Virus record (IMG/VR): IMGVR_UViG_3300027770_000027
Location: 163,353 to 227,352 of that record
Length of the DNA: 64,000 bases
Strand: one strand, 5' to 3'
Part shown: positions 1 to 64,000 of the stretch, piece after piece
Numbering within the stretch: position 1 is the first letter of the stretch
Layout of the letters: each line of letters starts with the position of its first letter
Made by a program: the position numbers and the translations under genes
Notes under the pieces: model-generated
The model's input: only the letters and a program-made list of their open reading frames with translations
Database searches by the model: none
Told to the model about the DNA's origin: nothing

Positions 1-29
1 ACTAGTAAACGGTAAACGTTGTCGCTCAT
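1..29 (-). CDS. 5' end of a minus-strand gene running off the window (MSDNVYRLL...)
   Basis: ATG at 29-27 is open to the window edge, with TATAAATA 16 nt upstream. Confidence 0.5.
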
Positions 30-45
30 ATTTGATATTGTTAAA

Positions 46-53
46 TATTTATA
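46..53 (-). promoter_or_regulatory. T4-type late promoter TATAAATA
   Basis: Exact T4 gp55 consensus on the minus strand, upstream of the ATG at 29. Confidence 0.6.
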
Positions 54-81
54 CTTAAAGGGTGTCCTATCAACAATTTGC

Positions 82-110
82 TTGCGCGTCCCTGAAAATA
101 CATCTATAAT
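82..110 (+). promoter_or_regulatory. sigma70-like promoter TTGCGC-N17-TATAAT
   Basis: 17-bp spacer, perfect -10, ATG 7 nt downstream at 118. Confidence 0.6.
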
Positions 111-117
111 TATTTTG

Positions 118-345
118 ATGACAAGTCCAATAAATTCAACAGTTGCTAGTTACCTTTCAATTAAACCAGTTATGCAAAGTATGAAAACTTTGAATGACCA
201 ACTTCCAAAAAATTCACTTCCAGTAGACTCTATGGGCACTATTCAAAGCAGAGCAGAACAAATTGCTCATCCACAACTTTCAATTTATAATGCTCATGGT
301 ATTGTAACTCCAAACTCTCCAAATACTTTGTTGGTTCATGCTTAG
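118..345 (+). CDS. small hypothetical protein (75 aa)
   Basis: In-frame ATG at 118 within ORF 19..345, directly after the promoter. Confidence 0.55.
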   Translation: MTSPINSTVASYLSIKPVMQSMKTLNDQLPKNSLPVDSMGTIQSRAEQIAHPQLSIYNAHGIVTPNSPNTLLVHA

Positions 346-809
346 AGTTTTTTATTAATATCTTTTTCAGTCATTACAAAAAATAAATAACCGTTCTTTT
401 CACTCCACTTTCTAGCAGCCTCCCATTTGGCGTTGTTGACTATGTATTGTGTTTGTTCGAAAAGAACGGTTTTTTTACTTTTACGAGGAGTTATTTTGGG
501 AGTTTGTAAGAATTTTTCTGGTTTAATTTCAATTAAAAGTTTTTTTAAAGATCCGTCTGCTTCTTTGAGACAAACTACTAGATCTACAAAATAACGATGC
601 ATTTTATTATCTAGTGGTGAAATGTAGGGAATGATTACAGACTCAGATCCCCAAGTTACTACTTTATCATTAGAATCCATCCATCGATATGCTTTTAATT
701 CTAAGCTAGATCTAAAAAATATAGGTACAGATCCTTTATACTTTTGTGGATTTTGAGGAGAGAATATGCCTTGGTTATATTCTTTGTTTTTATTGAGGTG
801 TTTTCTCAT
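342..809 (-). CDS. gp4: head completion protein gp4 (TnsA-like nuclease fold)
   Basis: KYKG..I.FRSSLE, W.SE..IPY.SP.D...HRYFVD and IEIKP motifs; adjacent to neck and portal genes. Confidence 0.9.
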   Translation of the reverse strand: MRKHLNKNKEYNQGIFSPQNPQKYKGSVPIFFRSSLELKAYRWMDSNDKVVTWGSESVIIPYISPLDNKMHRYFVDLVVCLKEADGSLKKLLIEIKPEKFLQTPKITPRKSKKTVLFEQTQYIVNNAKWEAARKWSEKNGYLFFVMTEKDINKKL

Positions 810-812
810 TTA

Positions 813-2012
813 TTAACCAATAAGAAATGGTATCGGGTCTCTGTCGATTAGATCAGAAGTGATTTCTGCTTCTAACTTATCTCTTTCAGATAATCCCTGA
901 CTCATTAAATCTGTATAATTGACAGACTGACCTCCAAAAAGAATAGAACCAGAAAATTTACCTCTGGTGTGGGCTACTGTGAGTTTGGTTAAAGCTAATG
1001 TATACCTATAAACCCATAACTGACTCACAATATCTTTGATGGGTTTCTGGACAATACATTTGACTAGGCCAAAATACACAGAATTTTGTGTAGGTTCTGG
1101 AATAATTTTAAGCATTTGAGTTTCAGGATAAAACCGAAGATATGGTGTAAGTGCTAATGTTTTTTCTCTGGTTTCTATCCATCCTTTCAAAGCTTGCCAA
1201 GTAACTAAATCATAACCCACATTACCCAGCAAATGACCGAAGTATGCTTGCTGTGCTATCGCGTGTTCTATAGTGAACAAAGTGTTGATTCCCGTGTTAC
1301 TTCCTTCTTGGAAGGAAGAAACGTCAACAACGCGGCGGTAGTTGTTCATATCAAAGTCCCACCCAGTATATCCAAGGCGCATTTCATTGGGAACATTTGC
1401 TCCAGAAAGTGTTTGAGTTTGACCGGAGCCATTGACTATTACCACCTTATAAGCTCCTGGTGCTGGCGGCAGAGCAAATGTAATTCTTACAGTGTTTGCA
1501 TCTGGGGTACTAACACTGGGATATACTAAACTATTGGTAGTAGTATCATATACATTTACAACGACCGTGGAGTCGTTCATATTATGAACAACATCAAAAG
1601 TGCTACGAGATCCGTCACCTATGACCTCATCATGTTCTGATAAGGATACAGTAAACATAGGGGGTCCATTATAATCACCAGTTGTAGTATTAGGATCTAC
1701 TGCAAATAAATCTGGACTTATGTTTAACAATTTACCTATAGCAAGTCCCTGTTTTGGAGTATATAGATCAGATCTAAAAATTAAAAATTCTTCTGTATTG
1801 CCGGCAAATTTGGTAAAATATTCACAAGCAGTGTCTATTATGGTATAAAGCTGTTCGTCAGAAATTTCTATTTGAACCAACGGATATCCCAACATGCGCT
1901 TTACTCTTTCACCAAGTAATTCATAACTGGTTATCCTATTAGTAAAGGTGGTACTTCCGAATATACCACTTAAAGCTCTGCCGGAAGTTGCAAATGTTGG
2001 GATTACTGCCAT
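813..2012 (-). CDS. gp13: neck protein gp13, with an inserted beta-rich domain
   Basis: R.LGYP.V.IEI..EQ N-terminus; C-terminal Y.LAL.K......RGKFSG..L.GG..VN...L..QG..E...LE. Confidence 0.85.
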   Translation of the reverse strand: MAVIPTFATSGRALSGIFGSTTFTNRITSYELLGERVKRMLGYPLVQIEISDEQLYTIIDTACEYFTKFAGNTEEFLIFRSDLYTPKQGLAIGKLLNISPDLFAVDPNTTTGDYNGPPMFTVSLSEHDEVIGDGSRSTFDVVHNMNDSTVVVNVYDTTTNSLVYPSVSTPDANTVRITFALPPAPGAYKVVIVNGSGQTQTLSGANVPNEMRLGYTGWDFDMNNYRRVVDVSSFQEGSNTGINTLFTIEHAIAQQAYFGHLLGNVGYDLVTWQALKGWIETREKTLALTPYLRFYPETQMLKIIPEPTQNSVYFGLVKCIVQKPIKDIVSQLWVYRYTLALTKLTVAHTRGKFSGSILFGGQSVNYTDLMSQGLSERDKLEAEITSDLIDRDPIPFLIG

Positions 2013-2022
2013 AATGTACTAC

Positions 2023-3897
2023 TTATCCAGTAGGAGCGGCTTCTGGGGCTGGTGGCGGGGCTTCTCCGCCTTCTGGAGCAACGGCGCCGCCTTCTGGAGC
2101 AACGGCGCCGCCTTCTGGAGATACTTCTGCTCCACCTCCACCAAATTCTGGTATAGCACTACCTCCACCCCCACCCCCACCTTCAGCACCGGCACCACCT
2201 TCAGCTCCACCAGCTGCAGATGCTGCTGCTTGAGCTGCTTCAATTTGTTCTCTCCAGTTAGGACCTGCGTTGGTAATTTGCTGCAATTCCCATTTAAATG
2301 CAGCTTCCTTACGTTGCCATTCCATGTTTTCACTAATTTTAGTATCACTAAATCCTAGATAGTGTCGTTGAGCAAATATATTAGATATTCCTTCATTTTG
2401 AGACATATCTGCAAAATTCTTTTGTTTTAATTCTTGCATCTGTTGTTGACGAATCGCAAAGTAATTTGATGGTGGATTAAATGAAAGGTTTATAAATGAC
2501 TCGTGAAGTTTGTATTCATTCCACCAGCCCTTAATTTTTAAATGGGTTATAAAGGCAGCTTTAAGACCAAATGCAAATTGATTTTGCAAACGCATTATAA
2601 ATTTAGCAAATCTTAATTCTTCTCGAAGAATTTCTGAACCGTCTTTAAATGCTTCATTGGGGTTGAGTCTAGTTAGAGGCACTTTCAAGCTCTTGTAAAG
2701 TTTGTTTACAAAATACATCAAATCATCTAACTTTCCTAGGTTGTCGCCTCCTTGGAGCACAGACACATCTGATCCAGTCTCACCGGTACGTTTTGCAAAC
2801 CAATAACTATCTAACATTGATTGTGGGTTATAAGAATTTACAACAGATCCACCGTTATTTGACCCATCATATACCTGTTTAGACCAATATTGCTGCTTCA
2901 ATTGCTGCATATATGCTTGGGCCTTAGCGGGAGGCATATTACCCACGTCAATTACAAATTTTAAACGTTCTGGTGCTCTAACTAAACGATAAATGATGAT
3001 TGCATCCTCTAGTAAAGATAAAAGTTTATAAGCACGACGACAATTTTCAATAAAAGGAATTCTAACAGTTAAATCCTCATTCCAGAGACCAGAATTTATA
3101 TAGGTAATTTGATTACCCTGCAAAGTCATTAATTGTTGCTGAAGATTGTTTCCGGGACTAACATTGTTAGTTTGTTGAGATAATGGTCCAGATGGATTAT
3201 TGTTTAAATTAATAGGTTTAGAAAAAACAAAATTTTCTATAACATTATTTTGTATATTATCATATACAGGACTTATAGTCTCTGCTGGTATGTTAAGACA
3301 TCCAATAATTCCATAATCGGTTTTGTCTTTATAAGTGATATTTTCGAAGAAAACCTCACCTTCTACCAATAAATGTCTGCAATATCCCCATCCTTTGTGT
3401 TCTAAATCATAGATATTAATGAACTTTTCAAATTCTTTCTGCAATTCTGCCTTGGCTTCAGATTCTATGTCACAAAATGCAGAAAATGCTAAATGAATAA
3501 TTTTACCATTTTCATCTTTAACAATAAATTCATCACAAATTTCATCCAAACAATCTGATACTTCAGAAAAAGCGGCCATTCTGCGATATTCTGCTAATCT
3601 TCTGATCTTATCTGTATCTACTTGTGCATAGATATAATTGTGATAAGGGCTGTGTGATCCAAAAGCAGCACTGCCTGTGGGTCCATACTCCATACCCATA
3701 GCGGGTCCGGTGATTACCGACTGCTTTAATAAGCGAAAATCTGTGCGTTTGGCTAACCTATCAAAAAGTTCATACTTGGGGTTGCCCGCAGAAACATCTA
3801 ATCCAGCGGCTACATACGGCAAACGTTGTAAAACACTTGAAATAAAATTGCGTCCTACATTTTGTCCGCGGCTTGAAGTTGGTAAAAGATCTGCCAT
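2023..3897 (-). CDS. gp20: portal vertex protein gp20
   Basis: YR.MA...EV..CLDEI, LEDA.IIYRLVRAPER..F.IDVGNMP..KA..Y, SMLDSYW, LYKSLKVP.TRL, EILREELRF.KFI.RLQ. Confidence 0.97.
   Translation of the reverse strand: MADLLPTSSRGQNVGRNFISSVLQRLPYVAAGLDVSAGNPKYELFDRLAKRTDFRLLKQSVITGPAMGMEYGPTGSAAFGSHSPYHNYIYAQVDTDKIRRLAEYRRMAAFSEVSDCLDEICDEFIVKDENGKIIHLAFSAFCDIESEAKAELQKEFEKFINIYDLEHKGWGYCRHLLVEGEVFFENITYKDKTDYGIIGCLNIPAETISPVYDNIQNNVIENFVFSKPINLNNNPSGPLSQQTNNVSPGNNLQQQLMTLQGNQITYINSGLWNEDLTVRIPFIENCRRAYKLLSLLEDAIIIYRLVRAPERLKFVIDVGNMPPAKAQAYMQQLKQQYWSKQVYDGSNNGGSVVNSYNPQSMLDSYWFAKRTGETGSDVSVLQGGDNLGKLDDLMYFVNKLYKSLKVPLTRLNPNEAFKDGSEILREELRFAKFIMRLQNQFAFGLKAAFITHLKIKGWWNEYKLHESFINLSFNPPSNYFAIRQQQMQELKQKNFADMSQNEGISNIFAQRHYLGFSDTKISENMEWQRKEAAFKWELQQITNAGPNWREQIEAAQAAASAAGGAEGGAGAEGGGGGGGSAIPEFGGGGAEVSPEGGAVAPEGGAVAPEGGEAPPPAPEAAPTG
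2066..2120. repeat. 21-bp tandem repeat (~2.6 copies) in the G/A/P/E-rich portal C-terminal tail
   Basis: ccgccttctggagcaacggcg twice plus a partial copy, encoding (AVAPEGG)n. Confidence 0.9.
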
Positions 3898-3953
3898 ATA
3901 TTATATAATTACTATAAATTGTAACTTAACACCATATTATCCTATTATTGAAC

Positions 3954-5246
3954 TTAATCAAAATAACTATGTGGCAAATTCCAGTGCCCATCTGTGAATA
4001 TTAGAGTAACAACCATTGGATGCTGGGGTGTTGTTGCACCTCTGAATGGCAACCACCAGTCTTTGTCTGCAGTTTCTTCAATATTAGTACCAGACGAATA
4101 CCTTGCGTGTGCAAATTTTACAGTGGTGTACTCATCCTCGTTTGTATACTTTCCACTTGGCACCAAATACATTATTTGTCCCTCTATTCCATCTGCTAGG
4201 GTATACATATCACTACTAGGAGTAGTACCATTGCCGTAAGGAACTAGTTTATTGATTTGTTTGGTTAAATCTATCGCAATACTGCCAGCATTGGAGCCTG
4301 CATCGACGGTAGATGTGGAAGCAACAAAAGAACCTGGAAACGTAGCAACACCAGCTGGGCTGAAATACCAGCTTTTAGATACTAGATTATCAGGATCTGC
4401 GTTATCAATAGCCTCTATACTAACACCTTCTCCACTTGCAATATGAAATCCCATACCAACTCTAATAGAAGTGTTGTTTCTATCAAAAACTATACCCCCG
4501 TTTTGAGCCAATAACAGATCTCCTTGTTTAGTAAACGCCCAGCGATTAACATTATCATTTAAATTTGTTTCTATGTTGAAGGCTCCGGATAATTCTGTAG
4601 TAGGGGAAAAACTATTGTCAACAACTCCCACCCAAACATCCTTATCATATGATGTCAAAGAGGCCCATGCTCCGGGAGTCCCTACTAAATCTACTCCCCC
4701 ACCATTCCACGCATCACCTAACATACCCCCTTTAGCCAAATATAAATTGCCGTCTGAACTTAAAGTTGTAGTATATAAATTACTTGATAAAATATTGGTA
4801 ATAGTGGAAGTTGCACTTCCCCAATGACTGGATAAACTGCTTGTAGTAGCGTAAACAGAATTCCAATTTACTGAAGATGCTGTCAAATTATATACAGTTG
4901 AAGACAAGTCTGTCGGTCTACTGTTCCATTGACTGGATAAACTGCTTGTGATGGCGTAGACTGAATTCCATTTTAAAGACTCCGCAGTTAAATTTGATAT
5001 ATCAGTTCTAAAAACAATATCTGAAGATAATAAATTGTTAATAGACCTCAAATCTAAAGCACTTAAATCTAAGAGGGCAGCACTAAGAGAGTTTAAAGAT
5101 ACTAAAACTGGATTATTAGCATTTGCAAAAGAAACAACACTGAATAGTGTAGTATTAAGTGTGCGTCCATTATGATACACTAGAAGCAGATCTGCACTTG
5201 TGAGATCAGATATTGTTGTAAAATCTTTTATAGTCTTTTGTTGCAT
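3954..5246 (-). CDS. putative virion fibre/structural protein
   Basis: S/T/N/G-rich; duplicated WNSVYA.TSSLSS.W unit; W.F...G.L..P fibre-type motifs; TAAATA upstream; in the structural block. Confidence 0.6.
   Translation of the reverse strand: MQQKTIKDFTTISDLTSADLLLVYHNGRTLNTTLFSVVSFANANNPVLVSLNSLSAALLDLSALDLRSINNLLSSDIVFRTDISNLTAESLKWNSVYAITSSLSSQWNSRPTDLSSTVYNLTASSVNWNSVYATTSSLSSHWGSATSTITNILSSNLYTTTLSSDGNLYLAKGGMLGDAWNGGGVDLVGTPGAWASLTSYDKDVWVGVVDNSFSPTTELSGAFNIETNLNDNVNRWAFTKQGDLLLAQNGGIVFDRNNTSIRVGMGFHIASGEGVSIEAIDNADPDNLVSKSWYFSPAGVATFPGSFVASTSTVDAGSNAGSIAIDLTKQINKLVPYGNGTTPSSDMYTLADGIEGQIMYLVPSGKYTNEDEYTTVKFAHARYSSGTNIEETADKDWWLPFRGATTPQHPMVVTLIFTDGHWNLPHSYFD
4821..4973. repeat. imperfect direct repeat with 105-nt period
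   Basis: tgactggataaactgcttgt occurs at about 4825 and 4930. Confidence 0.8.
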
Positions 5247-5258
5247 ACTCTAGAATAT

Positions 5259-6506
5259 TTAGTTCCAAACTAGAGTATTTCCGAATTCATCGACTATGTT
5301 TGCGTTGTCTTCTGTTAAAATAGATATTCCCAAATAATTTATAGGAATCCCATTTACCACCGGAGAGGGTTCATATACCCAACCACTCCAAGAACTAATA
5401 GCGGGTCTCAGGCTACAAGTAGATAATTTGCCGTATCCGGCTTCATTTTCAACAATAATATCTATATATCCAAAATTAAGTGGTATTTGAGGTAGACTAA
5501 ACTGTAGATGTTCATCCGTAATGGGGTTAAAACTAGAAAGCCTAACTGCATTAAATGGAGGATTGAATGAAGAAAGCTTGGGATATGCTGAAAATAAATC
5601 CCATGTCTGAATATTATCAAACATGGATGGATCACTTGCACTTAAATATACATTACGTGGCTGAAATAAATATTTTCCATAAACGTCTAAGAAAACAGCA
5701 GACACTGGAAGAGTTGGAATAAGTGCATCATTATAATAAAGACAAGATGGATATACAACTTTTGGATGAGGAATTGCTGATATAGATCGGGTATCAGTTT
5801 CTAAGGTTTTTAATAAACGGTCTCCTTCTCTGATATCCCCCAAAGCGGTAAAATCTGTGTTTATATAGTAGATTTTTTTATAAGGTTCATCAAATTTCTT
5901 AAAAATCCATCCCTTTATAGTAAAAGAGGTGTCTGCAGACAATTTAAAAGGAGCTCCAGCTGCTAATTCTTGTGGGTATGTGGGTGTTATGGTGCCGGAC
6001 CAAGTAACTTCTGAGCGAATTTCAAACGGAGTGTCAGATTCTTTAAGACCTGGAAATTTCCAAGAAATTACTACATATGGATCATTATATGGAATGATGT
6101 TAGATATAATCTGGTCCATATCTTCCTGATATTTTGCTATAATAGTCATATTAACAGCAATGTTAACTGGAAGAGGTTGTGGTATTTTCTTTAAAAATAT
6201 TTCCGGCACTTCTGGAGTGTTGAAAGGTATCATAAACCCTTCATTTTTATTAAAAACCCTAGATTTGTCCCTAGTGATACTAGCAATGGATACAGCAATT
6301 GCTGGAACAGTGGGAGCACCTGGTCCTGGGGTGTTTAAAGTTTCAAACACACGCTGTTTAGGAGCATATACAAATGAAACTTTGGTGTCTGATGAAAGAA
6401 TTTCATTATGATCTTTATCATACCTCTTGATAACAATGTCATTAAAAGCAGCTATGAACTGCTCTAGCATGGTCATTACTTCAAAATTGTATGTATAGTT
6501 CCTCAT
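5259..6506 (-). CDS. gp15: tail sheath stabiliser/terminator gp15 with C-terminal extension
   Basis: Y.Y.........F..AFNDI.I.R, V...YAPKQR, P.P.NI...M.I..KYQ.DMDQII.NI.PY, FT.KGWIF. Confidence 0.8.
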   Translation of the reverse strand: MRNYTYNFEVMTMLEQFIAAFNDIVIKRYDKDHNEILSSDTKVSFVYAPKQRVFETLNTPGPGAPTVPAIAVSIASITRDKSRVFNKNEGFMIPFNTPEVPEIFLKKIPQPLPVNIAVNMTIIAKYQEDMDQIISNIIPYNDPYVVISWKFPGLKESDTPFEIRSEVTWSGTITPTYPQELAAGAPFKLSADTSFTIKGWIFKKFDEPYKKIYYINTDFTALGDIREGDRLLKTLETDTRSISAIPHPKVVYPSCLYYNDALIPTLPVSAVFLDVYGKYLFQPRNVYLSASDPSMFDNIQTWDLFSAYPKLSSFNPPFNAVRLSSFNPITDEHLQFSLPQIPLNFGYIDIIVENEAGYGKLSTCSLRPAISSWSGWVYEPSPVVNGIPINYLGISILTEDNANIVDEFGNTLVWN

Positions 6507-6526
6507 CAGACAAGTATTTATGGTAT

Positions 6527-8197
6527 TTACATAAATCGTTCTAGAAAATACTTAGGAAGATATTTTTTATTAGTAGTTATCGCTTTTACAGCAGCTCCAT
6601 CTAAAATATAAGTCACTGCATGATCTTCTTTTGATCGAGTACACCTTCCACTCATTTGAATAAGACTGTCTAACATCTTCATACCATAATAATGAGGATT
6701 TTTGTCAAATTGTTTTTTAATTCTTTTAGAACCTAGCGGTAGATAAGGAGCTTTGATAATAATTTGAAACCTTCCCAAGTCATCATCTAAACTAACTCCA
6801 GTGTCTAACGAAGGGCTTACCAGAATAGTATCTTCTTCTATTCTTTTTTTATGAATTGCAATAATATCTTCATTACTTGAACCCACTTCTCTAAATAAAA
6901 ATCTTAAATTTTGTCTCGTCTTTTGTTTTAACTTTTCTGTGATACTGTTGGTATGGGTATGAATTAGTCCCTTTTCTCCTTTATGCATTTCACATATCTT
7001 CAAAGCCATGTCAATTACCTTAGGAAGAGTTGATTCTATGGTTTTAAATGACAGACTATACTTGCTTGAAACGTATATAGGAGACTTAGAAGAAGGAAAG
7101 GTTGAATCTATATCTATAAATGAATATTCATTATTTGAGATACCCAAACTCTTTGCATATTCTTCTACATTACTAATAGTAGCCGACATCATGAGAATAT
7201 GGTTAGCATTTCCGAAAATAGTCTGTGCTAATGGTTTAATGTCGTAAGGCACAAAAGTTACTTCTTTGTTATCCTTATACTCCACAAGATATTGACACTC
7301 TTGCCAGTTTAGAACGGCGTCCATGATTGAATTATACAAACTAGTGAGTTTACCCAAGCGCTGTTGCTGTTTAAAAAGTAAACTGTCAAACCCACTTCCT
7401 TTGTTTGATATCAAAGTTAACTTGTGTCTCAATTCTTGCATCTGTTCTTTGACTTGCAGAAATATATCTTGCAACCACATTCCGGCTTCCTCCGCATCGT
7501 CTGAAATAATTTTCTTGAATACAATTTCTTCTGCTGTTAATTGAGCATAGTTTAATGTAATTGAATACTGCCCTACAATTTCACTTTCAATCTTGTCTGC
7601 TTCATCAAAGATTAAATATTGGCGTTTCATCAAAAATGTCGGCATATTAAAATACGCTCGATAATTTAAGACTGGATCTGAAGACATCAATGCATTTTTG
7701 CGGATCTTATAATAAGGACATCTATCTTCTGCAAAACATTCTTGTTTTAATTTAGGACTAAACAAACAAGGAGCAAAATCAACAGTAACGTTAGGATCCA
7801 CTGCACAAGTGTAATTATTTTTACCCTTGGGTGCAATTTGATCTGTAAACAATTCTGTATACTGATTTTGTAATGATTTTGTGACTGTTAAAATTGCGGA
7901 CCCGTATGATGATTCTGATAGGAAAGTTTCTTTGTGTAAGTAATTTCCTTGATTATCTTTTTTAAAAGCTTCATACGATTCTAACAATCGCTGTCTATTA
8001 GAATCAATACCTCTTGATGATCTTGCCAATGTAGTTGCTATGTGTGATTTGCCAGATCCTGTAGGAAGTCTGGCTATTACATATTTTTTACCGCTTTGAA
8101 ACTCTTTTTGAATAAATTTAAGAGCTTCTATTTGTTGTGGTCGTGGACTATCTTGTCCAGGGAAATAATCAATTACGTTTTGTGTATTTGTCTTCAA
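6527..8197 (-). CDS. DinG/Rad3-like SF2 helicase with Fe-S cysteines
   Basis: Q motif PRPQQ, PTGSGKS, four Cys (NYTC..APC..EC..RCPY), DEAD, MSAT, Q.SGRCTRSKEDH...YILD. Confidence 0.9.
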   Translation of the reverse strand: MKTNTQNVIDYFPGQDSPRPQQIEALKFIQKEFQSGKKYVIARLPTGSGKSHIATTLARSSRGIDSNRQRLLESYEAFKKDNQGNYLHKETFLSESSYGSAILTVTKSLQNQYTELFTDQIAPKGKNNYTCAVDPNVTVDFAPCLFSPKLKQECFAEDRCPYYKIRKNALMSSDPVLNYRAYFNMPTFLMKRQYLIFDEADKIESEIVGQYSITLNYAQLTAEEIVFKKIISDDAEEAGMWLQDIFLQVKEQMQELRHKLTLISNKGSGFDSLLFKQQQRLGKLTSLYNSIMDAVLNWQECQYLVEYKDNKEVTFVPYDIKPLAQTIFGNANHILMMSATISNVEEYAKSLGISNNEYSFIDIDSTFPSSKSPIYVSSKYSLSFKTIESTLPKVIDMALKICEMHKGEKGLIHTHTNSITEKLKQKTRQNLRFLFREVGSSNEDIIAIHKKRIEEDTILVSPSLDTGVSLDDDLGRFQIIIKAPYLPLGSKRIKKQFDKNPHYYGMKMLDSLIQMSGRCTRSKEDHAVTYILDGAAVKAITTNKKYLPKYFLERFM

Positions 8198-8426
8198 GCT
8201 TCTTTAGTATATCGAAATTTAAAACTTTTTGCACGCAGGAACATGGGATGTGTGTAAAATTTTGATGATCCCTGCCAACAAATTTACGACCGTAACATTT
8301 ATTACAGCTATTCTTTGGAAGTTTGGTGACCGGTAGATATCCAGGACCGAGAATAAATAAATCCGCAATTAAAACTTGCTGGATAGTTCCCGCAAAAACA
8401 TTAAAAACATTGGTGGTTTCATTCAT
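8169..8426 (-). CDS. hypothetical protein with CxxC...CxC zinc-ribbon motif
   Basis: CNKCYGR and PCSCV; overlaps neighbouring genes in the operon. Confidence 0.65.
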   Translation of the reverse strand: MNETTNVFNVFAGTIQQVLIADLFILGPGYLPVTKLPKNSCNKCYGRKFVGRDHQNFTHIPCSCVQKVLNFDILKKLEDKYTKRN

Positions 8427-8775
8427 GGGTATTAATAGTTAAAATGGTGTCCCAATATTTATTTTTGACTCCAATTACTGGGTATACTTTTAGGTAATTT
8501 TCTATTTCTGGCGCTAATTTTGCGAGTGTCTTAATCCTGTAGTCAAAATATACTAGATTGTCTTCATTATGAGACTCTGTAGCATATGGAATGGGTATTT
8601 CTACCTTGTCTCCTTCTTTCTTAAGAGTGTTTAAAATGAAAGTAAGATAAAAATTCTTTTGATAAAAAAGAATGAGTTTACCTTGCTTAAAAATTTTATT
8701 ATTAATCTCTAAGGAAATGGTTTTTTGCAAAAGATATTTACATATTTCTTCTAAATTTGAGCCGTTAATGTTCAT
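8419..8775 (-). CDS. hypothetical protein
   Basis: Tiles the operon with short overlaps. Confidence 0.65.
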   Translation of the reverse strand: MNINGSNLEEICKYLLQKTISLEINNKIFKQGKLILFYQKNFYLTFILNTLKKEGDKVEIPIPYATESHNEDNLVYFDYRIKTLAKLAPEIENYLKVYPVIGVKNKYWDTILTINTHE

Positions 8776-9158
8776 TAGGTGTTCATGAAAGCAGCTTTTT
8801 GTTCACTGCTCATCTTTGATAAGACATCATTGTAGTACTCCCAGAAATCCTCAATTGGAGTTGACGGAATTAATTTGATTACTTCTGTAGAATCTGCCGG
8901 AATGGCTCTCCAATTCTGCATAAACATATCAAAAACTACAACTAAATTATAATTGTTTGGATTGTATGGTGGTTTTCCAGCAGGTGCATTAAAATTAAAA
9001 ATTTTACGACCCAATTCTGAATCCAAAATTGCTGGATTGAGAGATGCTAACATACGCCTGGTAGCAGGTTTTCCGGCTACTGGATTTTTTCTAGTAAATT
9101 TTAATTCTACAACATTATTTTCTAACAATTGTTGTAAACCAGCAGATGAAAGTCCCAT
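8775..9158 (-). CDS. phage protein, probable SH3/WYL-like beta-barrel
   Basis: V..KF.RK......R.M.ASL and V.FD....WR.I pattern; start moved to MGLSS. Confidence 0.6.
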   Translation of the reverse strand: MGLSSAGLQQLLENNVVELKFTRKNPVAGKPATRRMLASLNPAILDSELGRKIFNFNAPAGKPPYNPNNYNLVVVFDMFMQNWRAIPADSTEVIKLIPSTPIEDFWEYYNDVLSKMSSEQKAAFMNT

Positions 9159-9159
9159 G

Positions 9160-9549
9160 TTATTCGATTGGTTTATAGTCACAAACTCCAAAAATTCGAT
9201 CTTCATTTAAGAAGGCAACATTACTTAAACCATTGATAGAATTTACCTTCAATCCTCGATCATTCGGAAACACTACATGATCTCCTTCTTTGACAATTTT
9301 ACAATCAGGTCCGGCAAGGATGACCTTACCAACTCGCCAAGTGTGTTCTACTGCATTAATAGGAATCCACAAGCTTCCGCGTCGGATTTCTGTTCCAGAC
9401 TCATTAATATCCGCATACTGAATCATTAAAATATTGTCTAATACTTTTGTGATATTCCAGTCATCCAATTCATAGCTCTTTCCCTGATAGTGTTCAATTT
9501 GAATTTTACCACCAATGCGGTCTTGTAGGTTTGTGGGTCTGTCTATCAT
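9160..9549 (-). CDS. groES: GroES/Cpn10-like co-chaperonin (gp31 analogue)
   Basis: GKVILAGP.CK.VKEGD.V.F....G......FLNE.RIFG. Confidence 0.8.
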   Translation of the reverse strand: MIDRPTNLQDRIGGKIQIEHYQGKSYELDDWNITKVLDNILMIQYADINESGTEIRRGSLWIPINAVEHTWRVGKVILAGPDCKIVKEGDHVVFPNDRGLKVNSINGLSNVAFLNEDRIFGVCDYKPIE

Positions 9550-9553
9550 ATTT

Positions 9554-9949
9554 TTATTTAAGTGATTTGTTTAATTGTTCAAGTGTTGAATTATAGAGAT
9601 TAATTTCTCTTTGAGATAATTCCATGTTATTAGCAATAATATTTGCATCCGAATCTTCTTCTTTTGATTTAGAAGAAGCTTTTTTAATGTAAGATAATTT
9701 ACAACTTATTTTAGGCAAAAGAGTTTTGTAAAATTTACCAGCCAAAAAATTTTCTTTAGACAATGGAGTTTTATACACCCATCTATTAAAAGTAACATTT
9801 ACTATTTGAGCTAAAGAATTATCTGCCATAGATAACCATCTATTGGTAATAAAAATAGATGGTATACTATGTTCTTCTGGGATCTTAGAAGACTTCTTAA
9901 GAATCCAATTTAAATAAGGAAACAGATCATCTTTATATTGAGGTTTCAT
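9554..9949 (-). CDS. gp62: clamp loader small subunit, gp62-like
   Basis: LF..LN.I, F..NRWLSM, FY..L.PK.....YIKK and C-terminal S.RE...Y pattern; TAATG overlap with the upstream gene. Confidence 0.6.
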   Translation of the reverse strand: MKPQYKDDLFPYLNWILKKSSKIPEEHSIPSIFITNRWLSMADNSLAQIVNVTFNRWVYKTPLSKENFLAGKFYKTLLPKISCKLSYIKKASSKSKEEDSDANIIANNMELSQREINLYNSTLEQLNKSLK

Positions 9950-10542
9950 TAAATGACTTTGGTGGTGGCTGTGAAACAATCTTGGATAATTTCATAAAAG
10001 ATATCATCAATCTTATAAGCCAATTTTTCGACCAAGTCATCTGTAAGATAAAGAGAGAATGCAAAACTAGGAGCTCTGCTTCCTGCACTGATATTAATTC
10101 CAAAATGTCCCAGAGCAACTGTATCTGTAACCTTAGTAATGCTTACACTGGCTTTGCCCCAGTCTTCTTTACCATCTTCACCCATGCCCTTTTTACGAAG
10201 CATCAGATCATCTCCGTTTACTTCAACATCATAAAGTCCAAAAATATCTGTTCTAAAAAGATTAGCAATTTCTTGAACAAATAATCTTTGAAAGAAGACC
10301 GCTCCAATCGGATTCATATTAGGAATCTCCCAACATACACTTAGAGCATCGTCTGAGTATATAAAATCATTTGATAGCTTATCTTCAAGATCAATTAAAT
10401 TATCTTTAACATCCATATTGCCTCGTGTAATATAGGCAACTCCAAGTGGATTATATTCCTTGCGAAAAATTTGATATCCAAAACGATTGTGGATTAAAGA
10501 TCCGTCATAGTCTTCATCATTATAAATTCTTGATCTGCTCAT
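9949..10542 (-). CDS. DUF366 family protein (biotin/lipoate ligase-like fold)
   Basis: YDGS.I...F.Y, RG..DV...IDLED.....I.SDD, QRLFV, GDD..., K.SVSI, H.GINI match the DUF366 pattern as recalled. Confidence 0.7.
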   Translation of the reverse strand: MSRSRIYNDEDYDGSLIHNRFGYQIFRKEYNPLGVAYITRGNMDVKDNLIDLEDKLSNDFIYSDDALSVCWEIPNMNPIGAVFFQRLFVQEIANLFRTDIFGLYDVEVNGDDLMLRKKGMGEDGKEDWGKASVSITKVTDTVALGHFGINISAGSRAPSFAFSLYLTDDLVEKLAYKIDDIFYEIIQDCFTATTKVI

Positions 10543-10567
10543 AAATATATGATAGCTGTTAACTAGC

Positions 10568-11251
10568 TTAAGTCCCGAATTTTTTTGAGAAGAGTTTTGC
10601 ACTGTCCATCCAGTCTGGGGTGTTCATACTGTCTCCCAGCCCATGATGAACTACTCGAATAGGCAATACCCCCATTTTGACCTTTTTGGCGTTGCAGTCT
10701 AAACAAAAAGCCAAATCATAGTGGTGAAAATTAAAATCTTTATCAAATTTAGCACCTTTAGTAGTCACTGCTTCTACATCAATTGCTAAGAACAAACCAT
10801 CTAATACCAGAGCTCTAGAATTTGTGGGCCCGAATACAGTTGTCCACACTCTACTATCCGCCGCATGGGCAACTTCTCCTACATGAGTAGGTCTTTCAGA
10901 CATCAAATGCCACGCAGGAGCTTTGGAGAGATTGATAGATTTGGCACCAGCCAAACCAGTGACTTCATAAGGAGAATTTTGTAATTTGTCTACTAAAAGC
11001 AAATCTTCCAATTCAACATCATCATGTACAAAAAGTAAAATACTTTTCTTGTGTTTTGGATCTTCTAAAAAAGTATTGTAAAGTTTGGACAAACCTTCTT
11101 TATTATCCTTTACAATAACAAAATCAAAAACTCCTTTACGAAACAAATCGTTGGAGTCATATTGACGCTGTAAGGATTTAAAAATTGGCCTGTTTTCAAA
11201 TTCTTTGATGTCTTTTGCTTGAGTTGCAATTACTGCAGTTACTTTTTTCAT
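10568..11251 (-). CDS. GT-A (GT2-like) glycosyltransferase
   Basis: YN, LFVHDDV, GLAG, LDGLFLA, FD..F.FHHYDL.FCL, V.HHG.G. Confidence 0.8.
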   Translation of the reverse strand: MKKVTAVIATQAKDIKEFENRPIFKSLQRQYDSNDLFRKGVFDFVIVKDNKEGLSKLYNTFLEDPKHKKSILLFVHDDVELEDLLLVDKLQNSPYEVTGLAGAKSINLSKAPAWHLMSERPTHVGEVAHAADSRVWTTVFGPTNSRALVLDGLFLAIDVEAVTTKGAKFDKDFNFHHYDLAFCLDCNAKKVKMGVLPIRVVHHGLGDSMNTPDWMDSAKLFSKKFGT

Positions 11252-11886
11252 ATAAAATAAGGACTTTCGTAAGAAAATGTTCCTTCTTTTGAGAAAGAAC
11301 CTTCTTTTAATTTAAACCAAATTCCATCTTCTTCAACGCATGTAGAATCTTGAAACTGAGAAGACGAAAAAGAATCTTTATCCATCCACAATGAACTACC
11401 CGCCTTGACCACATACACCTCTCCGTCCCACACAATCCAACTGGTAAGTAATCCTTGATAGTTGGAATATGTTTTTGATATACTGTAATTTTTAATTAAA
11501 TCATGGGGTATCATTTGGGAGTCCACCTCAAATGGAGGATTACTATTAATTTCTTCAAAATTTGTTATAATACCATTGTGAGCTACAAAACAACCATCCT
11601 GGTCAAATGGGTGAGTTGTTTTGTCACTCCATTTAGTTTCTGTACTATTAGTGGGTGCTCTGGAATGAAAAAGAAAATAATCGTAAGGTTGATTACTCAA
11701 TGCTAACTTATATTGATAATTTTCAAAATCTGTATCTGTCAGGTGTCCTGGCAGTTTGTGTATAAAATATGATTTTGAGTTTCTACAAACCGCCATGAAC
11801 CCCGTAGAATAACTACCTCGATGTAAATTTAATTTGTAAAGATTAAATGCTTTTTCAAAATTTGAACTGCCTGCAATTCCACACAT
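11248..11886 (-). CDS. class II (Ntn) glutamine amidotransferase, stand-alone equivalent of the GAT domain of GAT-QueC
   Basis: N-terminal MCGI.G, RG..STG, H.RAPT, HPF, VAHNGII.N, VDS..I; directly downstream of queC. Confidence 0.85.
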   Translation of the reverse strand: MCGIAGSSNFEKAFNLYKLNLHRGSYSTGFMAVCRNSKSYFIHKLPGHLTDTDFENYQYKLALSNQPYDYFLFHSRAPTNSTETKWSDKTTHPFDQDGCFVAHNGIITNFEEINSNPPFEVDSQMIPHDLIKNYSISKTYSNYQGLLTSWIVWDGEVYVVKAGSSLWMDKDSFSSSQFQDSTCVEEDGIWFKLKEGSFSKEGTFSYESPYFI

Positions 11887-11890
11887 GATA

Positions 11891-12631
11891 TTATAATACT
11901 GTGCAATTATATTTTTGCCAATCAATGATTCGCGAATATTGTAGAGGATCTACCTTTTTAAGTTGGATCCAGCCTGCCAATCTTGCTGAACAACTTGGAC
12001 ATTCTCCACATGACTTTTCGTGTTCGGTATAGCAAGTACGAGTTTGTGTAAAATCTACACCCAATTCAATTCCATATTCTATAATTTCTTTTTTTGTTTT
12101 ATCAATTAAAGGTGCTTTAATTTCTATTTGTTTGCGCCTGTTCAAAGAAAGAATAGTATTTAACCGGTTCCTAAATCCTGGTGTACAATCCCAGAACCCA
12201 GAAGTATCATCTGCTTTGGCAGCTCCGTATAGAACATGTTCTGCTCCTACACTTTCTGCCATACCAATTGCCAAAGACAAAAATATCATATTTCTATTGG
12301 GAACGTATGCAGTATTTTGTGGATCTCCGATAACCTCTTTCATTTTAGGAACATCTACGTCATCTCTTGTCAAGGCTGAATCAAATTTTAAAAATTTTAA
12401 AGCTAATGGAAATCTACTATACTTTATTTTTTCAGCATGTTTTGATTTAAAAATAATATTTGTAATATAATCCTCTGCTCTGGTTAATTCACTGATATTT
12501 CTTTGTCCGTAATCTATACCTAAAGCATATACTTGTTCATAATTTGTCAATGCATGATGCAAAACAACTGTGCTATCCATGCCACCACTGTATAAAACAA
12601 CACAAGACTTCGGAGAAAACGATGTATCCAT
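11891..12631 (-). CDS. queC: 7-cyano-7-deazaguanine synthase
   Basis: SGGMDS PP-loop, DYGQR...E, YVPNRNMIFLS, DC...F, APL....K, T.TCY...CGECPSC..R. Confidence 0.95.
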   Translation of the reverse strand: MDTSFSPKSCVVLYSGGMDSTVVLHHALTNYEQVYALGIDYGQRNISELTRAEDYITNIIFKSKHAEKIKYSRFPLALKFLKFDSALTRDDVDVPKMKEVIGDPQNTAYVPNRNMIFLSLAIGMAESVGAEHVLYGAAKADDTSGFWDCTPGFRNRLNTILSLNRRKQIEIKAPLIDKTKKEIIEYGIELGVDFTQTRTCYTEHEKSCGECPSCSARLAGWIQLKKVDPLQYSRIIDWQKYNCTVL

Positions 12632-12649
12632 ATGGTAAATATAGTATAA

Positions 12650-13219
12650 ATGAAAACTTCGAAGAAATCTAGCAAAAAGAATCAAAAAGTGTATAGCAAA
12701 GCACAGAAAAGTGAAGTTGCACGAATTTTAAAGTCAAATCAGCAAGAATGTGGGTGTGATGAATCTTATGTTCCATTTCTTAAAAGTTTTATCAAACATT
12801 TAGTAAGAGAAGCAGATGAAGCTCCAGCTGTAGAACCCCAGGACCCACAAAGTTTTACACAAGATCAAAATCAAAAAGATTTTAAGGGATCTTTAGAGCC
12901 ATCTACACAGCCAGACCAATTTGATACAGAAGGAACTGATCCAAATCTGGCTGCTGATGCTATTGCTTCTATTACAGAATGGTCGGGTAGATTGGAGGAG
13001 TTTGCAAAATTCTTAAATAGTCCGGATAGCCAGTCTTTACATGCTACATTAGCAGCTCAGGATCGTCCGGGTTCTTTGTTAAGAGGAGTTACTCGTAAAG
13101 CATCTGATAGTATTACACGTATTGCAGGAGAAGTAGAAAAACTTAAAGAGGTTCTTAATCAATTTATTATTATGGCTCCTAAAAAACAAAGAGATACAGA
13201 TCAACTTAAAATGGCTTAA
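12650..13219 (+). CDS. hypothetical late protein, possible head internal protein
   Basis: TAAATA 8 nt upstream; basic N-terminus followed by F...L.REA. Confidence 0.6.
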   Translation: MKTSKKSSKKNQKVYSKAQKSEVARILKSNQQECGCDESYVPFLKSFIKHLVREADEAPAVEPQDPQSFTQDQNQKDFKGSLEPSTQPDQFDTEGTDPNLAADAIASITEWSGRLEEFAKFLNSPDSQSLHATLAAQDRPGSLLRGVTRKASDSITRIAGEVEKLKEVLNQFIIMAPKKQRDTDQLKMA

Positions 13220-14181
13220 ACTTCATACAGAGAATCTAAAATTAAACTGTAAGGTATTTCGTCTATTCCTTCTTTTACTGCCCATTCATTGAAATCTTTG
13301 AATGGACTATTAGAAGGCCAGCGGAATACCTTTTGTTTTGCTGTTAATAGCTCAAAAATCTTCTGCTTGGCAGCATCATCTTTGCGTGGATTGTCTAATA
13401 TCCATATTTTTTCATGTAAAGGAAACTCTGATAACTGTTTTTGCTGTAATGGTGTTAGATTTAGACCTGCCAAACTTACTCCATTTTGAACAAACATAGA
13501 ATCTAGAGGACCTTCAAACAAGAAAATAGAATCCAATTCAATTTTTACACGCTCAATAGCATATACTGACTTATCATATCCCACTTTATTGAGATATCGA
13601 GGCTCAGAACCATCTAGAGAACGGGTTTGATACCAAACTATACGGTTATTTCTATCTGTGTAAGGAATACATAGACGATTTTTGTGAAAAGAATCTGTTA
13701 AGCTAATATAATATGAAGAACTTTTATTTATAGCCGTATTTAATCTACGATGCTCTATATAATCCAGTGCTTTCTGAAAATACTGATTAGTTCCATAATA
13801 TATTTGTTGCTGTTTGTCATTAACATTGATGGAATCATATGGTAATATGGGTTTTTCCTTAGAAGTTTGTTTACTTCCTTTATAATTCTCAGATACATCT
13901 ATAGATATATCTCCGCTAAATGCTTCTGCTTCAATTTCTTCCCGAGAAAGACCTGACGACAATTCTATATAAGTCTGTGAATTCCATCCACGACCACAAT
14001 TAAAACAATAAAAAGAGTTGGTTGAAGGATAATAGAATAATCTCTTTTTCTTCAACCAACTCTTTCCTTCTCTACAAATATTACAAGAAGCGTTGTAATT
14101 TCCGTCAAACTTTCGAAATACGGGTTCTCCCGAATGAGTATAAAACTTACTCAACACATAATGTCCCGGGAGCTGCTTCAT
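13216..14181 (-). CDS. gp61: DNA primase gp61
   Basis: Zn ribbon C.IC.EG...CFNCG, R..IP......V..Q.R, TOPRIM FEGPLDS.F, W.LDN, KDFNE. Confidence 0.92.
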   Translation of the reverse strand: MKQLPGHYVLSKFYTHSGEPVFRKFDGNYNASCNICREGKSWLKKKRLFYYPSTNSFYCFNCGRGWNSQTYIELSSGLSREEIEAEAFSGDISIDVSENYKGSKQTSKEKPILPYDSINVNDKQQQIYYGTNQYFQKALDYIEHRRLNTAINKSSSYYISLTDSFHKNRLCIPYTDRNNRIVWYQTRSLDGSEPRYLNKVGYDKSVYAIERVKIELDSIFLFEGPLDSMFVQNGVSLAGLNLTPLQQKQLSEFPLHEKIWILDNPRKDDAAKQKIFELLTAKQKVFRWPSNSPFKDFNEWAVKEGIDEIPYSLILDSLYEV

Positions 14182-14201
14182 ATAAGCAGTATATAGGAAT
14201 T

Positions 14202-15281
14202 TTAACCTTTAATCACGCTCATAGATTTGAAAATATTACTGTATAAATGTTTGAAATCTACACTATCTTCTAATCCCATCTTTGGGGTCATGCCTCCAAG
14301 TGATTGTCGATGCAAATTTGCCAATTCTGCCTGCTTAGCTCTGTCTAAATCTGCCGCCTGGTCTTCCTCAGATCCCATATCTGCTAGTGTTCCTCCGTTA
14401 TCTTGCTTGGGAATGGCTGTCCATCCATCATCTGTTCTTTTAATTAAATCTTTTCTGCCCAATTCTCCGGCTATTCCTCTTAGATATGATTTAATAGTAG
14501 CATCAGAGTCAGCATACTGTCTGGGAATTAAATTTCTATCAATCTTAGAAACCAATTCATTGTTCTCTAGAGGACCTTCTGCTTCAATCAGATCTAATAG
14601 AGCTTGTTGAATGTCTGATAAATCTAATTCTGCTCCTTCTTTTCCAGTAAATCCCGCTTTATCCGGTGTTGCTGCTGGTTCCTCATTTTTTTGAGAAGGA
14701 GTTTCTTCTGGTTCTGGTTCGACTGGAACCTCTTCAGTTTCTCCAGGTGTTTCTTCGGGAGAAACCTCTGTTTCAGCTGGTGTGTTTTCAGCTTCTTCGG
14801 ATCCAGATCCTTCTTCATCTTTAATATCTTCTGAAGAAGCTTGTGGTAGGGCGGCTCCTGCTGGGTTGTTTCCAGATTCATCTGGAGTTTGAGTAATTAA
14901 ATTCAAGCCGTAAAGATAATTTCCAATAGTTTTCATCCATTTTTCAGCTGGGGAAGCAGACCAACCTGCTGTATGTTTGAGAAAATCAAAAATAGCAGCC
15001 TGCATCTTTGCATTATCAGGATATGTTTTACCAGAACCATGTCCACTCTTAAGAAAAAGCTCTAAGGCCTTCCAAGCGTCCTGGCCATTATACTTTCCAT
15101 CTCGAGCATTAGGCTTGCGTCGTTCACCAGAACGAGGATCTACATCAGTTTCAGTAAACTTATTTATCCAATCTGGTTTAGGCGCTCTGCTAACTGCGTC
15201 TAGAGCAGGAATTGTGATAGCGCCACGAGGAGCAGCCATTTCTTCTAAATAATTTTCACAAAGATTTTCAAATAAACTCAT
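14202..15281 (-). CDS. hypothetical late protein with acidic linker and probable winged-helix domain
   Basis: E/P-rich linker; LSDIQQALLDLI...GPL...EL...L..L.RK.LIKR...GW resembles a wHTH; TAAATA upstream. Confidence 0.6.
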   Translation of the reverse strand: MSLFENLCENYLEEMAAPRGAITIPALDAVSRAPKPDWINKFTETDVDPRSGERRKPNARDGKYNGQDAWKALELFLKSGHGSGKTYPDNAKMQAAIFDFLKHTAGWSASPAEKWMKTIGNYLYGLNLITQTPDESGNNPAGAALPQASSEDIKDEEGSGSEEAENTPAETEVSPEETPGETEEVPVEPEPEETPSQKNEEPAATPDKAGFTGKEGAELDLSDIQQALLDLIEAEGPLENNELVSKIDRNLIPRQYADSDATIKSYLRGIAGELGRKDLIKRTDDGWTAIPKQDNGGTLADMGSEEDQAADLDRAKQAELANLHRQSLGGMTPKMGLEDSVDFKHLYSNIFKSMSVIKG

Positions 15282-15290
15282 ATATCTTAT

Positions 15291-15929
15291 TTATGGTGTC
15301 CAAATGTCAGATATCAAACTTTGTTCTTCACCAAATTGTTTACCATTCTCCTGTACGTACATGGTTGTTAATGCAATTCGCTGTTCTCTGGTACCAAAAA
15401 TTTCAATAAAAGCAGCTGAATCTCCTTTTGGAAAAATTCTTCCATCCCCTTGCAAATAAGACTGATTAAAAACTTTAAAAATGTTATCAATTTCTTCTCG
15501 GTACACAGGATCTGTATCTCTAATACCATCTGCAACAATTTCAACTGGAGAAGCTTTGGTTAGTGGTAGAAAAAAAAGTATATCATATAGTCTCAATGTT
15601 TCTCTCACGAGGATTCTAGAAGTATCTAAGAACTTTTCAGACACCAAGCCATTCAAATGAAGCCAAGAAGAGTATGCTAGATTGTCTAGTACACACCGAT
15701 CAAAAATTACAAAATCATTTTTACTATACTGAGTGGCTTGTTCTGCTAAAAAATCTAAAATTTGTCTTTGTGATTCTTCAGAGCCTTCTTTGTTGAGAGG
15801 GATATTGTTTTCCTTAACAAGATCTCTGTAAGTCTTCTCTGGAGTTTTATACATCGGCCATTTTGCTAGAAAATCTTGAATGTATGTAGATTTACCAACA
15901 CATTGGGTTCCTATTACAGCTATTTTCAT
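15291..15929 (-). CDS. P-loop nucleotide kinase-like protein (AAA_28/NadR type)
   Basis: MKIAVIGTQCVGKST, DRC.LD.LAY, YD..F.LP, DG.R..D..YR..ID, G..EQR. Confidence 0.8.
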   Translation of the reverse strand: MKIAVIGTQCVGKSTYIQDFLAKWPMYKTPEKTYRDLVKENNIPLNKEGSEESQRQILDFLAEQATQYSKNDFVIFDRCVLDNLAYSSWLHLNGLVSEKFLDTSRILVRETLRLYDILFFLPLTKASPVEIVADGIRDTDPVYREEIDNIFKVFNQSYLQGDGRIFPKGDSAAFIEIFGTREQRIALTTMYVQENGKQFGEEQSLISDIWTP

Positions 15930-15932
15930 AAA

Positions 15933-16181
15933 TTAGTGTTTTAATAGTTCTGGAAAAAACTTTGTAAGTGTATTTTCATTCATAATTTCTTGTTTGTCAA
16001 GAAAAACATTGCATAAAGGTACATTGGGATGGGAACATCTTAGAGAAACTGCCAAATTAATCATTTTTTCAATATCTTCACTATAAAGAGTATGATTTAC
16101 ACTAGGAATAGCACAAAAAAGTAGTGCTTCCAAAATTAATTGGACGTTTTCTTTAACTAATAACGGGTTGGTATTGGACAT
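15933..16181 (-). CDS. hypothetical protein
   Basis: ORF fills the gap between neighbours. Confidence 0.55.
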   Translation of the reverse strand: MSNTNPLLVKENVQLILEALLFCAIPSVNHTLYSEDIEKMINLAVSLRCSHPNVPLCNVFLDKQEIMNENTLTKFFPELLKH

Positions 16182-16207
16182 ATGTCCTTTATACCCTTAT
16201 TTTTAAA

Positions 16208-16942
16208 TTAGTCACCTGAAGTTACCATCATAGAGCCGGTACTATTAGTTGCTAGTATCTTTTTAATATTGTTATAGGTATCATCTGCGGCTTTTAATGC
16301 AGCTTCTAATTGAGAAGGATCTTGAGATAACTGTTCCATAGTATCTAAATTGTCTGGAAGGGTCTCTAAAGTAGAATCTATAAAAGGATCTGCCGTTTGA
16401 ACTTTATCCATTGGGGTGCTTAATGATTGAATACATACACCAATCATTAAAATTCTAGTTGCGGCATTCATTTTATGAATGACATCATCAATATTTACTT
16501 TTAGATTTGCATACTGTCCACCGTCTTTAATTCTTACAGCTGTTAAAAGAAGTTGTATGGCTTTTGCCGCCGTTTCAGGATTTCCTAATTGTTCATCTAT
16601 TTTATCCAATTCTGTTAAACAGCGATTAATAACATCTTCTTTTGATTTTTCTCTTCTTATGCTATCTACATCTGTCAAGAAACACGCAGCTGCTAATTGT
16701 ACTAATTGAATTCTGGCCAAAGCATCTTTTCCTGGTAGCACTGAAGTATCCCCTTCTGGTGTTCCCGCTACAGGTGGTGTAGTGGCTGCGTCTGCTTGTG
16801 TTTCGGGTTCAGCTGGATTTAGTGCATCTTCCTCGTTTAATATTTTTTTAAGAAAATTGTCAAATTTTGAATATCTGTTTGAATTTTTACTCAAAGATAT
16901 TTCTTCTTGTATTAAAGAAGTTAGAAATTTATTAGAAGCCAT
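16208..16942 (-). CDS. hypothetical late protein, possible head internal protein
   Basis: TAAATA 5 nt upstream; LIQEE and ILNEE motifs. Confidence 0.65.
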   Translation of the reverse strand: MASNKFLTSLIQEEISLSKNSNRYSKFDNFLKKILNEEDALNPAEPETQADAATTPPVAGTPEGDTSVLPGKDALARIQLVQLAAACFLTDVDSIRREKSKEDVINRCLTELDKIDEQLGNPETAAKAIQLLLTAVRIKDGGQYANLKVNIDDVIHKMNAATRILMIGVCIQSLSTPMDKVQTADPFIDSTLETLPDNLDTMEQLSQDPSQLEAALKAADDTYNNIKKILATNSTGSMMVTSGD

Positions 16943-16953
16943 AATTCTATTTA

Positions 16954-18318
16954 TTAAGCAATAACCTCTTTGACCACATTTCCGTATACATCTGTGAGCC
17001 TAAATGGTCTACCATTGTATTCATAAACAAGTTTGGTGTGATCAAATCCCATCAAAGCAAGCATGGTTGCATGGAGATCGTGAATATGAACAATATCTTT
17101 GACTGATTTACCTCCAGTTTCATCAGTCTCTCCGTAACGCTGCCCACCTTTAACTCCACCTCCGGCCATCCAAACACTAAAGGCTTTGCCGTTGTGATCT
17201 CTTCCTGGAGCGCCTACTCCACCACCTGCCTGGACTGTACGACCAAATTCTCCACCCCAAACCACAAGAGTAGAATCCAGCATCCCTCTTTGCTTCAAGT
17301 CTGTAAGAAGAGCACCAAATGGCTGATCGTATCTTCCTGCAGTTCTTGTCATGGCGTTCTTAATATCCATGTGATGATCATAGCCACCTACATTCACCTG
17401 CACAAAACGAACTCCACGTTCAACCAAACGTCTTGCAAGCAACATCTTAGCCCCTTCCTCAGTTTCACCGTACAAAGCCTTTGCTTCTGCAGATTCTTTA
17501 GAGATATCAAAAGCATCAGTAGCTTCAGTTTGCATTTTAAATGCTGTTTCAAAAGCCTCGATGCGTGACTCAAGCTGGGCATCTCTTTGAAGTTTTGCGA
17601 GATGGTTTGAGTTCAGTGTATTTGCAAAATTAATCTGCCTTCTTTGTCTTTCAAGAGTAGAAAATTCGCTGCGAATGTTGGCTAAAATCTGTTCTGCTTT
17701 TATTCCTCTACGATATGATACGTTACAACCCTGATACATTCCTGGCAAGAAAGCACATTGTCTCCATTCTGAAGCTCCGTTTAAGGAAATAAATCCAGGC
17801 ATGCTTTGATTCTCTGTACCCAGCCCATACACCATCCAAGATCCCATGCTAGGCTTGGAAAGCTGAGCAGATCCAGTTGCCATCATTTTTTGAGCAATAT
17901 TATGATCTGGAATTTCTGTCTGCATGCTGTTAATGATAGCAATATCATCAGCATGGCTTCCCAATTGAGACCAAACTTCTGAATAATGAATACCAGATTT
18001 TCCAAACTGTTTGAACTCAAAAGGAGAAGCTAGCAAATTGCCAAACTCATGTTTTACTCCATCTCTCTTTTGAAGTTCTGGTTTGTAATCAAACGTGTCA
18101 ACATGAGATGGTGCTCCAGTTGCAAACAAGTGAATGATAGATTTTGCTTTCACTGGCCAGTGAGGCTTTTTTGGAGCAGTTGGAGAAACTGCTTCAGCTG
18201 TCATTGGATTTAAACCATAAAGAGAAGCCAATGAAAGTCCTCCAAGTCCCCAACCAAAGTCGGTAAGGAATTCTCTACGTGTTTGTGGGTCGCTATTGTG
18301 ATGTCCGCAGTCGCTCAT
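16954..18318 (-). CDS. DUF1501 family protein with twin-arginine signal
   Basis: TRREFL, AK.IIHLF..G.PSHVDTFDYKP, PS.GSW..YGLG.EN, ARRLVERGVRFV, WGGEFGRT, GRDHN..AFS.WMAGGGVKGG, D.HAT.L. Confidence 0.92.
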   Translation of the reverse strand: MSDCGHHNSDPQTRREFLTDFGWGLGGLSLASLYGLNPMTAEAVSPTAPKKPHWPVKAKSIIHLFATGAPSHVDTFDYKPELQKRDGVKHEFGNLLASPFEFKQFGKSGIHYSEVWSQLGSHADDIAIINSMQTEIPDHNIAQKMMATGSAQLSKPSMGSWMVYGLGTENQSMPGFISLNGASEWRQCAFLPGMYQGCNVSYRRGIKAEQILANIRSEFSTLERQRRQINFANTLNSNHLAKLQRDAQLESRIEAFETAFKMQTEATDAFDISKESAEAKALYGETEEGAKMLLARRLVERGVRFVQVNVGGYDHHMDIKNAMTRTAGRYDQPFGALLTDLKQRGMLDSTLVVWGGEFGRTVQAGGGVGAPGRDHNGKAFSVWMAGGGVKGGQRYGETDETGGKSVKDIVHIHDLHATMLALMGFDHTKLVYEYNGRPFRLTDVYGNVVKEVIA

Positions 18319-18324
18319 AAAATA

Positions 18325-19584
18325 TTAGGCTAAAAGTTCTTTTACTACAGTCCCATTATACACTATTGCTACAGGACGTCCATCTGGAGTTTCTAGTTTA
18401 GAATCGGGATTAATTCCAATTTGATTATACATCGTAGCTGCAAGATTTTCTGGTGATAGAGCTGACTCTTCGACATCTCCGCCAGTAGCATCAGATGCTC
18501 CGTGAATATAACCTCTCTTAATACCTCCACCAGCTAGAGCTACTGAGAATACTCTCGGCCAGTGATCTCTTCCGCCGTCTTTATTAATTTTAGGAGTACG
18601 ACCAAATTCAGAACTTACCATAACAAGAGTAGAATCTAACATGCCACGTTGATCTAGATCTGTAATAAGAGCAGCATATGCTTGATCAAATGCAGGTAAG
18701 GTTTTGTTCATGTTTGCACCAATATTAGTATGCATGTCCCAACCACCATAAGTGACAGATACAAAGCGTACTCCAGACTCTACCAACCGACGAGACATTA
18801 ATAGTCTTTGACCTGCTTGATTAAGGCCATAAGCTTCTCTTAGGGCATCTGATTCTTTAGTTAAATCAAAAGCTCCCTTCGCCTTTGGAGAAGAAATTAA
18901 ATCATATGCTTGCTGATAGAAAGTATCCATTGCAGCAAGGTTGTCACTCTTTTCGAGATATCTAAAATGTTTATCTACGGTATCAAGAATACTACGTCTT
19001 TTATCAAATCGTTCTTCACTAACAGTTGATTGCAAATCTCTTACCTTAAATCCTGGAGCAGCTGGATCAGAGCCAAGACTAAAAGGACCGTAAGCGTTAG
19101 ATAAATAACCAGTACCAGCGACTTCCCCATGAGCGTTAGGAACAGAAACATAAGCTGGCAAACTATTACGACCACCTAATTGTTGAGCTGTTACTGAACC
19201 AAAAGAAGGATATGTCACAGCAGGAGATGGACGATAACCAGTAAACATAGTGGATGTACCTCTTTCATGAGCTGCATCTCCGTGAGTCATGGAACGGACT
19301 ACTGAAATTTTATCTGCAATTTTTGCTGTCTTTGCTAAATTTTCTGAAAAGTGGACTCCGGGAATTACTGTCTGCACAGATTTGAGAGGCCCTCTATACT
19401 CTGCAGGGGCTAAAGGTTTTGGATCCCACATTTCTTGCGCTGCAGCTCCACCGGGCAAATAAATGTGAATGACTGATTGAGCTTTTGGGGTGAGGGGCGA
19501 CTCTGCTTGAAGTTTTAAGGCGTCTCCTAACGAAAGACCTAAACCTCCAAATAGACCAGTGTAAAGAAAATCACGTCTGTTCAT
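18325..19584 (-). CDS. DUF1501 family protein with twin-arginine signal
   Basis: MNRRDFL, GG..Q.EMWDPKP, RRLVESGVRFV.V..GGWD.H, SEFGRTPKIN..GGRDHWP, AGGG. Confidence 0.92.
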   Translation of the reverse strand: MNRRDFLYTGLFGGLGLSLGDALKLQAESPLTPKAQSVIHIYLPGGAAAQEMWDPKPLAPAEYRGPLKSVQTVIPGVHFSENLAKTAKIADKISVVRSMTHGDAAHERGTSTMFTGYRPSPAVTYPSFGSVTAQQLGGRNSLPAYVSVPNAHGEVAGTGYLSNAYGPFSLGSDPAAPGFKVRDLQSTVSEERFDKRRSILDTVDKHFRYLEKSDNLAAMDTFYQQAYDLISSPKAKGAFDLTKESDALREAYGLNQAGQRLLMSRRLVESGVRFVSVTYGGWDMHTNIGANMNKTLPAFDQAYAALITDLDQRGMLDSTLVMVSSEFGRTPKINKDGGRDHWPRVFSVALAGGGIKRGYIHGASDATGGDVEESALSPENLAATMYNQIGINPDSKLETPDGRPVAIVYNGTVVKELLA

Positions 19585-19592
19585 ATATCTAT

Positions 19593-19868
19593 TTAATCTA
19601 GATCTGGGTCCGTTGCCTTAATAAGATAGGAATGACCGTCTTTTCTCATCATCGCAAAAATGTTTAAAATGGATTTAGAAAACCACAATTGTTTATCATC
19701 ATCTATACAAGCTAGATATCTATCATAGATTAAATACAATATAGAAGCAACCCACATTGGATCCATGTCATGTGTCTGTATATCTTTAATGGCTGGTAAC
19801 CACATTTGATTTTTTTCAGAATAAATTCTTACAATTTTTATAATTTCTTCTATTTCTTTATCTTCCAT
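19593..19868 (-). CDS. hypothetical protein
   Basis: Tiles the operon. Confidence 0.6.
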   Translation of the reverse strand: MEDKEIEEIIKIVRIYSEKNQMWLPAIKDIQTHDMDPMWVASILYLIYDRYLACIDDDKQLWFSKSILNIFAMMRKDGHSYLIKATDPDLD

Positions 19869-19869
19869 G

Positions 19870-20757
19870 TTATTTTTCCTTTAGGTAATCTAAAAATAAT
19901 TGTTTATCAAACAAATTGTCGAGATCATCAAAAGGACATTCATATAAACGGCGTCCAATCCAATCATAATCTTCTAAATAAGAATCTACAAGATGTCTAT
20001 AATTAGGTGCTAATTGGGGACCCACATTAACATTACTAGAATATCCAAAAACTGTAGGAGAATTGCTTATCCAAGCAACTGCTGCCTTTTTATCTAAGGC
20101 GGTTGCTACGTGTTGAATTACAGAATCTATTAATATAAACTTATCTGATAGATAGGTATAACAAAACAAATTACGTAAATTATCAGTTACTTGAATAGTG
20201 TTCTCTAATTTTGGTTGATTCTCTCTGCGTATGTGTAAAATTTTATTAAAATCCTTATGAACAGTATTAACTAAGTCTTGGGCAATTGCAAGTGGAATAT
20301 CTCTGGCCCAAGAATAATCTACATCTTGTCCATCTGCTCCTCCGTTAGTTTGTAACAATAAAACTGGTCCTTGTTTGTTTACCAATTTAGCAGCATTAAT
20401 GAGTTCTCTTTGAGTTAATGTTAATTGAGGTTTAATTTGTACACATTTAATACCAAATAGGTCACACCATACTTGCACTAAATGACTTTTTTTGTTTATA
20501 AAGTCACTACAATGATAAGGTTCGGTTCTTAAAATAATTGAATTTTTATCCTTAACAAAGTCATCATAAAAATATGCAAATTGTCCAGTTTTATAAACTC
20601 TATAAATTAATGGATTATGAAGGAACACTTCCGGCCAGGCAGTTACCACTATTAGTTTATGATCTGGATAAGCAGCTTTGATAGAAACACAAACAGCTGT
20701 TGCCATTACACTTTTTCCAGCGCCTCCGTCAATGTGAAAAATTACATACTTGTCCAT
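19870..20757 (-). CDS. GT-B (GT9-like) glycosyltransferase
   Basis: GG.G...MATA....K..YP....V....PE.F..NP; DS...H.A.A..K...V.W....P..FGY. Confidence 0.7.
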   Translation of the reverse strand: MDKYVIFHIDGGAGKSVMATAVCVSIKAAYPDHKLIVVTAWPEVFLHNPLIYRVYKTGQFAYFYDDFVKDKNSIILRTEPYHCSDFINKKSHLVQVWCDLFGIKCVQIKPQLTLTQRELINAAKLVNKQGPVLLLQTNGGADGQDVDYSWARDIPLAIAQDLVNTVHKDFNKILHIRRENQPKLENTIQVTDNLRNLFCYTYLSDKFILIDSVIQHVATALDKKAAVAWISNSPTVFGYSSNVNVGPQLAPNYRHLVDSYLEDYDWIGRRLYECPFDDLDNLFDKQLFLDYLKEK

Positions 20758-21227
20758 TTTTTTGTTATTTTAATGATAAATTCTGTTTCTTCACCGGTGA
20801 GATCTACACATTTTAATCCTTTATAAAATCTTCCAGAAGTATTAAAATTAAAAATATCTGGAATATTGTCGTAAAAATAAGTATTACAATTTTTTTTAAA
20901 AATTTTGTATATAGATTTTATTACAAATTCTTTATTGTCTATATAATTGTCAAAAATATCTGGTATAGTGTAGTTTTTACTAACTGTCAAAATCTTAATA
21001 TTATAATTCTGATAAACAATTCTAATATCAAATATAATATCAGAAATTTCTTTTTCAACAAAAAATTTAAAATATTTTTCTCTACCGGTAATTTTTTTAT
21101 TTTTAAGTAAATCCCATTCAGTGTACTTGTTAACAATACGGGTTAAAAAGCTATCCAAGTAATTATGGAAAGGGAAAATTATGATTCTCTGGGGTAAGTG
21201 TACAACCAGATGATCTTTAATGTTCAT
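20742..21227 (-). CDS. hypothetical protein
   Basis: AT-rich ORF; start moved to MNIKDH. Confidence 0.55.
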   Translation of the reverse strand: MNIKDHLVVHLPQRIIIFPFHNYLDSFLTRIVNKYTEWDLLKNKKITGREKYFKFFVEKEISDIIFDIRIVYQNYNIKILTVSKNYTIPDIFDNYIDNKEFVIKSIYKIFKKNCNTYFYDNIPDIFNFNTSGRFYKGLKCVDLTGEETEFIIKITKKWTSM

Positions 21228-21753
21228 TATCCAACATAATAGCCTCAGCCAAAGATTCTTCAACTATTTCTGGTGGAAGATTTTTATAAGCTTCTTCAAC
21301 TATTTTGTTGAATTCTTTAAATTGTAAGGCAAACTTCATCTTATAATCATGAGCATTTATAAGATCTTGTTTGGAAAGTTTAGAATATATAGAGGTTTCT
21401 TGTAAGCTTAAAGCTTCTAACAAAGGTTCTGCTATTGAATATAATATAGAAGCCACTCTATTATATAGTCTATCCAATGGAGATTTATAAGTTTCCATTA
21501 ATGGTTTCTTTTTAAGTTTGTTGAAAAAATAATTTAAAACCACCGCTTTTTCTGTTTGAACATTACCTCTATTTAAAAATTCTCCACCACTGATGTGGTT
21601 TTTATTATAAGGATTATATACACAACCACTGCCAACTGCATCTGTTCCGCAATACATACACCCCTTGCCACCGATGTGAGCATGTGTGTTGGTAGGGGAA
21701 AACAAACAAGGCTGGCCAAAAGATTGTGATTGGCAGTAAATGCATCTACTCAT
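21217..21753 (-). CDS. hypothetical protein with two N-terminal C.YC....G..C...P...H repeats
   Basis: CIYCQSQSFGQPCLFSPTNTH and CMYCGTDAVGSGCVYNPYNKNH; TAAATA 5 nt upstream. Confidence 0.7.
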   Translation of the reverse strand: MSRCIYCQSQSFGQPCLFSPTNTHAHIGGKGCMYCGTDAVGSGCVYNPYNKNHISGGEFLNRGNVQTEKAVVLNYFFNKLKKKPLMETYKSPLDRLYNRVASILYSIAEPLLEALSLQETSIYSKLSKQDLINAHDYKMKFALQFKEFNKIVEEAYKNLPPEIVEESLAEAIMLDNEH

Positions 21754-21832
21754 ATTGTTATTTAGGGGATTTTAAAAACAATGCCATAAAAATGTTTCAA
21801 GAGTGTAAATATAGAAGAACATTTTATCTTCT

Positions 21833-24800
21833 ATGGGACTCCAAATATACAATCAACCCCAGGTCATTAACACCCTTATAGCCACCAATATATCTTCCCC
21901 TTCTTTGAGTGGTGTTCATTATGGAGACGGTGCGCCTCTGACAGACTTAAACGCTACCAACATTAGTCAAGGCACTTTAAATAACAGTAGACTGCCGGCA
22001 GTTGCAACCTTTACTACGTCTATTTCTTCTCCCTCTGTTAGTGGAGATGGTGCTAATTTGACGGGTTTAAACGCTACCAACATTAGTCAAGGCACTTTAA
22101 ATAACAGTAGACTGCCAGCAGCTGCAACTTTTGCTACCAGTGTTTCTTCCATAACTGTCAGTGGAGATGGTGCTAATTTGACGGGTTTAAACGCTACCAA
22201 CATTAGTCAAGGCACTTTAAATAACAGTAGACTGCCAGCAGTTGCAACTTTTGCTACCAGTGTTTCTTCCATAACTGTCAGTGGTATTTTTTATGGTGAT
22301 GGTAGTAATTTATCAAATTTAGACGCTGGAGATATCATCCAGGGCACCTTAAACAACAGCAGATTACCAGCCGTTGCAACTTTTACCACCAGTGTTTCAT
22401 CACCGGCCTTAAGTGGTAATCATTATGGAGATGGTTCTGCGTTGACTAATTTAAACGCAACCAACATTGCCAGTGGTACTTTAAACAATAGTAGGTTACC
22501 TGCTATAGCCACCTTTACCACCTCAGTGTCTTCCCCAGCTTTAAGTGGTAATCATTATGGAGATGGTAGTAAATTGACCGGGGTGGTTCTTTCTACCGGT
22601 GGAACCATAACCGGTGACTTGAATATCACCGGTAATTTAAGTGCTCTAGGCACCACTACTCAAATAGACACCATGGTATTTGTTACTAGTGCAGTTTCTG
22701 TAACTAATACTGGTACTGGACCTGCTTTGTATGTAAAACAAACAGGTAGTAATGATGTGGCATCATTTTATGACGACACAACTTCAGCATTAATTATTAA
22801 AGACGGTGGTAATGTTGGTATTGGAGACAGCTCTCCCGGTTCTAAGTTATCTGTTTATTCTTCTTCTGATACGCAACCAGCAGTAACTATTACTCAACTT
22901 GGAACTGCAAATGCTCTTATTATTGAAGATTCTACGAGCCCTGATAATACCCCATTTGTTATTGATGCAGATGGAAACGTCTTAATAGGATTATCAGCTA
23001 CGTATGCAAGTCCGTTTAACTACCCCTTCCAAATATCCAGAGCAGGAACTAGTGGAGCCACTTTTGCAAGATTCACGAACAGCACTTCTAGCGCAGGATT
23101 GAGATTTGCAAAATCTCGTGGATCCACCAACGGAACTTTTAGTGGTGGACTTAGCTCAGGAGACAACATTGGAGTAATAGATTACTACGGAGACAATGGG
23201 GCCCTTAGTGCAACAAGAACTGCGTGGATTGCAAACGAAGCAGACGGTCTATTTACAGCTTCCAGTGCTCCAAGTAGATTCACAATTGCTACAACAGCTT
23301 CAGGATCAACAACTCCTGTTGAACGTTTGCGGATTGATAATGTCGGCAATGTTGGTATTGGAGATACTTCTCCAAACTCCAAACTATCAGTTTACTCCAC
23401 TTCTAATACAGAAGCCGCAGTAACTATTAACCAAACCGGAACAGGAAACGCATTTGTTGTAGAAGATTCCACGAGTCCTGATAGCACACCGTTTGTAATT
23501 GATGCAGACGGAAACGTAATTGTTGGGGGACTTTCTGCATATAATGATTCTACTACTACTGCTTCCAATAGTCGGATGCAATTACAAGTAGTAAGACAAG
23601 GTAACATTTCTTCTAGAATGGGTATGTGGACTTTCTCCACTCAAGTTGGAGATCGTGGAATATTTTCATTTAACAAATCAGCTGCAACTACTACAGGAAT
23701 TGCTTCTGCTGTTTCAATTAATGAAGACATTGGTTCTATAGATTTTAACGGTTACGATAAAGCTGTTGTTCCTGTTTTGCAAAGAGCAGCAATGATTTTA
23801 GGGGAAGTTGACGGAGTACCACTTTCAGGATCCGTTCCCGGAAGAATAAGCTTCCTTACTACTTCATCAGGGTCTGATGATGTTACAGAAAAAATGCGGA
23901 TTACCAATGACGGCAAGGTTGGTATTGGGACCGAAGCCCCGGGTGAAAAATTGACGGTAGCTGGAAACATCAGTGCCCAAGGAAACATCAGCTCTACTTT
24001 TTACGGTTCTAATGGATTCGTAAAAGACGCGCTAAATCCAGGAATTTCATCCTTCAAATCCTCTAATTCTAGATTTGATCTTCCATCTCAAGCTGCTTTT
24101 GACAGTTCTGGCAATTTATACATTTCCAGCAATCGTGCCATTCGCAAGATAACTCCAGCCGGTGTAGTTTCAACTTTTGCGGGTTCACCGGGACAATCCG
24201 GTACATCAAATGGTACAGGAACCGCCGCCAGATTCAACACTCCAACTGGAATGGCGTTTGATTCCAGCGGCAATCTATTCGTAGCAGACTTCGGCAATAA
24301 CAACATTCGTAAAATAAGTCCAGCTGGGGTGGTGTCCTCTTTTGCTGGTTCAACTGCAGGGCTCTCCGGATCAACAAACAATTCAACGGGATCTTCTGCT
24401 AGATTTTACGGACCAATTGGTGTTGCCATAGATTCTTCTAATAATTTATTTGTAGCAGACTCTGTCAACAACACTATCCGCAAGATAACTGCTGCTGGTG
24501 CGGTAACCACTTTTGCTGGTATAGTGGGCTCAACAGGCTCGACAGATGGGGCCGGAACCGTAGCCACATTCTGGGAACCACATGGGATCACCATAGATTC
24601 TAGTAACACGTTATACGTTGCAGATAGAAACAATGCAAAAATTCGTAAAATAACTTCTGGAGCACTTGTATCTACCTTAGCAACTCTAGCCCTGGCTATG
24701 GAGATAGATATAGATTCTTCTGGAAATTTATTTGTATCCAACAACGACAACCATGTTATTTACAAAGTAACACCAACCGGAACATCCTCAGTTTTTGCCG

Positions 24801-26506
24801 GAACTTTAGACTCTCCCGGATCAACAGATGGTTCCAGCGGCACTCAATTCTACGGTCCACTTGGAGTTGCGGTGGATAGGTATGACAATGTATTTATTAG
24901 TGATCAATTCAACCACACCATCCGTAGAATTACATCTGCAGGTGTGGTCTCAACTGTAGCAGGAGAGACTGGTACAGAAGATACTGTAGATGATGCATTT
25001 CCTTCTGTAACATACTACACTGACAGAGTTATCCTGGATAATAACGCCAATAGGGTCAATGTAGGTATTGGCTCTTCCACACCTAATGAAAGATTGACAG
25101 TGGTCGGAAATATTAGTTCCACAGGAGGTGTTTATTCTAAAGGATTCATCTCAAACAGGGCAGACTCTACTCAAGAAGGCGGACAAATTGATTTCAATAG
25201 GTCTTATGACAACGCCAAATCTTTTTCCGTAGACGTATATAGTGACGTGGCTGGATCTCAACAAAGTAGACTTAGGTTTGTTGATGCTATCGCTGGAGTT
25301 GAAAGAATGACTATGTTGAGTGGTGGTAATGTTGGTATAGGAACGGCATTTCCAAATAAACCCCTAACAGTTGTTGGAGACATTAGTGCAAGTGGTATTG
25401 TATATGGCAATTATGGAGTTGGATCTAATCTAACTGTCACCTCAAATGTCAGTGCTGGGGGCAGTCTATATGGAGATGGTAGAAATTTAACATTTACTCC
25501 ATACTCAAACACCACACTTGCTACCACAAAACTCAGTGGATTTCTTTATAATGGTACGGACTATTATGATTATAGTTTAATAGTCCCTAAAATTGGAAGC
25601 AATAAGATAGATATTGCATACAATTCTGCCATATTAAGTGGGTTATCTAATACATTAAGTGGTGGTGGTTCAAATGGATTATTTGGTCCTGCAATGCCTT
25701 ATGATCAATGGTATTATAATTATAAATCCTCCTATTCTACTATTGTGGGAGGTTATAATAATAGGATTATAACTAGTTCTTATAGTTCTATATTGGGGGG
25801 GCAAAATAATTCAATTGTAGGACCAGCAATCAGTAATGCGTTTGTTATCGGATCAAATATTACAGCTCAATACTCGGATGCCGTTCACGTCAACAACGTA
25901 ATCTCTTATGGAAGTTTAATAGGTAACCAAGTACAAACTGGAACCTTAATATCATTCACGGATAATACCAACTTAATGACAGTTCCTAGAGTTAGAGCCT
26001 CTTTGAATTTTGATGGAATTCCGAAGACCGCTAAGACGTATACTAGGTCTACGACCACAATTACTGTGACATTTGCTAGTCATGGATATTCTAGTGGAAT
26101 GATTGCAGAAATTACAGCCGCTACTGATACTGGTGTAAATGGAGTGGGTAAAGTTATTACTGTTATAGATGCAAATACATTTTCATTTACAACAACCGCA
26201 GTTGGAGCAAATGGAACTTTGACTATTAGAAGCATGATCAAATCTTCTTATAATGTAAGTTCTATTACCAGTAATGCGGTGGGTGATTACACTGTAACAT
26301 TTTCAACAGTTCTGCCGGACGCTTATTATATACCTTCTTTGTCATTTATACATAATAGCACAGCAAATGACAACGCAAATGTTGCTGTATATTCTTTAGG
26401 CACCATGCTTGCTGGTTCTTGCAGGATATTCTGTGCAAGACAAACCACAAATACAGGTACTACCAATGATACCGATTATGCTCTTTGTGGCACCTTTACT
26501 AGATAA
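21833..26506 (+). CDS. long tail fibre / receptor-binding protein with NHL beta-propeller
   Basis: GDG..LT.L repeats, repeated GNVGIG fibre motifs, NHL repeats (F..P.G.A.DS.GN.FVAD..N..IRKI...G.V.TFAG). Confidence 0.85.
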   Translation: MGLQIYNQPQVINTLIATNISSPSLSGVHYGDGAPLTDLNATNISQGTLNNSRLPAVATFTTSISSPSVSGDGANLTGLNATNISQGTLNNSRLPAAATFATSVSSITVSGDGANLTGLNATNISQGTLNNSRLPAVATFATSVSSITVSGIFYGDGSNLSNLDAGDIIQGTLNNSRLPAVATFTTSVSSPALSGNHYGDGSALTNLNATNIASGTLNNSRLPAIATFTTSVSSPALSGNHYGDGSKLTGVVLSTGGTITGDLNITGNLSALGTTTQIDTMVFVTSAVSVTNTGTGPALYVKQTGSNDVASFYDDTTSALIIKDGGNVGIGDSSPGSKLSVYSSSDTQPAVTITQLGTANALIIEDSTSPDNTPFVIDADGNVLIGLSATYASPFNYPFQISRAGTSGATFARFTNSTSSAGLRFAKSRGSTNGTFSGGLSSGDNIGVIDYYGDNGALSATRTAWIANEADGLFTASSAPSRFTIATTASGSTTPVERLRIDNVGNVGIGDTSPNSKLSVYSTSNTEAAVTINQTGTGNAFVVEDSTSPDSTPFVIDADGNVIVGGLSAYNDSTTTASNSRMQLQVVRQGNISSRMGMWTFSTQVGDRGIFSFNKSAATTTGIASAVSINEDIGSIDFNGYDKAVVPVLQRAAMILGEVDGVPLSGSVPGRISFLTTSSGSDDVTEKMRITNDGKVGIGTEAPGEKLTVAGNISAQGNISSTFYGSNGFVKDALNPGISSFKSSNSRFDLPSQAAFDSSGNLYISSNRAIRKITPAGVVSTFAGSPGQSGTSNGTGTAARFNTPTGMAFDSSGNLFVADFGNNNIRKISPAGVVSSFAGSTAGLSGSTNNSTGSSARFYGPIGVAIDSSNNLFVADSVNNTIRKITAAGAVTTFAGIVGSTGSTDGAGTVATFWEPHGITIDSSNTLYVADRNNAKIRKITSGALVSTLATLALAMEIDIDSSGNLFVSNNDNHVIYKVTPTGTSSVFAGTLDSPGSTDGSSGTQFYGPLGVAVDRYDNVFISDQFNHTIRRITSAGVVSTVAGETGTEDTVDDAFPSVTYYTDRVILDNNANRVNVGIGSSTPNERLTVVGNISSTGGVYSKGFISNRADSTQEGGQIDFNRSYDNAKSFSVDVYSDVAGSQQSRLRFVDAIAGVERMTMLSGGNVGIGTAFPNKPLTVVGDISASGIVYGNYGVGSNLTVTSNVSAGGSLYGDGRNLTFTPYSNTTLATTKLSGFLYNGTDYYDYSLIVPKIGSNKIDIAYNSAILSGLSNTLSGGGSNGLFGPAMPYDQWYYNYKSSYSTIVGGYNNRIITSSYSSILGGQNNSIVGPAISNAFVIGSNITAQYSDAVHVNNVISYGSLIGNQVQTGTLISFTDNTNLMTVPRVRASLNFDGIPKTAKTYTRSTTTITVTFASHGYSSGMIAEITAATDTGVNGVGKVITVIDANTFSFTTTAVGANGTLTIRSMIKSSYNVSSITSNAVGDYTVTFSTVLPDAYYIPSLSFIHNSTANDNANVAVYSLGTMLAGSCRIFCARQTTNTGTTNDTDYALCGTFTR
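21923..22570 (+). repeat. five tandem 40-44-aa coding repeats (120/132-nt period)
   Basis: aacgctaccaacattagtcaaggcactttaaataacagtagactgcc recurs at 120-nt spacing (about 21950, 22070, 22190), followed by diverged copies. Confidence 0.9.
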
Positions 26507-26923
26507 TTAAGAATCAATTAAATTTTTAGGAGCTTTTCCTATTCTTACATTGATTATTCCATTATAATAATCAGTACGAAACATGGCTCTCTGTAAAATT
26601 TGAGCCTCTATTTCATAATATGCCATTTCCCATTTACAGGTACAAGTTCTTAAAATAATAAATGTGAAATTTTCTTTGCCCAATCGTTGTATATCGGCAC
26701 AAAGTTTTTCTGAGGAACTAGTATATGTTTTCCAGTCAGATTCTTTAATATCTCTTCTGGCTCTGGTTTTACCTTTAAGAGGTTTTCTTTTAATTTTAGA
26801 TTTACACTGTTTTTTACCAATATAAATCTTTTTTTCCAATATATTTGTTATTTCATAGATAAAACCAAATGTATTTTCATCTATAACAACCCCTTCAGTC
26901 AATTTCCAATGACCACAATCCAT
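26507..26923 (-). CDS. GIY-YIG nuclease domain protein
   Basis: GFIYEITN....IYIGKK, W..Y.SS, F.F.IL, E, YYN. Confidence 0.85.
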   Translation of the reverse strand: MDCGHWKLTEGVVIDENTFGFIYEITNILEKKIYIGKKQCKSKIKRKPLKGKTRARRDIKESDWKTYTSSSEKLCADIQRLGKENFTFIILRTCTCKWEMAYYEIEAQILQRAMFRTDYYNGIINVRIGKAPKNLIDS

Positions 26924-27156
26924 TACAGACCTCCAGTTTTGATTTGAGGTCTTCTAATGATTGGTGTCACTTCTATACTAGACTTTTTCTTTTTTCTTTT
27001 AGGGCCTTTAGTAGAAGTTTGACCAGTAATTGCCATAGAAGTCCTAACATCTGCCTTAGAATTATCATTAAAATCTACAGCAGTTCCAAAAGTTCCTCCA
27101 GAACCTGCTATATTGCCCATAATATTCTCATAAAGTTGTTGAAATTTGTTAGACAT
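26923..27156 (-). CDS. small basic hypothetical protein
   Basis: MSNKFQQLYENIM N-terminus; PKRKKKK; coupled to the GIY-YIG gene. Confidence 0.55.
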   Translation of the reverse strand: MSNKFQQLYENIMGNIAGSGGTFGTAVDFNDNSKADVRTSMAITGQTSTKGPKRKKKKSSIEVTPIIRRPQIKTGGL

Positions 27157-27190
27157 AGGGGATTATAATGTTATTCCTTAGTAACTACTT

Positions 27191-27592
27191 ATGATTGATC
27201 TTGATAAATACAATGAAGAATTAAAAGAAGATACTAGGGTTGATGAATTAAACTTACTTCAAAAACAACTTATGCTCCCTGGTATTAAACATAAATGGGT
27301 GGCTCGTTTAATTTATGCAAAAAAACATCTTAATTCCTTAATTAAGAAAAAGAAAATGACCTACGTTGCAGTACACGCAACTCTAGAAAGTCAAAATGCA
27401 ATACCTCCCAACATTCCTAAAAATGCATTAGACCGTAAGATAGAAAATTCAGATTCTATTCAAAAAATAATTCAAGACATTGAAGATACAGAAATTGTCA
27501 TTCAATATCTAGAAAAAGTAGAAACTATACTTCGGTCTATGACATATGATATTAAAAACATTATAGATATTAATAAACTAGAAACCACCTAA
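27191..27592 (+). CDS. uvsY: recombination mediator UvsY
   Basis: D..VD..NL....L..P..K.KW; YLE........MTYDIKNIID; directly upstream of uvsW. Confidence 0.8.
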   Translation: MIDLDKYNEELKEDTRVDELNLLQKQLMLPGIKHKWVARLIYAKKHLNSLIKKKKMTYVAVHATLESQNAIPPNIPKNALDRKIENSDSIQKIIQDIEDTEIVIQYLEKVETILRSMTYDIKNIIDINKLETT

Positions 27593-29037
27593 TGAATAAG
27601 GTAGAATTAATATTGATCAATAAAAACAAACAAGCACAGATATCTGGTGATGCTAGTTCTGTTGCATTGATTCGAGAACATTTATCAGTTCCTAATCCTA
27701 CCTACCGCCATTCTCCGTTTGCTAGTTCCAGACTTTATTGTATTACTCCTCAAGGTAAATTTGAAATTGGAATGTTGGGAGAAATAGTCAATTACCTTTA
27801 TTTTAATAATATACTATTTAATATTCAACCAGAATTAAAAAAAATGTACACCCCTGGATTTAAAGATCCTGTGGTGGTAAGTCTTAATAGAGAGTATAGA
27901 GATTATCAAGAAAAATCTATCATTAATGCCTTAAAACAAGGTCGTGGAGTAACAGTTATTCCAACCGCTGGTGGTAAAACTTTGATAATGGCTGGACTCC
28001 TGAAAAGTCTGCAGAATCATTTTGCTAAAGAATTTAACAAAGCCAATCCTAAAATTTTAGTGATGGTCCCTTCTATTCAATTAGTAGAACAAACTGCAGA
28101 AGACTTTATTTCTTATGGACTGGTTAATGTATCTAAATGGTCTGGTAATAATCCTTATAATTCTGAAAGTGACATCACAGTAGCTGGTACACAGATTTTA
28201 ATGTCTGATAAAACAGATTTGTCTGTATTGTCAGACATAGACATTCTATTGATTGATGAAGTTCATTCTGTAAAAAGAGGTAACCGAATTAATGATGTTT
28301 TAAAATTTGTATCTACTTCATATCGTTTTGGATTTACTGGTACTCTGCCCTCTACTAAAATTGATGAATGGAATATTGTAGGAAGACTAGGTCCTATAAC
28401 ATATGAAGAAAAGACCCATACTCTTAAAGAACAGTCCTTTGTATCTAATTTTAAAATTGTTATACTGAATATACAACACGCCAATCCTCCGGTATTTGAT
28501 ATAAACCTTCAAGAACCAGCGTTGGCCTATCAGGAAGAGATGGAATATCTAATGGGTAATGATAGACGCAATAATATTATTTGTAATTTGGCCTTTAAAT
28601 TGCCGGAAAACACTCTAATAATGGTGGATAGAATTGAACACGGAATTAATCTCTATAATAAATTATTAGAAATAAACAAATCTACAGAAAGACCTATATA
28701 TTTTATTCAAGGTTCCACGGAAATGGAAGATAGGGAAAAGGTTAGAGCTTTAATGGATGGTCGCAGGGACGTTATAGTTGTAGCTATTTCTAAAATTTTT
28801 AGTACGGGTATCAACATACCCAATCTTCACAACATTATTTTTGCTTCTATAGGAAAAGCTAAAATTAAAATTATGCAATCTATTGGACGTGTATTAAGAT
28901 TACATCCTACCAAAGAAATGGCTATAATTTTTGATTTAGCAGATAATACCCGCTACGGAAAAAAACATGTTGAAGACCGTAAAAAAATGTACAAATTAGA
29001 AAAGTATGAGTATACCGAAAAAACCATCCAGGCGTGA
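27592..29037 (+). CDS. uvsW: SF2 DNA helicase UvsW
   Basis: RDYQ, PTAGGKT, DEVH, GFTGT, FSTGINIPNLHNIIFAS..K.KI...QSIGR.LR. Confidence 0.93.
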   Translation: MNKVELILINKNKQAQISGDASSVALIREHLSVPNPTYRHSPFASSRLYCITPQGKFEIGMLGEIVNYLYFNNILFNIQPELKKMYTPGFKDPVVVSLNREYRDYQEKSIINALKQGRGVTVIPTAGGKTLIMAGLLKSLQNHFAKEFNKANPKILVMVPSIQLVEQTAEDFISYGLVNVSKWSGNNPYNSESDITVAGTQILMSDKTDLSVLSDIDILLIDEVHSVKRGNRINDVLKFVSTSYRFGFTGTLPSTKIDEWNIVGRLGPITYEEKTHTLKEQSFVSNFKIVILNIQHANPPVFDINLQEPALAYQEEMEYLMGNDRRNNIICNLAFKLPENTLIMVDRIEHGINLYNKLLEINKSTERPIYFIQGSTEMEDREKVRALMDGRRDVIVVAISKIFSTGINIPNLHNIIFASIGKAKIKIMQSIGRVLRLHPTKEMAIIFDLADNTRYGKKHVEDRKKMYKLEKYEYTEKTIQA

Positions 29038-29635
29038 AAAAAACCTAGCCAAGCTAGAAAATTTCGAAAACATTGTTTACACCAAAGAAGAAGCTGTCTT
29101 TTTGGGGTATGAATCTGAAGATGAAGATCCAGAAGACGAAGACGAAGACGAAGATGATGAAAATTCTGAAGAGGAAACACCATCTATTGCTAATAAAAAA
29201 GAATATGTAAAAAAACCAGTCAACAAAGAAAAATTTTATGTAAATCCGCAGGAGTTTGATGATGAAATTGTAAAATATTATGACTCAGATCATATGTCTG
29301 ACAACTTGGCGTTAATGGTTAGTAAAATAGCGCACAAGCTGAGTTATGCACCCAACTTTATTAACTATACATATAGAGAAGAAATGGTAGGAGACGGAAT
29401 TATCCGCATGTTTAAGGCTCTTACATCCAAGAAATATGATCGGGTCAAAGGAACTAACCCCTTTTCATATTTTACCCGCATTGCTTTTAACGCGTTCCGT
29501 AATCGAATCAAAAAAGAAAAACATTTAAGAGAAACACACGAAAAATATCAAAATGAATTATTGCTTTTTTCTGAAAACTATAATACTATAGTCAAGAACA
29601 ATCAGCTCAAAATTCAAAGGAATCATTTAGATTAA
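29006..29635 (+). CDS. gp55: late transcription sigma factor gp55
   Basis: YVN..EF, IA..LSY.PNFINYTYREEM.GDGI, NPFSYFT.IAFNAF..RIKKEK. Confidence 0.93.
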   Translation: MSIPKKPSRREKNLAKLENFENIVYTKEEAVFLGYESEDEDPEDEDEDEDDENSEEETPSIANKKEYVKKPVNKEKFYVNPQEFDDEIVKYYDSDHMSDNLALMVSKIAHKLSYAPNFINYTYREEMVGDGIIRMFKALTSKKYDRVKGTNPFSYFTRIAFNAFRNRIKKEKHLRETHEKYQNELLLFSENYNTIVKNNQLKIQRNHLD

Positions 29636-29636
29636 T

Positions 29637-30692
29637 ATGTCAAAACTCTCAAGTCAATATATAGGTTTATTTTCAGACATTCATATTGGCTTGGGACAAG
29701 ACAGTTCTATTTGGCATAAAAATATATTAGAATTTGCAGAATGGGCAGCAGCAACCTATGCCCGTAAAGGAATCACAGAAATTATCATTCCTGGTGATAT
29801 ATTTCACAATCGTAATGAAATTTCTGTGAATACTTTAGCAATGGCTAAAGACTTCTTTAAAATATTTGAAGATTTTAAAATTTATATTTCAACTGGAAAT
29901 CATGACTGTTATTATAAAGACCGATCTGATGTAAATTCTATCTCCCTTCTAGGAGGTTGGAATAATATTGTATTAGTTGATAAAGAACCTCTTATTCTTA
30001 ATACTAATTTTGATAAAAATATTTCACTCATTCCGTGGGGAGTGGGTGTACAAGATATTCCTAAAAGTGATATATGTATAGGTCATTTTGAAATTAATTC
30101 ATTTAAGATGAATACCTATAAGGAATGTGACCACGGAGTTGATTCTTTGAGCCTTTTCGATAAAGCACCTTATATTATATCTGGTCATTTTCATCACAAA
30201 GACCATCGAGTCTATAACAACGGTGATATCCTATATCTAGGAAGTCCTTATCAACAAAATTTTGGAGACATGGATTCAACAAGAGGTATTTATATTTTTG
30301 ATATCAAAACAAATTGTTATGAATTTATTGAAAATACAATTTCTCCAGTTCATTGGAAAATTTCTTTACATAAAATTTTAGAAGGTGACCTTACAAGTAC
30401 CATGTTGAAGAGCATTATTCCAAACAACATGATTAGTTTTTTGATAGATAAAGAATATGGACAAGATAAACTAAGTTTGTTAATTTCAAAATTACAAAAT
30501 CTCAAACCCAAATTTTTTCGCACAGAATATCAAACTAAAGACTCTACTTTTGAAATGGGGGTTCATGATAATGAATACAACGCAGTAGATATTCCTAAAA
30601 GTTTAGAAGATTTTATTGAAGTATTAGACACTCCGTTTAAAAAAGAAGTCAATGACTATTTAAAAGAACTCTATAACACATTTGTAACATGA
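29637..30692 (+). CDS. gp47: recombination nuclease gp47 (Mre11/SbcD)
   Basis: SDIHIG, GDIFH.R, GNHD, GHFE, SGHFH, YLGSPYQ..FGD. Confidence 0.93.
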   Translation: MSKLSSQYIGLFSDIHIGLGQDSSIWHKNILEFAEWAAATYARKGITEIIIPGDIFHNRNEISVNTLAMAKDFFKIFEDFKIYISTGNHDCYYKDRSDVNSISLLGGWNNIVLVDKEPLILNTNFDKNISLIPWGVGVQDIPKSDICIGHFEINSFKMNTYKECDHGVDSLSLFDKAPYIISGHFHHKDHRVYNNGDILYLGSPYQQNFGDMDSTRGIYIFDIKTNCYEFIENTISPVHWKISLHKILEGDLTSTMLKSIIPNNMISFLIDKEYGQDKLSLLISKLQNLKPKFFRTEYQTKDSTFEMGVHDNEYNAVDIPKSLEDFIEVLDTPFKKEVNDYLKELYNTFVT

Positions 30693-31444
30693 ATGATCAA
30701 ATATCTATCGGCATTATTGACGCCTACTCACAATTAAATCTAGACCAATGTATTTCCTCAATTCCTAAAGAATTGAGGAATGCTGTTTTGGTAGTGTCTA
30801 ATACCAATAACAAAATTCCAGATGATGTAGAACACATTAAATACACAGGAGAAATAGGATTATCCTCTTTAAGAAACCGATGTTTAACTCAATTCCGATT
30901 AAATTCTAAAATAAAGTATTATTTTTTAATAACTTCAAACACAGCAATAACAGATCCAGACATTTTTCAAAATACTATTAAGACCGCCTCTGTGTTTGGT
31001 ACTTGGGTTATGACTGGCCCTGGTCTAAAGTCTATTCCTATAGAAGATGATGTTAATAATGTAACTATAAATCTATCACCGGAATTAAATGCAAATTTCT
31101 TGTTTATATATTCTAATGTATTGAAGAATGTAGGATTTTTTAATGAACAAATGTACTGTAACGAGCCATTAGATGTAATAGATTTTATCACCAGATGTCG
31201 CAAAGTTAACATCTATCCGCCAAATCATTACAATCCCACAATTGCAAAGGGAATTTTTACATCAAATACTCCTAGTACAAAGGTAAAATTTAATAATGAA
31301 GAAAAGATTCAACATTTGTCTTATGGATTTTTCCACCATCTACACAAATATGTACCAGGTCAAGGAGATCCGGTAGGAGTCACACAAGAACAGGCATTAC
31401 AAGCTCTAGAAAATATACAAAAAACTTATGCAAGATCCTTATAA
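30689..31444 (+). CDS. divergent GT2-like protein
   Basis: I.IGII, S..RN..L, VG.F.E as in the next two genes, but no acidic EDD motif. Confidence 0.55.
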   Translation: MNDQISIGIIDAYSQLNLDQCISSIPKELRNAVLVVSNTNNKIPDDVEHIKYTGEIGLSSLRNRCLTQFRLNSKIKYYFLITSNTAITDPDIFQNTIKTASVFGTWVMTGPGLKSIPIEDDVNNVTINLSPELNANFLFIYSNVLKNVGFFNEQMYCNEPLDVIDFITRCRKVNIYPPNHYNPTIAKGIFTSNTPSTKVKFNNEEKIQHLSYGFFHHLHKYVPGQGDPVGVTQEQALQALENIQKTYARSL

Positions 31445-32264
31445 AATTGGAATTGGTTTAATTACATGTGATAGACCACATTTTTTGAAGAAAAGCTTGG
31501 AAAGATTACTGTCTTTTCCTTCAATTTCTAAAGGAAACACAACATTGGTTATTGTGGATGATGGTAACAGTACTTCTATTATTGAGGACAGACCAAAGAA
31601 TGTAAAATACATTAAAACTAGTGGTAGAACTGGAGTAGCAAAGGCTAAAAACTTGGCTTTAAAATATTTGATTGAAAACAAATGTACAGATTATTTTGTA
31701 TTAGAAGATGATATTGAAATATTAAGTGAGTCTGTTTTTAGTGCGTATATTAATGCTTCTAAAAAAACTGGAATACAACATTTTAATTATGCTTTACACG
31801 GAAACCACAATAGAGAGAATGGACTTCCCGTCATTAGAAAATCTATTAAATATCCAAACGGAGAAACTATTGATTTGTACAGTAATTTGTTAGGAGCTTT
31901 AAGTTACTTTTCAAAGAAATGTCTAGATGAGGTTGGGTTATTGGATGAAAACTTTTACAATGCCATGGAACATGTAGACCACACTTATCAAATTATTAAA
32001 AAGGGATTTCATCCTCCCTTTAGATGGTTTGCAGATATTAGTAATACAGAAGGTCTTATTAGAGATATTGTAGAAGATCATAAAGAAAGTGTTATTAGAT
32101 CTCAAGAAAATTTTCAAGAAACTTTTAAAAATGGATTAGATCAATTTATTAAAAAAAATAATTTTTCAGTTGTTAATGGATATGGTCCAGCAGAAAAATT
32201 TTATTCACTAGAAAACACTCAACAAACTCTTAAAGATATATGGAAACAATTAGCGGAAAAATAG
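31428..32264 (+). CDS. GT2 family glycosyltransferase
   Basis: IG.ITC.R, IVDDG, GVA.AKN, F.LEDD, VG.LDE.F..A.EHVD. Confidence 0.85.
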   Translation: MQDPYKIGIGLITCDRPHFLKKSLERLLSFPSISKGNTTLVIVDDGNSTSIIEDRPKNVKYIKTSGRTGVAKAKNLALKYLIENKCTDYFVLEDDIEILSESVFSAYINASKKTGIQHFNYALHGNHNRENGLPVIRKSIKYPNGETIDLYSNLLGALSYFSKKCLDEVGLLDENFYNAMEHVDHTYQIIKKGFHPPFRWFADISNTEGLIRDIVEDHKESVIRSQENFQETFKNGLDQFIKKNNFSVVNGYGPAEKFYSLENTQQTLKDIWKQLAEK

Positions 32265-33031
32265 GTGTTGGTATTACCACATATAATTCTGAAAGCTATT
32301 TTCAAAAACTATATGACTCTATTGCTGAGAGTAATATAGATGAATTAGTTGTAGTAAATGGTGGAAATCCTTACAAGCAATCTTATACAAGATGTAACGC
32401 TTGGATACAAGATGAAAAAAATAGATTTCCATCAGCTTGTCGCAATAGTTGTATTGAATATTTATTAGAAAATGGGTGTGAACACATATTTCTAATAGAA
32501 GATGATATGATTATTAAAAAACCAGACATTTTTCAATTTTACATAAAACATTCAAAGATGTCTGGGTTGAAATATTTGTGTTTTGCAAGTACTTCTGCCT
32601 ATGCAGGGCCTCCTGGAGATAGAACCCCTAAATTAATAGTAAATTACTCTCACAATCTAGGAATATCCTTCTTTCCGCATATGTGTAACGAATTTACGTA
32701 TCATCATCGTTCTTGTTTTGAGGAATACGGAGTTTATGATGAAAATTTAAGAGATTTATTTGATGTGGATATGGTATATCGTCAATCCATATCAAATTCA
32801 AATGTTTCTGCTTTCTGGTGGTTTGCAGACCCTACAAATTCAGATGATTATATAGAAAATAATCCAGTAGCGGTAAGCAGACTACAAACGGCTCGAGCAG
32901 ACGGTTCCAGAGCGGACATTATTCATAAAGCATATGAATATTTTTACAAAAAACACAAATTAAATGTATTAGACATTTCAGAAAAGACTGATACAGATTT
33001 GATCAAGTTTTTAAAACGTATAAAACCATGA
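32240..33031 (+). CDS. GT2 family glycosyltransferase
   Basis: GVGITTYN, VVVNGG, RN, FLIEDD, G.YDE; paralogue of the preceding gene. Confidence 0.8.
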   Translation: METISGKIGVGITTYNSESYFQKLYDSIAESNIDELVVVNGGNPYKQSYTRCNAWIQDEKNRFPSACRNSCIEYLLENGCEHIFLIEDDMIIKKPDIFQFYIKHSKMSGLKYLCFASTSAYAGPPGDRTPKLIVNYSHNLGISFFPHMCNEFTYHHRSCFEEYGVYDENLRDLFDVDMVYRQSISNSNVSAFWWFADPTNSDDYIENNPVAVSRLQTARADGSRADIIHKAYEYFYKKHKLNVLDISEKTDTDLIKFLKRIKP

Positions 33032-33804
33032 AACTAGCCATAGGAATTAATATTTTTAAAAAGTATGATCGACAAGATCATTGTATAGAGACTCTAATTA
33101 AATTAGCTCAAGATTTTCAAGAAATAACTCTTTATAACATTACGTTTAAAGAAGAACTTTCTGAAAATGTAAATTTTGTACATCTACCATTACTTTCTCG
33201 ATGTGCTAAAGATTTAATAGAAGATTCTATTTCTACAAAACCCATATCAAAAGATTTTTTTGACATTCTATCACAACAAGATTGTGATTATTTTATGTTT
33301 TTAAATAGTGATGTGATGCCTACCAGAAAATTAATTAAATTAATTTTAAAGGGTGAATATGAAACATATGCAGCCTCAAGACATGAAATACTGCCATTAA
33401 ACAATATTACAGACGATCTCTCCGCGTTTAAAATAGAGATTGCGGGATTTGATGCATGGGTTTGTAAAAAAGAATGGTGGATAAACCATCGAGACTTGTT
33501 TAAAGATTATGTCATAGGAAATCATTTGTGGGATGTTGCATATGCAGTTACCTTTTTTCAAAATAGTAATGGAAAATTTTGTAATAAAGACTTTTATCTA
33601 GCTCATGAAAAACATCCAATTAATTGGAATGATTCTTCTCCAGAAGCCACCCACAATGCACAACTTTTTAATTCAACCACTTTTCATAAACGGTGGCATG
33701 AATTTATATATTCCAATTTAGTCCTAAGAATGCCTCCTGGACAATTTTTAATTCCATTAGATAATGAGGAAAAATTAGAAAAAAAGTTTTTTAAGTCTTT
33801 ATGA
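33028..33804 (+). CDS. putative GT-A glycosyltransferase
   Basis: F.FLNSDV, SR.E, GFDAW, IG...WD, H..H. Confidence 0.6.
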   Translation: MKLAIGINIFKKYDRQDHCIETLIKLAQDFQEITLYNITFKEELSENVNFVHLPLLSRCAKDLIEDSISTKPISKDFFDILSQQDCDYFMFLNSDVMPTRKLIKLILKGEYETYAASRHEILPLNNITDDLSAFKIEIAGFDAWVCKKEWWINHRDLFKDYVIGNHLWDVAYAVTFFQNSNGKFCNKDFYLAHEKHPINWNDSSPEATHNAQLFNSTTFHKRWHEFIYSNLVLRMPPGQFLIPLDNEEKLEKKFFKSL

Positions 33805-34490
33805 AATTATATACGGTATTCACTGAATCTCATCGAGAATTGTTTGAAAATTACTTCCTCAAAACACTTCCATGGGATAATCGATTAGAATTGAGAGTTT
33901 TATTTAAGCCACAAGTGTGTAACGCCGAGTTTCACAGTGAAGGATGGCGCGAAACTATGTATTATAAGGTCCGTTGTTTTAAACAAGCACTTTATGAAAC
34001 TGAAAAGGGAGAATGTTTTATGTTTTCTGATCCTGACATACAATTTTTTAAACCTTTTTATGATGATTTGTTGAATCGCGTAAAAAATTGTGATGCAGTC
34101 TTTCAGAATGATTATGCTGGTGGTGTTAATACTGGTTTTTTCGTAATGAGATCAACTGCTCAAACCAGAGCATTTGTCAATACTGTAGAAGGTAATTTAG
34201 AAAAATTTCCAGAAGAGCAGGCGTGTTTTAATTACTTGTTACAAACTTTTAATAATCCAGCAAACAAATCTATAGCATACAACGCTCAATTGTTGCCTCC
34301 AGAGTATTGGACCTATGGAGAAATTGCCATACAAAGACCAAAAGGAGGACAACCATTCAGTCATTGGAACGATGAAGAAGATTTTGATATTCCTAAAAAC
34401 ATAGTAATGCATCACGCCAATTGGACTAAAACTTTTAAAGACAAAATAAAAATATTAGACAGAGTTAGAGAAAAATTTAAAAAATTATGA
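33801..34490 (+). CDS. nucleotide-diphospho-sugar transferase (GT77-like)
   Basis: FSDPDIQF, NTGFF.MR, EQ..FN, HHANW....K. Confidence 0.75.
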   Translation: MKLYTVFTESHRELFENYFLKTLPWDNRLELRVLFKPQVCNAEFHSEGWRETMYYKVRCFKQALYETEKGECFMFSDPDIQFFKPFYDDLLNRVKNCDAVFQNDYAGGVNTGFFVMRSTAQTRAFVNTVEGNLEKFPEEQACFNYLLQTFNNPANKSIAYNAQLLPPEYWTYGEIAIQRPKGGQPFSHWNDEEDFDIPKNIVMHHANWTKTFKDKIKILDRVREKFKKL

Positions 34491-35179
34491 ATATTACATT
34501 GGGATTTTTAAATTTTAATAGTTTAAGTTATATTAAAAAACAATTAGAAAGAGATTATTTTAAATTATCAAATGGTATAATAAATGAAATTGTTATACAA
34601 GATGATTGCGGAGGTGATGATTTTGAATTTTTAAAAAAAGAAGAAACCTCTAATATAAAGGTTTTTCAAAATGAAAAACGAATTAAACCATTACTAGGGA
34701 GAATAAACCTTATAAACAATTGTTCAAATGATTGGGTATTGTTAATGGATTCTGATAATTTTTTAGACAAAAATTCTTTTGATGTTTTGTTTAAAAATTT
34801 AGATTTTAAAGAAAACACCATATATGCTCCGGATTTTGCAAGACCTCAATTTAATTACAAAGGAGTATCTGGAACAACACTAGATTTAAATTTGGTTAAA
34901 AATAATCTTGCCTATTTAATGTGTTTTTTAAATACTGGAAATTATTTGATTCCTAAAAAAACCTACTTGAGTGTTGCTTCTAACATTGATAAAAAATTTA
35001 CAGAATATACTATGGAAGTGTTTTATTACAACTATCTATGGTTAAGCAATAACAACCTTATCAAATGTGTTCAAGGATTTGAATATGATCATACGATGAG
35101 AGAGGATTGTTTTTCTTATTCCAACGACAGAAATTCAAATGACGTACTACATTTAATAACTCAATTATATTTAAAATGA
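34487..35179 (+). CDS. GT2 family glycosyltransferase
   Basis: EIVI.DDC, N.WV.L.DSDN, NTGNY. Confidence 0.75.
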   Translation: MNITLGFLNFNSLSYIKKQLERDYFKLSNGIINEIVIQDDCGGDDFEFLKKEETSNIKVFQNEKRIKPLLGRINLINNCSNDWVLLMDSDNFLDKNSFDVLFKNLDFKENTIYAPDFARPQFNYKGVSGTTLDLNLVKNNLAYLMCFLNTGNYLIPKKTYLSVASNIDKKFTEYTMEVFYYNYLWLSNNNLIKCVQGFEYDHTMREDCFSYSNDRNSNDVLHLITQLYLK

Positions 35180-35892
35180 TACCACCAAAATTAAAAGATT
35201 TAACCAAAGAACAATTAGAAAAGTATACATTAAATAATCAAATTCCTATCAGGGAATGGTATTTTAATGAATCGGAAGTCAATGTTTCACATCTATATGA
35301 ACCAAATGTTATACAGCACCTTAAAGAAAAGGCAAAATATAGACAAACCAATTATTACGGACAGACAGATAATTGGTTGTATCAGGCTTTAACAGATTTT
35401 TCCGTATTTCAAAAAGATGTATTAATTATAGGTTCTTTAATGCCTTGGTATGAGTCTATAGCGTTAGAGTTTGGTTGTAAATCTTGTACGGTGGTTGAAT
35501 ATAGAAAACAAGATAAATTGGTTCCAAATGTAAAATACATCCAACCTCAAGAATTGGAAGATTTAAAATTTGATGCCGTTTTTTCTATTTCATCATATGA
35601 ACATGATGGACTTGGCCGGTACGGTGACCCTTTAAGTCCAGATGCAGATTTGTCTGCAATGGAAACCATCAAAAATAATATTAAACCCGGAGGATTATTA
35701 TATCTGGCAGTTCCTGTGGGAGAAGATGAAATAGTTTGGAATGCTCATCGAGTTTATGGTAAGATTAGATTACCACTATTAATGAAAAATTGGGATCTAC
35801 TAGCAAAATATGGAGTAACAAAAGATATATGGAGCACACCGTATACAAATGATTGTCCTGCCCAACCAGTATTTGTATTAAGAAATAATTAA
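35176..35892 (+). CDS. DUF268 family SAM-methyltransferase-like protein
   Basis: IGS..PW.E, SISS.EH.GLGRYGDP..P.AD, L.VP.G.D...WNAHR.YG..R. Confidence 0.8.
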   Translation: MIPPKLKDLTKEQLEKYTLNNQIPIREWYFNESEVNVSHLYEPNVIQHLKEKAKYRQTNYYGQTDNWLYQALTDFSVFQKDVLIIGSLMPWYESIALEFGCKSCTVVEYRKQDKLVPNVKYIQPQELEDLKFDAVFSISSYEHDGLGRYGDPLSPDADLSAMETIKNNIKPGGLLYLAVPVGEDEIVWNAHRVYGKIRLPLLMKNWDLLAKYGVTKDIWSTPYTNDCPAQPVFVLRNN

Positions 35893-35894
35893 AA

Positions 35895-36785
35895 ATGAAA
35901 CTGAGCTCATTTAATGAATTTATTCTAGAAATAGAACAGTCTGCGTATCCTCCTTATCACACTGGAAAATACTTGGAACGCTATTTTATAGATTTTTACA
36001 TTAAAAATCGTAAAGAATTTGACGACACAGGATACCAATTTCTACCTATTTGTTGGACAGATATTTATCTACACAGAAATAATTTAGTTTTTAAATTACA
36101 GAATGTTTTAAACACTTTAGACATCAACAAAAAATATTTTACAGTATCTCAGCATGATGATGCACCTACCGAAAAATTACCACCTAACACCTTAAAATTT
36201 TCAGCTGGAGGTAATCAACCAAACTGTATTCCGATACCGTTAATATGTAGTGCAATATCTAATATAAAAGAAACGAAAAAAGATATATTTTGTAGTTTTG
36301 TAGGCAGTTCAACACATCCCCTTCGAATAGAGATGGTACAACACTTATCAGATAAAAAAAACTATCTTTTACAATTAAAAAATTGGTCTCCTTCCGTAGA
36401 AAATGATAAAAAGGATTTGTTCTTAGATATAACACCCAGAAGTAAATTTACATTATGCCCCAGGGGATATGGAGCAACTAGCTTTCGTTTGTATGAAGCT
36501 ATGCAATTAAATTCTGTTCCAGTGTATATTTATGAAAATTTTCCATATATTCCCTTTGAAGACAAAATAGACTGGAGTAGATTGGCAGTTTTGATAGACA
36601 GAAAAGATATAAAAAATATAGATAACATACTATTGAGTATAACAGATGAAAAATATGAAGATATGTTAAAATATATCAGAGAAATATATCCAAAATATTT
36701 TACATTAGAGGGCATGTGTCAAATTTTACTTAAAACTTTACAAGAAAAACATGAAAAAGATATTATTCGTAATAGCTCGTTATAA
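35895..36785 (+). CDS. exostosin (GT47)-like glycosyltransferase
   Basis: F.GS.TH..R, SKF.LCPRGYG.TSFRLYEA.....VPV.I, PF...IDW. Confidence 0.85.
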   Translation: MKLSSFNEFILEIEQSAYPPYHTGKYLERYFIDFYIKNRKEFDDTGYQFLPICWTDIYLHRNNLVFKLQNVLNTLDINKKYFTVSQHDDAPTEKLPPNTLKFSAGGNQPNCIPIPLICSAISNIKETKKDIFCSFVGSSTHPLRIEMVQHLSDKKNYLLQLKNWSPSVENDKKDLFLDITPRSKFTLCPRGYGATSFRLYEAMQLNSVPVYIYENFPYIPFEDKIDWSRLAVLIDRKDIKNIDNILLSITDEKYEDMLKYIREIYPKYFTLEGMCQILLKTLQEKHEKDIIRNSSL

Positions 36786-37515
36786 TGACGACCGGCAACA
36801 GATATTTGATGAGATAATCTCTCCGAGAAATAAAGCATATGCTTTAAAACATGGATTCAAATATGTAGAAATTAAAAAATCCACACATCTTCCGATTATA
36901 AGAAATAATCCTATATGGTGGAAGATGTTTATAATAAAACAATTAGTAGAAGAAAATAAATTACAGGACGGAGATACCATTACTGCTTTGGATGCTGACA
37001 TGTATATAACCGATTTAGGTGTAAATTTAGAATCTGACAAATCATTTACATATTCTATTGATAGTGGAAATACCCATTGTATGGGATGGTATACATTAAG
37101 ACTTAATGAATGGTCCAGAAATTTAATTAATATGATTACAGATGAAAATCGATATATTAAATTAATAAATAAAATATCAATTCATCCTAGACTTAATATT
37201 TATTATAATTTATGGGAGTCTTGGGCAGAACAAGCTAGTTGGTATAGCCTTGCTGGTATAATAGGGCACAGTGATATACCATTTAGTGATATGAAAAATT
37301 TTGGTTTTCATTCTGATGTGACCGAAGATACCATATATTCTATAGAAGATTTAAAAAATAATGTATTTATATATCCTACTGAATATAATGTAACAGAATG
37401 GGAGGGGGAAAGTTCTTGTCAATTTAACATTAATCAACTTAAACACAAAGAAGATGTCAAAATAAGGCATTTTGCTGGAGGTCAAAATTGGAATAATATA
37501 AAAAATTGGATTTAA
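36751..37515 (+). CDS. GT34/MNN10-like glycosyltransferase
   Basis: N..YA.KHG.KY, W.K, LDAD, EQ, YN, I.HFAG. Confidence 0.7.
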   Translation: MKKILFVIARYNDDRQQIFDEIISPRNKAYALKHGFKYVEIKKSTHLPIIRNNPIWWKMFIIKQLVEENKLQDGDTITALDADMYITDLGVNLESDKSFTYSIDSGNTHCMGWYTLRLNEWSRNLINMITDENRYIKLINKISIHPRLNIYYNLWESWAEQASWYSLAGIIGHSDIPFSDMKNFGFHSDVTEDTIYSIEDLKNNVFIYPTEYNVTEWEGESSCQFNINQLKHKEDVKIRHFAGGQNWNNIKNWI

Positions 37516-37517
37516 TT

Positions 37518-37643
37518 ATGAAATTTTTTAAAAAAATTTACATAGCATTTCAAGATCATTTAATTAATTATTTGGATATTAAAAATAATTCTAATTATTG
37601 GATTAACTGTTTTATTAAAAACAACATAGAATATATCATTTGA
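37518..37643 (+). other. 41-codon ORF or gene remnant
   Basis: MKFFKKIYIAFQDHLINYLD...EYII* fills the only large gap in the island. Confidence 0.3.
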
Positions 37644-37652
37644 CACTAAATT

Positions 37653-38684
37653 ATGAAAAAAATATTAATAACAGGTTCTGGTGGGTTGATAGGTTCAGAA
37701 GCAGTAGAATTTTATTGTAAAGAAGGATATGATGTATATGGTATAGATAATAATTATCGAGAACATTTTTTTGGAAAAAGTGGATCTGTAGAATGGAGAA
37801 TAGAAGAATTGTCTAAATATAAAAATTATAAACATTATTCTTGTGACATTACAAAAATACAAGAAGTAGAAAATATATTCAAATCTCATACATTTGATTT
37901 GATAATTCATACAGCCGCACAGCCATCTCATGATTTAGCTAGTAAAATACCAATATTGGATTTCTCGGTTAATGCTACAGGAACTTTAAATATTTTAGAA
38001 AATTATCGATTGTATTGTCCAGAATCCGTTTTTATTTTTACATCTACTAATAAAGTTTATGGGGATCGTCCTAATTATGAAACATACGTCGAAGAAGAAA
38101 ATCGATACACTCCATTAAATGAAGAATTAAAAAAAGGATTTGATGAATTTCTAAGTATAGATCAGTGTTTACATAGTGTTTTTGGGGCAAGTAAACTTGC
38201 TGCTGATATAATGGTACAAGAATATGGAAAATACTTTAATTTAAAAACAGTGGTTTTTAGAGGAGGTTGTCTTACTGGACCCAAACACTCTGGTGTTGAA
38301 TTGCACGGATTTTTGTCTTATCTTATTAAATGTTGCTTGAATAATATTCCATATAACATATATGGATATAAAGGAAAACAAGTTAGAGATAATATACATT
38401 CCTCTGATCTTATTTCTGCTTTTAATCATTACTTTTTAAATCCAAAAACTAACGGAATCGTATATAATATAGGAGGGGGTATAAATTCAAATTGTTCTGT
38501 TTTAGAAGCTATAAATATTGTAGAAAAACTTTCTAAAAAAACTATGAAAACAACATTTATAGATTATAATAGAATAGGGGACCACCAATGGTGGATTACC
38601 GATATTTCTAAATTCAAAACCGATTACCCTAATTGGAAGCAGAAATATAACTTAGAAAAATTAGTAGAAAGTTTTTTCAATTAA
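37653..38684 (+). CDS. NAD-dependent sugar epimerase (CDP-paratose 2-epimerase-like)
   Basis: TGSGGLIG, HTAAQPSH, STNKVYGD, S.FGASK.AAD..VQEYG, GKQVRD, R.GD. Confidence 0.88.
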   Translation: MKKILITGSGGLIGSEAVEFYCKEGYDVYGIDNNYREHFFGKSGSVEWRIEELSKYKNYKHYSCDITKIQEVENIFKSHTFDLIIHTAAQPSHDLASKIPILDFSVNATGTLNILENYRLYCPESVFIFTSTNKVYGDRPNYETYVEEENRYTPLNEELKKGFDEFLSIDQCLHSVFGASKLAADIMVQEYGKYFNLKTVVFRGGCLTGPKHSGVELHGFLSYLIKCCLNNIPYNIYGYKGKQVRDNIHSSDLISAFNHYFLNPKTNGIVYNIGGGINSNCSVLEAINIVEKLSKKTMKTTFIDYNRIGDHQWWITDISKFKTDYPNWKQKYNLEKLVESFFN

Positions 38685-38697
38685 CTTAAATATCCAC

Positions 38698-39597
38698 ATG
38701 AAAACATTAAGAATAAATTTTGTCGATTTTTGGCCCAATTTTATGAAAAATGATAATATGTACTATAATATACTATCATCTAAATATAATGTTATTATTG
38801 ATGAAATAAATCCAGAAATTTTATTTTTTTCTGTTGATTATGCAGGTGCTGGGGAAAGGTTTAAATATAAGAATTGTTTACGAGTTTTTCATACTGGAGA
38901 AAGTGTGTATGTTAACTGGGATGAAACGGATGTTGCATTTACAATGCATCATACAGACGACAAAAGGCACTACAGAATTCCGGGATGGGCCACGTATTTA
39001 AACTGGTACAACAGACCATATAATGACAATCGAGATATAGCCAATTTAATGGATATTGACACATTACTTTCCAAACCAAAGGAAGTGAATAAATCAAAAT
39101 TTTGTAGTTTTATCGCAACGCAACCAAAAGGAAGAAGAGTAGATTTTGTACCAAAATTAAATCAATATAAAACTGTTCATAGTCCGGGACCATTATATAA
39201 TAATACACCAAGAATTGTAGATATTAATGGAAATTGGGCAAGAGGTGATCAGAGATATAAAACCGATTTTATAAAAAATTGTAAATTTGATGTAGCAATG
39301 GAAAATACACAAGTTCCGGGGTATGCTACAGAAAGAATAATACATGCAATGTATGTAAACACAATACCCATTTATTGGGGATCAGAAACTATAGAACAGG
39401 ATTTCAATCCAGATTCATTTATTAATTGGCATAAATATGGATCAGATGAAGCTACAATTGAAGCTGTCAAAGAAATTGATTCTGATCTTAAAAAATATAC
39501 TAAAATGTTAAGAGAACCGTTTTGGATTGATAATAAAATACCAGATTCTGTAAAACCAGAAGCTATTTTAGGGTTTTTAGAAAAATTTATACAATGA
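38698..39597 (+). CDS. alpha-1,3-fucosyltransferase (GT10)
   Basis: F.DFW, F.TGE, KFCSFI, KF..AMEN....GY.TE.I..A....TIPIYWG, FNP..FIN. Confidence 0.88.
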   Translation: MKTLRINFVDFWPNFMKNDNMYYNILSSKYNVIIDEINPEILFFSVDYAGAGERFKYKNCLRVFHTGESVYVNWDETDVAFTMHHTDDKRHYRIPGWATYLNWYNRPYNDNRDIANLMDIDTLLSKPKEVNKSKFCSFIATQPKGRRVDFVPKLNQYKTVHSPGPLYNNTPRIVDINGNWARGDQRYKTDFIKNCKFDVAMENTQVPGYATERIIHAMYVNTIPIYWGSETIEQDFNPDSFINWHKYGSDEATIEAVKEIDSDLKKYTKMLREPFWIDNKIPDSVKPEAILGFLEKFIQ

Positions 39598-40289
39598 AAC
39601 CTGATAAAATATATATCATACATTATACAAAACTCACAGAACGATATAACAAAATATCAAAATTTTTAGAATTTTGTAAAATACCTTATGAGTTTATAAC
39701 TGATTATGATAAAGAAGATTTAACGGATGAAATTATAAAATATTTTTATTCAACGGATGTAAATGGATTTAATAATAAAATTAAATTTCTTTGGGATAAT
39801 AATATAAACAAATTTAGAGTATTAAGTTTATCCGAAATTTCTTGTGCTATTAAACATATGATAGCAATTAAAAAAATATCAGAAGAATGCAAAAATTATG
39901 GAATGATTATAGAAGATGATGCAATATTTTTTGATAATTTTAATACGAATTTTTTGAAATATATAAAAAATACACCAGATGATTGGGGATCGATTTTCTT
40001 GGGAGAAGGGTGTGGAATACAATTTCAAAAAGAAATTATTTCTCGAAATACAAAAATAAACGATAATATATTCTTGATTAAACCACCAGCATCAAATTGT
40101 GCGGAGGCTTATTTATTAAAGAGTGAATTAGCCGCAAAAATTTACAAAAATATTCCTTTTCATATAGCTTTTGATTGGGAAATAGCATATCAATTATATT
40201 TTTTAAATGTACCAACATATTGGTGGTATCCTTCATTAGTAAGACAAGGCTCTAAAGATGGCTCATATAAATCCTCATTAAACAATTAG
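39594..40289 (+). CDS. GT25 family glycosyltransferase
   Basis: IYIIH...L.ER, EISC..KH, IIEDD, AYL.....A, DW, P.LV.QG. Confidence 0.8.
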   Translation: MKPDKIYIIHYTKLTERYNKISKFLEFCKIPYEFITDYDKEDLTDEIIKYFYSTDVNGFNNKIKFLWDNNINKFRVLSLSEISCAIKHMIAIKKISEECKNYGMIIEDDAIFFDNFNTNFLKYIKNTPDDWGSIFLGEGCGIQFQKEIISRNTKINDNIFLIKPPASNCAEAYLLKSELAAKIYKNIPFHIAFDWEIAYQLYFLNVPTYWWYPSLVRQGSKDGSYKSSLNN

Positions 40290-40294
40290 AAAAT

Positions 40295-40894
40295 ATGAAT
40301 TTAAATCTTAATATAATAAACAAATATTTTACTCCTAATAATATATTAGACATAGGTGCAAATATTGGTGATTTTAATCTGTATAGCCAACACTTTTTTC
40401 CAAACGCATACATATATTCAATTGAAGGCAACAAAACATGCGAAAATTGTCTAAAAGATCGCAACTTAAATTATAAAATTTGTTTATTGGGTTCTAAAAA
40501 AGATACGGCAATTTTTTATAAAAATAAACTTGAACCCACATCTACGGGAAATTCCTTATATAGAGAATTAACTCCTCATTTTTGTGATGAAAACGTCATA
40601 GAAGAATTATCACAAATAGAAACATTAGATGACATTTTGGCATATTCTGATATTGTATTTGATTTTATAAAAATTGACACTCAAGGATCAGAAATAGATA
40701 TATTGAAAGGTGGGTTAAAAACATTAAATAAAGCAAAAGCGGTATTATTAGAAGTATCATACAAACCATATAATTTAAACTCTCCATTAGAAGACGAAGT
40801 TATTTCGTTCATGAAAATATATGGATATGAAACTATCGAAGAATTAGCACACAATCCGAATGTCGGACAACGTGATTTACTATTTATAAAATGA
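40295..40894 (+). CDS. FkbM family methyltransferase
   Basis: LDIGANIG, TLDD, IKIDTQGSE..IL.G, LEV. Confidence 0.88.
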   Translation: MNLNLNIINKYFTPNNILDIGANIGDFNLYSQHFFPNAYIYSIEGNKTCENCLKDRNLNYKICLLGSKKDTAIFYKNKLEPTSTGNSLYRELTPHFCDENVIEELSQIETLDDILAYSDIVFDFIKIDTQGSEIDILKGGLKTLNKAKAVLLEVSYKPYNLNSPLEDEVISFMKIYGYETIEELAHNPNVGQRDLLFIK

Positions 40895-41853
40895 AAATTG
40901 GATTTTACATGCCCCATATTGATATACAAGGAACTGGAGTTTCTGTATTTGAATATTGCCTTTTTAATAAAAGCTTATTAGGAAACGAGTCTGTAATGAT
41001 TCATGACAAAAACCATAGTAGCAATAATGAAAAAGCTATAACAAAATTCAAAGATGCCGGTATAGAAATCATCAGTTTAGATGGATCAGAAAATCAGAAA
41101 GAAATAGAAAAAACACTGGAAGATAAAAATATTGATGGATTATATATTCAAAAATTAGGAAGAATAGCAGATGGGGGGTTTGCTAGCAATAAACCAACTC
41201 TTATACATTCTAACGGACTATATAATGAACCTCACGGAACTGTATATTCTTATATTAGTGAATGGTCTAGTTTGAAATGCTCTAATGGAAAACATCCATA
41301 TATTCCTTATATAGTAAGATTGCCCGATTTTGAAGAAGATTATCGCAAACATTTAAATATACCAAAAGATGCAATTGTATATGGAAGAATTGGTGGTTAT
41401 TATTCTTGGAATATTGAATGGGTTAATAATGTGATTATAGATTACTTAAATACAAACAAAAATGTTTATTTTTTATTTGTTCAAACACCTAATTTTATTA
41501 ATCATGACCGTGTTTTGTTTTTGAATTCCACATCAAATCTAGAAGAAAAAAGAAAATTTATTAATACTTGCGATGTGATGATTCATGCACGATTAGAAGG
41601 AGAAACATTTGGTCTTGCTTGTGCAGAATTTTCGTTTTGTAATAAGCCTGTTATTACTTTTGAACAATCTGATCAACAAAATCATATTCATATTCTAAAA
41701 GACAAAGGAATATATTATAATTCTCCGCAATCTCTCTCTGATATATTTAAATCATTTACAAAACAACCAGAAAAAGACTGGAATGCGTATAAAGATTTTA
41801 ATCCAAAAACAGTAATGGAAAAATTTAAAACAATTTTTTTGAATATTATATAA
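40891..41853 (+). CDS. GT-B (GT4-like) glycosyltransferase
   Basis: R..L.IP....V.GR.G, CD.M.HAR..GETFGLA.AE.....KPVIT. Confidence 0.8.
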   Translation: MKIGFYMPHIDIQGTGVSVFEYCLFNKSLLGNESVMIHDKNHSSNNEKAITKFKDAGIEIISLDGSENQKEIEKTLEDKNIDGLYIQKLGRIADGGFASNKPTLIHSNGLYNEPHGTVYSYISEWSSLKCSNGKHPYIPYIVRLPDFEEDYRKHLNIPKDAIVYGRIGGYYSWNIEWVNNVIIDYLNTNKNVYFLFVQTPNFINHDRVLFLNSTSNLEEKRKFINTCDVMIHARLEGETFGLACAEFSFCNKPVITFEQSDQQNHIHILKDKGIYYNSPQSLSDIFKSFTKQPEKDWNAYKDFNPKTVMEKFKTIFLNII

Positions 41854-41854
41854 T

Positions 41855-42430
41855 ATGAAAATACAAATAAAAAAAGACGATGTCATACAATTCAATATAG
41901 AACATTTAAAAAAACTATCAATTTCACCAGAACATTGGCATCCCGCTGGAATCAGTGAATACCGACTATATTCATATCTTTCTACATTATTTGATAATAC
42001 TATTATATTAGATATAGGAACTAGAACTGGTAATTCTGCCCTTGCTTTATCACATAATTCATCTAATAAGATTATTAGTTATGATTTACAAGAACAAGGC
42101 GCGAGTAACATAAAAAAGGATAATATTACTTGGAAAATTAAAAATTTCATGGAAGACAGTGAAATAAATTGGGATAATGTTTCTATAGTTATGATAGACG
42201 TAGACCCACATGATGGAATACAAGAAAGAGAAATGATGAAATGGTTGGAAGAAAAAAAATGGAAAGGTATTCTTATACATGATGATATAATGGAATTTGG
42301 ACGATGGGCTGAAAATTGTAATATGTGGGATGAAATAAAATACGAAAAACTTATTTTAACCGATATCGGCCATTCGACAGGAACTGGGTTGGTGAATTTC
42401 GGAGAATCCCACGAAATTATTATAATTTAA
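41855..42430 (+). CDS. class I SAM-dependent methyltransferase (Methyltransf_24-like)
   Basis: LDIGT..G.SA, ISYD, IDVDPH, G.L..DDI, GH.TGTG. Confidence 0.75.
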   Translation: MKIQIKKDDVIQFNIEHLKKLSISPEHWHPAGISEYRLYSYLSTLFDNTIILDIGTRTGNSALALSHNSSNKIISYDLQEQGASNIKKDNITWKIKNFMEDSEINWDNVSIVMIDVDPHDGIQEREMMKWLEEKKWKGILIHDDIMEFGRWAENCNMWDEIKYEKLILTDIGHSTGTGLVNFGESHEIIII

Positions 42431-42431
42431 T

Positions 42432-43073
42432 ATGAAGAATGATTTTAAATACACATCAAACAATAATAGATCACAGGTTTTAGAATTTTTAAAAGAAAAT
42501 AATTTTTCTAGAGTGTTAGATGTTGGATACTCTGCTAATAACTGGTCTTCTGAATATACAACTCATTATATGGATATTAATGAATCAGATCTGTCTAAAA
42601 AATGGTTTGAGGGAGATATTAATGTACCATATATTTGGGAGAACGTACAAAAAGAAGTTGACAAAAATGGTAAATTTGATTTTTGTATATGTACTCATAC
42701 ATTAGAGGATATTATTAATCCTCATTATGTTTGTTGTATGATGGAAAAATATTCAAAGGCAGGGTTTATTGCAACTCCCTCAAAGTATGTTGAAATGTCT
42801 CGCCACGTAGATATGGGATATCCTTATAGAGGGTATATTCATCATCGTTATATTTTTAATAAAGAAAATAATGAGTATGTGGCATATCCAAAATTAAGTT
42901 TTGTGGAACAAGATAATCGATTTGACCGTTTAAGTTCCGATTTACAAGAAAATAACGCAGAAATACAATTTTTTTGGGAGGATAAAATTAATTTAATTAT
43001 AAAAAACAACAATTATATGGGACCCACTGTGGATCATGTCTTGAGGTATTACAACGACCTCTTACAGAACTAA
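42432..43073 (+). CDS. class I SAM-dependent methyltransferase-like protein
   Basis: VLDVG, GDIN, FDF.IC.HTLEDI.NP, G.I..PS. Confidence 0.75.
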   Translation: MKNDFKYTSNNNRSQVLEFLKENNFSRVLDVGYSANNWSSEYTTHYMDINESDLSKKWFEGDINVPYIWENVQKEVDKNGKFDFCICTHTLEDIINPHYVCCMMEKYSKAGFIATPSKYVEMSRHVDMGYPYRGYIHHRYIFNKENNEYVAYPKLSFVEQDNRFDRLSSDLQENNAEIQFFWEDKINLIIKNNNYMGPTVDHVLRYYNDLLQN

Positions 43074-43081
43074 TTTAGATC

Positions 43082-43109
43082 TTGAATTTTTCTAGTTGTT
43101 CTGTATAAT
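43082..43109 (+). promoter_or_regulatory. sigma70-like promoter TTGAAT-N16-TATAAT upstream of gp46
   Basis: Sits at the right edge of the glycan island. Confidence 0.55.
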
Positions 43110-43125
43110 ACAGAAGCCTAGATAT

Positions 43126-44952
43126 ATGAAGTCTGTTGTATTTAAAAGTATCAAAATTCAAAATTTTCTTTCTGTGGGAGAAACTCCTATTGAATTACAA
43201 TTTAACACCGGAATATCTCTCATTACTGGAGAAAACCGAGACAAGGGTGGTCGAAATGGTGTTGGAAAGAGTTCTGTTGTAGAGTCTTTATATTGGTGTC
43301 TTTTTGGATCCACCATGAGAGACATTAAAAGAGAAAAAATCATCCACCAACAAGCAGACAGTTCTTGTGTTGTTAAATTGTTTTTTGATATTGTCTCTCT
43401 TTCAAAGAGAGATTGTTATGAATTGACAAGATCTATTGATCCTAATAAAGTTTCTTTGATTTGTAATGATGTAGACATTACAAGATCTTCAATGCCTAAG
43501 ACAGATGAATTAATTAAAGAGCTTGTCGGGGCTACAGAGGAGGTTTTTCAGAATGCGGTTATCATGTCTGCCAACAATACGTTGCCCTTCATGGCCCAGA
43601 AAAAGGTAGACAAGAGAAAATTTGTAGAAGGAATTCTACATCTAGGGGTTTTTGGAGAAATGCTATTGCAAATACGCCAGGACTACAATGACAATAAAAA
43701 GAAAAGTGAAATTGTAAGCACCAAATTTTTAGACAATCAGAAAAATTTAAATATCTATAAAAAACAATCAGAAAAATTTAAACAAAATCAAGAAACTAAA
43801 ATATCTTCTCTAACATCACGAATCGAAGAAATTAGTGATGTAATTTTAGATTTACAAAAACAAAACAGCAATTCTGCTTCAATACAAGAGTCTAAAGATG
43901 ATTTACAGTTGCAGATTACAAAAAAAGAAGACAAGATAGAAAAACTTTCTAAATTGTCTAATGAATGTATTGCCTCTGGTTTAGAGTTAGCCACTAAAAT
44001 TCAAAATTTAGTATCAGCTATCAAGTTTAATACACAAGAAAGAAACAAACTCCAACAAACAACTAAGACTTGTCCGGTGTGTAATCAGGACATTGCTAGT
44101 GTGGATGAACACCATATTCATAATTTGATAACAGAACTACAATCTAATATTCAAATTGATGAAAAATTGTTAGCATTTGCTCGTTCAGAAAAGAAAACCC
44201 AGGAAGAAAGTTGCAAGCGTATCGATGAAGCTCATAATATGTTACTTGGAGAGATACGATTGCATGAAAAAGAATTAAATTCTTTGGGATTAATAGCACA
44301 ACAGATAACCCAGCAAGAGATTAGGGCTAAAGAACTTAAAAATCAAATTGAAGAAATTGAAAAAGAAGATGATCAATTTGTATCTCTAATACAAACAACA
44401 GAGGAGTCTATTAAATCTTTGGAAATTGATGTAGAAGATATTCAAAAACAACTTTCAATTTTAGAAACCGCCAAATACATAGTATCTGAAGAAGGTGTTA
44501 AGACTTATATAGTCAAGAAGATGCTAAGTGTACTTAATAACCGTCTTAATTTTTATCTACAAGCCTTAGAAGCTCCTTGTCAATGTGAGTTTAATGAAAT
44601 GTTCGAGGAAACCATTCACAACGACCACGGAAAGGAATGTTCTTACTTCAATTTTAGCGGTGGAGAGAGAAAGCGTATCGACTTAGCCATTCTTTTTATG
44701 TTTCAAGATCTATTGCGCATGCAAACCGGCACTTCCTTTTCGATTAGCATGTATGATGAGCTGTTTGACTCTGCTTTGGATGAAAAGGGCGTCGAGAAAA
44801 TCTTAGACATCCTCAAGGAAAGGGTTGAAAAGTATAAAGAAAACATTTATATTATATCTCACAACAAGGCAGCTATCAAATCCGGAATTGATCGTGTAAT
44901 TCTTTTAGAAAAACATAACGGCAAAACCAGATACGCAGAACAACTTAATTAA
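43126..44952 (+). CDS. gp46: recombination ATPase gp46 (Rad50/SbcC)
   Basis: NFLSVG, NGVGKS, coiled coil with CPVC zinc hook, FSGGE, DE.FDSALD, ISH. Confidence 0.94.
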   Translation: MKSVVFKSIKIQNFLSVGETPIELQFNTGISLITGENRDKGGRNGVGKSSVVESLYWCLFGSTMRDIKREKIIHQQADSSCVVKLFFDIVSLSKRDCYELTRSIDPNKVSLICNDVDITRSSMPKTDELIKELVGATEEVFQNAVIMSANNTLPFMAQKKVDKRKFVEGILHLGVFGEMLLQIRQDYNDNKKKSEIVSTKFLDNQKNLNIYKKQSEKFKQNQETKISSLTSRIEEISDVILDLQKQNSNSASIQESKDDLQLQITKKEDKIEKLSKLSNECIASGLELATKIQNLVSAIKFNTQERNKLQQTTKTCPVCNQDIASVDEHHIHNLITELQSNIQIDEKLLAFARSEKKTQEESCKRIDEAHNMLLGEIRLHEKELNSLGLIAQQITQQEIRAKELKNQIEEIEKEDDQFVSLIQTTEESIKSLEIDVEDIQKQLSILETAKYIVSEEGVKTYIVKKMLSVLNNRLNFYLQALEAPCQCEFNEMFEETIHNDHGKECSYFNFSGGERKRIDLAILFMFQDLLRMQTGTSFSISMYDELFDSALDEKGVEKILDILKERVEKYKENIYIISHNKAAIKSGIDRVILLEKHNGKTRYAEQLN

Positions 44953-44958
44953 ACATAT

Positions 44959-45711
44959 ATGTCAGAAGAAAATTATCTATTAATCAGTGATGACGGTCCT
45001 GGATTTCATACTATTGAAGGAGAAGGAGAACTTATTGGAAGACCAAGTGTCTTTATGCGTCTCTTTGGATGCAATTTGACATGTAAAGGTTGGGCTACTC
45101 CAGATTCTCCTTGGGGATGTGATTCCTTTATCTCTTGGTCTAAGAAAAATAAATATACATTTGAACAAATGTTCAATTTTTATGAAGAAAATGGACTAGC
45201 AGAAAAGTTAATGCGCGGAGATATTTGGAAAATTACAGGAGGAGAACCAATGCTACGCCAAGAACCTCTTTTAAATTTTGTAAGAGCATTTGTTGAGCGT
45301 TTTAATTTTTTACCCACTATAGATTTTGAGACCAACGGAACCATCAAGCCAAATGATTTATGGGTAAATGAATTCCAAGCAACCTTTACAGTGTCTCCTA
45401 AAATGTCCAACAATGGAGATCCTGTAGAAAAGAGATTTAAACCAGAAGTATTAGATTGGCACTGTGTTAATGATTCTTGTTTTAAGTTTGTTATAGGGTC
45501 AGAACAAGATTTGGAAGAATTGAAGGATGTTTATCTGTCTAGTACAGAATTTGCTATTCATTCTAGTCGAGTTTGGCTGATGGTGTGTGCAGGATCTCGT
45601 CAAGAACATATTGAACGGGCGGGTTCTGTTGCAGAATATGCTAAAAAATTAGGATTAAATTTTTCACCGCGCTTGCAACTTGTAATTTGGGATAAAGCTC
45701 TTAAAGTTTAA
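44959..45711 (+). CDS. queE: 7-carboxy-7-deazaguanine synthase (radical SAM)
   Basis: F.TIEGEG...G.PSVF.RL.GCNL.C(x11)CDS, ITGGEP.L, ETNGT, VSPK, KFV, PRLQ...W. Confidence 0.92.
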   Translation: MSEENYLLISDDGPGFHTIEGEGELIGRPSVFMRLFGCNLTCKGWATPDSPWGCDSFISWSKKNKYTFEQMFNFYEENGLAEKLMRGDIWKITGGEPMLRQEPLLNFVRAFVERFNFLPTIDFETNGTIKPNDLWVNEFQATFTVSPKMSNNGDPVEKRFKPEVLDWHCVNDSCFKFVIGSEQDLEELKDVYLSSTEFAIHSSRVWLMVCAGSRQEHIERAGSVAEYAKKLGLNFSPRLQLVIWDKALKV

Positions 45712-45746
45712 GTGCCTTTTCTGTTTATTTTCCTACTTATAATCAA

Positions 45747-47048
45747 ATGGCCTTAAAGATTAAAACCCAAAACAATGATGATCATGTAGTATACTCTTAC
45801 AACACAGTTCCTACACGTCTTCCAAATCTTCCAGCTGGCATTTATCAAAACTTTTTGCCTGTACATTTTTACATTGCAGTACAACCAATTAGAATACCGA
45901 AGCCAAAAGCAGTTGAAATGCCTGAAGTAGGACTACCAAGGGCTATTAATTACTATGCTGATTACGGTGGTTGTGGATTCTGGCGAATGATTTGGCCAGA
46001 AGTGTCGTTAAATGCTTATGCTCGAGCCACCATCAGTGGGTTAACGAGTATGGTCTTAGATATGCGCTTTTACCAAGGCATAAAGGCTATCAGATTTCAA
46101 AGACAAGCTACTCCAATGCAAAATGTTTTCATCAAGGAATTGAGAAAACATCAAAAAGAAATGGGATTCCGTTTAATTTATGAGGTTGATGATATTGTTT
46201 TTAGAAATGACATCCCCGATTACAATAGATGCAAAGAAGCATTTGCCACGAAAGAGACAGAAGACACAATTTTAGATATTATGGGTTCAATGGATGAAAT
46301 TACGGTTACTTGTAATTTCATGAAAGAATATTATATAAACAAAACCGGAAATAAAAAGGTCACAGTTATTCCTAACTATGCTCCAAAGTCCTGGCTTTCA
46401 CGCTTATATGATCCAGAAAGAATTGCAAAGTCTTATGAACAATACAAAAGACGTCCTCGAGTTATGTATGCCGGCTCTGGAACTCATGTAGATGTTATCA
46501 ATAGGACCGGGATGAAGGACGATTTTGAGCATGTCATTGAGGAAATTATTAAGGCTCGTAAGAAATTTAAGTTTGTATGGAAGGGTACCTTTCCAATTGC
46601 ATTAAAACCGTTTATTGATAATGGAGATATGGAGTTTGTGCAATGGTCTCCACTGTTTGATCATCCTAAGAGCATGTTTGACACCAATTGTAATGTATGT
46701 TTTGCTTCTTTGCAGGATAATATTTTCAATAGATCCAAGAGTAATATTAAAATCATTGAAGCTGGTGGCTTGGGGATGCCTGGAGCCTTCCAAGATATGT
46801 GTACCTATGAGGATGCGGAGGTAAAATTTAAGTCCGGTGCAGATTTAATCAACCAATTGGAGTATATTACAAGTGATGTTGATAGATATATGCAATTATC
46901 TGCTAATATTAACAAGTTTACTAACGGATTGTGGCTAGAAGATCATCTAGATCAGTATGAAGCCGTGTATTTCACGGAGTTTGGATCAAAAGAACGAAAT
47001 TTAAAAAGTCCAAGCTTGATTTCCTTGAATAAAGATCAGAAAATATAG
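45747..47048 (+). CDS. GT-B glycosyltransferase upstream of DNA polymerase
   Basis: GCG.WR..WP, QRQ, YEVDD, VIPN, GS..H, L.DN.FN.SKSNIK..E.G..G.P. Confidence 0.75.
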   Translation: MALKIKTQNNDDHVVYSYNTVPTRLPNLPAGIYQNFLPVHFYIAVQPIRIPKPKAVEMPEVGLPRAINYYADYGGCGFWRMIWPEVSLNAYARATISGLTSMVLDMRFYQGIKAIRFQRQATPMQNVFIKELRKHQKEMGFRLIYEVDDIVFRNDIPDYNRCKEAFATKETEDTILDIMGSMDEITVTCNFMKEYYINKTGNKKVTVIPNYAPKSWLSRLYDPERIAKSYEQYKRRPRVMYAGSGTHVDVINRTGMKDDFEHVIEEIIKARKKFKFVWKGTFPIALKPFIDNGDMEFVQWSPLFDHPKSMFDTNCNVCFASLQDNIFNRSKSNIKIIEAGGLGMPGAFQDMCTYEDAEVKFKSGADLINQLEYITSDVDRYMQLSANINKFTNGLWLEDHLDQYEAVYFTEFGSKERNLKSPSLISLNKDQKI

Positions 47049-47049
47049 C

Positions 47050-49620
47050 ATGTATCGAAATGTTTTTTATGATTCTGGCAAGCAATGCATTCATCTATGG
47101 ACCTGGAATGAACAAGGCAAGCGAGTTAAAATTGAATCAAGTTACGAACCATATCTTTTTGTGGAGTCTAACAGTGGTGAGGACGCTATCTCTATTTTCA
47201 ACACTCCTCTAAAGCGTGTTAAATTTAAGAATCAATTCGAAAGAAACAAGTTTGTCAATGAAACTCCGATTAAAAGAATATTCCACAACCTAAGTTGTGA
47301 GCAAGATTTTCTTTTAAATACTTTTAAGGACAATTTACACAAGCCAGAAGCCCTTTCAAATCCTTTAAAAATCTTTTTTCTGGATATTGAAACATATTCT
47401 CCTGGTGAATTTCCAGATCCTCATAACCCAAAAGACCCCATCAATCTAATCACCCTCTGTGATTCTTTGTCGGGACATTATTATTCATGGGGATTGAAGC
47501 CTTACAAGAGTAAGGATAAGGATGTCACATACTTTTATTGCAAAAAAGAGTCAGAACTGCTGATGGGATTTTTAAATTTTTGGAGTAAGGACCATCCAGA
47601 CATGTTGGTTACCTGGAATGGTGAAGGCTTTGATGTTCCCTACATCATGAATCGTCTGGGTAATCTTTTAGGAGAAGAGGAAACCAGTAGGATGTCTCCG
47701 GTAAATTCTATTTATTACCGGGAAAATGTCGCCATGAATAAATTTGGCAAGATGATTAACCGGTGGTATATTCGAGGAGTTAGTAATATTGACTACATGG
47801 AAGTCTATAAAACCTTTTCCCGGGGTGACCGAGAATCATACTCTTTAAATTTCATCGGGGAACTGGAATTGAATGAGGGGAAGACAGACGTTGGTGGACA
47901 GAATTTAGCAGAACTGTCAGAGCAAGACTGGGAACTTTTTGTAGACTATAACATTCAGGATGTCAAGTTGTTGGTCAAGTTGGACGAAAAACTTAAATTT
48001 ATCAAATTGATCAGAGCGCTATCCTACAAAGGATTTATTCCGTTTGAACAATCTCTCGGCAAAGTTTCTATGATCACAGGAGCAGTTGCTCACCAGGCAA
48101 TGCTTCAAAATTATAGAATTCCTACTTTTAAAAATGATGGCATCCGTGATGAATATGTTGGTGGGTATGTACACGAACCAGAAAGAGGATTGAGCAATGC
48201 TGTAGTAAGTTATGATGCCAATAGTTTGTATCCTAATACAATTATTACCCTCAACATTTCACCAGAAACAAAAATTGGTCGCATATTAGAAGTTGTTGAA
48301 GGGGAATATACCATTAAATTAACTAATGAACGTTTAGTAACACTTCCTAAAGAAAAGTTTGATAGGCTAGTACATAAAGAAGAACTTTCAATTTCACGGT
48401 ATAATGTACTTTACACTCAAAAATTTAAAGGAGTAGTTCCTAATCTAATTGATCGCATCTATAAAGAGCGTGTAGAAACCAAAGCTAGAGTGTCAGAATT
48501 GGTAGACATCGCACAAGACACAGAAGATCTAGAAAAGAAGGAAATTTTAGAAGCGGAAATTCATAACTTAGACACTATTCAAAATGTATTAAAATTAATC
48601 CTTAATAGTATCTACGGAGTATTTGCTCAAAAATATTCTCCGCTATTTGATATTGACCATTCTGCCAGTATTACCTTAACTGGACAAGCAGTTGCAAAGC
48701 AAGCCTCAGAGATTGCATATCAATATTCACAACTTAAGGGGTTTAAGGGTGATAAGAAAGAAGTATACATTTATGGTGATACAGATTCTTGTTATTTTAG
48801 TATTGCTCCGGTTTTAAAAGAGTTGGGAGCGTCTTTACTTAAAGATGGAAAACTCACAAAGGAAGCTCGACTTGTTCTTAAGGAAATTGATGGTTATTTG
48901 AATACTTCAATCATCACGTGGGCCAGAGAAGAATTTAAATCTACAGATCCACGTTTCGTGTTTAAACAAGAAGCCATTTGTGACGTAGCTTTCTTTCAAG
49001 AAAAAAAGAGATATATTCTCCATGTTATAGAACAAGAGGGGAAGACTCCTAAGAAACCCTTCAAATATGTAGGAGTAGAAGTTGCTCGCTCTACAATTTC
49101 AAAGCCGGTTAAAAGTCTTATCATGCAGGTTATTGAAAGTGCTATGCTGGTACAGGATAAGAAGAAAGCTGATGAAGTATTTCGTCGAGCTTATGAGGAA
49201 TTTTGTAATTTTAAAATTGAAGATGCTTCTATTCGTAGCAAAATTTCAGATTATGAAAAGTATGAAGCAAGGATAGGAGATTTGGGTCAAACGGGTAAAG
49301 GTACCCCTATTGGTCCTAAGGCAGGTATCAGCTACAATAACCTATTAAAGAAGCTAAAACTAGAAGGCAAATATGAACCCATTGGAAGTGGGCGTAAAAT
49401 CAAATATTTTTATGCAGCACGCAACAATTACAATTACAAAGTCATGGGATTCAATGATACATATCCTCCAGAATTGAAAGAAATTGTGGGATTAAATTAT
49501 CAATTGATGTTTGAAAAAATATTAGCACCTCCTATTCAACGGTTTTATGATGGAGTTGGTTGGAGGCTTCCCACTCCAGGAAGAGAAGTTCAAACAGATT
49601 TGTTTGATTTGTTTGAATAA
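47050..49620 (+). CDS. gp43: family B DNA polymerase gp43
   Basis: Exonuclease DIET, WN...FDVPY, YNIQD; polymerase D.NSLYP, K..LNS.YG, YGDTDS, KKRY; C-terminal DLFDLF. Confidence 0.97.
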   Translation: MYRNVFYDSGKQCIHLWTWNEQGKRVKIESSYEPYLFVESNSGEDAISIFNTPLKRVKFKNQFERNKFVNETPIKRIFHNLSCEQDFLLNTFKDNLHKPEALSNPLKIFFLDIETYSPGEFPDPHNPKDPINLITLCDSLSGHYYSWGLKPYKSKDKDVTYFYCKKESELLMGFLNFWSKDHPDMLVTWNGEGFDVPYIMNRLGNLLGEEETSRMSPVNSIYYRENVAMNKFGKMINRWYIRGVSNIDYMEVYKTFSRGDRESYSLNFIGELELNEGKTDVGGQNLAELSEQDWELFVDYNIQDVKLLVKLDEKLKFIKLIRALSYKGFIPFEQSLGKVSMITGAVAHQAMLQNYRIPTFKNDGIRDEYVGGYVHEPERGLSNAVVSYDANSLYPNTIITLNISPETKIGRILEVVEGEYTIKLTNERLVTLPKEKFDRLVHKEELSISRYNVLYTQKFKGVVPNLIDRIYKERVETKARVSELVDIAQDTEDLEKKEILEAEIHNLDTIQNVLKLILNSIYGVFAQKYSPLFDIDHSASITLTGQAVAKQASEIAYQYSQLKGFKGDKKEVYIYGDTDSCYFSIAPVLKELGASLLKDGKLTKEARLVLKEIDGYLNTSIITWAREEFKSTDPRFVFKQEAICDVAFFQEKKRYILHVIEQEGKTPKKPFKYVGVEVARSTISKPVKSLIMQVIESAMLVQDKKKADEVFRRAYEEFCNFKIEDASIRSKISDYEKYEARIGDLGQTGKGTPIGPKAGISYNNLLKKLKLEGKYEPIGSGRKIKYFYAARNNYNYKVMGFNDTYPPELKEIVGLNYQLMFEKILAPPIQRFYDGVGWRLPTPGREVQTDLFDLFE

Positions 49621-49637
49621 CCTCTTATTATAGTTAT

Positions 49638-50495
49638 ATGTTCAAGAAAGCATTAATAGCTCACGAAGCTCCTAGAGCAGCAATGGATAGAGTACAAGAA
49701 ATTACCGACTATGATTATTGTTTGGTACATCTCTTAGAGGAAGACCCCACTTATTTAAAATTTTTTAAAGAAGCTAAAGATAAAGGTAGATCCATCATCA
49801 TGGATTGTAGTCTGTTTGAATTGGGTCATGCATTTGATCCGGAAAAATATTATAAATGGCTTTTAGAAATACAACCAAATGAATACATAATTCCAGACGT
49901 GTGGCAAGAGTGTGAATCTAATTTGAAATCTTACAAAGAATTTACTTCAAAATTTGATCTCTCCAAATTAACTGGGAAACGCATAGGTGTATTACAGGGA
50001 AGGTCTTATGAAGACTTTAAACGAGCATATCTTTTCATGAAAACAGAGGCAGATAAGATTGCTATAAGTTTTGGATATGATTATTACTGGGAAAATTTTT
50101 CAACCAGTTGGCAAATTTCAGGACTTTGGATCGGTCAAAATTTACGTAATGTTGCAGACTTCGAAAAGATGGTAGCTAAGCCAACATCATATGCTCACGG
50201 AAGAACCCATTTAATTGAAAGTTTGTTTGAAGATGAAATCTGGGATACTACAAAGCCTCATCATTTATTGGGATGTGGAATTCCTATAGAATTTGCAAAT
50301 CTAGACCCATCAATTGAAAGTATTGATACCTCTCATCCTGTAATGTGTGGATTTTATGAAAAATCCTACGAAGAACCCACAACCATGTGGAGTAAAATTC
50401 ACGAAAAAATGGTTGATGTATATGATAAAGATATTTCAGACTCACAGTGGAACTTAATCAAATCTAACATAACACAATTTAAAAATCTTGTATGA
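49638..50495 (+). CDS. DpdA/TGT-like TIM-barrel protein (candidate deazaguanine inserter)
   Basis: IMD.S.FELG, PDV, GV.QG, HHLLG and SIDTS.P parallel the TGT-fold motifs; genome encodes a full preQ0 pathway. Confidence 0.65.
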   Translation: MFKKALIAHEAPRAAMDRVQEITDYDYCLVHLLEEDPTYLKFFKEAKDKGRSIIMDCSLFELGHAFDPEKYYKWLLEIQPNEYIIPDVWQECESNLKSYKEFTSKFDLSKLTGKRIGVLQGRSYEDFKRAYLFMKTEADKIAISFGYDYYWENFSTSWQISGLWIGQNLRNVADFEKMVAKPTSYAHGRTHLIESLFEDEIWDTTKPHHLLGCGIPIEFANLDPSIESIDTSHPVMCGFYEKSYEEPTTMWSKIHEKMVDVYDKDISDSQWNLIKSNITQFKNLV

Positions 50496-51304
50496 AAATA
50501 AGCGTTAAATCAATTACCCAACCATTAGTCAGGACAGAAGATGATGTACGATTTCTGACACCTGAGGAATTTATCGTATATACTGCCAGGGTATCAAATC
50601 CGTCAAATCAATTAAACACATTATCAGCTTCTAAATTAATAAAATATTGTATCAATCATGAACACTGGTCTGTGTTTGAACAGGCAGACATGACCCTAGA
50701 AATTGTAACTAGCAGAGACATATCGGCTCAAATTATTCGTCATAAAAGTTTTTCTTTTCAAGAGTTTAGTCAGCGATACAGTGCTGTAACTAACCTAGAA
50801 TCTTTTGATATTAGAAAACAAGCAGAAAAAAATCGTCAATCTAGTGAAGAAATTTTAGATTTGCCAGAAGAAGACATACAGAAAATTACCACTTATTTGC
50901 AAGCTGGTATGGATTTGTATGATTATCTCTTAAAGAAGGGAGCTGCTAGAGAAAGCGCGCGAAAAATTCTTCCTCTTTGTGCACAGACCACTTTATATAT
51001 GAAAGGATCTATAAGATCTTGGATTCATTATATTATGTTGAGGTCTAAAAAAGAAACTCAACTAGAACATCGAGAAATTGCTATAACAGCTGGAAAAATT
51101 TTACAAAAAACATTTCCAGCTGTGTTTGAAGCTTTGGAAGAAATTAAAACAGAGGCAGAAGAATTTGAAAAGTGGAAAGCAAATCCACATTATCAGTGTA
51201 ATGAACACCCCCAGACTTCCCCTTCAAGAGAAGGATTAAAAATTGCGCCAACTCAAGAAGAGATTCGCAAAACTCTGGTTGACAATGGCACATACATACT
51301 TTAA
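50492..51304 (+). CDS. thyX: flavin-dependent thymidylate synthase
   Basis: ARVSNP, HWSVFE, QI.RH.SFSFQEFSQRY, A.E.AR..LP, GS.RSWIH, TQ.EHR. Confidence 0.95.
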   Translation: MKISVKSITQPLVRTEDDVRFLTPEEFIVYTARVSNPSNQLNTLSASKLIKYCINHEHWSVFEQADMTLEIVTSRDISAQIIRHKSFSFQEFSQRYSAVTNLESFDIRKQAEKNRQSSEEILDLPEEDIQKITTYLQAGMDLYDYLLKKGAARESARKILPLCAQTTLYMKGSIRSWIHYIMLRSKKETQLEHREIAITAGKILQKTFPAVFEALEEIKTEAEEFEKWKANPHYQCNEHPQTSPSREGLKIAPTQEEIRKTLVDNGTYIL

Positions 51305-51307
51305 TAT
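51279..51307 (+). promoter_or_regulatory. sigma70 promoter TTGACA-N17-TAATAT
   Basis: Perfect -35, 17-bp spacer, ATG 7 nt downstream at 51315. Confidence 0.65.
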
Positions 51308-51314
51308 TAACATC

Positions 51315-51710
51315 ATGAGTAATGAAAACACACCACAAACAAACGTAGTTGTCTTTTTAGACATCGTTGGCAGAACCATCCTAGCTGAACAGGTAACCAA
51401 GACTGCTACTGAACTAACTGTTAAGAATCCAGTCATCTTTAATGTTGTTCCTGCAGACAACGGTCGTATGACTGTACAATTGTTTCCGGTATTCTTCAAG
51501 GAATTCCTTGCAGACAAGTCTGAAGACACAGTCTTTACTTGGAAGACTGATCAAATTACTGAATCCAATATTACAGCTTTGGATTTCCGACTATTGGGAC
51601 AATATTCTCAAATGTTTAATCCAGCAAATGTATTTGTTCCAGCAAATGAAGCAGGTGCAGTTAATCAACAGCCAGCCAACGCACAGGTTGTTAATTTATT
51701 TGACGAATAA
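51315..51710 (+). CDS. hypothetical protein (possible Sm/SH3-like beta fold)
   Basis: V.F.D..G.TILAE...L.VKNP; start moved to MSNENT. Confidence 0.65.
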   Translation: MSNENTPQTNVVVFLDIVGRTILAEQVTKTATELTVKNPVIFNVVPADNGRMTVQLFPVFFKEFLADKSEDTVFTWKTDQITESNITALDFRLLGQYSQMFNPANVFVPANEAGAVNQQPANAQVVNLFDE

Positions 51711-51718
51711 AAAATAAT

Positions 51719-52846
51719 ATGGCAAAAAAAACCCATTCTCCGGATGTGATGGCTGCTTTTAAGGTCTTAGATGACCTTAATCCAGACGCTACATTTCTCA
51801 ATGAATCCGCTCTTTCAAATATTAGCTCTTTCATTGATACAGGTTCAATGGCTCTTAATGCAATCATTAGTGGCTCCCTCAAAAATGGGGGAGTCCCTTC
51901 TGGTCGTATCACAGGGTTCAGTGGACCAACCTCTTGCGGCAAGACATATATCATTAATCGCATCCTGGCAAATGCTCAAAAAGCTGGTCGTTATGTAGTT
52001 ATTTTTGATACAGAAAATGCAGTAGATGACAAGGGAGCTACTAATATGGGTATGGATACTTCTAAAGTGAAGTATTGTCCTGTAGAGACTGTAGAACAGT
52101 GCCGTAATCAGATTAGCCAATTTTTGGATTCTGTTATTGCTAAAAAATTAAACAGCCAATTTATTATTTCTATAGATTCTCTTGGTAATTTAGTTTCTAC
52201 CAAGGAAATGGCAGACGTTGCTGCTGGAAAAGAAGCAATGGACATGGGTACACGAGCTAAAGGTCTTAAAAGCATGTTGAGAGTATTAACACATAAAGCA
52301 GCAAAAGCTGATGTGCCTATTATTTTCTCAAATCATGTTTATGAAAATCCCGCAGCCATGTTTCCTACATTAGTAAAACAACAATCAGGAGGATCTGGTC
52401 CTCTTTATATGTCTTCTGTATTGGTACAAATGTCTGTAAAGAATGAAAAAACCACAGGAGGAAATACCGGTAGTCGGGATGCCGTAGAAGATACTTCTCC
52501 AATGTCTAAAGACATCAACGGTGTAACTCTACGAGCACTTACTACTAAAAATAGGGTAGTTCCTCCTTTCATGGAAACTGAAATGTATCTTAACTTTAAG
52601 AATGGATTGGCAAAATATTCTGGATTGTTAGATATGGCAGTTGGGTATGGTGTAGTAATCCAAAATGGAGCAACATTTGCGTTGCCAGATGGCACCAAGT
52701 TGGGATATTATAAAAATTGGAGAGACAATGAAGAAATTTGGAATAAAATTCTACCAGAATTAGAAATCAAACTTCATGATGAACTTCAATATAAAAAAGA
52801 AGTAACTTCCAAAGAACCAGAAGACAATGAAGAAGACGAGGACTAG
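51719..52846 (+). CDS. uvsX: RecA-like recombinase UvsX
   Basis: DTGS.ALN..ISG, GP..CGKT, FDTE.A, IDSLGNL, DMG.RAK, NHVY, SGG.G, KNR. Confidence 0.93.
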   Translation: MAKKTHSPDVMAAFKVLDDLNPDATFLNESALSNISSFIDTGSMALNAIISGSLKNGGVPSGRITGFSGPTSCGKTYIINRILANAQKAGRYVVIFDTENAVDDKGATNMGMDTSKVKYCPVETVEQCRNQISQFLDSVIAKKLNSQFIISIDSLGNLVSTKEMADVAAGKEAMDMGTRAKGLKSMLRVLTHKAAKADVPIIFSNHVYENPAAMFPTLVKQQSGGSGPLYMSSVLVQMSVKNEKTTGGNTGSRDAVEDTSPMSKDINGVTLRALTTKNRVVPPFMETEMYLNFKNGLAKYSGLLDMAVGYGVVIQNGATFALPDGTKLGYYKNWRDNEEIWNKILPELEIKLHDELQYKKEVTSKEPEDNEEDED

Positions 52847-52928
52847 TACACGTACCGTCAAAAAAGGAAATGTAACAGTACGCAAAACAGTTACAATTTC
52901 AAAAACAATTAAACCTAGAAAAAAATAA
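52827..52928 (+). CDS. 33-aa highly basic peptide (not in the ORF track)
   Basis: MKKTRTSTRTVKKGNVTVRKTVTISKTIKPRKK*; its stop abuts the queD ATG at 52929. Confidence 0.55.
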   Translation: MKKTRTSTRTVKKGNVTVRKTVTISKTIKPRKK

Positions 52929-53390
52929 ATGGATATATTTGCATCATCTTTATTTGAAAGTACCAAAATAATTGAATTGGGTAGTTGTGCCTTTCGACAG
53001 TGGAGAGCTACAAATTCTCATTGTCGTTTTATTCATGGTTATCAGTTAAAGGCTAAGTTTTGGTTTAGCGGAACAGAATTGGATGATAAAAATTGGGTTG
53101 TAGACTTTGGAAGTCTAAAAGATCTTAAGAAAATCTTACAATCCCAATTTGATCATACCTTGTGTATTGCTCAAGATGATCCATTACTACCATCATTTAT
53201 TCAATTACATGATAATGGTGGATGTGATTTGAGAATCATGGAAGGTGTGGGTATTGAAAAGACTGCAGAGTGGTGTTTTAATGCAGCTGATAAATATATT
53301 AGGGAATCTACCTATGATCGCTGTTGGGTGAGTAAAGTTGAAGTATGGGAACATACAGAAAATTCAGCAACCTATAGGCGTCCCTTTTAA
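52929..53390 (+). CDS. queD: 6-carboxytetrahydropterin synthase
   Basis: SHC..IHGY, LD..NWVVDFG.LK, FDHT, G.E..A, VEVWE...NSA.Y. Confidence 0.9.
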   Translation: MDIFASSLFESTKIIELGSCAFRQWRATNSHCRFIHGYQLKAKFWFSGTELDDKNWVVDFGSLKDLKKILQSQFDHTLCIAQDDPLLPSFIQLHDNGGCDLRIMEGVGIEKTAEWCFNAADKYIRESTYDRCWVSKVEVWEHTENSATYRRPF

Positions 53391-53415
53391 GTAACTCTTC
53401 CCCCAGAACGTTTCA

Positions 53416-53453
53416 AATAAAGGCTATTGACCTTCCCGTCAATAGCCTTTATT
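53416..53453. promoter_or_regulatory. perfect 16-bp inverted repeat overlapping promoter TTGACC-N17-TATTAT
   Basis: aataaaggctattgac-cttccc-gtcaatagcctttatt; -35 at 53427, -10 at 53450, ATG at 53463. Confidence 0.7.
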
Positions 53454-53462
53454 ATATTAGAA

Positions 53463-54845
53463 ATGAAATCTTCTCTTCCGTTAGACCTTTCTCTTTTTGA
53501 GAAACTTATTGTATATAATGCATTAACGGATTCTAGTTATCTTGAAGCTGTTATAGAACATGCAAAACCTTCTTACTTTGAAAACAAAAATATTAAATCT
53601 GTGTTTGAGTCTCTGGCTCAGTATTATTCAACCTACGGCAAAACTCCTAACATTACGGAACTCAAGGTCCACATGGTGGATCAAGAAAAGCGCAATGCGT
53701 TAAAAGAGGTTGCTGTATCATTTGCTGAAATTGATAAAACATATGATAAGGAAATTCTATTAAAGAATTCAGAAAAATTCTTTAGAGAAAAGGCAGTATA
53801 TAATACTGTAATAAAAACCTCCATAGAGGTACAATCAGGTCAAATTAATACATCAAAAATCTTAGAAGATTTTGAAAAGGCGTGTCAAATTAATCTTGTT
53901 GAAAATTATGGATTTGATTATTTGGAAAGTATTGATGAACATTGTAAAGAATTACTCAAAACAGCCAAAACAATTTCTTCAGGATGGAAATGGCTTGATG
54001 AAAAAATTGGAGGTGGATTTTTAGCAGATGGTCGAGCTCTATATGTTTTTTATGGAGTGACCAATGTTGGTAAATCTATCTTTCTTGGAAACATTGCTAC
54101 CAATATTTTGAGTCAAGATAAAACAGTTGTCCTTATTTCTTTGGAAATGTCAGAACAAGTATATGCCAAGCGCATATCTGCTCAATTGACTAAGATTCCA
54201 ATGAATGATTTAACACTTCAGATTGAACCCCTGAAGCAAAGCATCGGCACTTATAAATTAAAACATAAAAATGCCAAATTAATCATTAAAGAATTTCCTC
54301 CTAAATCAGTATCACCAGTACACATCAAATCATACATTGATAAATTGGTGAGAAAAGGAGTAAAACCAGATGTGATTGTGTTAGATTATATTAATCTAGT
54401 AGCTCCTCCAGAAAAGGGACTAAATTCTTACGAATCAGTTAAGCAAATTACAGAAATGGTCAGAGCATTGTCTTACCATTTTGAGTGTCCGGTTATTAGT
54501 GCTACTCAGACCAACAGATCTGCGTATGGAGAATCTAATCCGGGACTTGAAACCATGAGTGAATCTATGGGATTGTCTCATACCGCAGACGCGCAGTTTC
54601 CAATTTGGACAGAAGAAGAAGATTTTGATTTAGGAATTATCCATATGGGTATTACAAAGAATCGATTCGGGCCTAGAGAGTGTCATACTGTTCTAGAAAT
54701 AGATTATCCTACACTCTCTCTGAGAGATCCTAGTGATGTATCTAAAACATACACTCTACCAAGGACAGTTCTGCCCGGATCTACTTCAGGAACCACTAGT
54801 ATTTCCGACACCCTTAAAATGATAGAATCCCTGGACAATGATTGA
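53463..54845 (+). CDS. gp41: replicative DnaB-like helicase gp41
   Basis: G..NVGKS, ISLEMSE, KEFP, LDYINL, SATQ.NR, SES.GL..TAD, KNRFG. Confidence 0.93.
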   Translation: MKSSLPLDLSLFEKLIVYNALTDSSYLEAVIEHAKPSYFENKNIKSVFESLAQYYSTYGKTPNITELKVHMVDQEKRNALKEVAVSFAEIDKTYDKEILLKNSEKFFREKAVYNTVIKTSIEVQSGQINTSKILEDFEKACQINLVENYGFDYLESIDEHCKELLKTAKTISSGWKWLDEKIGGGFLADGRALYVFYGVTNVGKSIFLGNIATNILSQDKTVVLISLEMSEQVYAKRISAQLTKIPMNDLTLQIEPLKQSIGTYKLKHKNAKLIIKEFPPKSVSPVHIKSYIDKLVRKGVKPDVIVLDYINLVAPPEKGLNSYESVKQITEMVRALSYHFECPVISATQTNRSAYGESNPGLETMSESMGLSHTADAQFPIWTEEEDFDLGIIHMGITKNRFGPRECHTVLEIDYPTLSLRDPSDVSKTYTLPRTVLPGSTSGTTSISDTLKMIESLDND

Positions 54846-55755
54846 GGATTTCCTAAATAAAAACATGACCGGATGTGTTAATGCCTTTACCCATAAAGAT
54901 TTGGATGGCGCTGTGAGTCTCCTAACTTTGATGTGGGCACTACCAGACTGTTACATTTCATATAAATCTGTTAATAATTTAGAAATTGAAACCCTCAAAT
55001 CTCAAGTTCAAAGTGTTAATAAACCGTGTAAAACGTTTATTTTAGATTTGGCCTTGAGAGAAGAATTTCTTCCCGATTTAGACCAAGAACACATAACTTT
55101 TATAGATCATCATGAAACTTCTATAGATTTTATTTCAAGATTTCAAAAGGCAAAAATTATACACAAAGATTTATCCTCTAATGCCTTACACATGGCACAG
55201 ATTTTTAAATCTGAAAAATTTCCGGTCAGGACAAATGCTCAAAAAATGCTTATAGCATTGGCGGATGATTTTGATTGTTATCGTTTGAAAATTCCAGAAT
55301 CTTACGATTTAAATTTATTGTTTTGGTCTGAATATAAAAACAATTTTACAAAATTTATTAAAGATTATTCCAATGGATTTAAACCCTTCACAGAACAACA
55401 AAAAAAAGCTATAGAGTTTCTTAAAAGAGAAGCTATAGAAGAAGCAGATAAGCTATCTTTATTTGAAGGCGTCGTTAATTTTGGATCTAAGAAAAAACGA
55501 GTAATAGCAGCCATGGCAGAAAAGTTTACAAATGGTGCTATGGATATAACCATTCAACGCCACCAACCAGATATTTTCTTTTTTATTAATATTAAAACAC
55601 AAAAAGTTTGTGTCAGACAAAACACAAAAGAAGATCCTATAGATGTTGGTAAATTTGCAGAAAAAATTTGTGACGGTGGTGGTCATCGGCATGCCGGTGG
55701 AGGAAAAATTACTCCCTTATTCATGGAAGTAACCAAAAACCTCAAGCCCCTATAA
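54838..55755 (+). CDS. DHH family phosphoesterase
   Basis: TH.DLDG, ILDL, IDHH, GGGH..AGG. Confidence 0.88.
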   Translation: MIEDFLNKNMTGCVNAFTHKDLDGAVSLLTLMWALPDCYISYKSVNNLEIETLKSQVQSVNKPCKTFILDLALREEFLPDLDQEHITFIDHHETSIDFISRFQKAKIIHKDLSSNALHMAQIFKSEKFPVRTNAQKMLIALADDFDCYRLKIPESYDLNLLFWSEYKNNFTKFIKDYSNGFKPFTEQQKKAIEFLKREAIEEADKLSLFEGVVNFGSKKKRVIAAMAEKFTNGAMDITIQRHQPDIFFFINIKTQKVCVRQNTKEDPIDVGKFAEKICDGGGHRHAGGGKITPLFMEVTKNLKPL

Positions 55756-55764
55756 ATAACCAAT

Positions 55765-56136
55765 ATGATCATCACATCATCCCAGCAAATTGAAGACATG
55801 ATGAATCCGTTGGAAGCAACAGATTTAAATGAGTTTGAAGACATCGCCTTAAAATTTGGAGCATTCGTCTGTATAGCTCGGAATAAAAAATTAAATTATC
55901 TTAACTTTCTTAAATTTTTAATTGAAGATAAAAAAACTCAAAAAATCTTTTTTGAATTACTTGGAGATTATAATTTACAGAATATAATTAAAACCTACCT
56001 TAGTTTAACACCCAATATTTATAAAAAGATTTTTCGTTTTAAACAAAACCGACAACCCAATGACCGAAATTCAAAAACAAATATACAACAGCTACCTGAG
56101 ACACTCGCGGCAAGGACTGCCGTGGAAACCCCGTAA
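55765..56136 (+). CDS. hypothetical protein
   Basis: TATAAATA 6 nt upstream of the ATG. Confidence 0.6.
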   Translation: MIITSSQQIEDMMNPLEATDLNEFEDIALKFGAFVCIARNKKLNYLNFLKFLIEDKKTQKIFFELLGDYNLQNIIKTYLSLTPNIYKKIFRFKQNRQPNDRNSKTNIQQLPETLAARTAVETP

Positions 56137-56704
56137 AGACTTTACAGATATTTCAACGGAAACAGAAACGCTACTCGCAAGACTTTCACAATTTTTTGAC
56201 AAATTTAGACATATTAAATGGGATGACTTTTTCGGAGCACCCAACAGCTTGCATCCCGATGAAAAATATCCTCCATTAAAATTTTTTATTTCTCGGGCTG
56301 CTATTAAAACATATAATTTGTATCATAAACAAAGAGAAGATTTGTCTCCCGAAAATCAAGCAGATTGGATTAAAGAGGGTTTACAATTTATTGCAACTTT
56401 TTGCATAACCAATAAAATTCCTCTTGAAAATTATTTGTCTGTTAAAAAAGATTCTATGCCGGTCTGGACAGAACATTACCGACAACATTTTATCAGTCCT
56501 TATAGCCTGATGGAATTGGGAGATATAAACATTAGTGCTCTAGAAGAGGATGAAAGAGAATTATGGATTCCTGGATTGTCTCAAAATTTTTCCTCTTTCA
56601 AATACCGATATCACAATTCTCCTCAAATTAAAAATCTCGTCAAAACCGGGACCTCTAAATTGAAAACTTTAATAAATTCTCACTTGAATTCCCTCTCCGC
56701 TTGA
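56060..56704 (+). CDS. hypothetical protein, possibly a gp59-like helicase loader
   Basis: Helical 214-aa protein immediately upstream of gp32 (T4 59-32 synteny); motif match is weak. Confidence 0.4.
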   Translation: MTEIQKQIYNSYLRHSRQGLPWKPRKDFTDISTETETLLARLSQFFDKFRHIKWDDFFGAPNSLHPDEKYPPLKFFISRAAIKTYNLYHKQREDLSPENQADWIKEGLQFIATFCITNKIPLENYLSVKKDSMPVWTEHYRQHFISPYSLMELGDINISALEEDERELWIPGLSQNFSSFKYRYHNSPQIKNLVKTGTSKLKTLINSHLNSLSA

Positions 56705-56712
56705 CCTATAAT
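56684..56712 (+). promoter_or_regulatory. sigma70-like promoter TTGAAT-N17-TATAAT for gp32
   Basis: 17-bp spacer and perfect -10. Confidence 0.65.
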
Positions 56713-56750
56713 ATTAATCACACAAACCACAAACCACATAACAAATAACC

Positions 56751-57626
56751 ATGAAATACACCGCTAACCTATTTGATTCCATCAAAGAAGCTCTGAACAA
56801 AAAGTCAAATTCTGAAGCCTCTAGTTTTAGAGACTTTATGAAATTAGAAATTGGCAAAACATATTTGGTCCGTCTATTGCCAAATATTAAAAATCCAGAA
56901 CGTACCATGTTTCACTACTACCACCATCTGTGGAATAGTGTGATTACAAATCAAATTACCTCTGTTCTTTGTCCCACCACTTACGGAGAACGTTGTCCTA
57001 TTGATGAATATCGCTCTAAATTGTACCGAGCCCAAGACAAGGCAGAAATTGAACGCAATAAACCAATTAAGCGCAACGAAAATTGGCTTGTGAATGTCTA
57101 CGTCATTCAAGATCCAACCAATCCAGAGAATAACGGACAGGTTAAAATTCTTCGTTATGGTAAACAATTAGATAAGATTATCACAGCAGCAATTTCCGGA
57201 GACGATTCCGCAGAATTTGGTTCCAAAGTTTTTGATCTTTCTGAAAAGGGATGTAATCTTCGGATCAAAGTTGAAGAAAATGAAGGAAAGTATCCTACAT
57301 ACGTTGCGTCAAGGTTTTTGAGTCCATCTACATTGGCCGGAAACCCAGATACAGATCTACTTTATGATAGTGTAAAAGATCTTGAGAGTATCTTTGAACA
57401 CAAATCTTTTGATGAAGTTCAAAAAATCTTTACCCAACACTGGCTCGGTCAAACTGAAGCTACTCCTAAAACCTCTTCTACCAAAGAAGTAGAAGATGAG
57501 GACAATTTTGAAGTAGAGTCTTACACCCCAGCCAAAAAAACCACAACAACCGTCTCTGAAGCAGAAGATGAAACGAATTCAACTCCAGTGGATGATCGCA
57601 TCCAAGACATTCTTCGTGATCTCTAA
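56751..57626 (+). CDS. gp32: single-stranded DNA-binding protein gp32
   Basis: VRLLP, H, CP.T.GE.CPI.E, NVYVI.DP.NPENNG.VKI..YGK...KI, FD....G.N..IK, acidic tail. Confidence 0.92.
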   Translation: MKYTANLFDSIKEALNKKSNSEASSFRDFMKLEIGKTYLVRLLPNIKNPERTMFHYYHHLWNSVITNQITSVLCPTTYGERCPIDEYRSKLYRAQDKAEIERNKPIKRNENWLVNVYVIQDPTNPENNGQVKILRYGKQLDKIITAAISGDDSAEFGSKVFDLSEKGCNLRIKVEENEGKYPTYVASRFLSPSTLAGNPDTDLLYDSVKDLESIFEHKSFDEVQKIFTQHWLGQTEATPKTSSTKEVEDEDNFEVESYTPAKKTTTTVSEAEDETNSTPVDDRIQDILRDL

Positions 57627-57690
57627 TATTTGGAGATTTTTAAAAGAAACTAGCTATTATATACACAAATCATTAACCAATAAAAAACAT

Positions 57691-58539
57691 ATGCCACGCA
57701 TCAAAACCAACGACGACATTCCCGACATTCAAAATACACTTGATGGATTTCCTAAGAAGTATATTCCAAAGGTAGGATCTCGTAATATTGTAGTTCCTAT
57801 GCAGATTCTTCGCAGGGATGGTACTATTAATCCTACTAAGGCAATTATTAGTATGTACACAGATTTGACTCCTGAAGTTAAGGGCACTAATATGAGCCGT
57901 TATCGCATTCTTGTTGAGGAAGTCTTGGCTAATCAAACTCATCGTATTGATGAAGTTATGGATATCCTACTAGATGAATGTAAGCTTCGACTCAAGAGTC
58001 AAAATGCCTACATCAAGATTAAGTTTGATTACTTTCTTAAGAAAGAAGCACCAGTTTCTAAGGTAGTTTCTCACATGGATTATCAGGGATCTCTGGAAGG
58101 TCGACTGATTAACGGAGAAAAGAAATTTTATCTACACGGCAATGTTCTTTACGCTTCCCTGTGTCCATGTTCAAAAGAAATTTCAGATTACGGTGCTCAC
58201 AATCAGCAATCATATGCAGACGTGACAGTTGAGTTGGCTAACGTAGGGACTGCAGAGTCAGATAATATCTATTGGCTAGAAGAATTGATTTTAGCAGTGG
58301 AAAAAAGTTCTTCGGCTCCAATTGTTAATGCACTCAAGCGTGTTGATGAAGCCTATCAAACAGAATTAATGTATGAAAATCCAGTATTTGTTGAAGACAT
58401 GGTTCGTAAGGTTGCAGTTGAACTTGATAAAGATCTTGATGGTCGCATCAAGGATTATCTAGTAATTGTAAACCACTATGAATCCATCCATTCAAGCATT
58501 GCTGTATCAGTAATTAATGCAGGAAGGGACTTGAAGTAG
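57691..58539 (+). CDS. folE2: GTP cyclohydrolase IB
   Basis: PDIQ, I.KVG, KGTNMSR, K.APVS, SLCPCSKEIS.YGAHNQ, LKR.DE...TE..YENP.FVED.VR, ESIH. Confidence 0.93.
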   Translation: MPRIKTNDDIPDIQNTLDGFPKKYIPKVGSRNIVVPMQILRRDGTINPTKAIISMYTDLTPEVKGTNMSRYRILVEEVLANQTHRIDEVMDILLDECKLRLKSQNAYIKIKFDYFLKKEAPVSKVVSHMDYQGSLEGRLINGEKKFYLHGNVLYASLCPCSKEISDYGAHNQQSYADVTVELANVGTAESDNIYWLEELILAVEKSSSAPIVNALKRVDEAYQTELMYENPVFVEDMVRKVAVELDKDLDGRIKDYLVIVNHYESIHSSIAVSVINAGRDLK

Positions 58540-58552
58540 TCAAAAAGTTTAT

Positions 58553-58584
58553 AAAAAAGGCTTCTGGCAACAGAAGCCTTTTTT
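58553..58584. terminator. intrinsic (probably bidirectional) terminator
   Basis: AAAAAAGGCTTCTG-GCAA-CAGAAGCCTTTTTT with a GNRA loop, downstream of folE2. Confidence 0.88.
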
Positions 58585-58621
58585 GTTGCTTTAAACCATT
58601 ATACCTATAATATAATAACAT

Positions 58622-59110
58622 ATGATCTCTGAAAAAGAATTTGACAAAGAAGCTGCTATGCTTGCAGCGTTTACAGGTGGACAACTTAACACCATTGATA
58701 AAATGATGGATAGTTCTAGTGGACATTTACAAGCAAATCGACTTGATGTAAATTCCTTTATTGATACTTATAAAACTGGTAGTCGAATCAGAGCCAATCG
58801 ATCAGATCCTGCCAATAGAGGATATGTATCAGAAGATGTGGTGCAGTCTATGGTACCAGACAATTCTACCCTGTCTCGCGCAGAAAATGTGGAAATACAC
58901 ATAACACAACAAGCTCAAAATGTTTCAAATCCAATTGTTTCTGCTCCAGTTTCTGCAAATTCTCCCGTAGTAATCACATCAAAAATGGAAGAAGATATTG
59001 CTTCTATTAAAAATTTGATGGAAAGAATCAATGCCAATTTAACCAAAATGTCTGGTATGATGGGCAAGGTATTTTGCAGCTTGACAGAAAAGGAAAACTT
59101 CAACAAATAG
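58622..59110 (+). CDS. hypothetical protein
   Basis: TTGTTG-N17-TATAAT upstream; C-terminal coiled coil. Confidence 0.6.
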   Translation: MISEKEFDKEAAMLAAFTGGQLNTIDKMMDSSSGHLQANRLDVNSFIDTYKTGSRIRANRSDPANRGYVSEDVVQSMVPDNSTLSRAENVEIHITQQAQNVSNPIVSAPVSANSPVVITSKMEEDIASIKNLMERINANLTKMSGMMGKVFCSLTEKENFNK

Positions 59111-59115
59111 TTTAA

Positions 59116-59868
59116 ATGTCTAATATTCCTCTTCCGAAAAGCTATCTGGAAAAGATCCTCAAACCCATCAACAGACTTACGGAATGTTGTGTTTTAAATG
59201 CCGTAGACGATACTTTATATTCTGTGTGTAGTTCCGCAGATAATACAGTTATTTTATATGCCAAAGCCCAACTTCCGGTTAAAGTAGATCCAAAAGTTCG
59301 ATTAAATTTAATCAGTATTAAAAAGTTTCTATCTGGACTAGAATGCTTAGGACCAGACGGATTATTTTCAATGGAATGTGATACTAATAGTATTCGTTGT
59401 GAGCTACACAATCCAGAATCCGGTGAAAAGACACATTTTAAATATCACTTGGTAGATGACAGTATTGTCAAGGAAGCACCCGTAAATTTAAATAAAATAT
59501 CAGCATTAAAATTTAATACAGAATTTGTTTTAATACCATCAAAATTGAAACAAATCATGTCTGCATATGCGTTTGCGTCTGATATGACAAAAATTTATTT
59601 TTACTCAAAAGGAGATTCTCTTATTGCAGAAATTAATGATAAGACCCTTCAAAATGTAGATAATATTACACTAGTAGCTACCAATGTAATTGAAGGAGAT
59701 CCTATAGATGAGCCGATTCCCTTAAGTCTAGAGGTGTTTAAAAATCTAGCTCAGTGTAAAACAAATGTTAAAGTAAAGTACAATTCTCAATATAAAGTCT
59801 TTGTGTTTCAAAATATGGAGGAAGAGGGTGTGGAACTTAAATATATCATTTCTGCTCTAGTAAAGTAG
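59116..59868 (+). CDS. gp45: sliding clamp, gp45-like
   Basis: 250 aa with two-domain alpha/beta periodicity, ILYA, I..KF, Y.L.D..I, C-terminal Y.ISAL; replication context. Confidence 0.65.
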   Translation: MSNIPLPKSYLEKILKPINRLTECCVLNAVDDTLYSVCSSADNTVILYAKAQLPVKVDPKVRLNLISIKKFLSGLECLGPDGLFSMECDTNSIRCELHNPESGEKTHFKYHLVDDSIVKEAPVNLNKISALKFNTEFVLIPSKLKQIMSAYAFASDMTKIYFYSKGDSLIAEINDKTLQNVDNITLVATNVIEGDPIDEPIPLSLEVFKNLAQCKTNVKVKYNSQYKVFVFQNMEEEGVELKYIISALVK

Positions 59869-59891
59869 TAAAAATTGTTAAATATATTTAT

Positions 59892-60215
59892 ATGGCAAAA
59901 AACAAAATTACCACATGTAGTTATTTCATAAAGAGGCTGCGTGATAGTGGATATGTCGCGGATAAACTATTTGATAATTATGGTAAAATCGATGCGAGAT
60001 CCTGGACCGCTATGATTGATCCAGAAAACACTTCAATTTTTGTCACTTGCTATAACAATCATAAACAATTAGGAGAAGAATATTTTGAAATTCATGATGG
60101 TGGGCAATATGTGCCAGAAAGATTCAAAATTAAAACTAGTTCTATAGAAGTTTTAATTGAATATTTGGTTAAATTTGGTATCAATAACAAGGCATCTACG
60201 TATGGCAATTCCTAA
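59892..60215 (+). CDS. hypothetical protein
   Basis: TAAATA 7 nt upstream. Confidence 0.65.
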   Translation: MAKNKITTCSYFIKRLRDSGYVADKLFDNYGKIDARSWTAMIDPENTSIFVTCYNNHKQLGEEYFEIHDGGQYVPERFKIKTSSIEVLIEYLVKFGINNKASTYGNS

Positions 60216-60663
60216 AAAAAATAATAAAAAAATCCAGGTCTCACGGCCACAAAAACTTCAAATCTCTGTAGCAGTTCCGTCTCTTTCTGGCATGGATGCT
60301 TCTGTTGCCTCTCAAATTATTTCTGAAATTAAAAATAATATTTTTAATTCTATCAATGATGCAGAACTCAAAAGTGCTTTGGATAAATGGATGAAGGAAA
60401 ATCATAATGATGTTCAAATAGCTGAAAGAGATTATATGTTATTAAAGTCTGTTATTACTGAATATCTAGATAGTTATATATTATTTGGTTATAACACTAA
60501 AGGAGAACGAATTATTGTACAGCATGCAAATTCTGCCAGAGACCGAGATGCTGTGATGGAATTTTTAAAAACTATATTCATGCAACAACAGCAAACTAAC
60601 TTCTTAGATCTTGAAGATAGTTATGACGAAGATGACGAAGATGATGAACAAGGAGAATTTTAA
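60202..60663 (+). CDS. hypothetical protein with basic N-terminus and acidic C-terminus
   Basis: Start moved to MAIPKK. Confidence 0.6.
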   Translation: MAIPKKNNKKIQVSRPQKLQISVAVPSLSGMDASVASQIISEIKNNIFNSINDAELKSALDKWMKENHNDVQIAERDYMLLKSVITEYLDSYILFGYNTKGERIIVQHANSARDRDAVMEFLKTIFMQQQQTNFLDLEDSYDEDDEDDEQGEF

Positions 60664-60665
60664 AT

Positions 60666-62282
60666 ATGTCTGACGCAGATAATAAAGGATTACAAGCACA
60701 TAATGAGTATCTAGCTAAACTGGCTGCAGATAATACATCTCAGCAGGACAAATATACTAGTAATTTTACAGAGCATGCCACTGGAGAAAGGGAAGAGTAT
60801 TATCCAGGAACTCTCAACAAAAACAAATACGGCGAGACCTTAATTAAAAATTTGGCTAGTGAAGATGAACACAAAGCCTCTATTAAAAACCAGGCAATAG
60901 TTCACGGTGGAGTTCATCCCACTGACATGAAGCTAAAATATAATAATCCTTATATAGGAGCAGATGATTTTGCTGCTGGAGATTCTCCAGATGGACCACA
61001 CGGAGTCCCTCTAATCAATTATCGATTAATGAGTAAGCTAAATGATCACTTGAATGATCCGGATTTTAATCCAATTTTAGCAGAGCCAGAAATTCCAATT
61101 ACTCCTAAATCTATAATGCCAGATTTGGCGGCATTTTCAAAAGTTGGTGATCCTAGATGGTCTTTAGGAGCCGCCCTGCAAAAGATGTTTCAAACACAGC
61201 TTCCTAAAATTAATGCTTGGCAAGAAATGGTAGAGGCTGGTGGGCAAATTATTAAAGATACCTACATATGTATGGCAGACGGCACTATCATTAAAAAAGC
61301 ATCTGCAGAAACTCTCAACTATCTCAATAATTTAAACGGCGCTTCTCAAGTGGATGTAACAACTACTTCAGACGGAACCGGCGAATCAACTGTCAATATA
61401 AAAAGTACTCCATTTTCTTTGAGTGGATCTTCATTTACCATCCCCCCTCCAAGTGCCGAGAAAATGGTTGAAGATTTTCATCGAGAAAGAAATGCTGCTC
61501 TTAAGAGACATGCGGATGCCTTTGTTGCATATATTAAAAATCATTATATGACTCCTATATGGATTCCATCTATTGAAGAATTTAAGACATGGGACGTAGA
61601 AGCGGTAATGCTTAATCCTCCTGGTATGTTCTTTTTAAGACTCAAATGGTATGTTTGGTATAAAGAATTTGTCCGAGAAAAATTTATACCCAAGCATTGG
61701 GAGATTAGAGATCCTAATAATCCAAACAAATGGGTTTATTATGCTGATTGGTATAATGAAAATGACACTGTAAATGGCATAGGACATTTTGTTACAGAAG
61801 ATCCCAGTGCCCCTAACGGAGCACCAGATCCAGAAACAGTTGGTACTGCTGGAGAGTATTATAATGGAACATTTTTTACAAATACAGCATTAAACCAATT
61901 TGGAAAACAAGCTTTATTGGATGCAAAAACTCAAATTCGACTAATACCTTCTTATTGGGAGGGTTATTGGGACATCTTCAACAATGAACAGGGAGGCCCA
62001 GGACCTGCAAGTTGGCGCAACAGCAAGGGTAAAGACGGGGGTCCTAGATTTAGACCAGGTAAATATAATGGCTGGCGCCACGTCAGTGAGTCACGAGGCC
62101 CAACTAATGGCGAACTAACAAACATTAGAGCAAAAAGATATTACCAAGACCAAATGGATTATGTCGTTGCAGAATTAGCAGTCCCTCGAAAGGATGTTGG
62201 TAATATAATTGCTACCAACAACCATCGAGAAGCTATGAGAGACTTGTCAGAACCGATTCCTGACTACACCACAATGACTTAA
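60666..62282 (+). CDS. hypothetical protein (538 aa)
   Basis: Long ORF, W/P/G-rich C-terminal half, no recognised motif. Confidence 0.7.
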   Translation: MSDADNKGLQAHNEYLAKLAADNTSQQDKYTSNFTEHATGEREEYYPGTLNKNKYGETLIKNLASEDEHKASIKNQAIVHGGVHPTDMKLKYNNPYIGADDFAAGDSPDGPHGVPLINYRLMSKLNDHLNDPDFNPILAEPEIPITPKSIMPDLAAFSKVGDPRWSLGAALQKMFQTQLPKINAWQEMVEAGGQIIKDTYICMADGTIIKKASAETLNYLNNLNGASQVDVTTTSDGTGESTVNIKSTPFSLSGSSFTIPPPSAEKMVEDFHRERNAALKRHADAFVAYIKNHYMTPIWIPSIEEFKTWDVEAVMLNPPGMFFLRLKWYVWYKEFVREKFIPKHWEIRDPNNPNKWVYYADWYNENDTVNGIGHFVTEDPSAPNGAPDPETVGTAGEYYNGTFFTNTALNQFGKQALLDAKTQIRLIPSYWEGYWDIFNNEQGGPGPASWRNSKGKDGGPRFRPGKYNGWRHVSESRGPTNGELTNIRAKRYYQDQMDYVVAELAVPRKDVGNIIATNNHREAMRDLSEPIPDYTTMT

Positions 62283-64000
62283 TCGCAATTAAGAATCTTC
62301 GGGGTCTTAACTGTACCCTTATATGGTGTACCAGCTGGTGGGTCTCCAGGGTGTTTGTCCACTCGAGGATTGCCGCCAGCAGTGAAATCTGGTCCAGCAT
62401 CTGGTGGTGGTAAATTGGGAACCACAAAATATTTCCACCAAGAAGATCCTGGATCACCAGGTCCACCGTTAGGAATTAGGTCCATATTAGGATCTACGTA
62501 TCTGTCTACGTAATTTTTGCCTTTGAATGGATCTTCTGGGTCTAGACCATAAGATTCATTTCTTGCTTTTGACCAAGTTGCTCCACCACCACACGGTCCG
62601 GGTTTGCAATGAGGTCCGGGCCTTGGGAAAGATCCTTTGACCCCAGCTGGAGCCGGGATTGGAGATGTAGAGTGCTCAGCAGATCCAGCAGTTGCTTCAC
62701 GAGTCATATAATAATTGCCCAAAGGCACACTAACCTCTCCACCGTGTTCCATGGAAAACATTTGATGATTGTGATAAAAACTAAATACCGGACACATACC
62801 GCCCCACAAACCAGTAGTATAAGCCGGCCCACCACCAACAGCACATATTGAATATCCTATGGTAACCACCAAACACCATCCACTGATAATAGGATCTAGT
62901 GTAATAGCATTCATAACCTGATCATACAGACCCATTGTGAAGCTCATTATATTATCTGCTCTGAGAATCCATCCCAAGTCTAATGCCACTTTACCTATCA
63001 TGTCTTTAGTGTTACTGGCAGTTCTTAAAGCAATAGAAGAACCTACTCCATAACCAACACTAGTGGCTATTTGACTAGTTTTTGTTGGCGTAACAGGAGC
63101 CGACATTGATGGACAATGTAAAAACGGTATATGGGCAGCTCCGTCTATACTAAGGGAGCCAGTTGCGTGAATATTTTTACTAGTTGATATATTTCCATTT
63201 ACATGACACCTGTCAGAATCTATAACAATTCCACCGTCTCCACTTCGGTCATTTGCTACCAAATGAATCATTTTTCCAGAAACTGTAGTTTTATTTCCAG
63301 AACTGAGAAGAGCTTCTCCGGCTTGTGCATGTATTTCTACACTTCCTCCAGACACATCTATTAGCCCCTTAGTTTCTAAACGAATACCCGGGGCGCCAGC
63401 ATTGACTGTAAATTTTTCTGAAACATTTACATATAAATTAGCATCTGTGAGCTGAACTGGTTGTGCATAAATAGCTCGAGGACAATTTCCTATAGATACT
63501 GGATACACTCCGTTTTGACCCACACCAGATCCAGTTTGCATTGCGTGATAATCTTTGGTAAAATGAACATCTTGTTCATTTTTAGCCAATCCGATGTTTA
63601 TAACACAACCATTTTTAGTAGAAACTAAGAAATCTGCAGACTTGCCTAAATTAATTTGATGTTTATTAATTTCTTCTTGATTAGATTTAATACCATTATC
63701 TCGATGTGAATTTAGAGTATTCATCGAGGCTTGTGGACTGGCCACCGTATGATTTTTACATCCCGGAGAACCACAAGATTTTTTCATCGTGCTTGGCATA
63801 GCGGCAGCCGCGGGCTTAACAGACAATTTACTCGCCACTAACTGGAAAAATTTAGAAACATACTTCATGTAAGGACCTATATAAGGTACTTCAGTTAATA
63901 AGTCTAAATATTTTGTAGTATATACCCATATTTTAGAATGTTCATCTCGAAGCCTCATTGAGTTACACACTCCACAAGGAATTCTTGGATCCACGGCAGC
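62279..64000 (-). CDS. C-terminal part of a gp5/VgrG-like baseplate spike (5' end outside the window)
   Basis: Beta-helix periodicity (KFTVNAG..GI.L.T.G.I.V.GG.V.I.A), HNH tip-like motif, frame open to the edge. Confidence 0.55.
   Translation of the reverse strand, partial: AAVDPRIPCGVCNSMRLRDEHSKIWVYTTKYLDLLTEVPYIGPYMKYVSKFFQLVASKLSVKPAAAAMPSTMKKSCGSPGCKNHTVASPQASMNTLNSHRDNGIKSNQEEINKHQINLGKSADFLVSTKNGCVINIGLAKNEQDVHFTKDYHAMQTGSGVGQNGVYPVSIGNCPRAIYAQPVQLTDANLYVNVSEKFTVNAGAPGIRLETKGLIDVSGGSVEIHAQAGEALLSSGNKTTVSGKMIHLVANDRSGDGGIVIDSDRCHVNGNISTSKNIHATGSLSIDGAAHIPFLHCPSMSAPVTPTKTSQIATSVGYGVGSSIALRTASNTKDMIGKVALDLGWILRADNIMSFTMGLYDQVMNAITLDPIISGWCLVVTIGYSICAVGGGPAYTTGLWGGMCPVFSFYHNHQMFSMEHGGEVSVPLGNYYMTREATAGSAEHSTSPIPAPAGVKGSFPRPGPHCKPGPCGGGATWSKARNESYGLDPEDPFKGKNYVDRYVDPNMDLIPNGGPGDPGSSWWKYFVVPNLPPPDAGPDFTAGGNPRVDKHPGDPPAGTPYKGTVKTPKILNCD

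What the first reader, a model, noticed from the sequence alone, without database searches (positions are those of the whole stretch)
30689..43073. 12.4-kb glycan-synthesis island between gp47 and gp46, including eukaryote-type GT families
Seen: 16 tightly coupled genes (GT2-like x4, another GT-A, GT77-like, GT47 exostosin, GT34-like, GT10, GT25, GT4-like, a CDP-paratose-epimerase-like SDR, and four methyltransferase-like genes including DUF268 and FkbM). They separate two subunits of one complex whose genes lie close together in T4-like phages. The distal part looks more AT-rich, and gp46 has its own sigma70-like promoter. No flippase, polymerase or obvious membrane protein is present. Inference: a cytoplasmic assembly line for a branched, methylated, probably fucosylated oligosaccharide, more like giant-virus virion glycosylation than O-antigen conversion; probably a hypervariable locus.
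Basis: partly seen in the sequence, partly recalled or inferred. Interest (0 to 1): 0.75.

Follow-up and report, generated by a model that had tools for sequence, protein, structure and literature searches.

The report
Hypervariable phage glycan-building gene island
An uncultured 227-kb freshwater T4-like phage carries 16 intact genes for soluble sugar-adding and sugar-methylating enzymes between its two recombination-nuclease genes, at a spot where related phages carry anything from no gene to about 20 different glycan genes; what the sugar chain is attached to is still unknown.

Summary
Window 30689-43073 has 16 co-directional, mostly overlapping ORFs between gp47 (SbcD-like) and gp46 (SbcC-like): 11 glycosyltransferases (GT2-like/GT-A x5, GT77, GT47, GT34-like, GT10, GT25, GT4-like), one CDP-tyvelose-2-epimerase-like SDR and four methyltransferases. 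None has a transmembrane helix.

In 80 IMG/VR relatives the gp47-gp46 gap ranges from 12 bp, through about 790 bp (one GT-A gene), to more than 10 kb. Its 441 cargo ORFs fall into 127 families. The commonest Pfam families among them are glycan-related, and none is a polytopic membrane protein.

A near-identical 2023 strain keeps i05-i08 (31 synonymous, 9 non-synonymous SNPs across i04-i08) but does not match the window from about 36.9 kb on. The genes are therefore under purifying selection and are swapped as cassettes. The island sits where the uvsY-gp47 operon ends and a gp46 unit with a conserved -10 element begins.

The genome has no known route to a hydroxylated DNA base, so DNA glycosylation is unlikely. 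The acceptor is unresolved: phage-made (virion) proteins about 0.38, host envelope glycolipid about 0.35.

GT-rich hypervariable islands are already described in large cyanomyoviruses and pelagimyophages. This is a new variant of that kind, differing in location, in its conserved-core/variable-periphery layout and in size.

The parts
27191..30692 (+). Upstream backbone operon: uvsY (27191-27592), uvsW (27592-29037), gp55 late sigma (29006-29635) and gp47 SbcD/Mre11-like (29637-30692). All are overlapping or abutting, and gp47 overlaps i01 by 4 nt.
   Evidence: Pfam and PHROG. The same order is seen in relatives and in cyanophage S-SCSM1. A sigma70-like TTGAAA...TATAAT lies upstream of uvsY.
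30689..31444 (+). i01: GT-A-derived protein (251 aa) with a conserved Ser-Asn where the paralogous anchor GT has its Glu-Asp-Asp (DxD) motif. It may be non-catalytic or metal-independent.
   Evidence: phrog_2456, 1.5e-6. BLASTP against i03, 3e-8. The SN is conserved in all 18 sequences of the family, 17 relatives plus i01. Present in 20 loci.
31428..33031 (+). i02 (31428-32264) and i03 (32240-33031): paralogous 'anchor' GT-A/GT2-like glycosyltransferases with an intact EDD motif. This family is the one gene present at this locus in most relatives.
   Evidence: Pfam GT2, 5e-6. phrog_2456, 7e-19. The family is found in 72 loci. AF2 model pLDDT 91 with GT-A fold hits B4GALNT1, WrtF, TarS and TarP. 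Weak match to Myrna gp234 GT, 7e-7.
33028..33804 (+). i04: GT-A (GT2-like) fold protein with no Pfam hit. It is conserved at the proximal end in 18 loci.
   Evidence: ESM-Atlas structure TM 0.62-0.66 to GT2 clusters; nearest clusters are 93-94% viral; cluster 2.
33801..37515 (+). Middle block: i05 GT77 (33801-34490), i06 GT2 (34487-35179), i07 DUF268 methyltransferase (35176-35892), i08 GT47 exostosin-like (35895-36785) and i09 GT34-like (36751-37515).
   Evidence: Pfam; Atlas; PDB exostosin 1e-8 and a weak match to PBCV-1 A075L, 0.022. Collinear in the closest relative L164. L015 lacks i06 and i07. SNPs against a 2023 strain across i04-i08 are 31 synonymous and 9 non-synonymous.
37516..37652 (.). 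137-nt spacer, GC 15%. It is the only sizeable gap inside the island and lies next to the point where related strains diverge.
   Evidence: X3/X4 contigs match up to about 36.8-36.95 kb and not beyond. L164 differs after the i09 homologue.
37653..43073 (+). Distal variable block: i10 CDP-tyvelose-2-epimerase-like SDR (37653-38684), i11 GT10 alpha1,3-fucosyltransferase-like (38698-39597), i12 GT25 (39594-40289), i13 FkbM methyltransferase (40295-40894), i14 GT4-like GT-B (40891-41853), i15 O-methyltransferase-like (41855-42430) and i16 Methyltransf_23 (42432-43073).
   Evidence: i10, i06, i07 and i15 are singletons in the hotspot pangenome.
38687..38692 (+). TAAATA late-promoter-like motif 5 nt before the i11 ATG. 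It is the only one in the island.
   Evidence: The motif lies 3-10 nt before the ATG in 46 of 280 genes genome-wide, against 1 of 1034 internal ATGs. The metatranscriptome contig that starts at 38488 has depth 10, against about 6 upstream; this is weak evidence.
43074..43125 (+). Intergenic leader of gp46, with TTGAAT (43082-43087), 16 nt, then TATAAT (43104-43109). The -10 hexamer sits inside a 17-nt palindrome (43097-43113).
   Evidence: TATAAT is conserved at this position in 15 of 22 distinct relatives.
43126..44952 (+). gp46, SbcC/Rad50-like. The start is probably the ATG at 43126.
   Evidence: phrog_77, 4e-94; SMC_N; alignment of relatives' starts.
45747..47048 (+). d2: GT-B (GT4-like) glycosyltransferase.
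   Evidence: phrog_7162. tblastn hits at 41-68% identity in about 35 loci, of which 17 gave full-length ORFs. AF2 pLDDT 80, with Foldseek hits SenB, PglA, WaaG and Gtf3 at about 1e-9. Swiss-Prot analogues are mostly lipid-acceptor GT4 enzymes. Nearest Atlas clusters are 100% viral.

Best explanation
The island is the cargo of a clade-wide recombination hotspot. The hotspot lies at the junction between the uvsY-uvsW-gp55-gp47 operon and a separately promoted gp46 unit.

The cargo is a self-contained set of soluble enzymes that builds and decorates one hetero-oligosaccharide in the cytoplasm from host nucleotide-sugars. A conserved proximal core (i01-i04, probably together with the conserved GT-B d2 just beyond gp46) would lay down the inner sugars. 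The middle block (i05-i09) and the swappable distal block (i10-i16) would then add strain-specific outer residues: a fucose or similar deoxyhexose via GT10, a 2-epimerised NDP-hexose via i10, and O-methyl caps via four methyltransferases.

The genes are read mainly by run-through from the early/middle-type operon, with one late-type promoter before i11.

Shown: gene content, solubility, intactness under purifying selection, hypervariability with a conserved core, operon position, and the absence of known hydroxylated-base pathways.

Inferred: the order of action, the sugar identities and the acceptor.

My leaning for the acceptor is a phage-made protein, most likely a virion component. That would be a phage counterpart of the autonomous glycosylation of chloroviruses and mimiviruses and of mycobacteriophage virion glycosylation. 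The confidence given (0.38) is for this acceptor-specific version. The acceptor-neutral part (a functional, soluble, hypervariable glycan-assembly locus) I hold at about 0.9.
For: Functional and soluble:
- 16 intact, coupled ORFs.
- 31 synonymous against 9 non-synonymous SNPs versus a 2023 strain.
- 100%-identical contigs in a lake metatranscriptome.
- No TM helix here, and none polytopic among 441 cargo proteins, while 26 of 280 genes genome-wide have a TM-like segment.

Hotspot:
- Gaps of 12, 21 and 42 bp, about 790 bp, 4-9.5 kb and more than 10 kb.
- 127 families, 65 of them singletons.
- Pfam tally: GT2, GT11, GT47, GT10, GT25, GT8, GT77, FkbM, MT_24, RMNT_CmcI, GMD/epimerases, NTP_transferase.
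- L164 has 20 genes (15.4 kb) with the first nine collinear and the rest different.

Operon junction: conserved -10 before gp46.

For a phage-made acceptor:
- No initiating phosphoglycosyl-transferase, flippase, polymerase, ABC permease or acyltransferase-type membrane protein in any of about 70 islands.
- The anchor GT-A and d2 are conserved across relatives with only 39-62% gp47 identity, which presumably have different hosts.
- The nearest families are overwhelmingly viral, with some giant-virus clusters among them.
- i03 weakly resembles the GT of Myrna, whose virions are glycosylated (PMC12363180).
- There is a late-type promoter at i11.
- Small late-promoter genes elsewhere in the genome encode Pro/Thr/Ser-rich segments that could take O-glycans.
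- From general knowledge: a strictly lytic phage gains little from new LPS while the old receptors remain on a non-growing cell.
Against: - No direct evidence of any glycosylated virion protein.
- The island sits in the replication/recombination module, not beside structural genes as in mycobacteriophages.
- Late-type promoters are depleted in island genes: 1 of 16 here and 6 of 348 in relatives, against 16% genome-wide.
- The family repertoire (GT25, GT10/11, GT4, FkbM, a tyvelose-type epimerase, and heptose pathways in relatives) is the classic LPS/LOS/O-antigen toolkit.
- The structural analogues of d2 are mostly lipid-acceptor GT4 enzymes.
- An LOS-type route on lipid A-core needs no dedicated flippase.
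- The host is unknown.
- RNA-library contigs cannot exclude carried-over DNA.
Confidence: 0.38

Rival explanations
1. Host-envelope remodelling. The soluble phage enzymes work at the cytoplasmic face of the inner membrane on a host lipid-linked acceptor (lipid A-core, LOS-style, or a host-primed undecaprenyl-PP sugar). Host MsbA/Lpt or the host's Wzx or ABC transporter then exports the altered glycan. This changes the infected cell's surface, for example to block superinfection or to stop progeny being lost on cell debris. It is the usual reading of comparable islands in cyanomyoviruses and pelagimyophages.
For: - The repertoire is typical of LPS/LOS/O-antigen: GT25, GT10, GT4, GT2, FkbM, a tyvelose-type epimerase. 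Relatives add GT11, GT8, GMD, Polysacc_synt_2, and NDP-heptose-type gene sets in L163 and L164.
- Expression is mainly with the early/middle-type operon, and late promoters are depleted.
- d2 resembles WaaG, PglA and glycolipid synthases.
- i10 has 55-60% identical homologues in many bacterial phyla.
- Literature: PMC7029224 and PMC12801897.
Against: - No initiating transferase or any membrane component in about 70 islands.
- The core GTs are conserved across very divergent phages, whereas host surface glycans are highly variable.
- Most families are phage-resident rather than host-like.
- In a lytic infection of a non-growing cell the old surface molecules persist (general knowledge).
- No experimental proof exists for any lytic aquatic myovirus.
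Confidence: 0.35
2. DNA hypermodification. The GTs glycosylate the phage's own DNA, as T-even alpha/beta-glucosyltransferases and the recently described multi-sugar 5hmC/5hoC systems do. This would explain the position among replication and recombination genes.
For: - T4 keeps a-gt next to gene 47 (general knowledge).
- DNA glycans of up to three sugars, including heptose and arabinose, are known (bioRxiv 10.1101/2023.12.21.572611; PMC13326640).
- The island is co-transcribed with DNA-metabolism genes.
- d2 has a GT-B fold, like T4 a-gt and b-gt.
Against: - The complete genome (CheckV 100%) has no thymidylate-synthase-family hydroxymethylase or hydroxylase, no C5 cytosine methyltransferase and no Tet/JBP hit (that search had no positive control).
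- No TGT/DpdA hit.
- dTMP synthesis is by ThyX.
- 11 GTs plus 4 methyltransferases far exceed any known DNA glycan.
- d2 matches GT4 enzymes, not the T4 enzymes.
Confidence: 0.06
3. Other cytoplasmic product. The enzymes make a free or small-molecule-linked methylated oligosaccharide, for example a compatible solute, storage glycan or decoy. Alternatively they glycosylate a host cytoplasmic protein as part of host takeover.
For: All enzymes are soluble. Methylated cytoplasmic polysaccharides made by GT4 and methyltransferase enzymes exist in mycobacteria; a Foldseek hit to the methylmannose polysaccharide mannosyltransferase is among the matches for d2.
Against: There is no obvious reason for strain-level hypervariability of such a product. 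No precedent in phages. Nothing specific points to it.
Confidence: 0.1

Closest known systems
GT/LPS-like gene clusters of large cyanomyoviruses (P-SSM2, S-SCSM1, S-SCSM2R)
   Same: - T4-like backbone in the same order, uvsY-uvsW-gp55-gp47-gp46.
- Many soluble GTs (S-SCSM2R: 13, including GT10, GT11, GT25, GT2 and GT1) plus NDP-sugar epimerases (PMC12801897).
- Function unproven.
   Different: In S-SCSM1 only a 270-bp gene separates gp47 and gp46, and the GT clusters lie elsewhere. Here the glycan genes I could detect (11 GTs, plus d2 next door) are concentrated at the gp47|gp46 junction; no homologue of the hotspot cargo lies elsewhere in the genome. The phage has no psbA and shares less than 30% identity in gp43 and gp46 with any isolate.
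Host-recognition-cluster hypervariable island of pelagimyophages (PMC7029224)
   Same: A hypervariable region rich in glycosyltransferases and sugar-nucleotide genes in uncultured aquatic T4-like myoviruses, with small GT clusters elsewhere in those genomes.
   Different: That island lies between VrlC and gp14 in the structural module, together with tail-fibre genes. This one is in the recombination module, contains no structural genes, and has a conserved GT core with a variable periphery.
Mycobacteriophage virion glycosylation (Che8, Corndog, Myrna; Freeman et al. 2023, as cited in PMC12363180)
   Same: Phage-encoded soluble GT-A enzymes. i03 and i01 hit the same PHROG (phrog_2456), and i03 matches Myrna gp234.
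   Different: Those cassettes have 2-4 genes, and glycosylation has been shown by experiment. Here there are 16 genes, no experimental data, an unknown host and only weak similarity (25% over 162 aa).
Autonomous glycosylation gene sets of chloroviruses and mimiviruses (e.g. PBCV-1 A064R, A075L)
   Same: Multiple soluble GTs, including a small GT47-like enzyme, GT34/GT77-like enzymes and sugar O-methyltransferases. There are no membrane export components, and the content is clade-specific. The nearest Atlas and BFVD neighbours include Nucleocytoviricota proteins.
   Different: Sequence similarity to A075L is marginal (E 0.022). Those viruses infect eukaryotes, and their glycans have been shown on capsid proteins or fibrils.
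T-even DNA glucosylation (a-gt, b-gt) and multi-sugar 5hmC/5hoC systems
   Same: GT genes embedded among T4-type replication and recombination genes; in T4, a-gt lies next to gene 47 (general knowledge).
   Different: No pathway to a hydroxylated pyrimidine was found. There are far more GTs and methyltransferases, and the GT families are different.

Membership tests
T4-type gp46/gp47 (Rad50/Mre11-like) nuclease gene pair as flanks | An SbcD-like metallophosphoesterase and an SbcC-like SMC/ABC ATPase encoded close together | tested here: met
   phrog_100 1e-57 and phrog_77 4e-94; SMC_N. The two genes are adjacent (12-42 bp apart) in relatives L069, L080 and L019.
Hypervariable glycan (LPS-like AMG) islands of aquatic T4-like myoviruses | T4-like core backbone; a cluster of several GTs and sugar-nucleotide genes; content differs between related phages | tested here: met
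   Backbone; 11 GTs + SDR + 4 MTs; variability.
Bacterial O-antigen/capsule locus (Wzx/Wzy- or ABC-transporter-dependent) | Initiating polyprenyl-phosphate glycosyl-phosphotransferase, plus a flippase and polymerase or an ABC transporter | tested here: not met
   No TM protein in the island and none polytopic among 441 cargo proteins of relatives. None of these families is in the top 25 of the Pfam tally.
Seroconverting prophage modules (GtrABC, Oac) | Membrane proteins GtrA, GtrB and GtrC, or an acyltransferase_3, carried by a temperate phage | tested here: not met
   No membrane proteins. The T4-like replication and late-transcription machinery indicates a lytic phage; no integrase search was run.
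Phage DNA glycosylation systems | A route to 5hmC, 5hmU or 5hoC (ThyA-family enzyme, or C5-methyltransferase plus TET/JBP dioxygenase) together with the GTs | tested here: not met
   PF00303, PF00145 and PF12851 are absent from the complete genome (the PF12851 search had no positive control). ThyX is present.
Mycobacteriophage-type virion glycosylation cassette | GT genes plus glycans demonstrated on capsid or tail-tube subunits | not testable with these tools
   There is only weak GT-A similarity. Glycan on virion proteins needs wet-lab work.
CAZy GT10 (alpha1,3/4-fucosyltransferase), i11 | FucT N-terminal and GT10 C-terminal domains above the Pfam cut-offs | tested here: met
   PF18025 63.6 bits, PF00852 59.3 bits; 2nzw 2e-24. 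Donor specificity not tested.
CAZy GT47 (exostosin), i08 | Exostosin GT47 domain above the cut-off | tested here: met
   PF03016 67.4 bits against a cut-off of 33.4; EXT1 1e-8. Only the C-terminal half of the model is covered.
CAZy GT34, i09 | Match to PF05637 Glyco_transf_34 | tested here: inconclusive
   No direct Pfam hit. Atlas neighbours at scores of 0.97 carry PF05637, DUF273 or PF03407. It is GT34/GT77-clan-like, but family membership is not shown.
CDP-tyvelose (paratose) 2-epimerase, i10 | Closest solved relatives are TyvE enzymes; equivalog-level family score | tested here: inconclusive
   1orr and 9rl0 at about 1e-42, far ahead of other SDRs. It is below every NCBIfam equivalog cut-off, and the genome has no CDP-glucose pathway genes. 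The substrate is unknown.
GT-A metal-dependent glycosyltransferase, i01 | DxD motif after the beta4 strand | tested here: not met
   Ser-Asn replaces Glu-Asp-Asp in i01 and all 17 relatives' orthologues.

The most novel reading that the evidence does not exclude
A whole clade of uncultured freshwater T4-like jumbo phages glycosylates its own virions (or another phage-made protein) with strain-specific, O-methylated, deoxyhexose-containing oligosaccharides. The glycans would be built entirely by phage-encoded soluble enzymes: a conserved inner-core set (d2, the anchor GT-A and a DxD-less paralogue) and a cassette-swapped outer set. That would make these phages the bacterial-virus equivalent of chlorovirus and mimivirus autonomous glycosylation, with virion glycan 'serotypes' evolving the way bacterial O-antigens do.
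Probability: 0.3. Interest if true: 0.8.

Novelty: new variant of a known kind. Interest (0 to 1): 0.5.

Why it matters
Large glycosyltransferase clusters in lytic aquatic myoviruses have been noted for twenty years, but none has been assigned a function by experiment.

This locus offers an unusually clean system for that question:
- One hotspot with defined borders.
- A conserved core and a swappable periphery.
- No membrane parts.
- Abundant natural variants, from no gene to about 20 genes.
- Evidence of purifying selection, and presence in a metatranscriptome.

If the acceptor proves to be the virion, glycan coats would become a general and diversifying feature of environmental phages. That would bear on adsorption, decay, grazing and detection. 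If it is the host envelope, it would show that lytic phages rebuild the LPS core on a large scale.

The enzymes (small soluble GT47, GT34-like, GT77, GT10, GT25 and sugar O-methyltransferases) are also a compact source of glycoengineering catalysts.

Tried and rejected
- Named relatives. Megablast of 20 kb against GenBank phages found nothing. tblastn with gp46 and gp43 gave only hits below 30% identity, so no cultured relative or host was found.
- d2 as a DpdA-type transglycosylase, suspected because it sits next to a QueE-like gene. Rejected: it has a GT-B/GT4-like fold, and a profile search of PDB sequences gave nothing.
- T4 consensus late promoter TATAAATA. Not enriched. The shorter TAAATA close to the start codon is the real signal.
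- Generic sigma70 and terminator scan. No better than shuffles.
- Fold searches with the anchor GT-A (PDB and BFVD). Only generic GT-A hits, which say nothing about the acceptor.
- Complex prediction of i02 with the DxD-less i01. No answer, so not usable either way.
- Search for a bacterial donor or host through i10. Homologues of 55-60% identity are spread over CPR, Omnitrophota, Bacteroidota and Gammaproteobacteria, which gives no clue.
- Rfam scan and repeat search of the island and its borders. No RNA family, no flanking direct or inverted repeats, no att-like sites.
- tRNAs in the window: none.
Rejected on the intact ORFs, conserved motifs and the 31:9 synonymous to non-synonymous SNP ratio.
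- Freeman et al. 2023 could not be read because it is not held. Its content is cited only through PMC12363180.

Full report
**Context.** The window is the last 64 kb of a 227,352-bp IMG/VR virus record that CheckV rates as complete. Genes in the window:
- portal and tail genes, primase and helicase;
- uvsY, uvsW, gp55, gp47, gp46 and gp43;
- ThyX, UvsX and gp41.

The backbone order uvsY-uvsW-gp55-gp47-gp46 is the same as in cyanophage S-SCSM1. No isolate is close: gp46 and gp43 reach less than 30% identity to any GenBank phage. There is no psbA. The sequence comes from freshwater, and it recurs in lake metagenomes and in one lake metatranscriptome.

**Observation.** Sixteen + strand ORFs fill 30689-43073. 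Junctions are overlaps of 4-35 nt or gaps of 1-13 nt. The one exception is a 137-nt, 15%-GC spacer at 37516-37652.

- By Pfam: GT2 (i02, i06), GT77 (i05), DUF268 (i07), GT47 (i08), SDR (i10), GT10 (i11), GT25 (i12), FkbM (i13), GT1/4 (i14) and Methyltransf_23 (i16).
- By PHROG: i01 and i03 are glycosyltransferases.
- By Atlas look-alikes: i04 is GT-A/GT2-like, i09 is GT34-like and i15 is O-methyltransferase-like.
- i10 is specifically closest to CDP-tyvelose 2-epimerases (about 1e-42 against 1e-19 for other SDRs). It falls below every NCBIfam equivalog cut-off.
- i11 resembles H. pylori alpha1,3-FucT.
- i08 resembles exostosins and, marginally, PBCV-1 A075L.

No protein has a hydrophobic segment compatible with a TM helix.

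GC is 0.28-0.30 against a genome mean of 0.364. The distal part is only slightly more AT-rich than the proximal part.

**Elsewhere in the genome.**
- The island holds the only SDR and the only GT2 matches.
- There is no nucleotidyltransferase.
- No homologue of any hotspot cargo protein lies elsewhere.
- Donors must therefore come from the host pool, apart from one epimerisation.
- Just beyond gp46 lies d2 (45747-47048). It is a GT-B/GT4-like protein found next to gp46 in many relatives, including two of the three that have no gene between gp47 and gp46.

**The locus is a clade-wide hotspot.** In 80 IMG/VR relatives (39-62% gp47 identity) the gp47-gp46 distance takes these values:
- 12, 21 or 42 bp;
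- about 790 bp, holding one GT-A gene of the i02/i03 family (many loci);
- 4-9.5 kb;
- more than 10 kb.

The 441 ORFs found there fall into 127 families, 65 of them singletons. The anchor GT-A family occurs in 72 loci, i01 in 20 and i04 in 18.

A Pfam tally over one representative per family shows that the commonest identifiable families are glycan-related: GT2, GT11, GT47, GT10, GT25, GT8, GT77, FkbM, MT_24, RMNT_CmcI, GMD/epimerases, Polysacc_synt_2 and NTP_transferase.

Only 7 of the 441 have even one borderline hydrophobic segment, and none is polytopic. By comparison, 26 of 280 genes genome-wide have such a segment.

Individual relatives show how the cargo changes:
- L164, the closest relative seen, has 20 genes (15.4 kb) between gp47 and gp46. 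The first nine are collinear with i01-i09, and the distal set is different: GT25, GT10, FkbM, GT32, further methyltransferases and a HAD-nucleotidyltransferase.
- L015 lacks i06, i07 and i10.
- In L163, a 234,892-bp relative, the block GT77-GT47-GT34-like-GT10-FkbM-GT25-GT1 plus a heptose-type pathway lies in a different place, near SegE and PhoH. Blocks therefore move between hotspots.

**Population data.** Contigs from two 2023 freshwater metagenomes match 33549-36787 at about 97-98% identity. Apart from short patches, they do not match from about 36.9 kb to the end of the laid stretch at 39499. Of the 40 listed SNPs in i04-i08, 31 are synonymous. The genes are thus maintained by selection while the distal part is exchanged between near-identical strains.

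A lake metatranscriptome holds 100%-identical contigs across the island, at depth about 6 and at depth 10 from 38488 onward. DNA carry-over cannot be excluded.

**Expression signals.**
- TAAATA lies 3-10 nt (mode 5-6) before the ATG of 46 of 280 genes, including portal-region and large structural genes. It does so at 1 of 1034 internal ATGs. This looks like a T4-type late promoter that gives near-leaderless mRNAs.
- In the island only i11 has it. In relatives' islands 6 of 348 ORFs do, against 1 of 1531 internal ATGs. The island is therefore mostly not late-promoted and is probably read from the sigma70-like promoter upstream of uvsY.
- Upstream of gp46 a TATAAT lies 9-17 nt before the ATG in 15 of 22 distinct relatives, with or without cargo. 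Here it sits inside a 17-nt palindrome.
- The hotspot is thus the seam between two transcription units. Insertions there are expressed without disrupting either unit.

**What it does.** The enzymes form a soluble assembly line for a methylated hetero-oligosaccharide. The acceptor is the open question.

*DNA is unlikely.* The genome has no ThyA-family enzyme, no C5-methyltransferase, no Tet/JBP hit and no TGT/DpdA hit, and it makes dTMP with ThyX. Known DNA glycans need a hydroxylated pyrimidine (PMC13326640; bioRxiv 10.1101/2023.12.21.572611).

*Between host envelope and phage-made protein the evidence is nearly balanced.*

For the host envelope:
- The repertoire is classic LPS/LOS/O-antigen.
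- Expression is of the non-late class.
- d2's structural analogues are lipid-acceptor enzymes.
- This is the literature's default reading (PMC7029224, PMC12801897).
- An LOS-type route needs no dedicated flippase.

For a phage-made acceptor:
- Initiating or membrane components are absent from about 70 islands.
- The core GTs are conserved across very divergent phages.
- The families are overwhelmingly viral and partly shared with giant viruses.
- There is weak similarity to the GT of Myrna, a phage with glycosylated virions (PMC12363180).
- i11 has a late-type promoter.
- Changing LPS on a non-growing, soon-to-lyse cell brings little benefit.

I lean slightly towards the virion (0.38 against 0.35), and I regard this as unresolved.

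**A further detail.** i01 is a paralogue of the anchor GT. Its DxD motif is replaced by a conserved Ser-Asn in i01 and all 17 relatives' orthologues. That suggests a non-catalytic or mechanistically different partner. A complex prediction with i02 gave no answer.

**Novelty.** GT-rich hypervariable regions in large aquatic T4-like phages are known (P-SSM2, S-SCSM1, S-SCSM2R, and the pelagimyophage HRC). What differs here:
- the site, the gp47|gp46 seam, where S-SCSM1 has only a 270-bp gene;
- the architecture, with a conserved core GT set plus d2 and a cassette-swapped periphery;
- the strict absence of membrane parts across the clade;
- the density: 11 GTs in one operon, 12 with d2, compared with 13 in the whole S-SCSM2R genome, which was reported as the highest number in a marine phage.

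I rate it a new variant of a known kind, of moderate interest.

Noticed in passing
genome-wide; in the window e.g. upstream of 5246(-), 15281(-), 16942(-), 19584(-), 21753(-), 38698(+), 59892(+): TAAATA lies 3-10 nt (mostly 5-6) before the ATG of 46 of 280 genes, against 1 of 1034 internal ATGs. It is probably a T4-type late promoter placed so close to the start codon that late mRNAs would be leaderless or nearly so.
   Followed up: partly
window 45747-47048 (+): d2 is a GT-B/GT4-like glycosyltransferase found next to gp46 in many relatives, including two of the three that have no gene between gp47 and gp46. It has no Pfam or NCBIfam hit, and its nearest Atlas clusters are all viral. It may be the first enzyme of the pathway.
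   Followed up: partly
window 30689-31444 (+): i01 is a GT-A paralogue whose DxD motif is replaced by a conserved Ser-Asn in i01 and all 17 relatives' orthologues. It is a candidate pseudo-glycosyltransferase or acceptor-binding partner.
   Followed up: partly
window 11891-12685 (-) and 44959-45711 (+): QueC and a QueE-like radical-SAM gene are present, but no TGT/DpdA hit was found in the genome. This suggests preQ0-type 7-deazaguanine synthesis without a recognisable DNA transglycosylase. In more distant relatives the QueE gene lies about 10 kb upstream of gp47 instead.
   Followed up: partly
window 26507-26923 (-): A SegE-like GIY-YIG homing endonuclease lies just upstream of uvsY. SegE homologues sit at or near the same spot in L164 and L163. 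Homing endonucleases could help move neighbouring cassettes.
   Followed up: no
window 43097-43113: A 17-nt perfect palindrome encloses the conserved TATAAT before gp46. Several relatives also have a palindrome around their TATAAT. It may be an operator or an RNA hairpin.
   Followed up: partly
window 43096 vs 43126: The mechanical ORF for gp46 starts at a TTG (43096). Alignment with relatives indicates that the ATG at 43126 (MKS...) is the real start.
   Followed up: yes
window 21833-26506 (+): A 1557-aa protein with NHL/teneurin-type beta-propeller repeats, about 25% Ser+Thr and higher GC (about 0.42). It is probably a large fibre or surface protein of the virion.
   Followed up: no
genome G000:C1 51116-51853 (-) and 19213-19560 (+), outside the window: Two small genes with the late-promoter motif encode Pro/Thr/Ser-rich, mucin-like segments. 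They are speculative O-glycan acceptors.
   Followed up: no
genome-wide intergenic regions: The heptamers and octamers CTTCCCC(A) and GTTCCCCC are about 9-fold enriched in regions upstream of genes (11 regions against 0.7 expected). Their meaning is unknown.
   Followed up: no
L163 8586-20283: In a 234,892-bp relative the block GT77-GT47-GT34-like-GT10-FkbM-GT25-GT1, plus a SIS/transaldolase/GHMP-kinase/cytidylyltransferase/epimerase (heptose-type) set, lies in another hotspot on the far side of uvsY/uvsW. The glycan block is therefore mobile between hotspots.
   Followed up: partly
genome G000:C1 50837-51073 and 93821-96506, outside the window: There are 14 tRNA genes in two clusters; 11 of the 14 have T at the first anticodon position (which reads A-ending codons). 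The window itself has none.
   Followed up: no

What the first reader, a model, noticed from the sequence alone, without database searches (positions are those of the whole stretch)
44959..58539. Deazaguanine genes interleaved one by one among replisome genes, with a divergent DpdA-like gene right after DNA polymerase
Seen: gp46-queE-GT-pol-dpdA-like-thyX, uvsX-queD-gp41, gp32-folE2, and queC near the primase. The pathway is not a compact cassette. Inference: it is an old, vertically inherited part of replication. The TGT-fold protein is divergent (DCS where TGT has DSG), so it may form a modified nucleotide before replication for polymerase incorporation rather than swapping bases in DNA, which could mean extensive G replacement.
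Basis: partly seen in the sequence, partly recalled or inferred. Interest (0 to 1): 0.7.

Follow-up and report, generated by a model that had tools for sequence, protein, structure and literature searches.

The report
DpdA3 deazaguanine genes within phage replisome
An uncultured freshwater T4-like jumbo phage carries a known kind of system (DpdA3 type) that probably replaces most or all guanine in its DNA with a 7-deazaguanine base; its genes are scattered one by one among the replication genes, and whether the base goes in before or after DNA synthesis is still open.

Summary
On the + strand lie gp46, QueE, a GT-B glycosyltransferase, PolB, a TGT-fold protein, ThyX, UvsX, QueD, gp41, gp32 and FolE2. 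QueC lies beside the primase.

The scattered order is fixed in this lineage. All 20 PolB relatives (64-88% identity) with downstream sequence have DpdA3 right after PolB. DpdA3 and PolB distances correlate (rho 0.885). Sister clades keep a compact DpdA3-DpdN-kinase-QueF module.

A stand-alone glutamine amidotransferase follows QueC and there is no QueF, so I predict dPreQ0 or dG+.

The pre-replicative idea is neither shown nor excluded:
- For it: a NadR-like kinase lies 1-3 genes from DpdA3 in 57 of 80 viral loci, and dNTPase-like genes are frequent neighbours.
- Against it: 9g DpdA1, which acts on DNA, also lies near its polymerase, and a guanine-salvage cycle would also explain the kinase.

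I put it at about 0.5 post-replicative and 0.4 pre-replicative.

The parts
43096..44952 (+). gp46/Rad50-like recombination ATPase. It marks the start of the conserved block.
   Evidence: PF02463 SMC_N 5.6e-14. It is syntenic in the relatives.
44959..45711 (+). QueE-like radical SAM enzyme (7-carboxy-7-deazaguanine synthase).
   Evidence: phrog_2076 2e-44. It matches the TIGR QueE models below their cut-offs.
45747..47048 (+). GT-B fold (GT4-like) glycosyltransferase of unknown acceptor. It always lies directly upstream of PolB in clades A and B.
   Evidence: phrog_7162 1.5e-20. Model pLDDT 69.5. Foldseek top hits are PglA, MshA and WaaG at E 2e-9. Synteny.
47050..49620 (+). Family B DNA polymerase (gp43-like).
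   Evidence: PF00136 8e-26 and PF03104 5e-22. It is under 30% identical to any isolated phage.
49638..50495 (+). DpdA3-subfamily TGT-fold guanine/7-deazaguanine exchange enzyme.
50492..51304 (+). ThyX, the flavin-dependent thymidylate synthase. Its start overlaps the DpdA3 stop by 4 nt.
   Evidence: PF02511 1e-43 and TIGR02170 159 bits.
51243..51710 (+). Conserved ORF of unknown function between ThyX (or QueF in clade B) and UvsX. Its true start is probably internal.
   Evidence: Cluster 10 occurs in 20 loci. No Pfam or PHROG hit.
51719..52846 (+). UvsX/RecA-like recombinase.
   Evidence: PF00154 3e-22.
52929..53390 (+). QueD (6-carboxytetrahydropterin synthase), the subtype with C-x3-HGY in place of C-x3-HGH.
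   Evidence: PF01242 5e-19. The motif is shared with the immuto QueD.
53427..54845 (+). gp41/DnaB-like replicative helicase.
   Evidence: PF03796 2.6e-23.
54838..55755 (+). DHH/DHHA1 phosphoesterase (NrnA/RecJ-like), conserved here in clade A only.
   Evidence: PF02272 and PF01368, both weak. phrog_4771 2.7e-15. Synteny.
56751..57626 (+). gp32 single-stranded DNA binding protein.
   Evidence: PF08804 3e-17.
57568..58539 (+). FolE2 (GTP cyclohydrolase IB), the first step of the deazaguanine pathway. The likely start is near 57691.
   Evidence: PF02649 2e-63 and NF010200 204 bits.
11891..12685 (-). QueC (7-cyano-7-deazaguanine synthase). The likely start is near 12631.
   Evidence: PF06508 1e-53. 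29% identical to the QueC half of the 9g Gat-QueC.
11248..11886 (-). Stand-alone class-II (Ntn, MCGI...) glutamine amidotransferase, starting 4 nt after the QueC stop. Together with QueC it forms a split 'Gat + QueC' pair.
   Evidence: phrog_18128 6e-15, phrog_4736 1e-12 and phrog_14519. N-terminal MC(G/S/A)I is conserved in five homologues that also follow QueC.
9949..11251 (-). GT2_5-like protein (10568-11251) and DUF366 protein (9949-10602). They are conserved downstream of QueC-Gat in clade A. Their role is unknown.
   Evidence: PF13712 4e-6 and PF04017 2.6e-17. The block is conserved in three relatives.
13216..14181 (-). Primase (Toprim / DnaG-like).
   Evidence: PF13155 and PF08275, both weak. 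Conserved synteny.
15291..15929 (-). AAA_28 P-loop kinase. It is one of two paralogues in the genome. It belongs to the family that lies 1-3 genes from DpdA3 in most other DpdA3 loci.
   Evidence: PF13521 5e-16. phrog_2107 3.5e-21. It falls in cluster 1. The second copy is at G000 159361-159945.

Best explanation
This is a DpdA3-type 7-deazaguanine genome-modification system of an uncultured freshwater T4-like jumbo phage (227 kb).

Shown by homology:
- FolE2, QueD, QueE and QueC convert GTP to a free 7-deazaguanine base, preQ0. The glutamine amidotransferase after QueC either feeds QueC with ammonia or converts preQ0 to the archaeosine base G+.
- There is no QueF, DpdN or DpdL. The expected DNA base is therefore dPreQ0 or dG+, less likely dADG.
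- The 285-aa TGT-fold enzyme DpdA3 keeps both catalytic Asp positions, D56 and D230.

Inferred:
- DpdA3 exchanges guanine for the deaza base through a covalent Asp-deoxyribosyl intermediate.
- It does so on phage DNA after synthesis, as every characterised TGT/DpdA relative acts on a polynucleotide.
- It reaches near-complete replacement, as in CP220, phiST and immuto.
- The released guanine is recycled by the phage purine PRTase and P-loop kinase to GTP, which feeds FolE2 again.
- The modification protects the DNA from restriction.

The genes have been carried vertically with the replisome in this lineage. They are co-oriented with the replication genes and probably expressed with them.
For: Identity:
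- tblastn gives 40% identity to the immuto DpdA and 34% to CP220 gp056. Both are DpdA3 phages with 100% G replacement (PMC10516641).
- D56 and D230 are invariant in 51 family members. Their motifs map onto TDSGGFQ (D89) and FDCVMP (D264) of E. coli TGT.

Pathway:
- Pfam, NCBIfam and PHROG hits cover the pathway enzymes.
- QueF is absent from the genome.
- The amidotransferase has the MCGI N-terminus.
- In phage 9g, Gat-QueC plus DpdA gives dG+ (PMC6884629).

Vertical inheritance:
- 20 of 20 PolB relatives that have downstream sequence carry DpdA3 in the same order.
- DpdA3 and PolB pairwise distances correlate with Spearman 0.885.
- The DpdA3 tree recovers the architecture groups with support 0.96-1.0.

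Action on DNA:
- DpdA1 of 9g is also small (317 aa), acidic and close to its polymerase, and it modifies plasmid DNA in E. coli (PMC6884629).

Salvage:
- The PRTase is nearest to purine and xanthine-guanine PRTases. A PRTase-like gene and RNR genes are present in this genome.

Expression:
- Exact contigs over DpdA3-ThyX and UvsX-QueD occur in a lake metatranscriptome, with uneven depth.
Against: - No DpdA3 has ever been shown to act on DNA. Heterologous tests in E. coli failed, while DpdA1 and DpdA2 worked in that system (PMC10516641).
- Complete replacement is the usual signature of nucleotide-pool pathways.
- The kinase that accompanies DpdA3 is nearest to a nucleoside kinase, NadR-RNK, and not to a guanylate kinase.
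- Free dADG nucleoside was reported in CP220-infected cells (cited in PMC10516641).
- The final base is not determined. No chemistry is available for this uncultured phage.
- The D56 mapping rests on motif similarity. The D230 mapping rests on a low-probability profile alignment plus motif spacing.
Confidence: 0.5

Rival explanations
1. Pre-replicative route. DpdA3 exchanges the base on a free deoxyguanosine or dG nucleotide and not on DNA. The AAA_28 kinase paralogues phosphorylate the product. Host NDK makes the triphosphate. PolB then incorporates it in place of dGTP, whose pool is drained by the exchange itself and by dNTPase-like enzymes. This parallels T4 gp56, gp42 and gp1 for hydroxymethyl-dC.
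For: - An AAA_28 kinase lies 1-3 genes downstream of DpdA3 in 57 of 80 viral loci, and a kinase lies nearby in 6 of 15 MAG loci.
- The adjacency holds in unrelated phage backbones: CP220, the PolA-type immuto, and Firmicutes-labelled MAG contigs.
- Among 50,697 phage records, the kinase family at E<=1e-8 occurs only in DpdA3 phages. There are two copies per Campylobacter phage, as in this genome.
- Its nearest solved relative is the NadR ribosylnicotinamide (nucleoside) kinase domain.
- MazG-like or dUTPase-like genes are adjacent to DpdA3 in several loci, for example KIN-DpdA3-dUTPase-like in L111. A MazG/dUTPase-like gene lies in the same five-gene stretch as DpdA3 in phiST (PMC10516641).
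- CP220 has an HD + P-loop protein directly upstream of DpdA3.
- Replacement is 100% in all tested DpdA3 phages, the heterologous DNA-modification tests failed, and free dADG nucleoside was seen in infected cells (PMC10516641).
- The 9g genome (DpdA1, partial modification) has no such kinase.
Against: - There is no precedent for a TGT-fold enzyme acting on a mononucleotide or nucleoside.
- This genome has no HD or MazG protein, only one dUTPase-family gene, so there is no evident dGTP-removing enzyme.
- The kinase and PRTase are equally explained by guanine-to-GTP salvage.
- The loci are phylogenetically related, so the neighbour counts are not independent.
- Size, charge and position next to the polymerase do not separate DpdA3 from the DNA-acting DpdA1.
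- The kinase tree does not resolve which window paralogue is the DpdA3-linked one.
Confidence: 0.38
2. The TGT-fold protein modifies tRNA (host tRNAs or the phage's own, for example tRNA-Asn GUU) with a queuosine precursor, and the phage DNA is unmodified.
For: - The fold is that of tRNA-guanine transglycosylase.
- The genome encodes 14 tRNAs, including Asn-GTT.
Against: - There is no Pfam TGT hit.
- The CxCxxC Zn motif is absent in all 51 family members.
- Its relatives are the DpdA3 proteins of phages whose DNA has 100% replaced G (PMC10516641).
- The family is almost purely viral. It was found in 15 MAG contigs among 185,579 species genomes.
Confidence: 0.03
3. The base is further decorated, for example with a sugar, by the GT-B glycosyltransferase that always precedes PolB, or by the GT2_5-like and DUF366 proteins after QueC-Gat. 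The final product would then be an undescribed hypermodified deazaguanine.
For: - The GT-B gene is fixed next to PolB-DpdA3 in clades A and B, in about 30 loci.
- Many residues are invariant in its family.
- The QueC-Gat-GT2_5-like-DUF366 block is conserved in three relatives.
Against: - preQ0, ADG and G+ offer no obvious hydroxyl acceptor.
- Clade B has the same GT but a different base pathway (QueF + DpdN).
- The phage carries many other glycosyltransferases aimed at unknown targets.
- The GT model has only moderate confidence.
Confidence: 0.07

Closest known systems
[quoted passage not shown] 2023, PMC10516641)
   Same: - The DpdA3 orthologue is 40% identical.
- Both have QueD of the same C-x3-HGY subtype, QueE and QueC.
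- Both have an AAA_28 kinase of the same family.
   Different: - Immuto has a compact DpdA3-x-DpdN-kinase-QueF module, FolE type IA and a family A polymerase.
- The window phage has no QueF or DpdN. It has FolE2 and a stand-alone amidotransferase after QueC, and its genes are dispersed among T4-type replisome genes. A different final base is therefore expected.
Campylobacter phage CP220 (Firehammervirus; dADG, 100% of G)
   Same: - It is a T4-like myovirus.
- Its DpdA3 is 34% identical.
- It has two copies of the same kinase family, one adjacent to DpdA3.
- It has a QueC-family gene.
   Different: - In CP220, DpdA3 lies between an HD + P-loop protein and the kinase, inside the structural-gene region and not after the polymerase.
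- It has no amidotransferase homologue.
- The window genome has no HD protein.
Cellulophaga phage phiST (dDG, 100% of G)
   Same: DpdA3 lies between the CDG pathway genes and the polymerase, in the same five-gene stretch as a dUTPase/MazG-like gene (PMC10516641).
   Different: - phiST uses the QueD paralogue DpdL and stops at CDG/DG.
- Its DpdA3 is too distant to be found by tblastn with the window protein.
Enterobacteria phage 9g: DpdA1 + Gat-QueC (dG+, about 25% of G)
   Same: - FolE, QueD, QueE and a QueC joined to a glutamine amidotransferase function.
- The transglycosylase lies close to the DNA polymerase.
- The window QueC is 29% identical to the QueC half of Gat-QueC.
   Different: - 9g has DpdA1, not DpdA3. 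BLAST finds no similarity between them.
- Gat and QueC are fused in 9g and split here. The two Gat parts are barely alignable (E 0.1).
- Modification in 9g is partial and shown to work on plasmid DNA.
- 9g has no AAA_28 kinase.
Bacterial tRNA-guanine transglycosylase (TGT, PF01702)
   Same: - Equivalents of the D89 and D264 motifs and of the GxxQG motif.
   Different: - No significant sequence-model match.
- About 90 residues shorter.
- No Zn-binding CxCxxC...H.
- Viral distribution.
T4 hydroxymethyl-dC pathway (gp56 dCTPase, gp42 hydroxymethylase, gp1 dNMP kinase)
   Same: This is a functional analogy only. It is a complete base replacement made at the nucleotide level by an NTPase, a base-modifying enzyme and a kinase encoded among replication genes. 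Some DpdA3 loci show a comparable trio of kinase, DpdA3 and dUTPase/MazG-like gene.
   Different: The enzymes are not homologous. The analogy holds only if the pre-replicative rival is right.

Membership tests
DpdA3 subfamily (Hutinet et al. 2023) | Sequence homology to the founding members (CP220 gp056; immuto KNV73_gp206) | tested here: met
   tblastn gives 40% identity and E 4e-52 to immuto, and 34% and E 2e-36 to CP220, each over at least 97% of the length. It falls inside the DpdA3 tree. phrog_19058 1e-39.
DpdA3 subfamily (Hutinet et al. 2023) | Distant TGT/DpdA-like TIM-barrel fold | tested here: met
   [not shown]
DpdA3 subfamily (Hutinet et al. 2023) | Two catalytic Asp of the TGT mechanism retained | tested here: met
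   D56 and D230 are invariant in 51 sequences. IDTSHP aligns with FDCVMP (D264) with the same Asp-to-Pro spacing, and MDCSLFE resembles TDSGGFQ (D89). The mapping is by motif and by a weak profile alignment, not by residue-level superposition.
DpdA3 subfamily (Hutinet et al. 2023) | Co-encoded synthesis of a 7-deazaguanine base (FolE, QueD, QueE and optionally QueC) | tested here: met
   FolE2, QueD, QueE and QueC are all present in the genome.
DpdA3 subfamily (Hutinet et al. 2023) | Complete replacement of dG in virion DNA | not testable with these tools
   The phage is uncultured. Only assembled contigs of short-read runs are available.
DpdA3 subfamily (Hutinet et al. 2023) | Guanine exchange activity on DNA | not testable with these tools
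   This has never been shown for any DpdA3. The E. coli tests failed (PMC10516641).
tRNA-guanine transglycosylase (PF01702) | Match to the family model | tested here: not met
   No Pfam or NCBIfam hit at E<=0.01. The family profile against PDB gives only bDpdA 7ui4 at E 0.96.
tRNA-guanine transglycosylase (PF01702) | Zn-binding CxCxxC...H subdomain | tested here: not met
   0 of 51 family members have CxCxxC, and there is no invariant Cys.
Gat-QueC (dG+ / archaeosine-base synthase of phage 9g and Crenarchaeota) | QueC domain | tested here: met
   PF06508 1e-53. 29% identical to residues 252-452 of the 9g Gat-QueC, E 5e-23.
Gat-QueC (dG+ / archaeosine-base synthase of phage 9g and Crenarchaeota) | Class-II glutamine amidotransferase domain with N-terminal Cys | tested here: met
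   PHROG GlmS-type amidotransferase hits at 6e-15 and 1e-12. MCGI start and an HNG motif.
Gat-QueC (dG+ / archaeosine-base synthase of phage 9g and Crenarchaeota) | Both domains in one polypeptide, Gat N-terminal | tested here: not met
   There are two separate genes in the order QueC then Gat, 4 nt apart. The Gat parts are barely alignable, E 0.1. I therefore do not file it as Gat-QueC, only as possibly working like it.
T4-like (Straboviridae-type) replisome | gp43, gp41, gp61, gp32, UvsX, UvsY, UvsW-like helicase, gp46/47, gp44/45 and gp55-like sigma | tested here: met
   Pfam hits. PolB is under 30% identical to any isolate, so this is a deep, uncultured branch.

The most novel reading that the evidence does not exclude
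DpdA3 is not a DNA transglycosylase. It is the first TGT-fold enzyme that exchanges the base on a free deoxyguanosine or dG nucleotide. Together with the dedicated NadR-like kinase(s), and with a dNTPase where one is present, it builds a 7-deaza-dGTP analogue pool that the phage polymerase uses in place of dGTP. That would explain why only DpdA3 phages reach 100% replacement. In this lineage the product would be a fully dPreQ0- or dG+-substituted genome, a combination not yet observed.
Probability: 0.38. Interest if true: 0.8.

Novelty: new member of a known kind. Interest (0 to 1): 0.5.

Why it matters
Complete replacement of a canonical base is rare. How DpdA3 phages achieve it has been unsettled since it was first reported for CP220 in 2019. 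The only published argument for a post-replicative route is the mere presence of a DpdA homologue.

This lineage widens the comparative base:
- at least 582 viral contigs encode a relative;
- about 1,090 clusters at 50% identity match the protein.

It adds three things that can be tested:
- a kinase family that tracks DpdA3 across unrelated phage backbones;
- a predicted DpdA3 + QueC + split amidotransferase chemistry (dPreQ0 or dG+ at full substitution);
- a lineage in which the pathway has been fixed inside the replisome gene block.

Fully deaza-substituted DNA resists most restriction enzymes and is hard to sequence or clone. Abundant freshwater phages of this kind may therefore be under-represented or distorted in virome data.

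Tried and rejected
- Pfam and NCBIfam give nothing for the DpdA-like ORF. A family profile against PDB sequences gives only an insignificant bDpdA match at E 0.96. Fold comparison was needed.
It was redone without them.
- Net charge, pI and small size cannot serve as arguments for a small-molecule substrate. The DNA-acting 9g DpdA1 is equally acidic (pI 5.6) and small (317 aa), and E. coli TGT has pI 6.0.
- Adjacency to the polymerase cannot serve as an argument for polymerase incorporation, because 9g DpdA1 is also near its polymerase.
- The kinase tree puts both window paralogues on long branches, so orthology to the DpdA3-linked copy is unresolved.
- HD and MazG searches of the phage's own genome were negative.
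- Fusion partners of DpdA3 in metagenomic proteins are only formyltransferase (DpdN) and homing-endonuclease modules, with no nucleotide enzymes.
- The promoter scan is at chance level, 60 sites against 62.9 expected.
- Public runs hold this phage only as assembled contigs, so no base-modification signal can be read.
- The literature search for DUF366 returned only DUF3669 papers.
- Crippen et al. 2019 (PMC6854489) is not held. It is cited only through PMC10516641.
- A guessed accession for phiST was a different phage.
- No complex prediction was run, because no protein-protein binding claim is made.

Full report
**Source and observation**

The window is the last 64 kb of a 227,352-bp IMG/VR virus record that CheckV rates as complete. 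The same sequence is present in freshwater and lake metagenomes.

On the + strand, tightly packed or overlapping, lie:
- gp46/Rad50-like (43096-44952)
- QueE (44959-45711)
- a 433-aa glycosyltransferase (45747-47048)
- family B DNA polymerase (47050-49620)
- a 285-aa ORF with no Pfam or NCBIfam match (49638-50495)
- ThyX (50492-51304)
- a conserved unknown ORF
- UvsX (51719-52846)
- QueD (52929-53390)
- gp41 helicase (53427-54845)
- a DHH phosphoesterase
- two unknown ORFs
- gp32 (56751-57626)
- FolE2 (57568-58539)

These rest. QueC is at 11891-12685 on the - strand, next to the primase at 13216-14181. The genome has no QueF.

**What the TGT-like protein is**

[quoted passage not shown] It is 34% identical to hypothetical protein gp056 of Campylobacter phage CP220 and its relatives. 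These are founding members of the DpdA3 subfamily defined by Hutinet et al. 2023. [quoted passage not shown]

Sequence models cannot see the relationship. The family profile against PDB finds bDpdA 7ui4 only at E 0.96.

The family has 18 invariant positions, including D56, D87, R189, H209, G212, E218 and D230. The motifs map onto E. coli TGT as follows:

| DpdA3 motif | E. coli TGT motif | Note |
|---|---|---|
| MDCSLFE (D56) | TDSGGFQ (D89) | motif similarity |
| GVLQG | GIIQG | |
| HLLGCGIP | YLMGVGKP | |
| IDTSHP (D230) | FDCVMP (D264, the nucleophile) | same Asp-to-Pro spacing |

No member has the CxCxxC zinc motif. But the chemistry-defining Asp pair is kept, and the protein belongs to a described subfamily.

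The family is large and essentially viral:
- 1,089 representatives of 50%-identity clusters at E<=1e-3
- at least 582 IMG/VR contigs
- only 15 contigs, all from MAGs, among 185,579 species genomes

**Is the interleaving old and vertical?**

Within the lineage, yes. I seeded a search with DpdA3 and, independently, with PolB.

Every relative with PolB 64-88% identical shows the order gp46-QueE-GT-PolB-DpdA3-ThyX-orf-UvsX-QueD-gp41-DHH-x-x-gp32-FolE2, as far as each contig reaches. That covers 20 of 20 contigs that have sequence downstream of PolB. DpdA3 itself has diverged to 47-69% identity in these contigs.

A sister clade with PolB about 51% identical keeps gp46-GT-PolB-DpdA3. It then continues with DpdN (formyltransferase), a kinase and QueF before orf-UvsX-gp41-gp32.

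DpdA3 and PolB pairwise distances correlate with Spearman 0.885 over 210 pairs. That is as good as or better than UvsX (0.71), gp41 (0.79) or gp32 (0.81) against PolB. The DpdA3 tree recovers the architecture groups with support 1.0, 0.994 and 0.956.

The QueC region is also syntenic in three relatives: kinase-x-primase-x-QueC-Gat-GT2_5-like-DUF366.

The dispersed state is specific to this clade, however. Most DpdA3 loci carry a compact DpdA3-(DpdN)-kinase-QueF module beside the capsid genes. Immuto-like loci carry gp47-gp46-QueE-QueD-FolE-DpdA3-DpdN-(kinase)-QueF-QueC.

**Which base?**

The ORF directly after QueC starts, on re-reading, with MCGIAGS at 11886, 4 nt after the QueC stop. It matches GlmS-type class-II glutamine amidotransferases (phrog_18128 6e-15, phrog_4736 1e-12). 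It has the N-terminal Cys and an HNG motif. Homologues follow QueC in five other loci.

In phage 9g, replacing QueC by the fusion Gat-QueC changes the DNA product from dPreQ0 to dG+ (PMC6884629). Here the two parts are separate genes in the opposite order. The Gat parts are barely alignable. I therefore do not file it as Gat-QueC. It could equally be a glutaminase that supplies ammonia to QueC, since some loci that have it also have QueF and DpdN.

With no QueF, DpdN or DpdL, the expected base is dPreQ0 or dG+, less likely dADG. None of these has been reported together with DpdA3.

**Before or after replication?**

Hutinet et al. infer a post-replicative event from the presence of a DpdA. They also report that DpdA3 could not be made to work in the E. 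coli assay, and that free dADG nucleoside was seen in CP220-infected cells. I found no later paper on DpdA3.

New comparative evidence for the pool route:
- An AAA_28 P-loop kinase, annotated 'thymidylate kinase', lies 1-3 genes downstream of DpdA3 in 57 of 80 viral loci. A kinase lies nearby in 6 of 15 MAG loci.
- It is adjacent in CP220 and in the PolA-type immuto as well.
- Among 50,697 phage records it occurs at E<=1e-8 only in those DpdA3 phages, with two copies per Campylobacter phage.
- The window genome also has two copies: window 15291-15929, and G000 159361-159945.
- Its only solved relative is the NadR ribosylnicotinamide kinase domain, a nucleoside kinase.
- MazG-like or dUTPase-like genes lie beside DpdA3 in several loci, for example kinase-DpdA3-dUTPase-like in L111 and FolE-MazG-like-x-DpdA3 in L101. 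In phiST a MazG/dUTPase-like gene lies in the same five-gene stretch as DpdA3.
- CP220 has an HD + P-loop protein just upstream of DpdA3.

This resembles the T4 trio of dCTPase, hydroxymethylase and dNMP kinase.

Against over-reading that evidence:
- The control phage 9g has a DpdA1 that demonstrably modifies plasmid DNA. That gene also lies two genes from its polymerase, and the protein is equally small and acidic.
- A purine/xanthine-guanine-type PRTase occurs in 10 viral loci and in three MAG loci. A PRTase-like gene is present in this genome, and the family's nearest solved relatives are purine PRTases. Together with a kinase it would close a guanine-to-GMP-to-GTP-to-preQ0 salvage loop, which fits either model.
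- This genome has no HD or MazG protein.
- The loci are related to one another, so the counts are not independent.

I therefore keep exchange on DNA as the default at about 0.5. I rate the nucleotide-pool route at about 0.38.

**Other readings**

A tRNA target is unlikely, for three reasons: there is no Zn subdomain, the family is viral, and the DpdA3 phages tested have fully substituted DNA. The phage does encode tRNA-Asn(GTT), though.

A further decoration of the base cannot be excluded. The candidates are the GT-B enzyme fixed next to PolB and the GT2_5-like and DUF366 proteins after QueC-Gat.

**Expression**

A lake metatranscriptome holds mismatch-free contigs over DpdA3-ThyX (depth 8.7) and orf-UvsX-QueD (depth 50), with gaps in PolB. 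The uneven depth suggests RNA and not carried-over DNA, but contigs cannot prove transcription.

**Verdict**

The system is a new, uncultured member of the known DpdA3 kind. Its variant features are the dispersed, fixed gene order, FolE2, and the split QueC + amidotransferase with no QueF.

The pre-replicative idea remains a live and now somewhat better supported hypothesis, but it is not the best-supported one.

Noticed in passing
window 30689-43073 (+): A 12.4-kb low-GC island (28.9% against 35% in the flanks) lies between gp47 (29637-30692) and gp46. It holds 16 genes: GT2, GT10 fucosyltransferase, GT25, GT47/exostosin-like and GT1 glycosyltransferases, a nucleotide-diphospho-sugar transferase, an NAD-dependent epimerase/dehydratase, FkbM and other methyltransferases, and a DUF268 protein. 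Relatives share only scattered homologues upstream of gp46, so the island is hypervariable.
   Followed up: partly
window 45747-47048 (+): A GT-B (GT4-like) glycosyltransferase is fixed directly upstream of PolB in both clades that have PolB-DpdA3, in about 30 loci. More than 100 positions are invariant in 17 sequences. The acceptor is unknown.
   Followed up: partly
window 9949-11251 (-): A GT2_5-like protein and a DUF366 protein follow QueC-Gat in this phage and in three relatives. They are possible extra pathway components and have no assigned role.
   Followed up: partly
window 16954-19584 (-): Two tandem DUF1501 (sulfatase-like) genes match the family model very strongly (3e-134 and 6e-111). 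They are conserved in one relative. This is unusual cargo for a phage.
   Followed up: no
window 54838-55755 (+): A DHH/DHHA1 phosphoesterase (NrnA/RecJ-like) lies between gp41 and gp32. It occupies this position in clade A only, and clade B has a small unrelated ORF there.
   Followed up: no
window 51279-51364 (+): In a lake metatranscriptome a contig with 6-fold higher depth begins at 51364, abutting adapter sequence. It lies just downstream of a promoter-like TTGACA-17-TAATAT at 51279-51307, inside the annotated start of the conserved ORF before UvsX. This is a possible internal promoter and a shorter true ORF.
   Followed up: partly
window 26507-26923 (-) and 21833-26506 (+): A SegE-like GIY-YIG homing endonuclease lies next to a 1,557-aa ORF that I did not examine.
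   Followed up: no
window 52929-53390 (+); L001, L116: The QueD proteins of the DpdA3-associated phages in this set, immuto included but not CP220, have C-x3-HGY where 9g QueD has C-x3-HGH, and FRQ in place of the upstream His region. This looks like a distinct QueD subtype.
   Followed up: partly
metagenomic proteins P0019, P0129, P0096, P0135: Some DpdA3 homologues are fused to GIY-YIG/NUMOD homing-endonuclease modules. Others are fused to a C-terminal formyltransferase, giving a DpdA3-DpdN fusion.
   Followed up: no
G000:C1 39411-96506 (outside the window): The genome encodes 14 tRNAs in three clusters. ARAGORN also calls a tmRNA-like gene at 39411-39835, which I did not verify.
   Followed up: no
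window 9160-9549 (-): A weak Cpn10/GroES-like ORF is conserved in three relatives.
   Followed up: no
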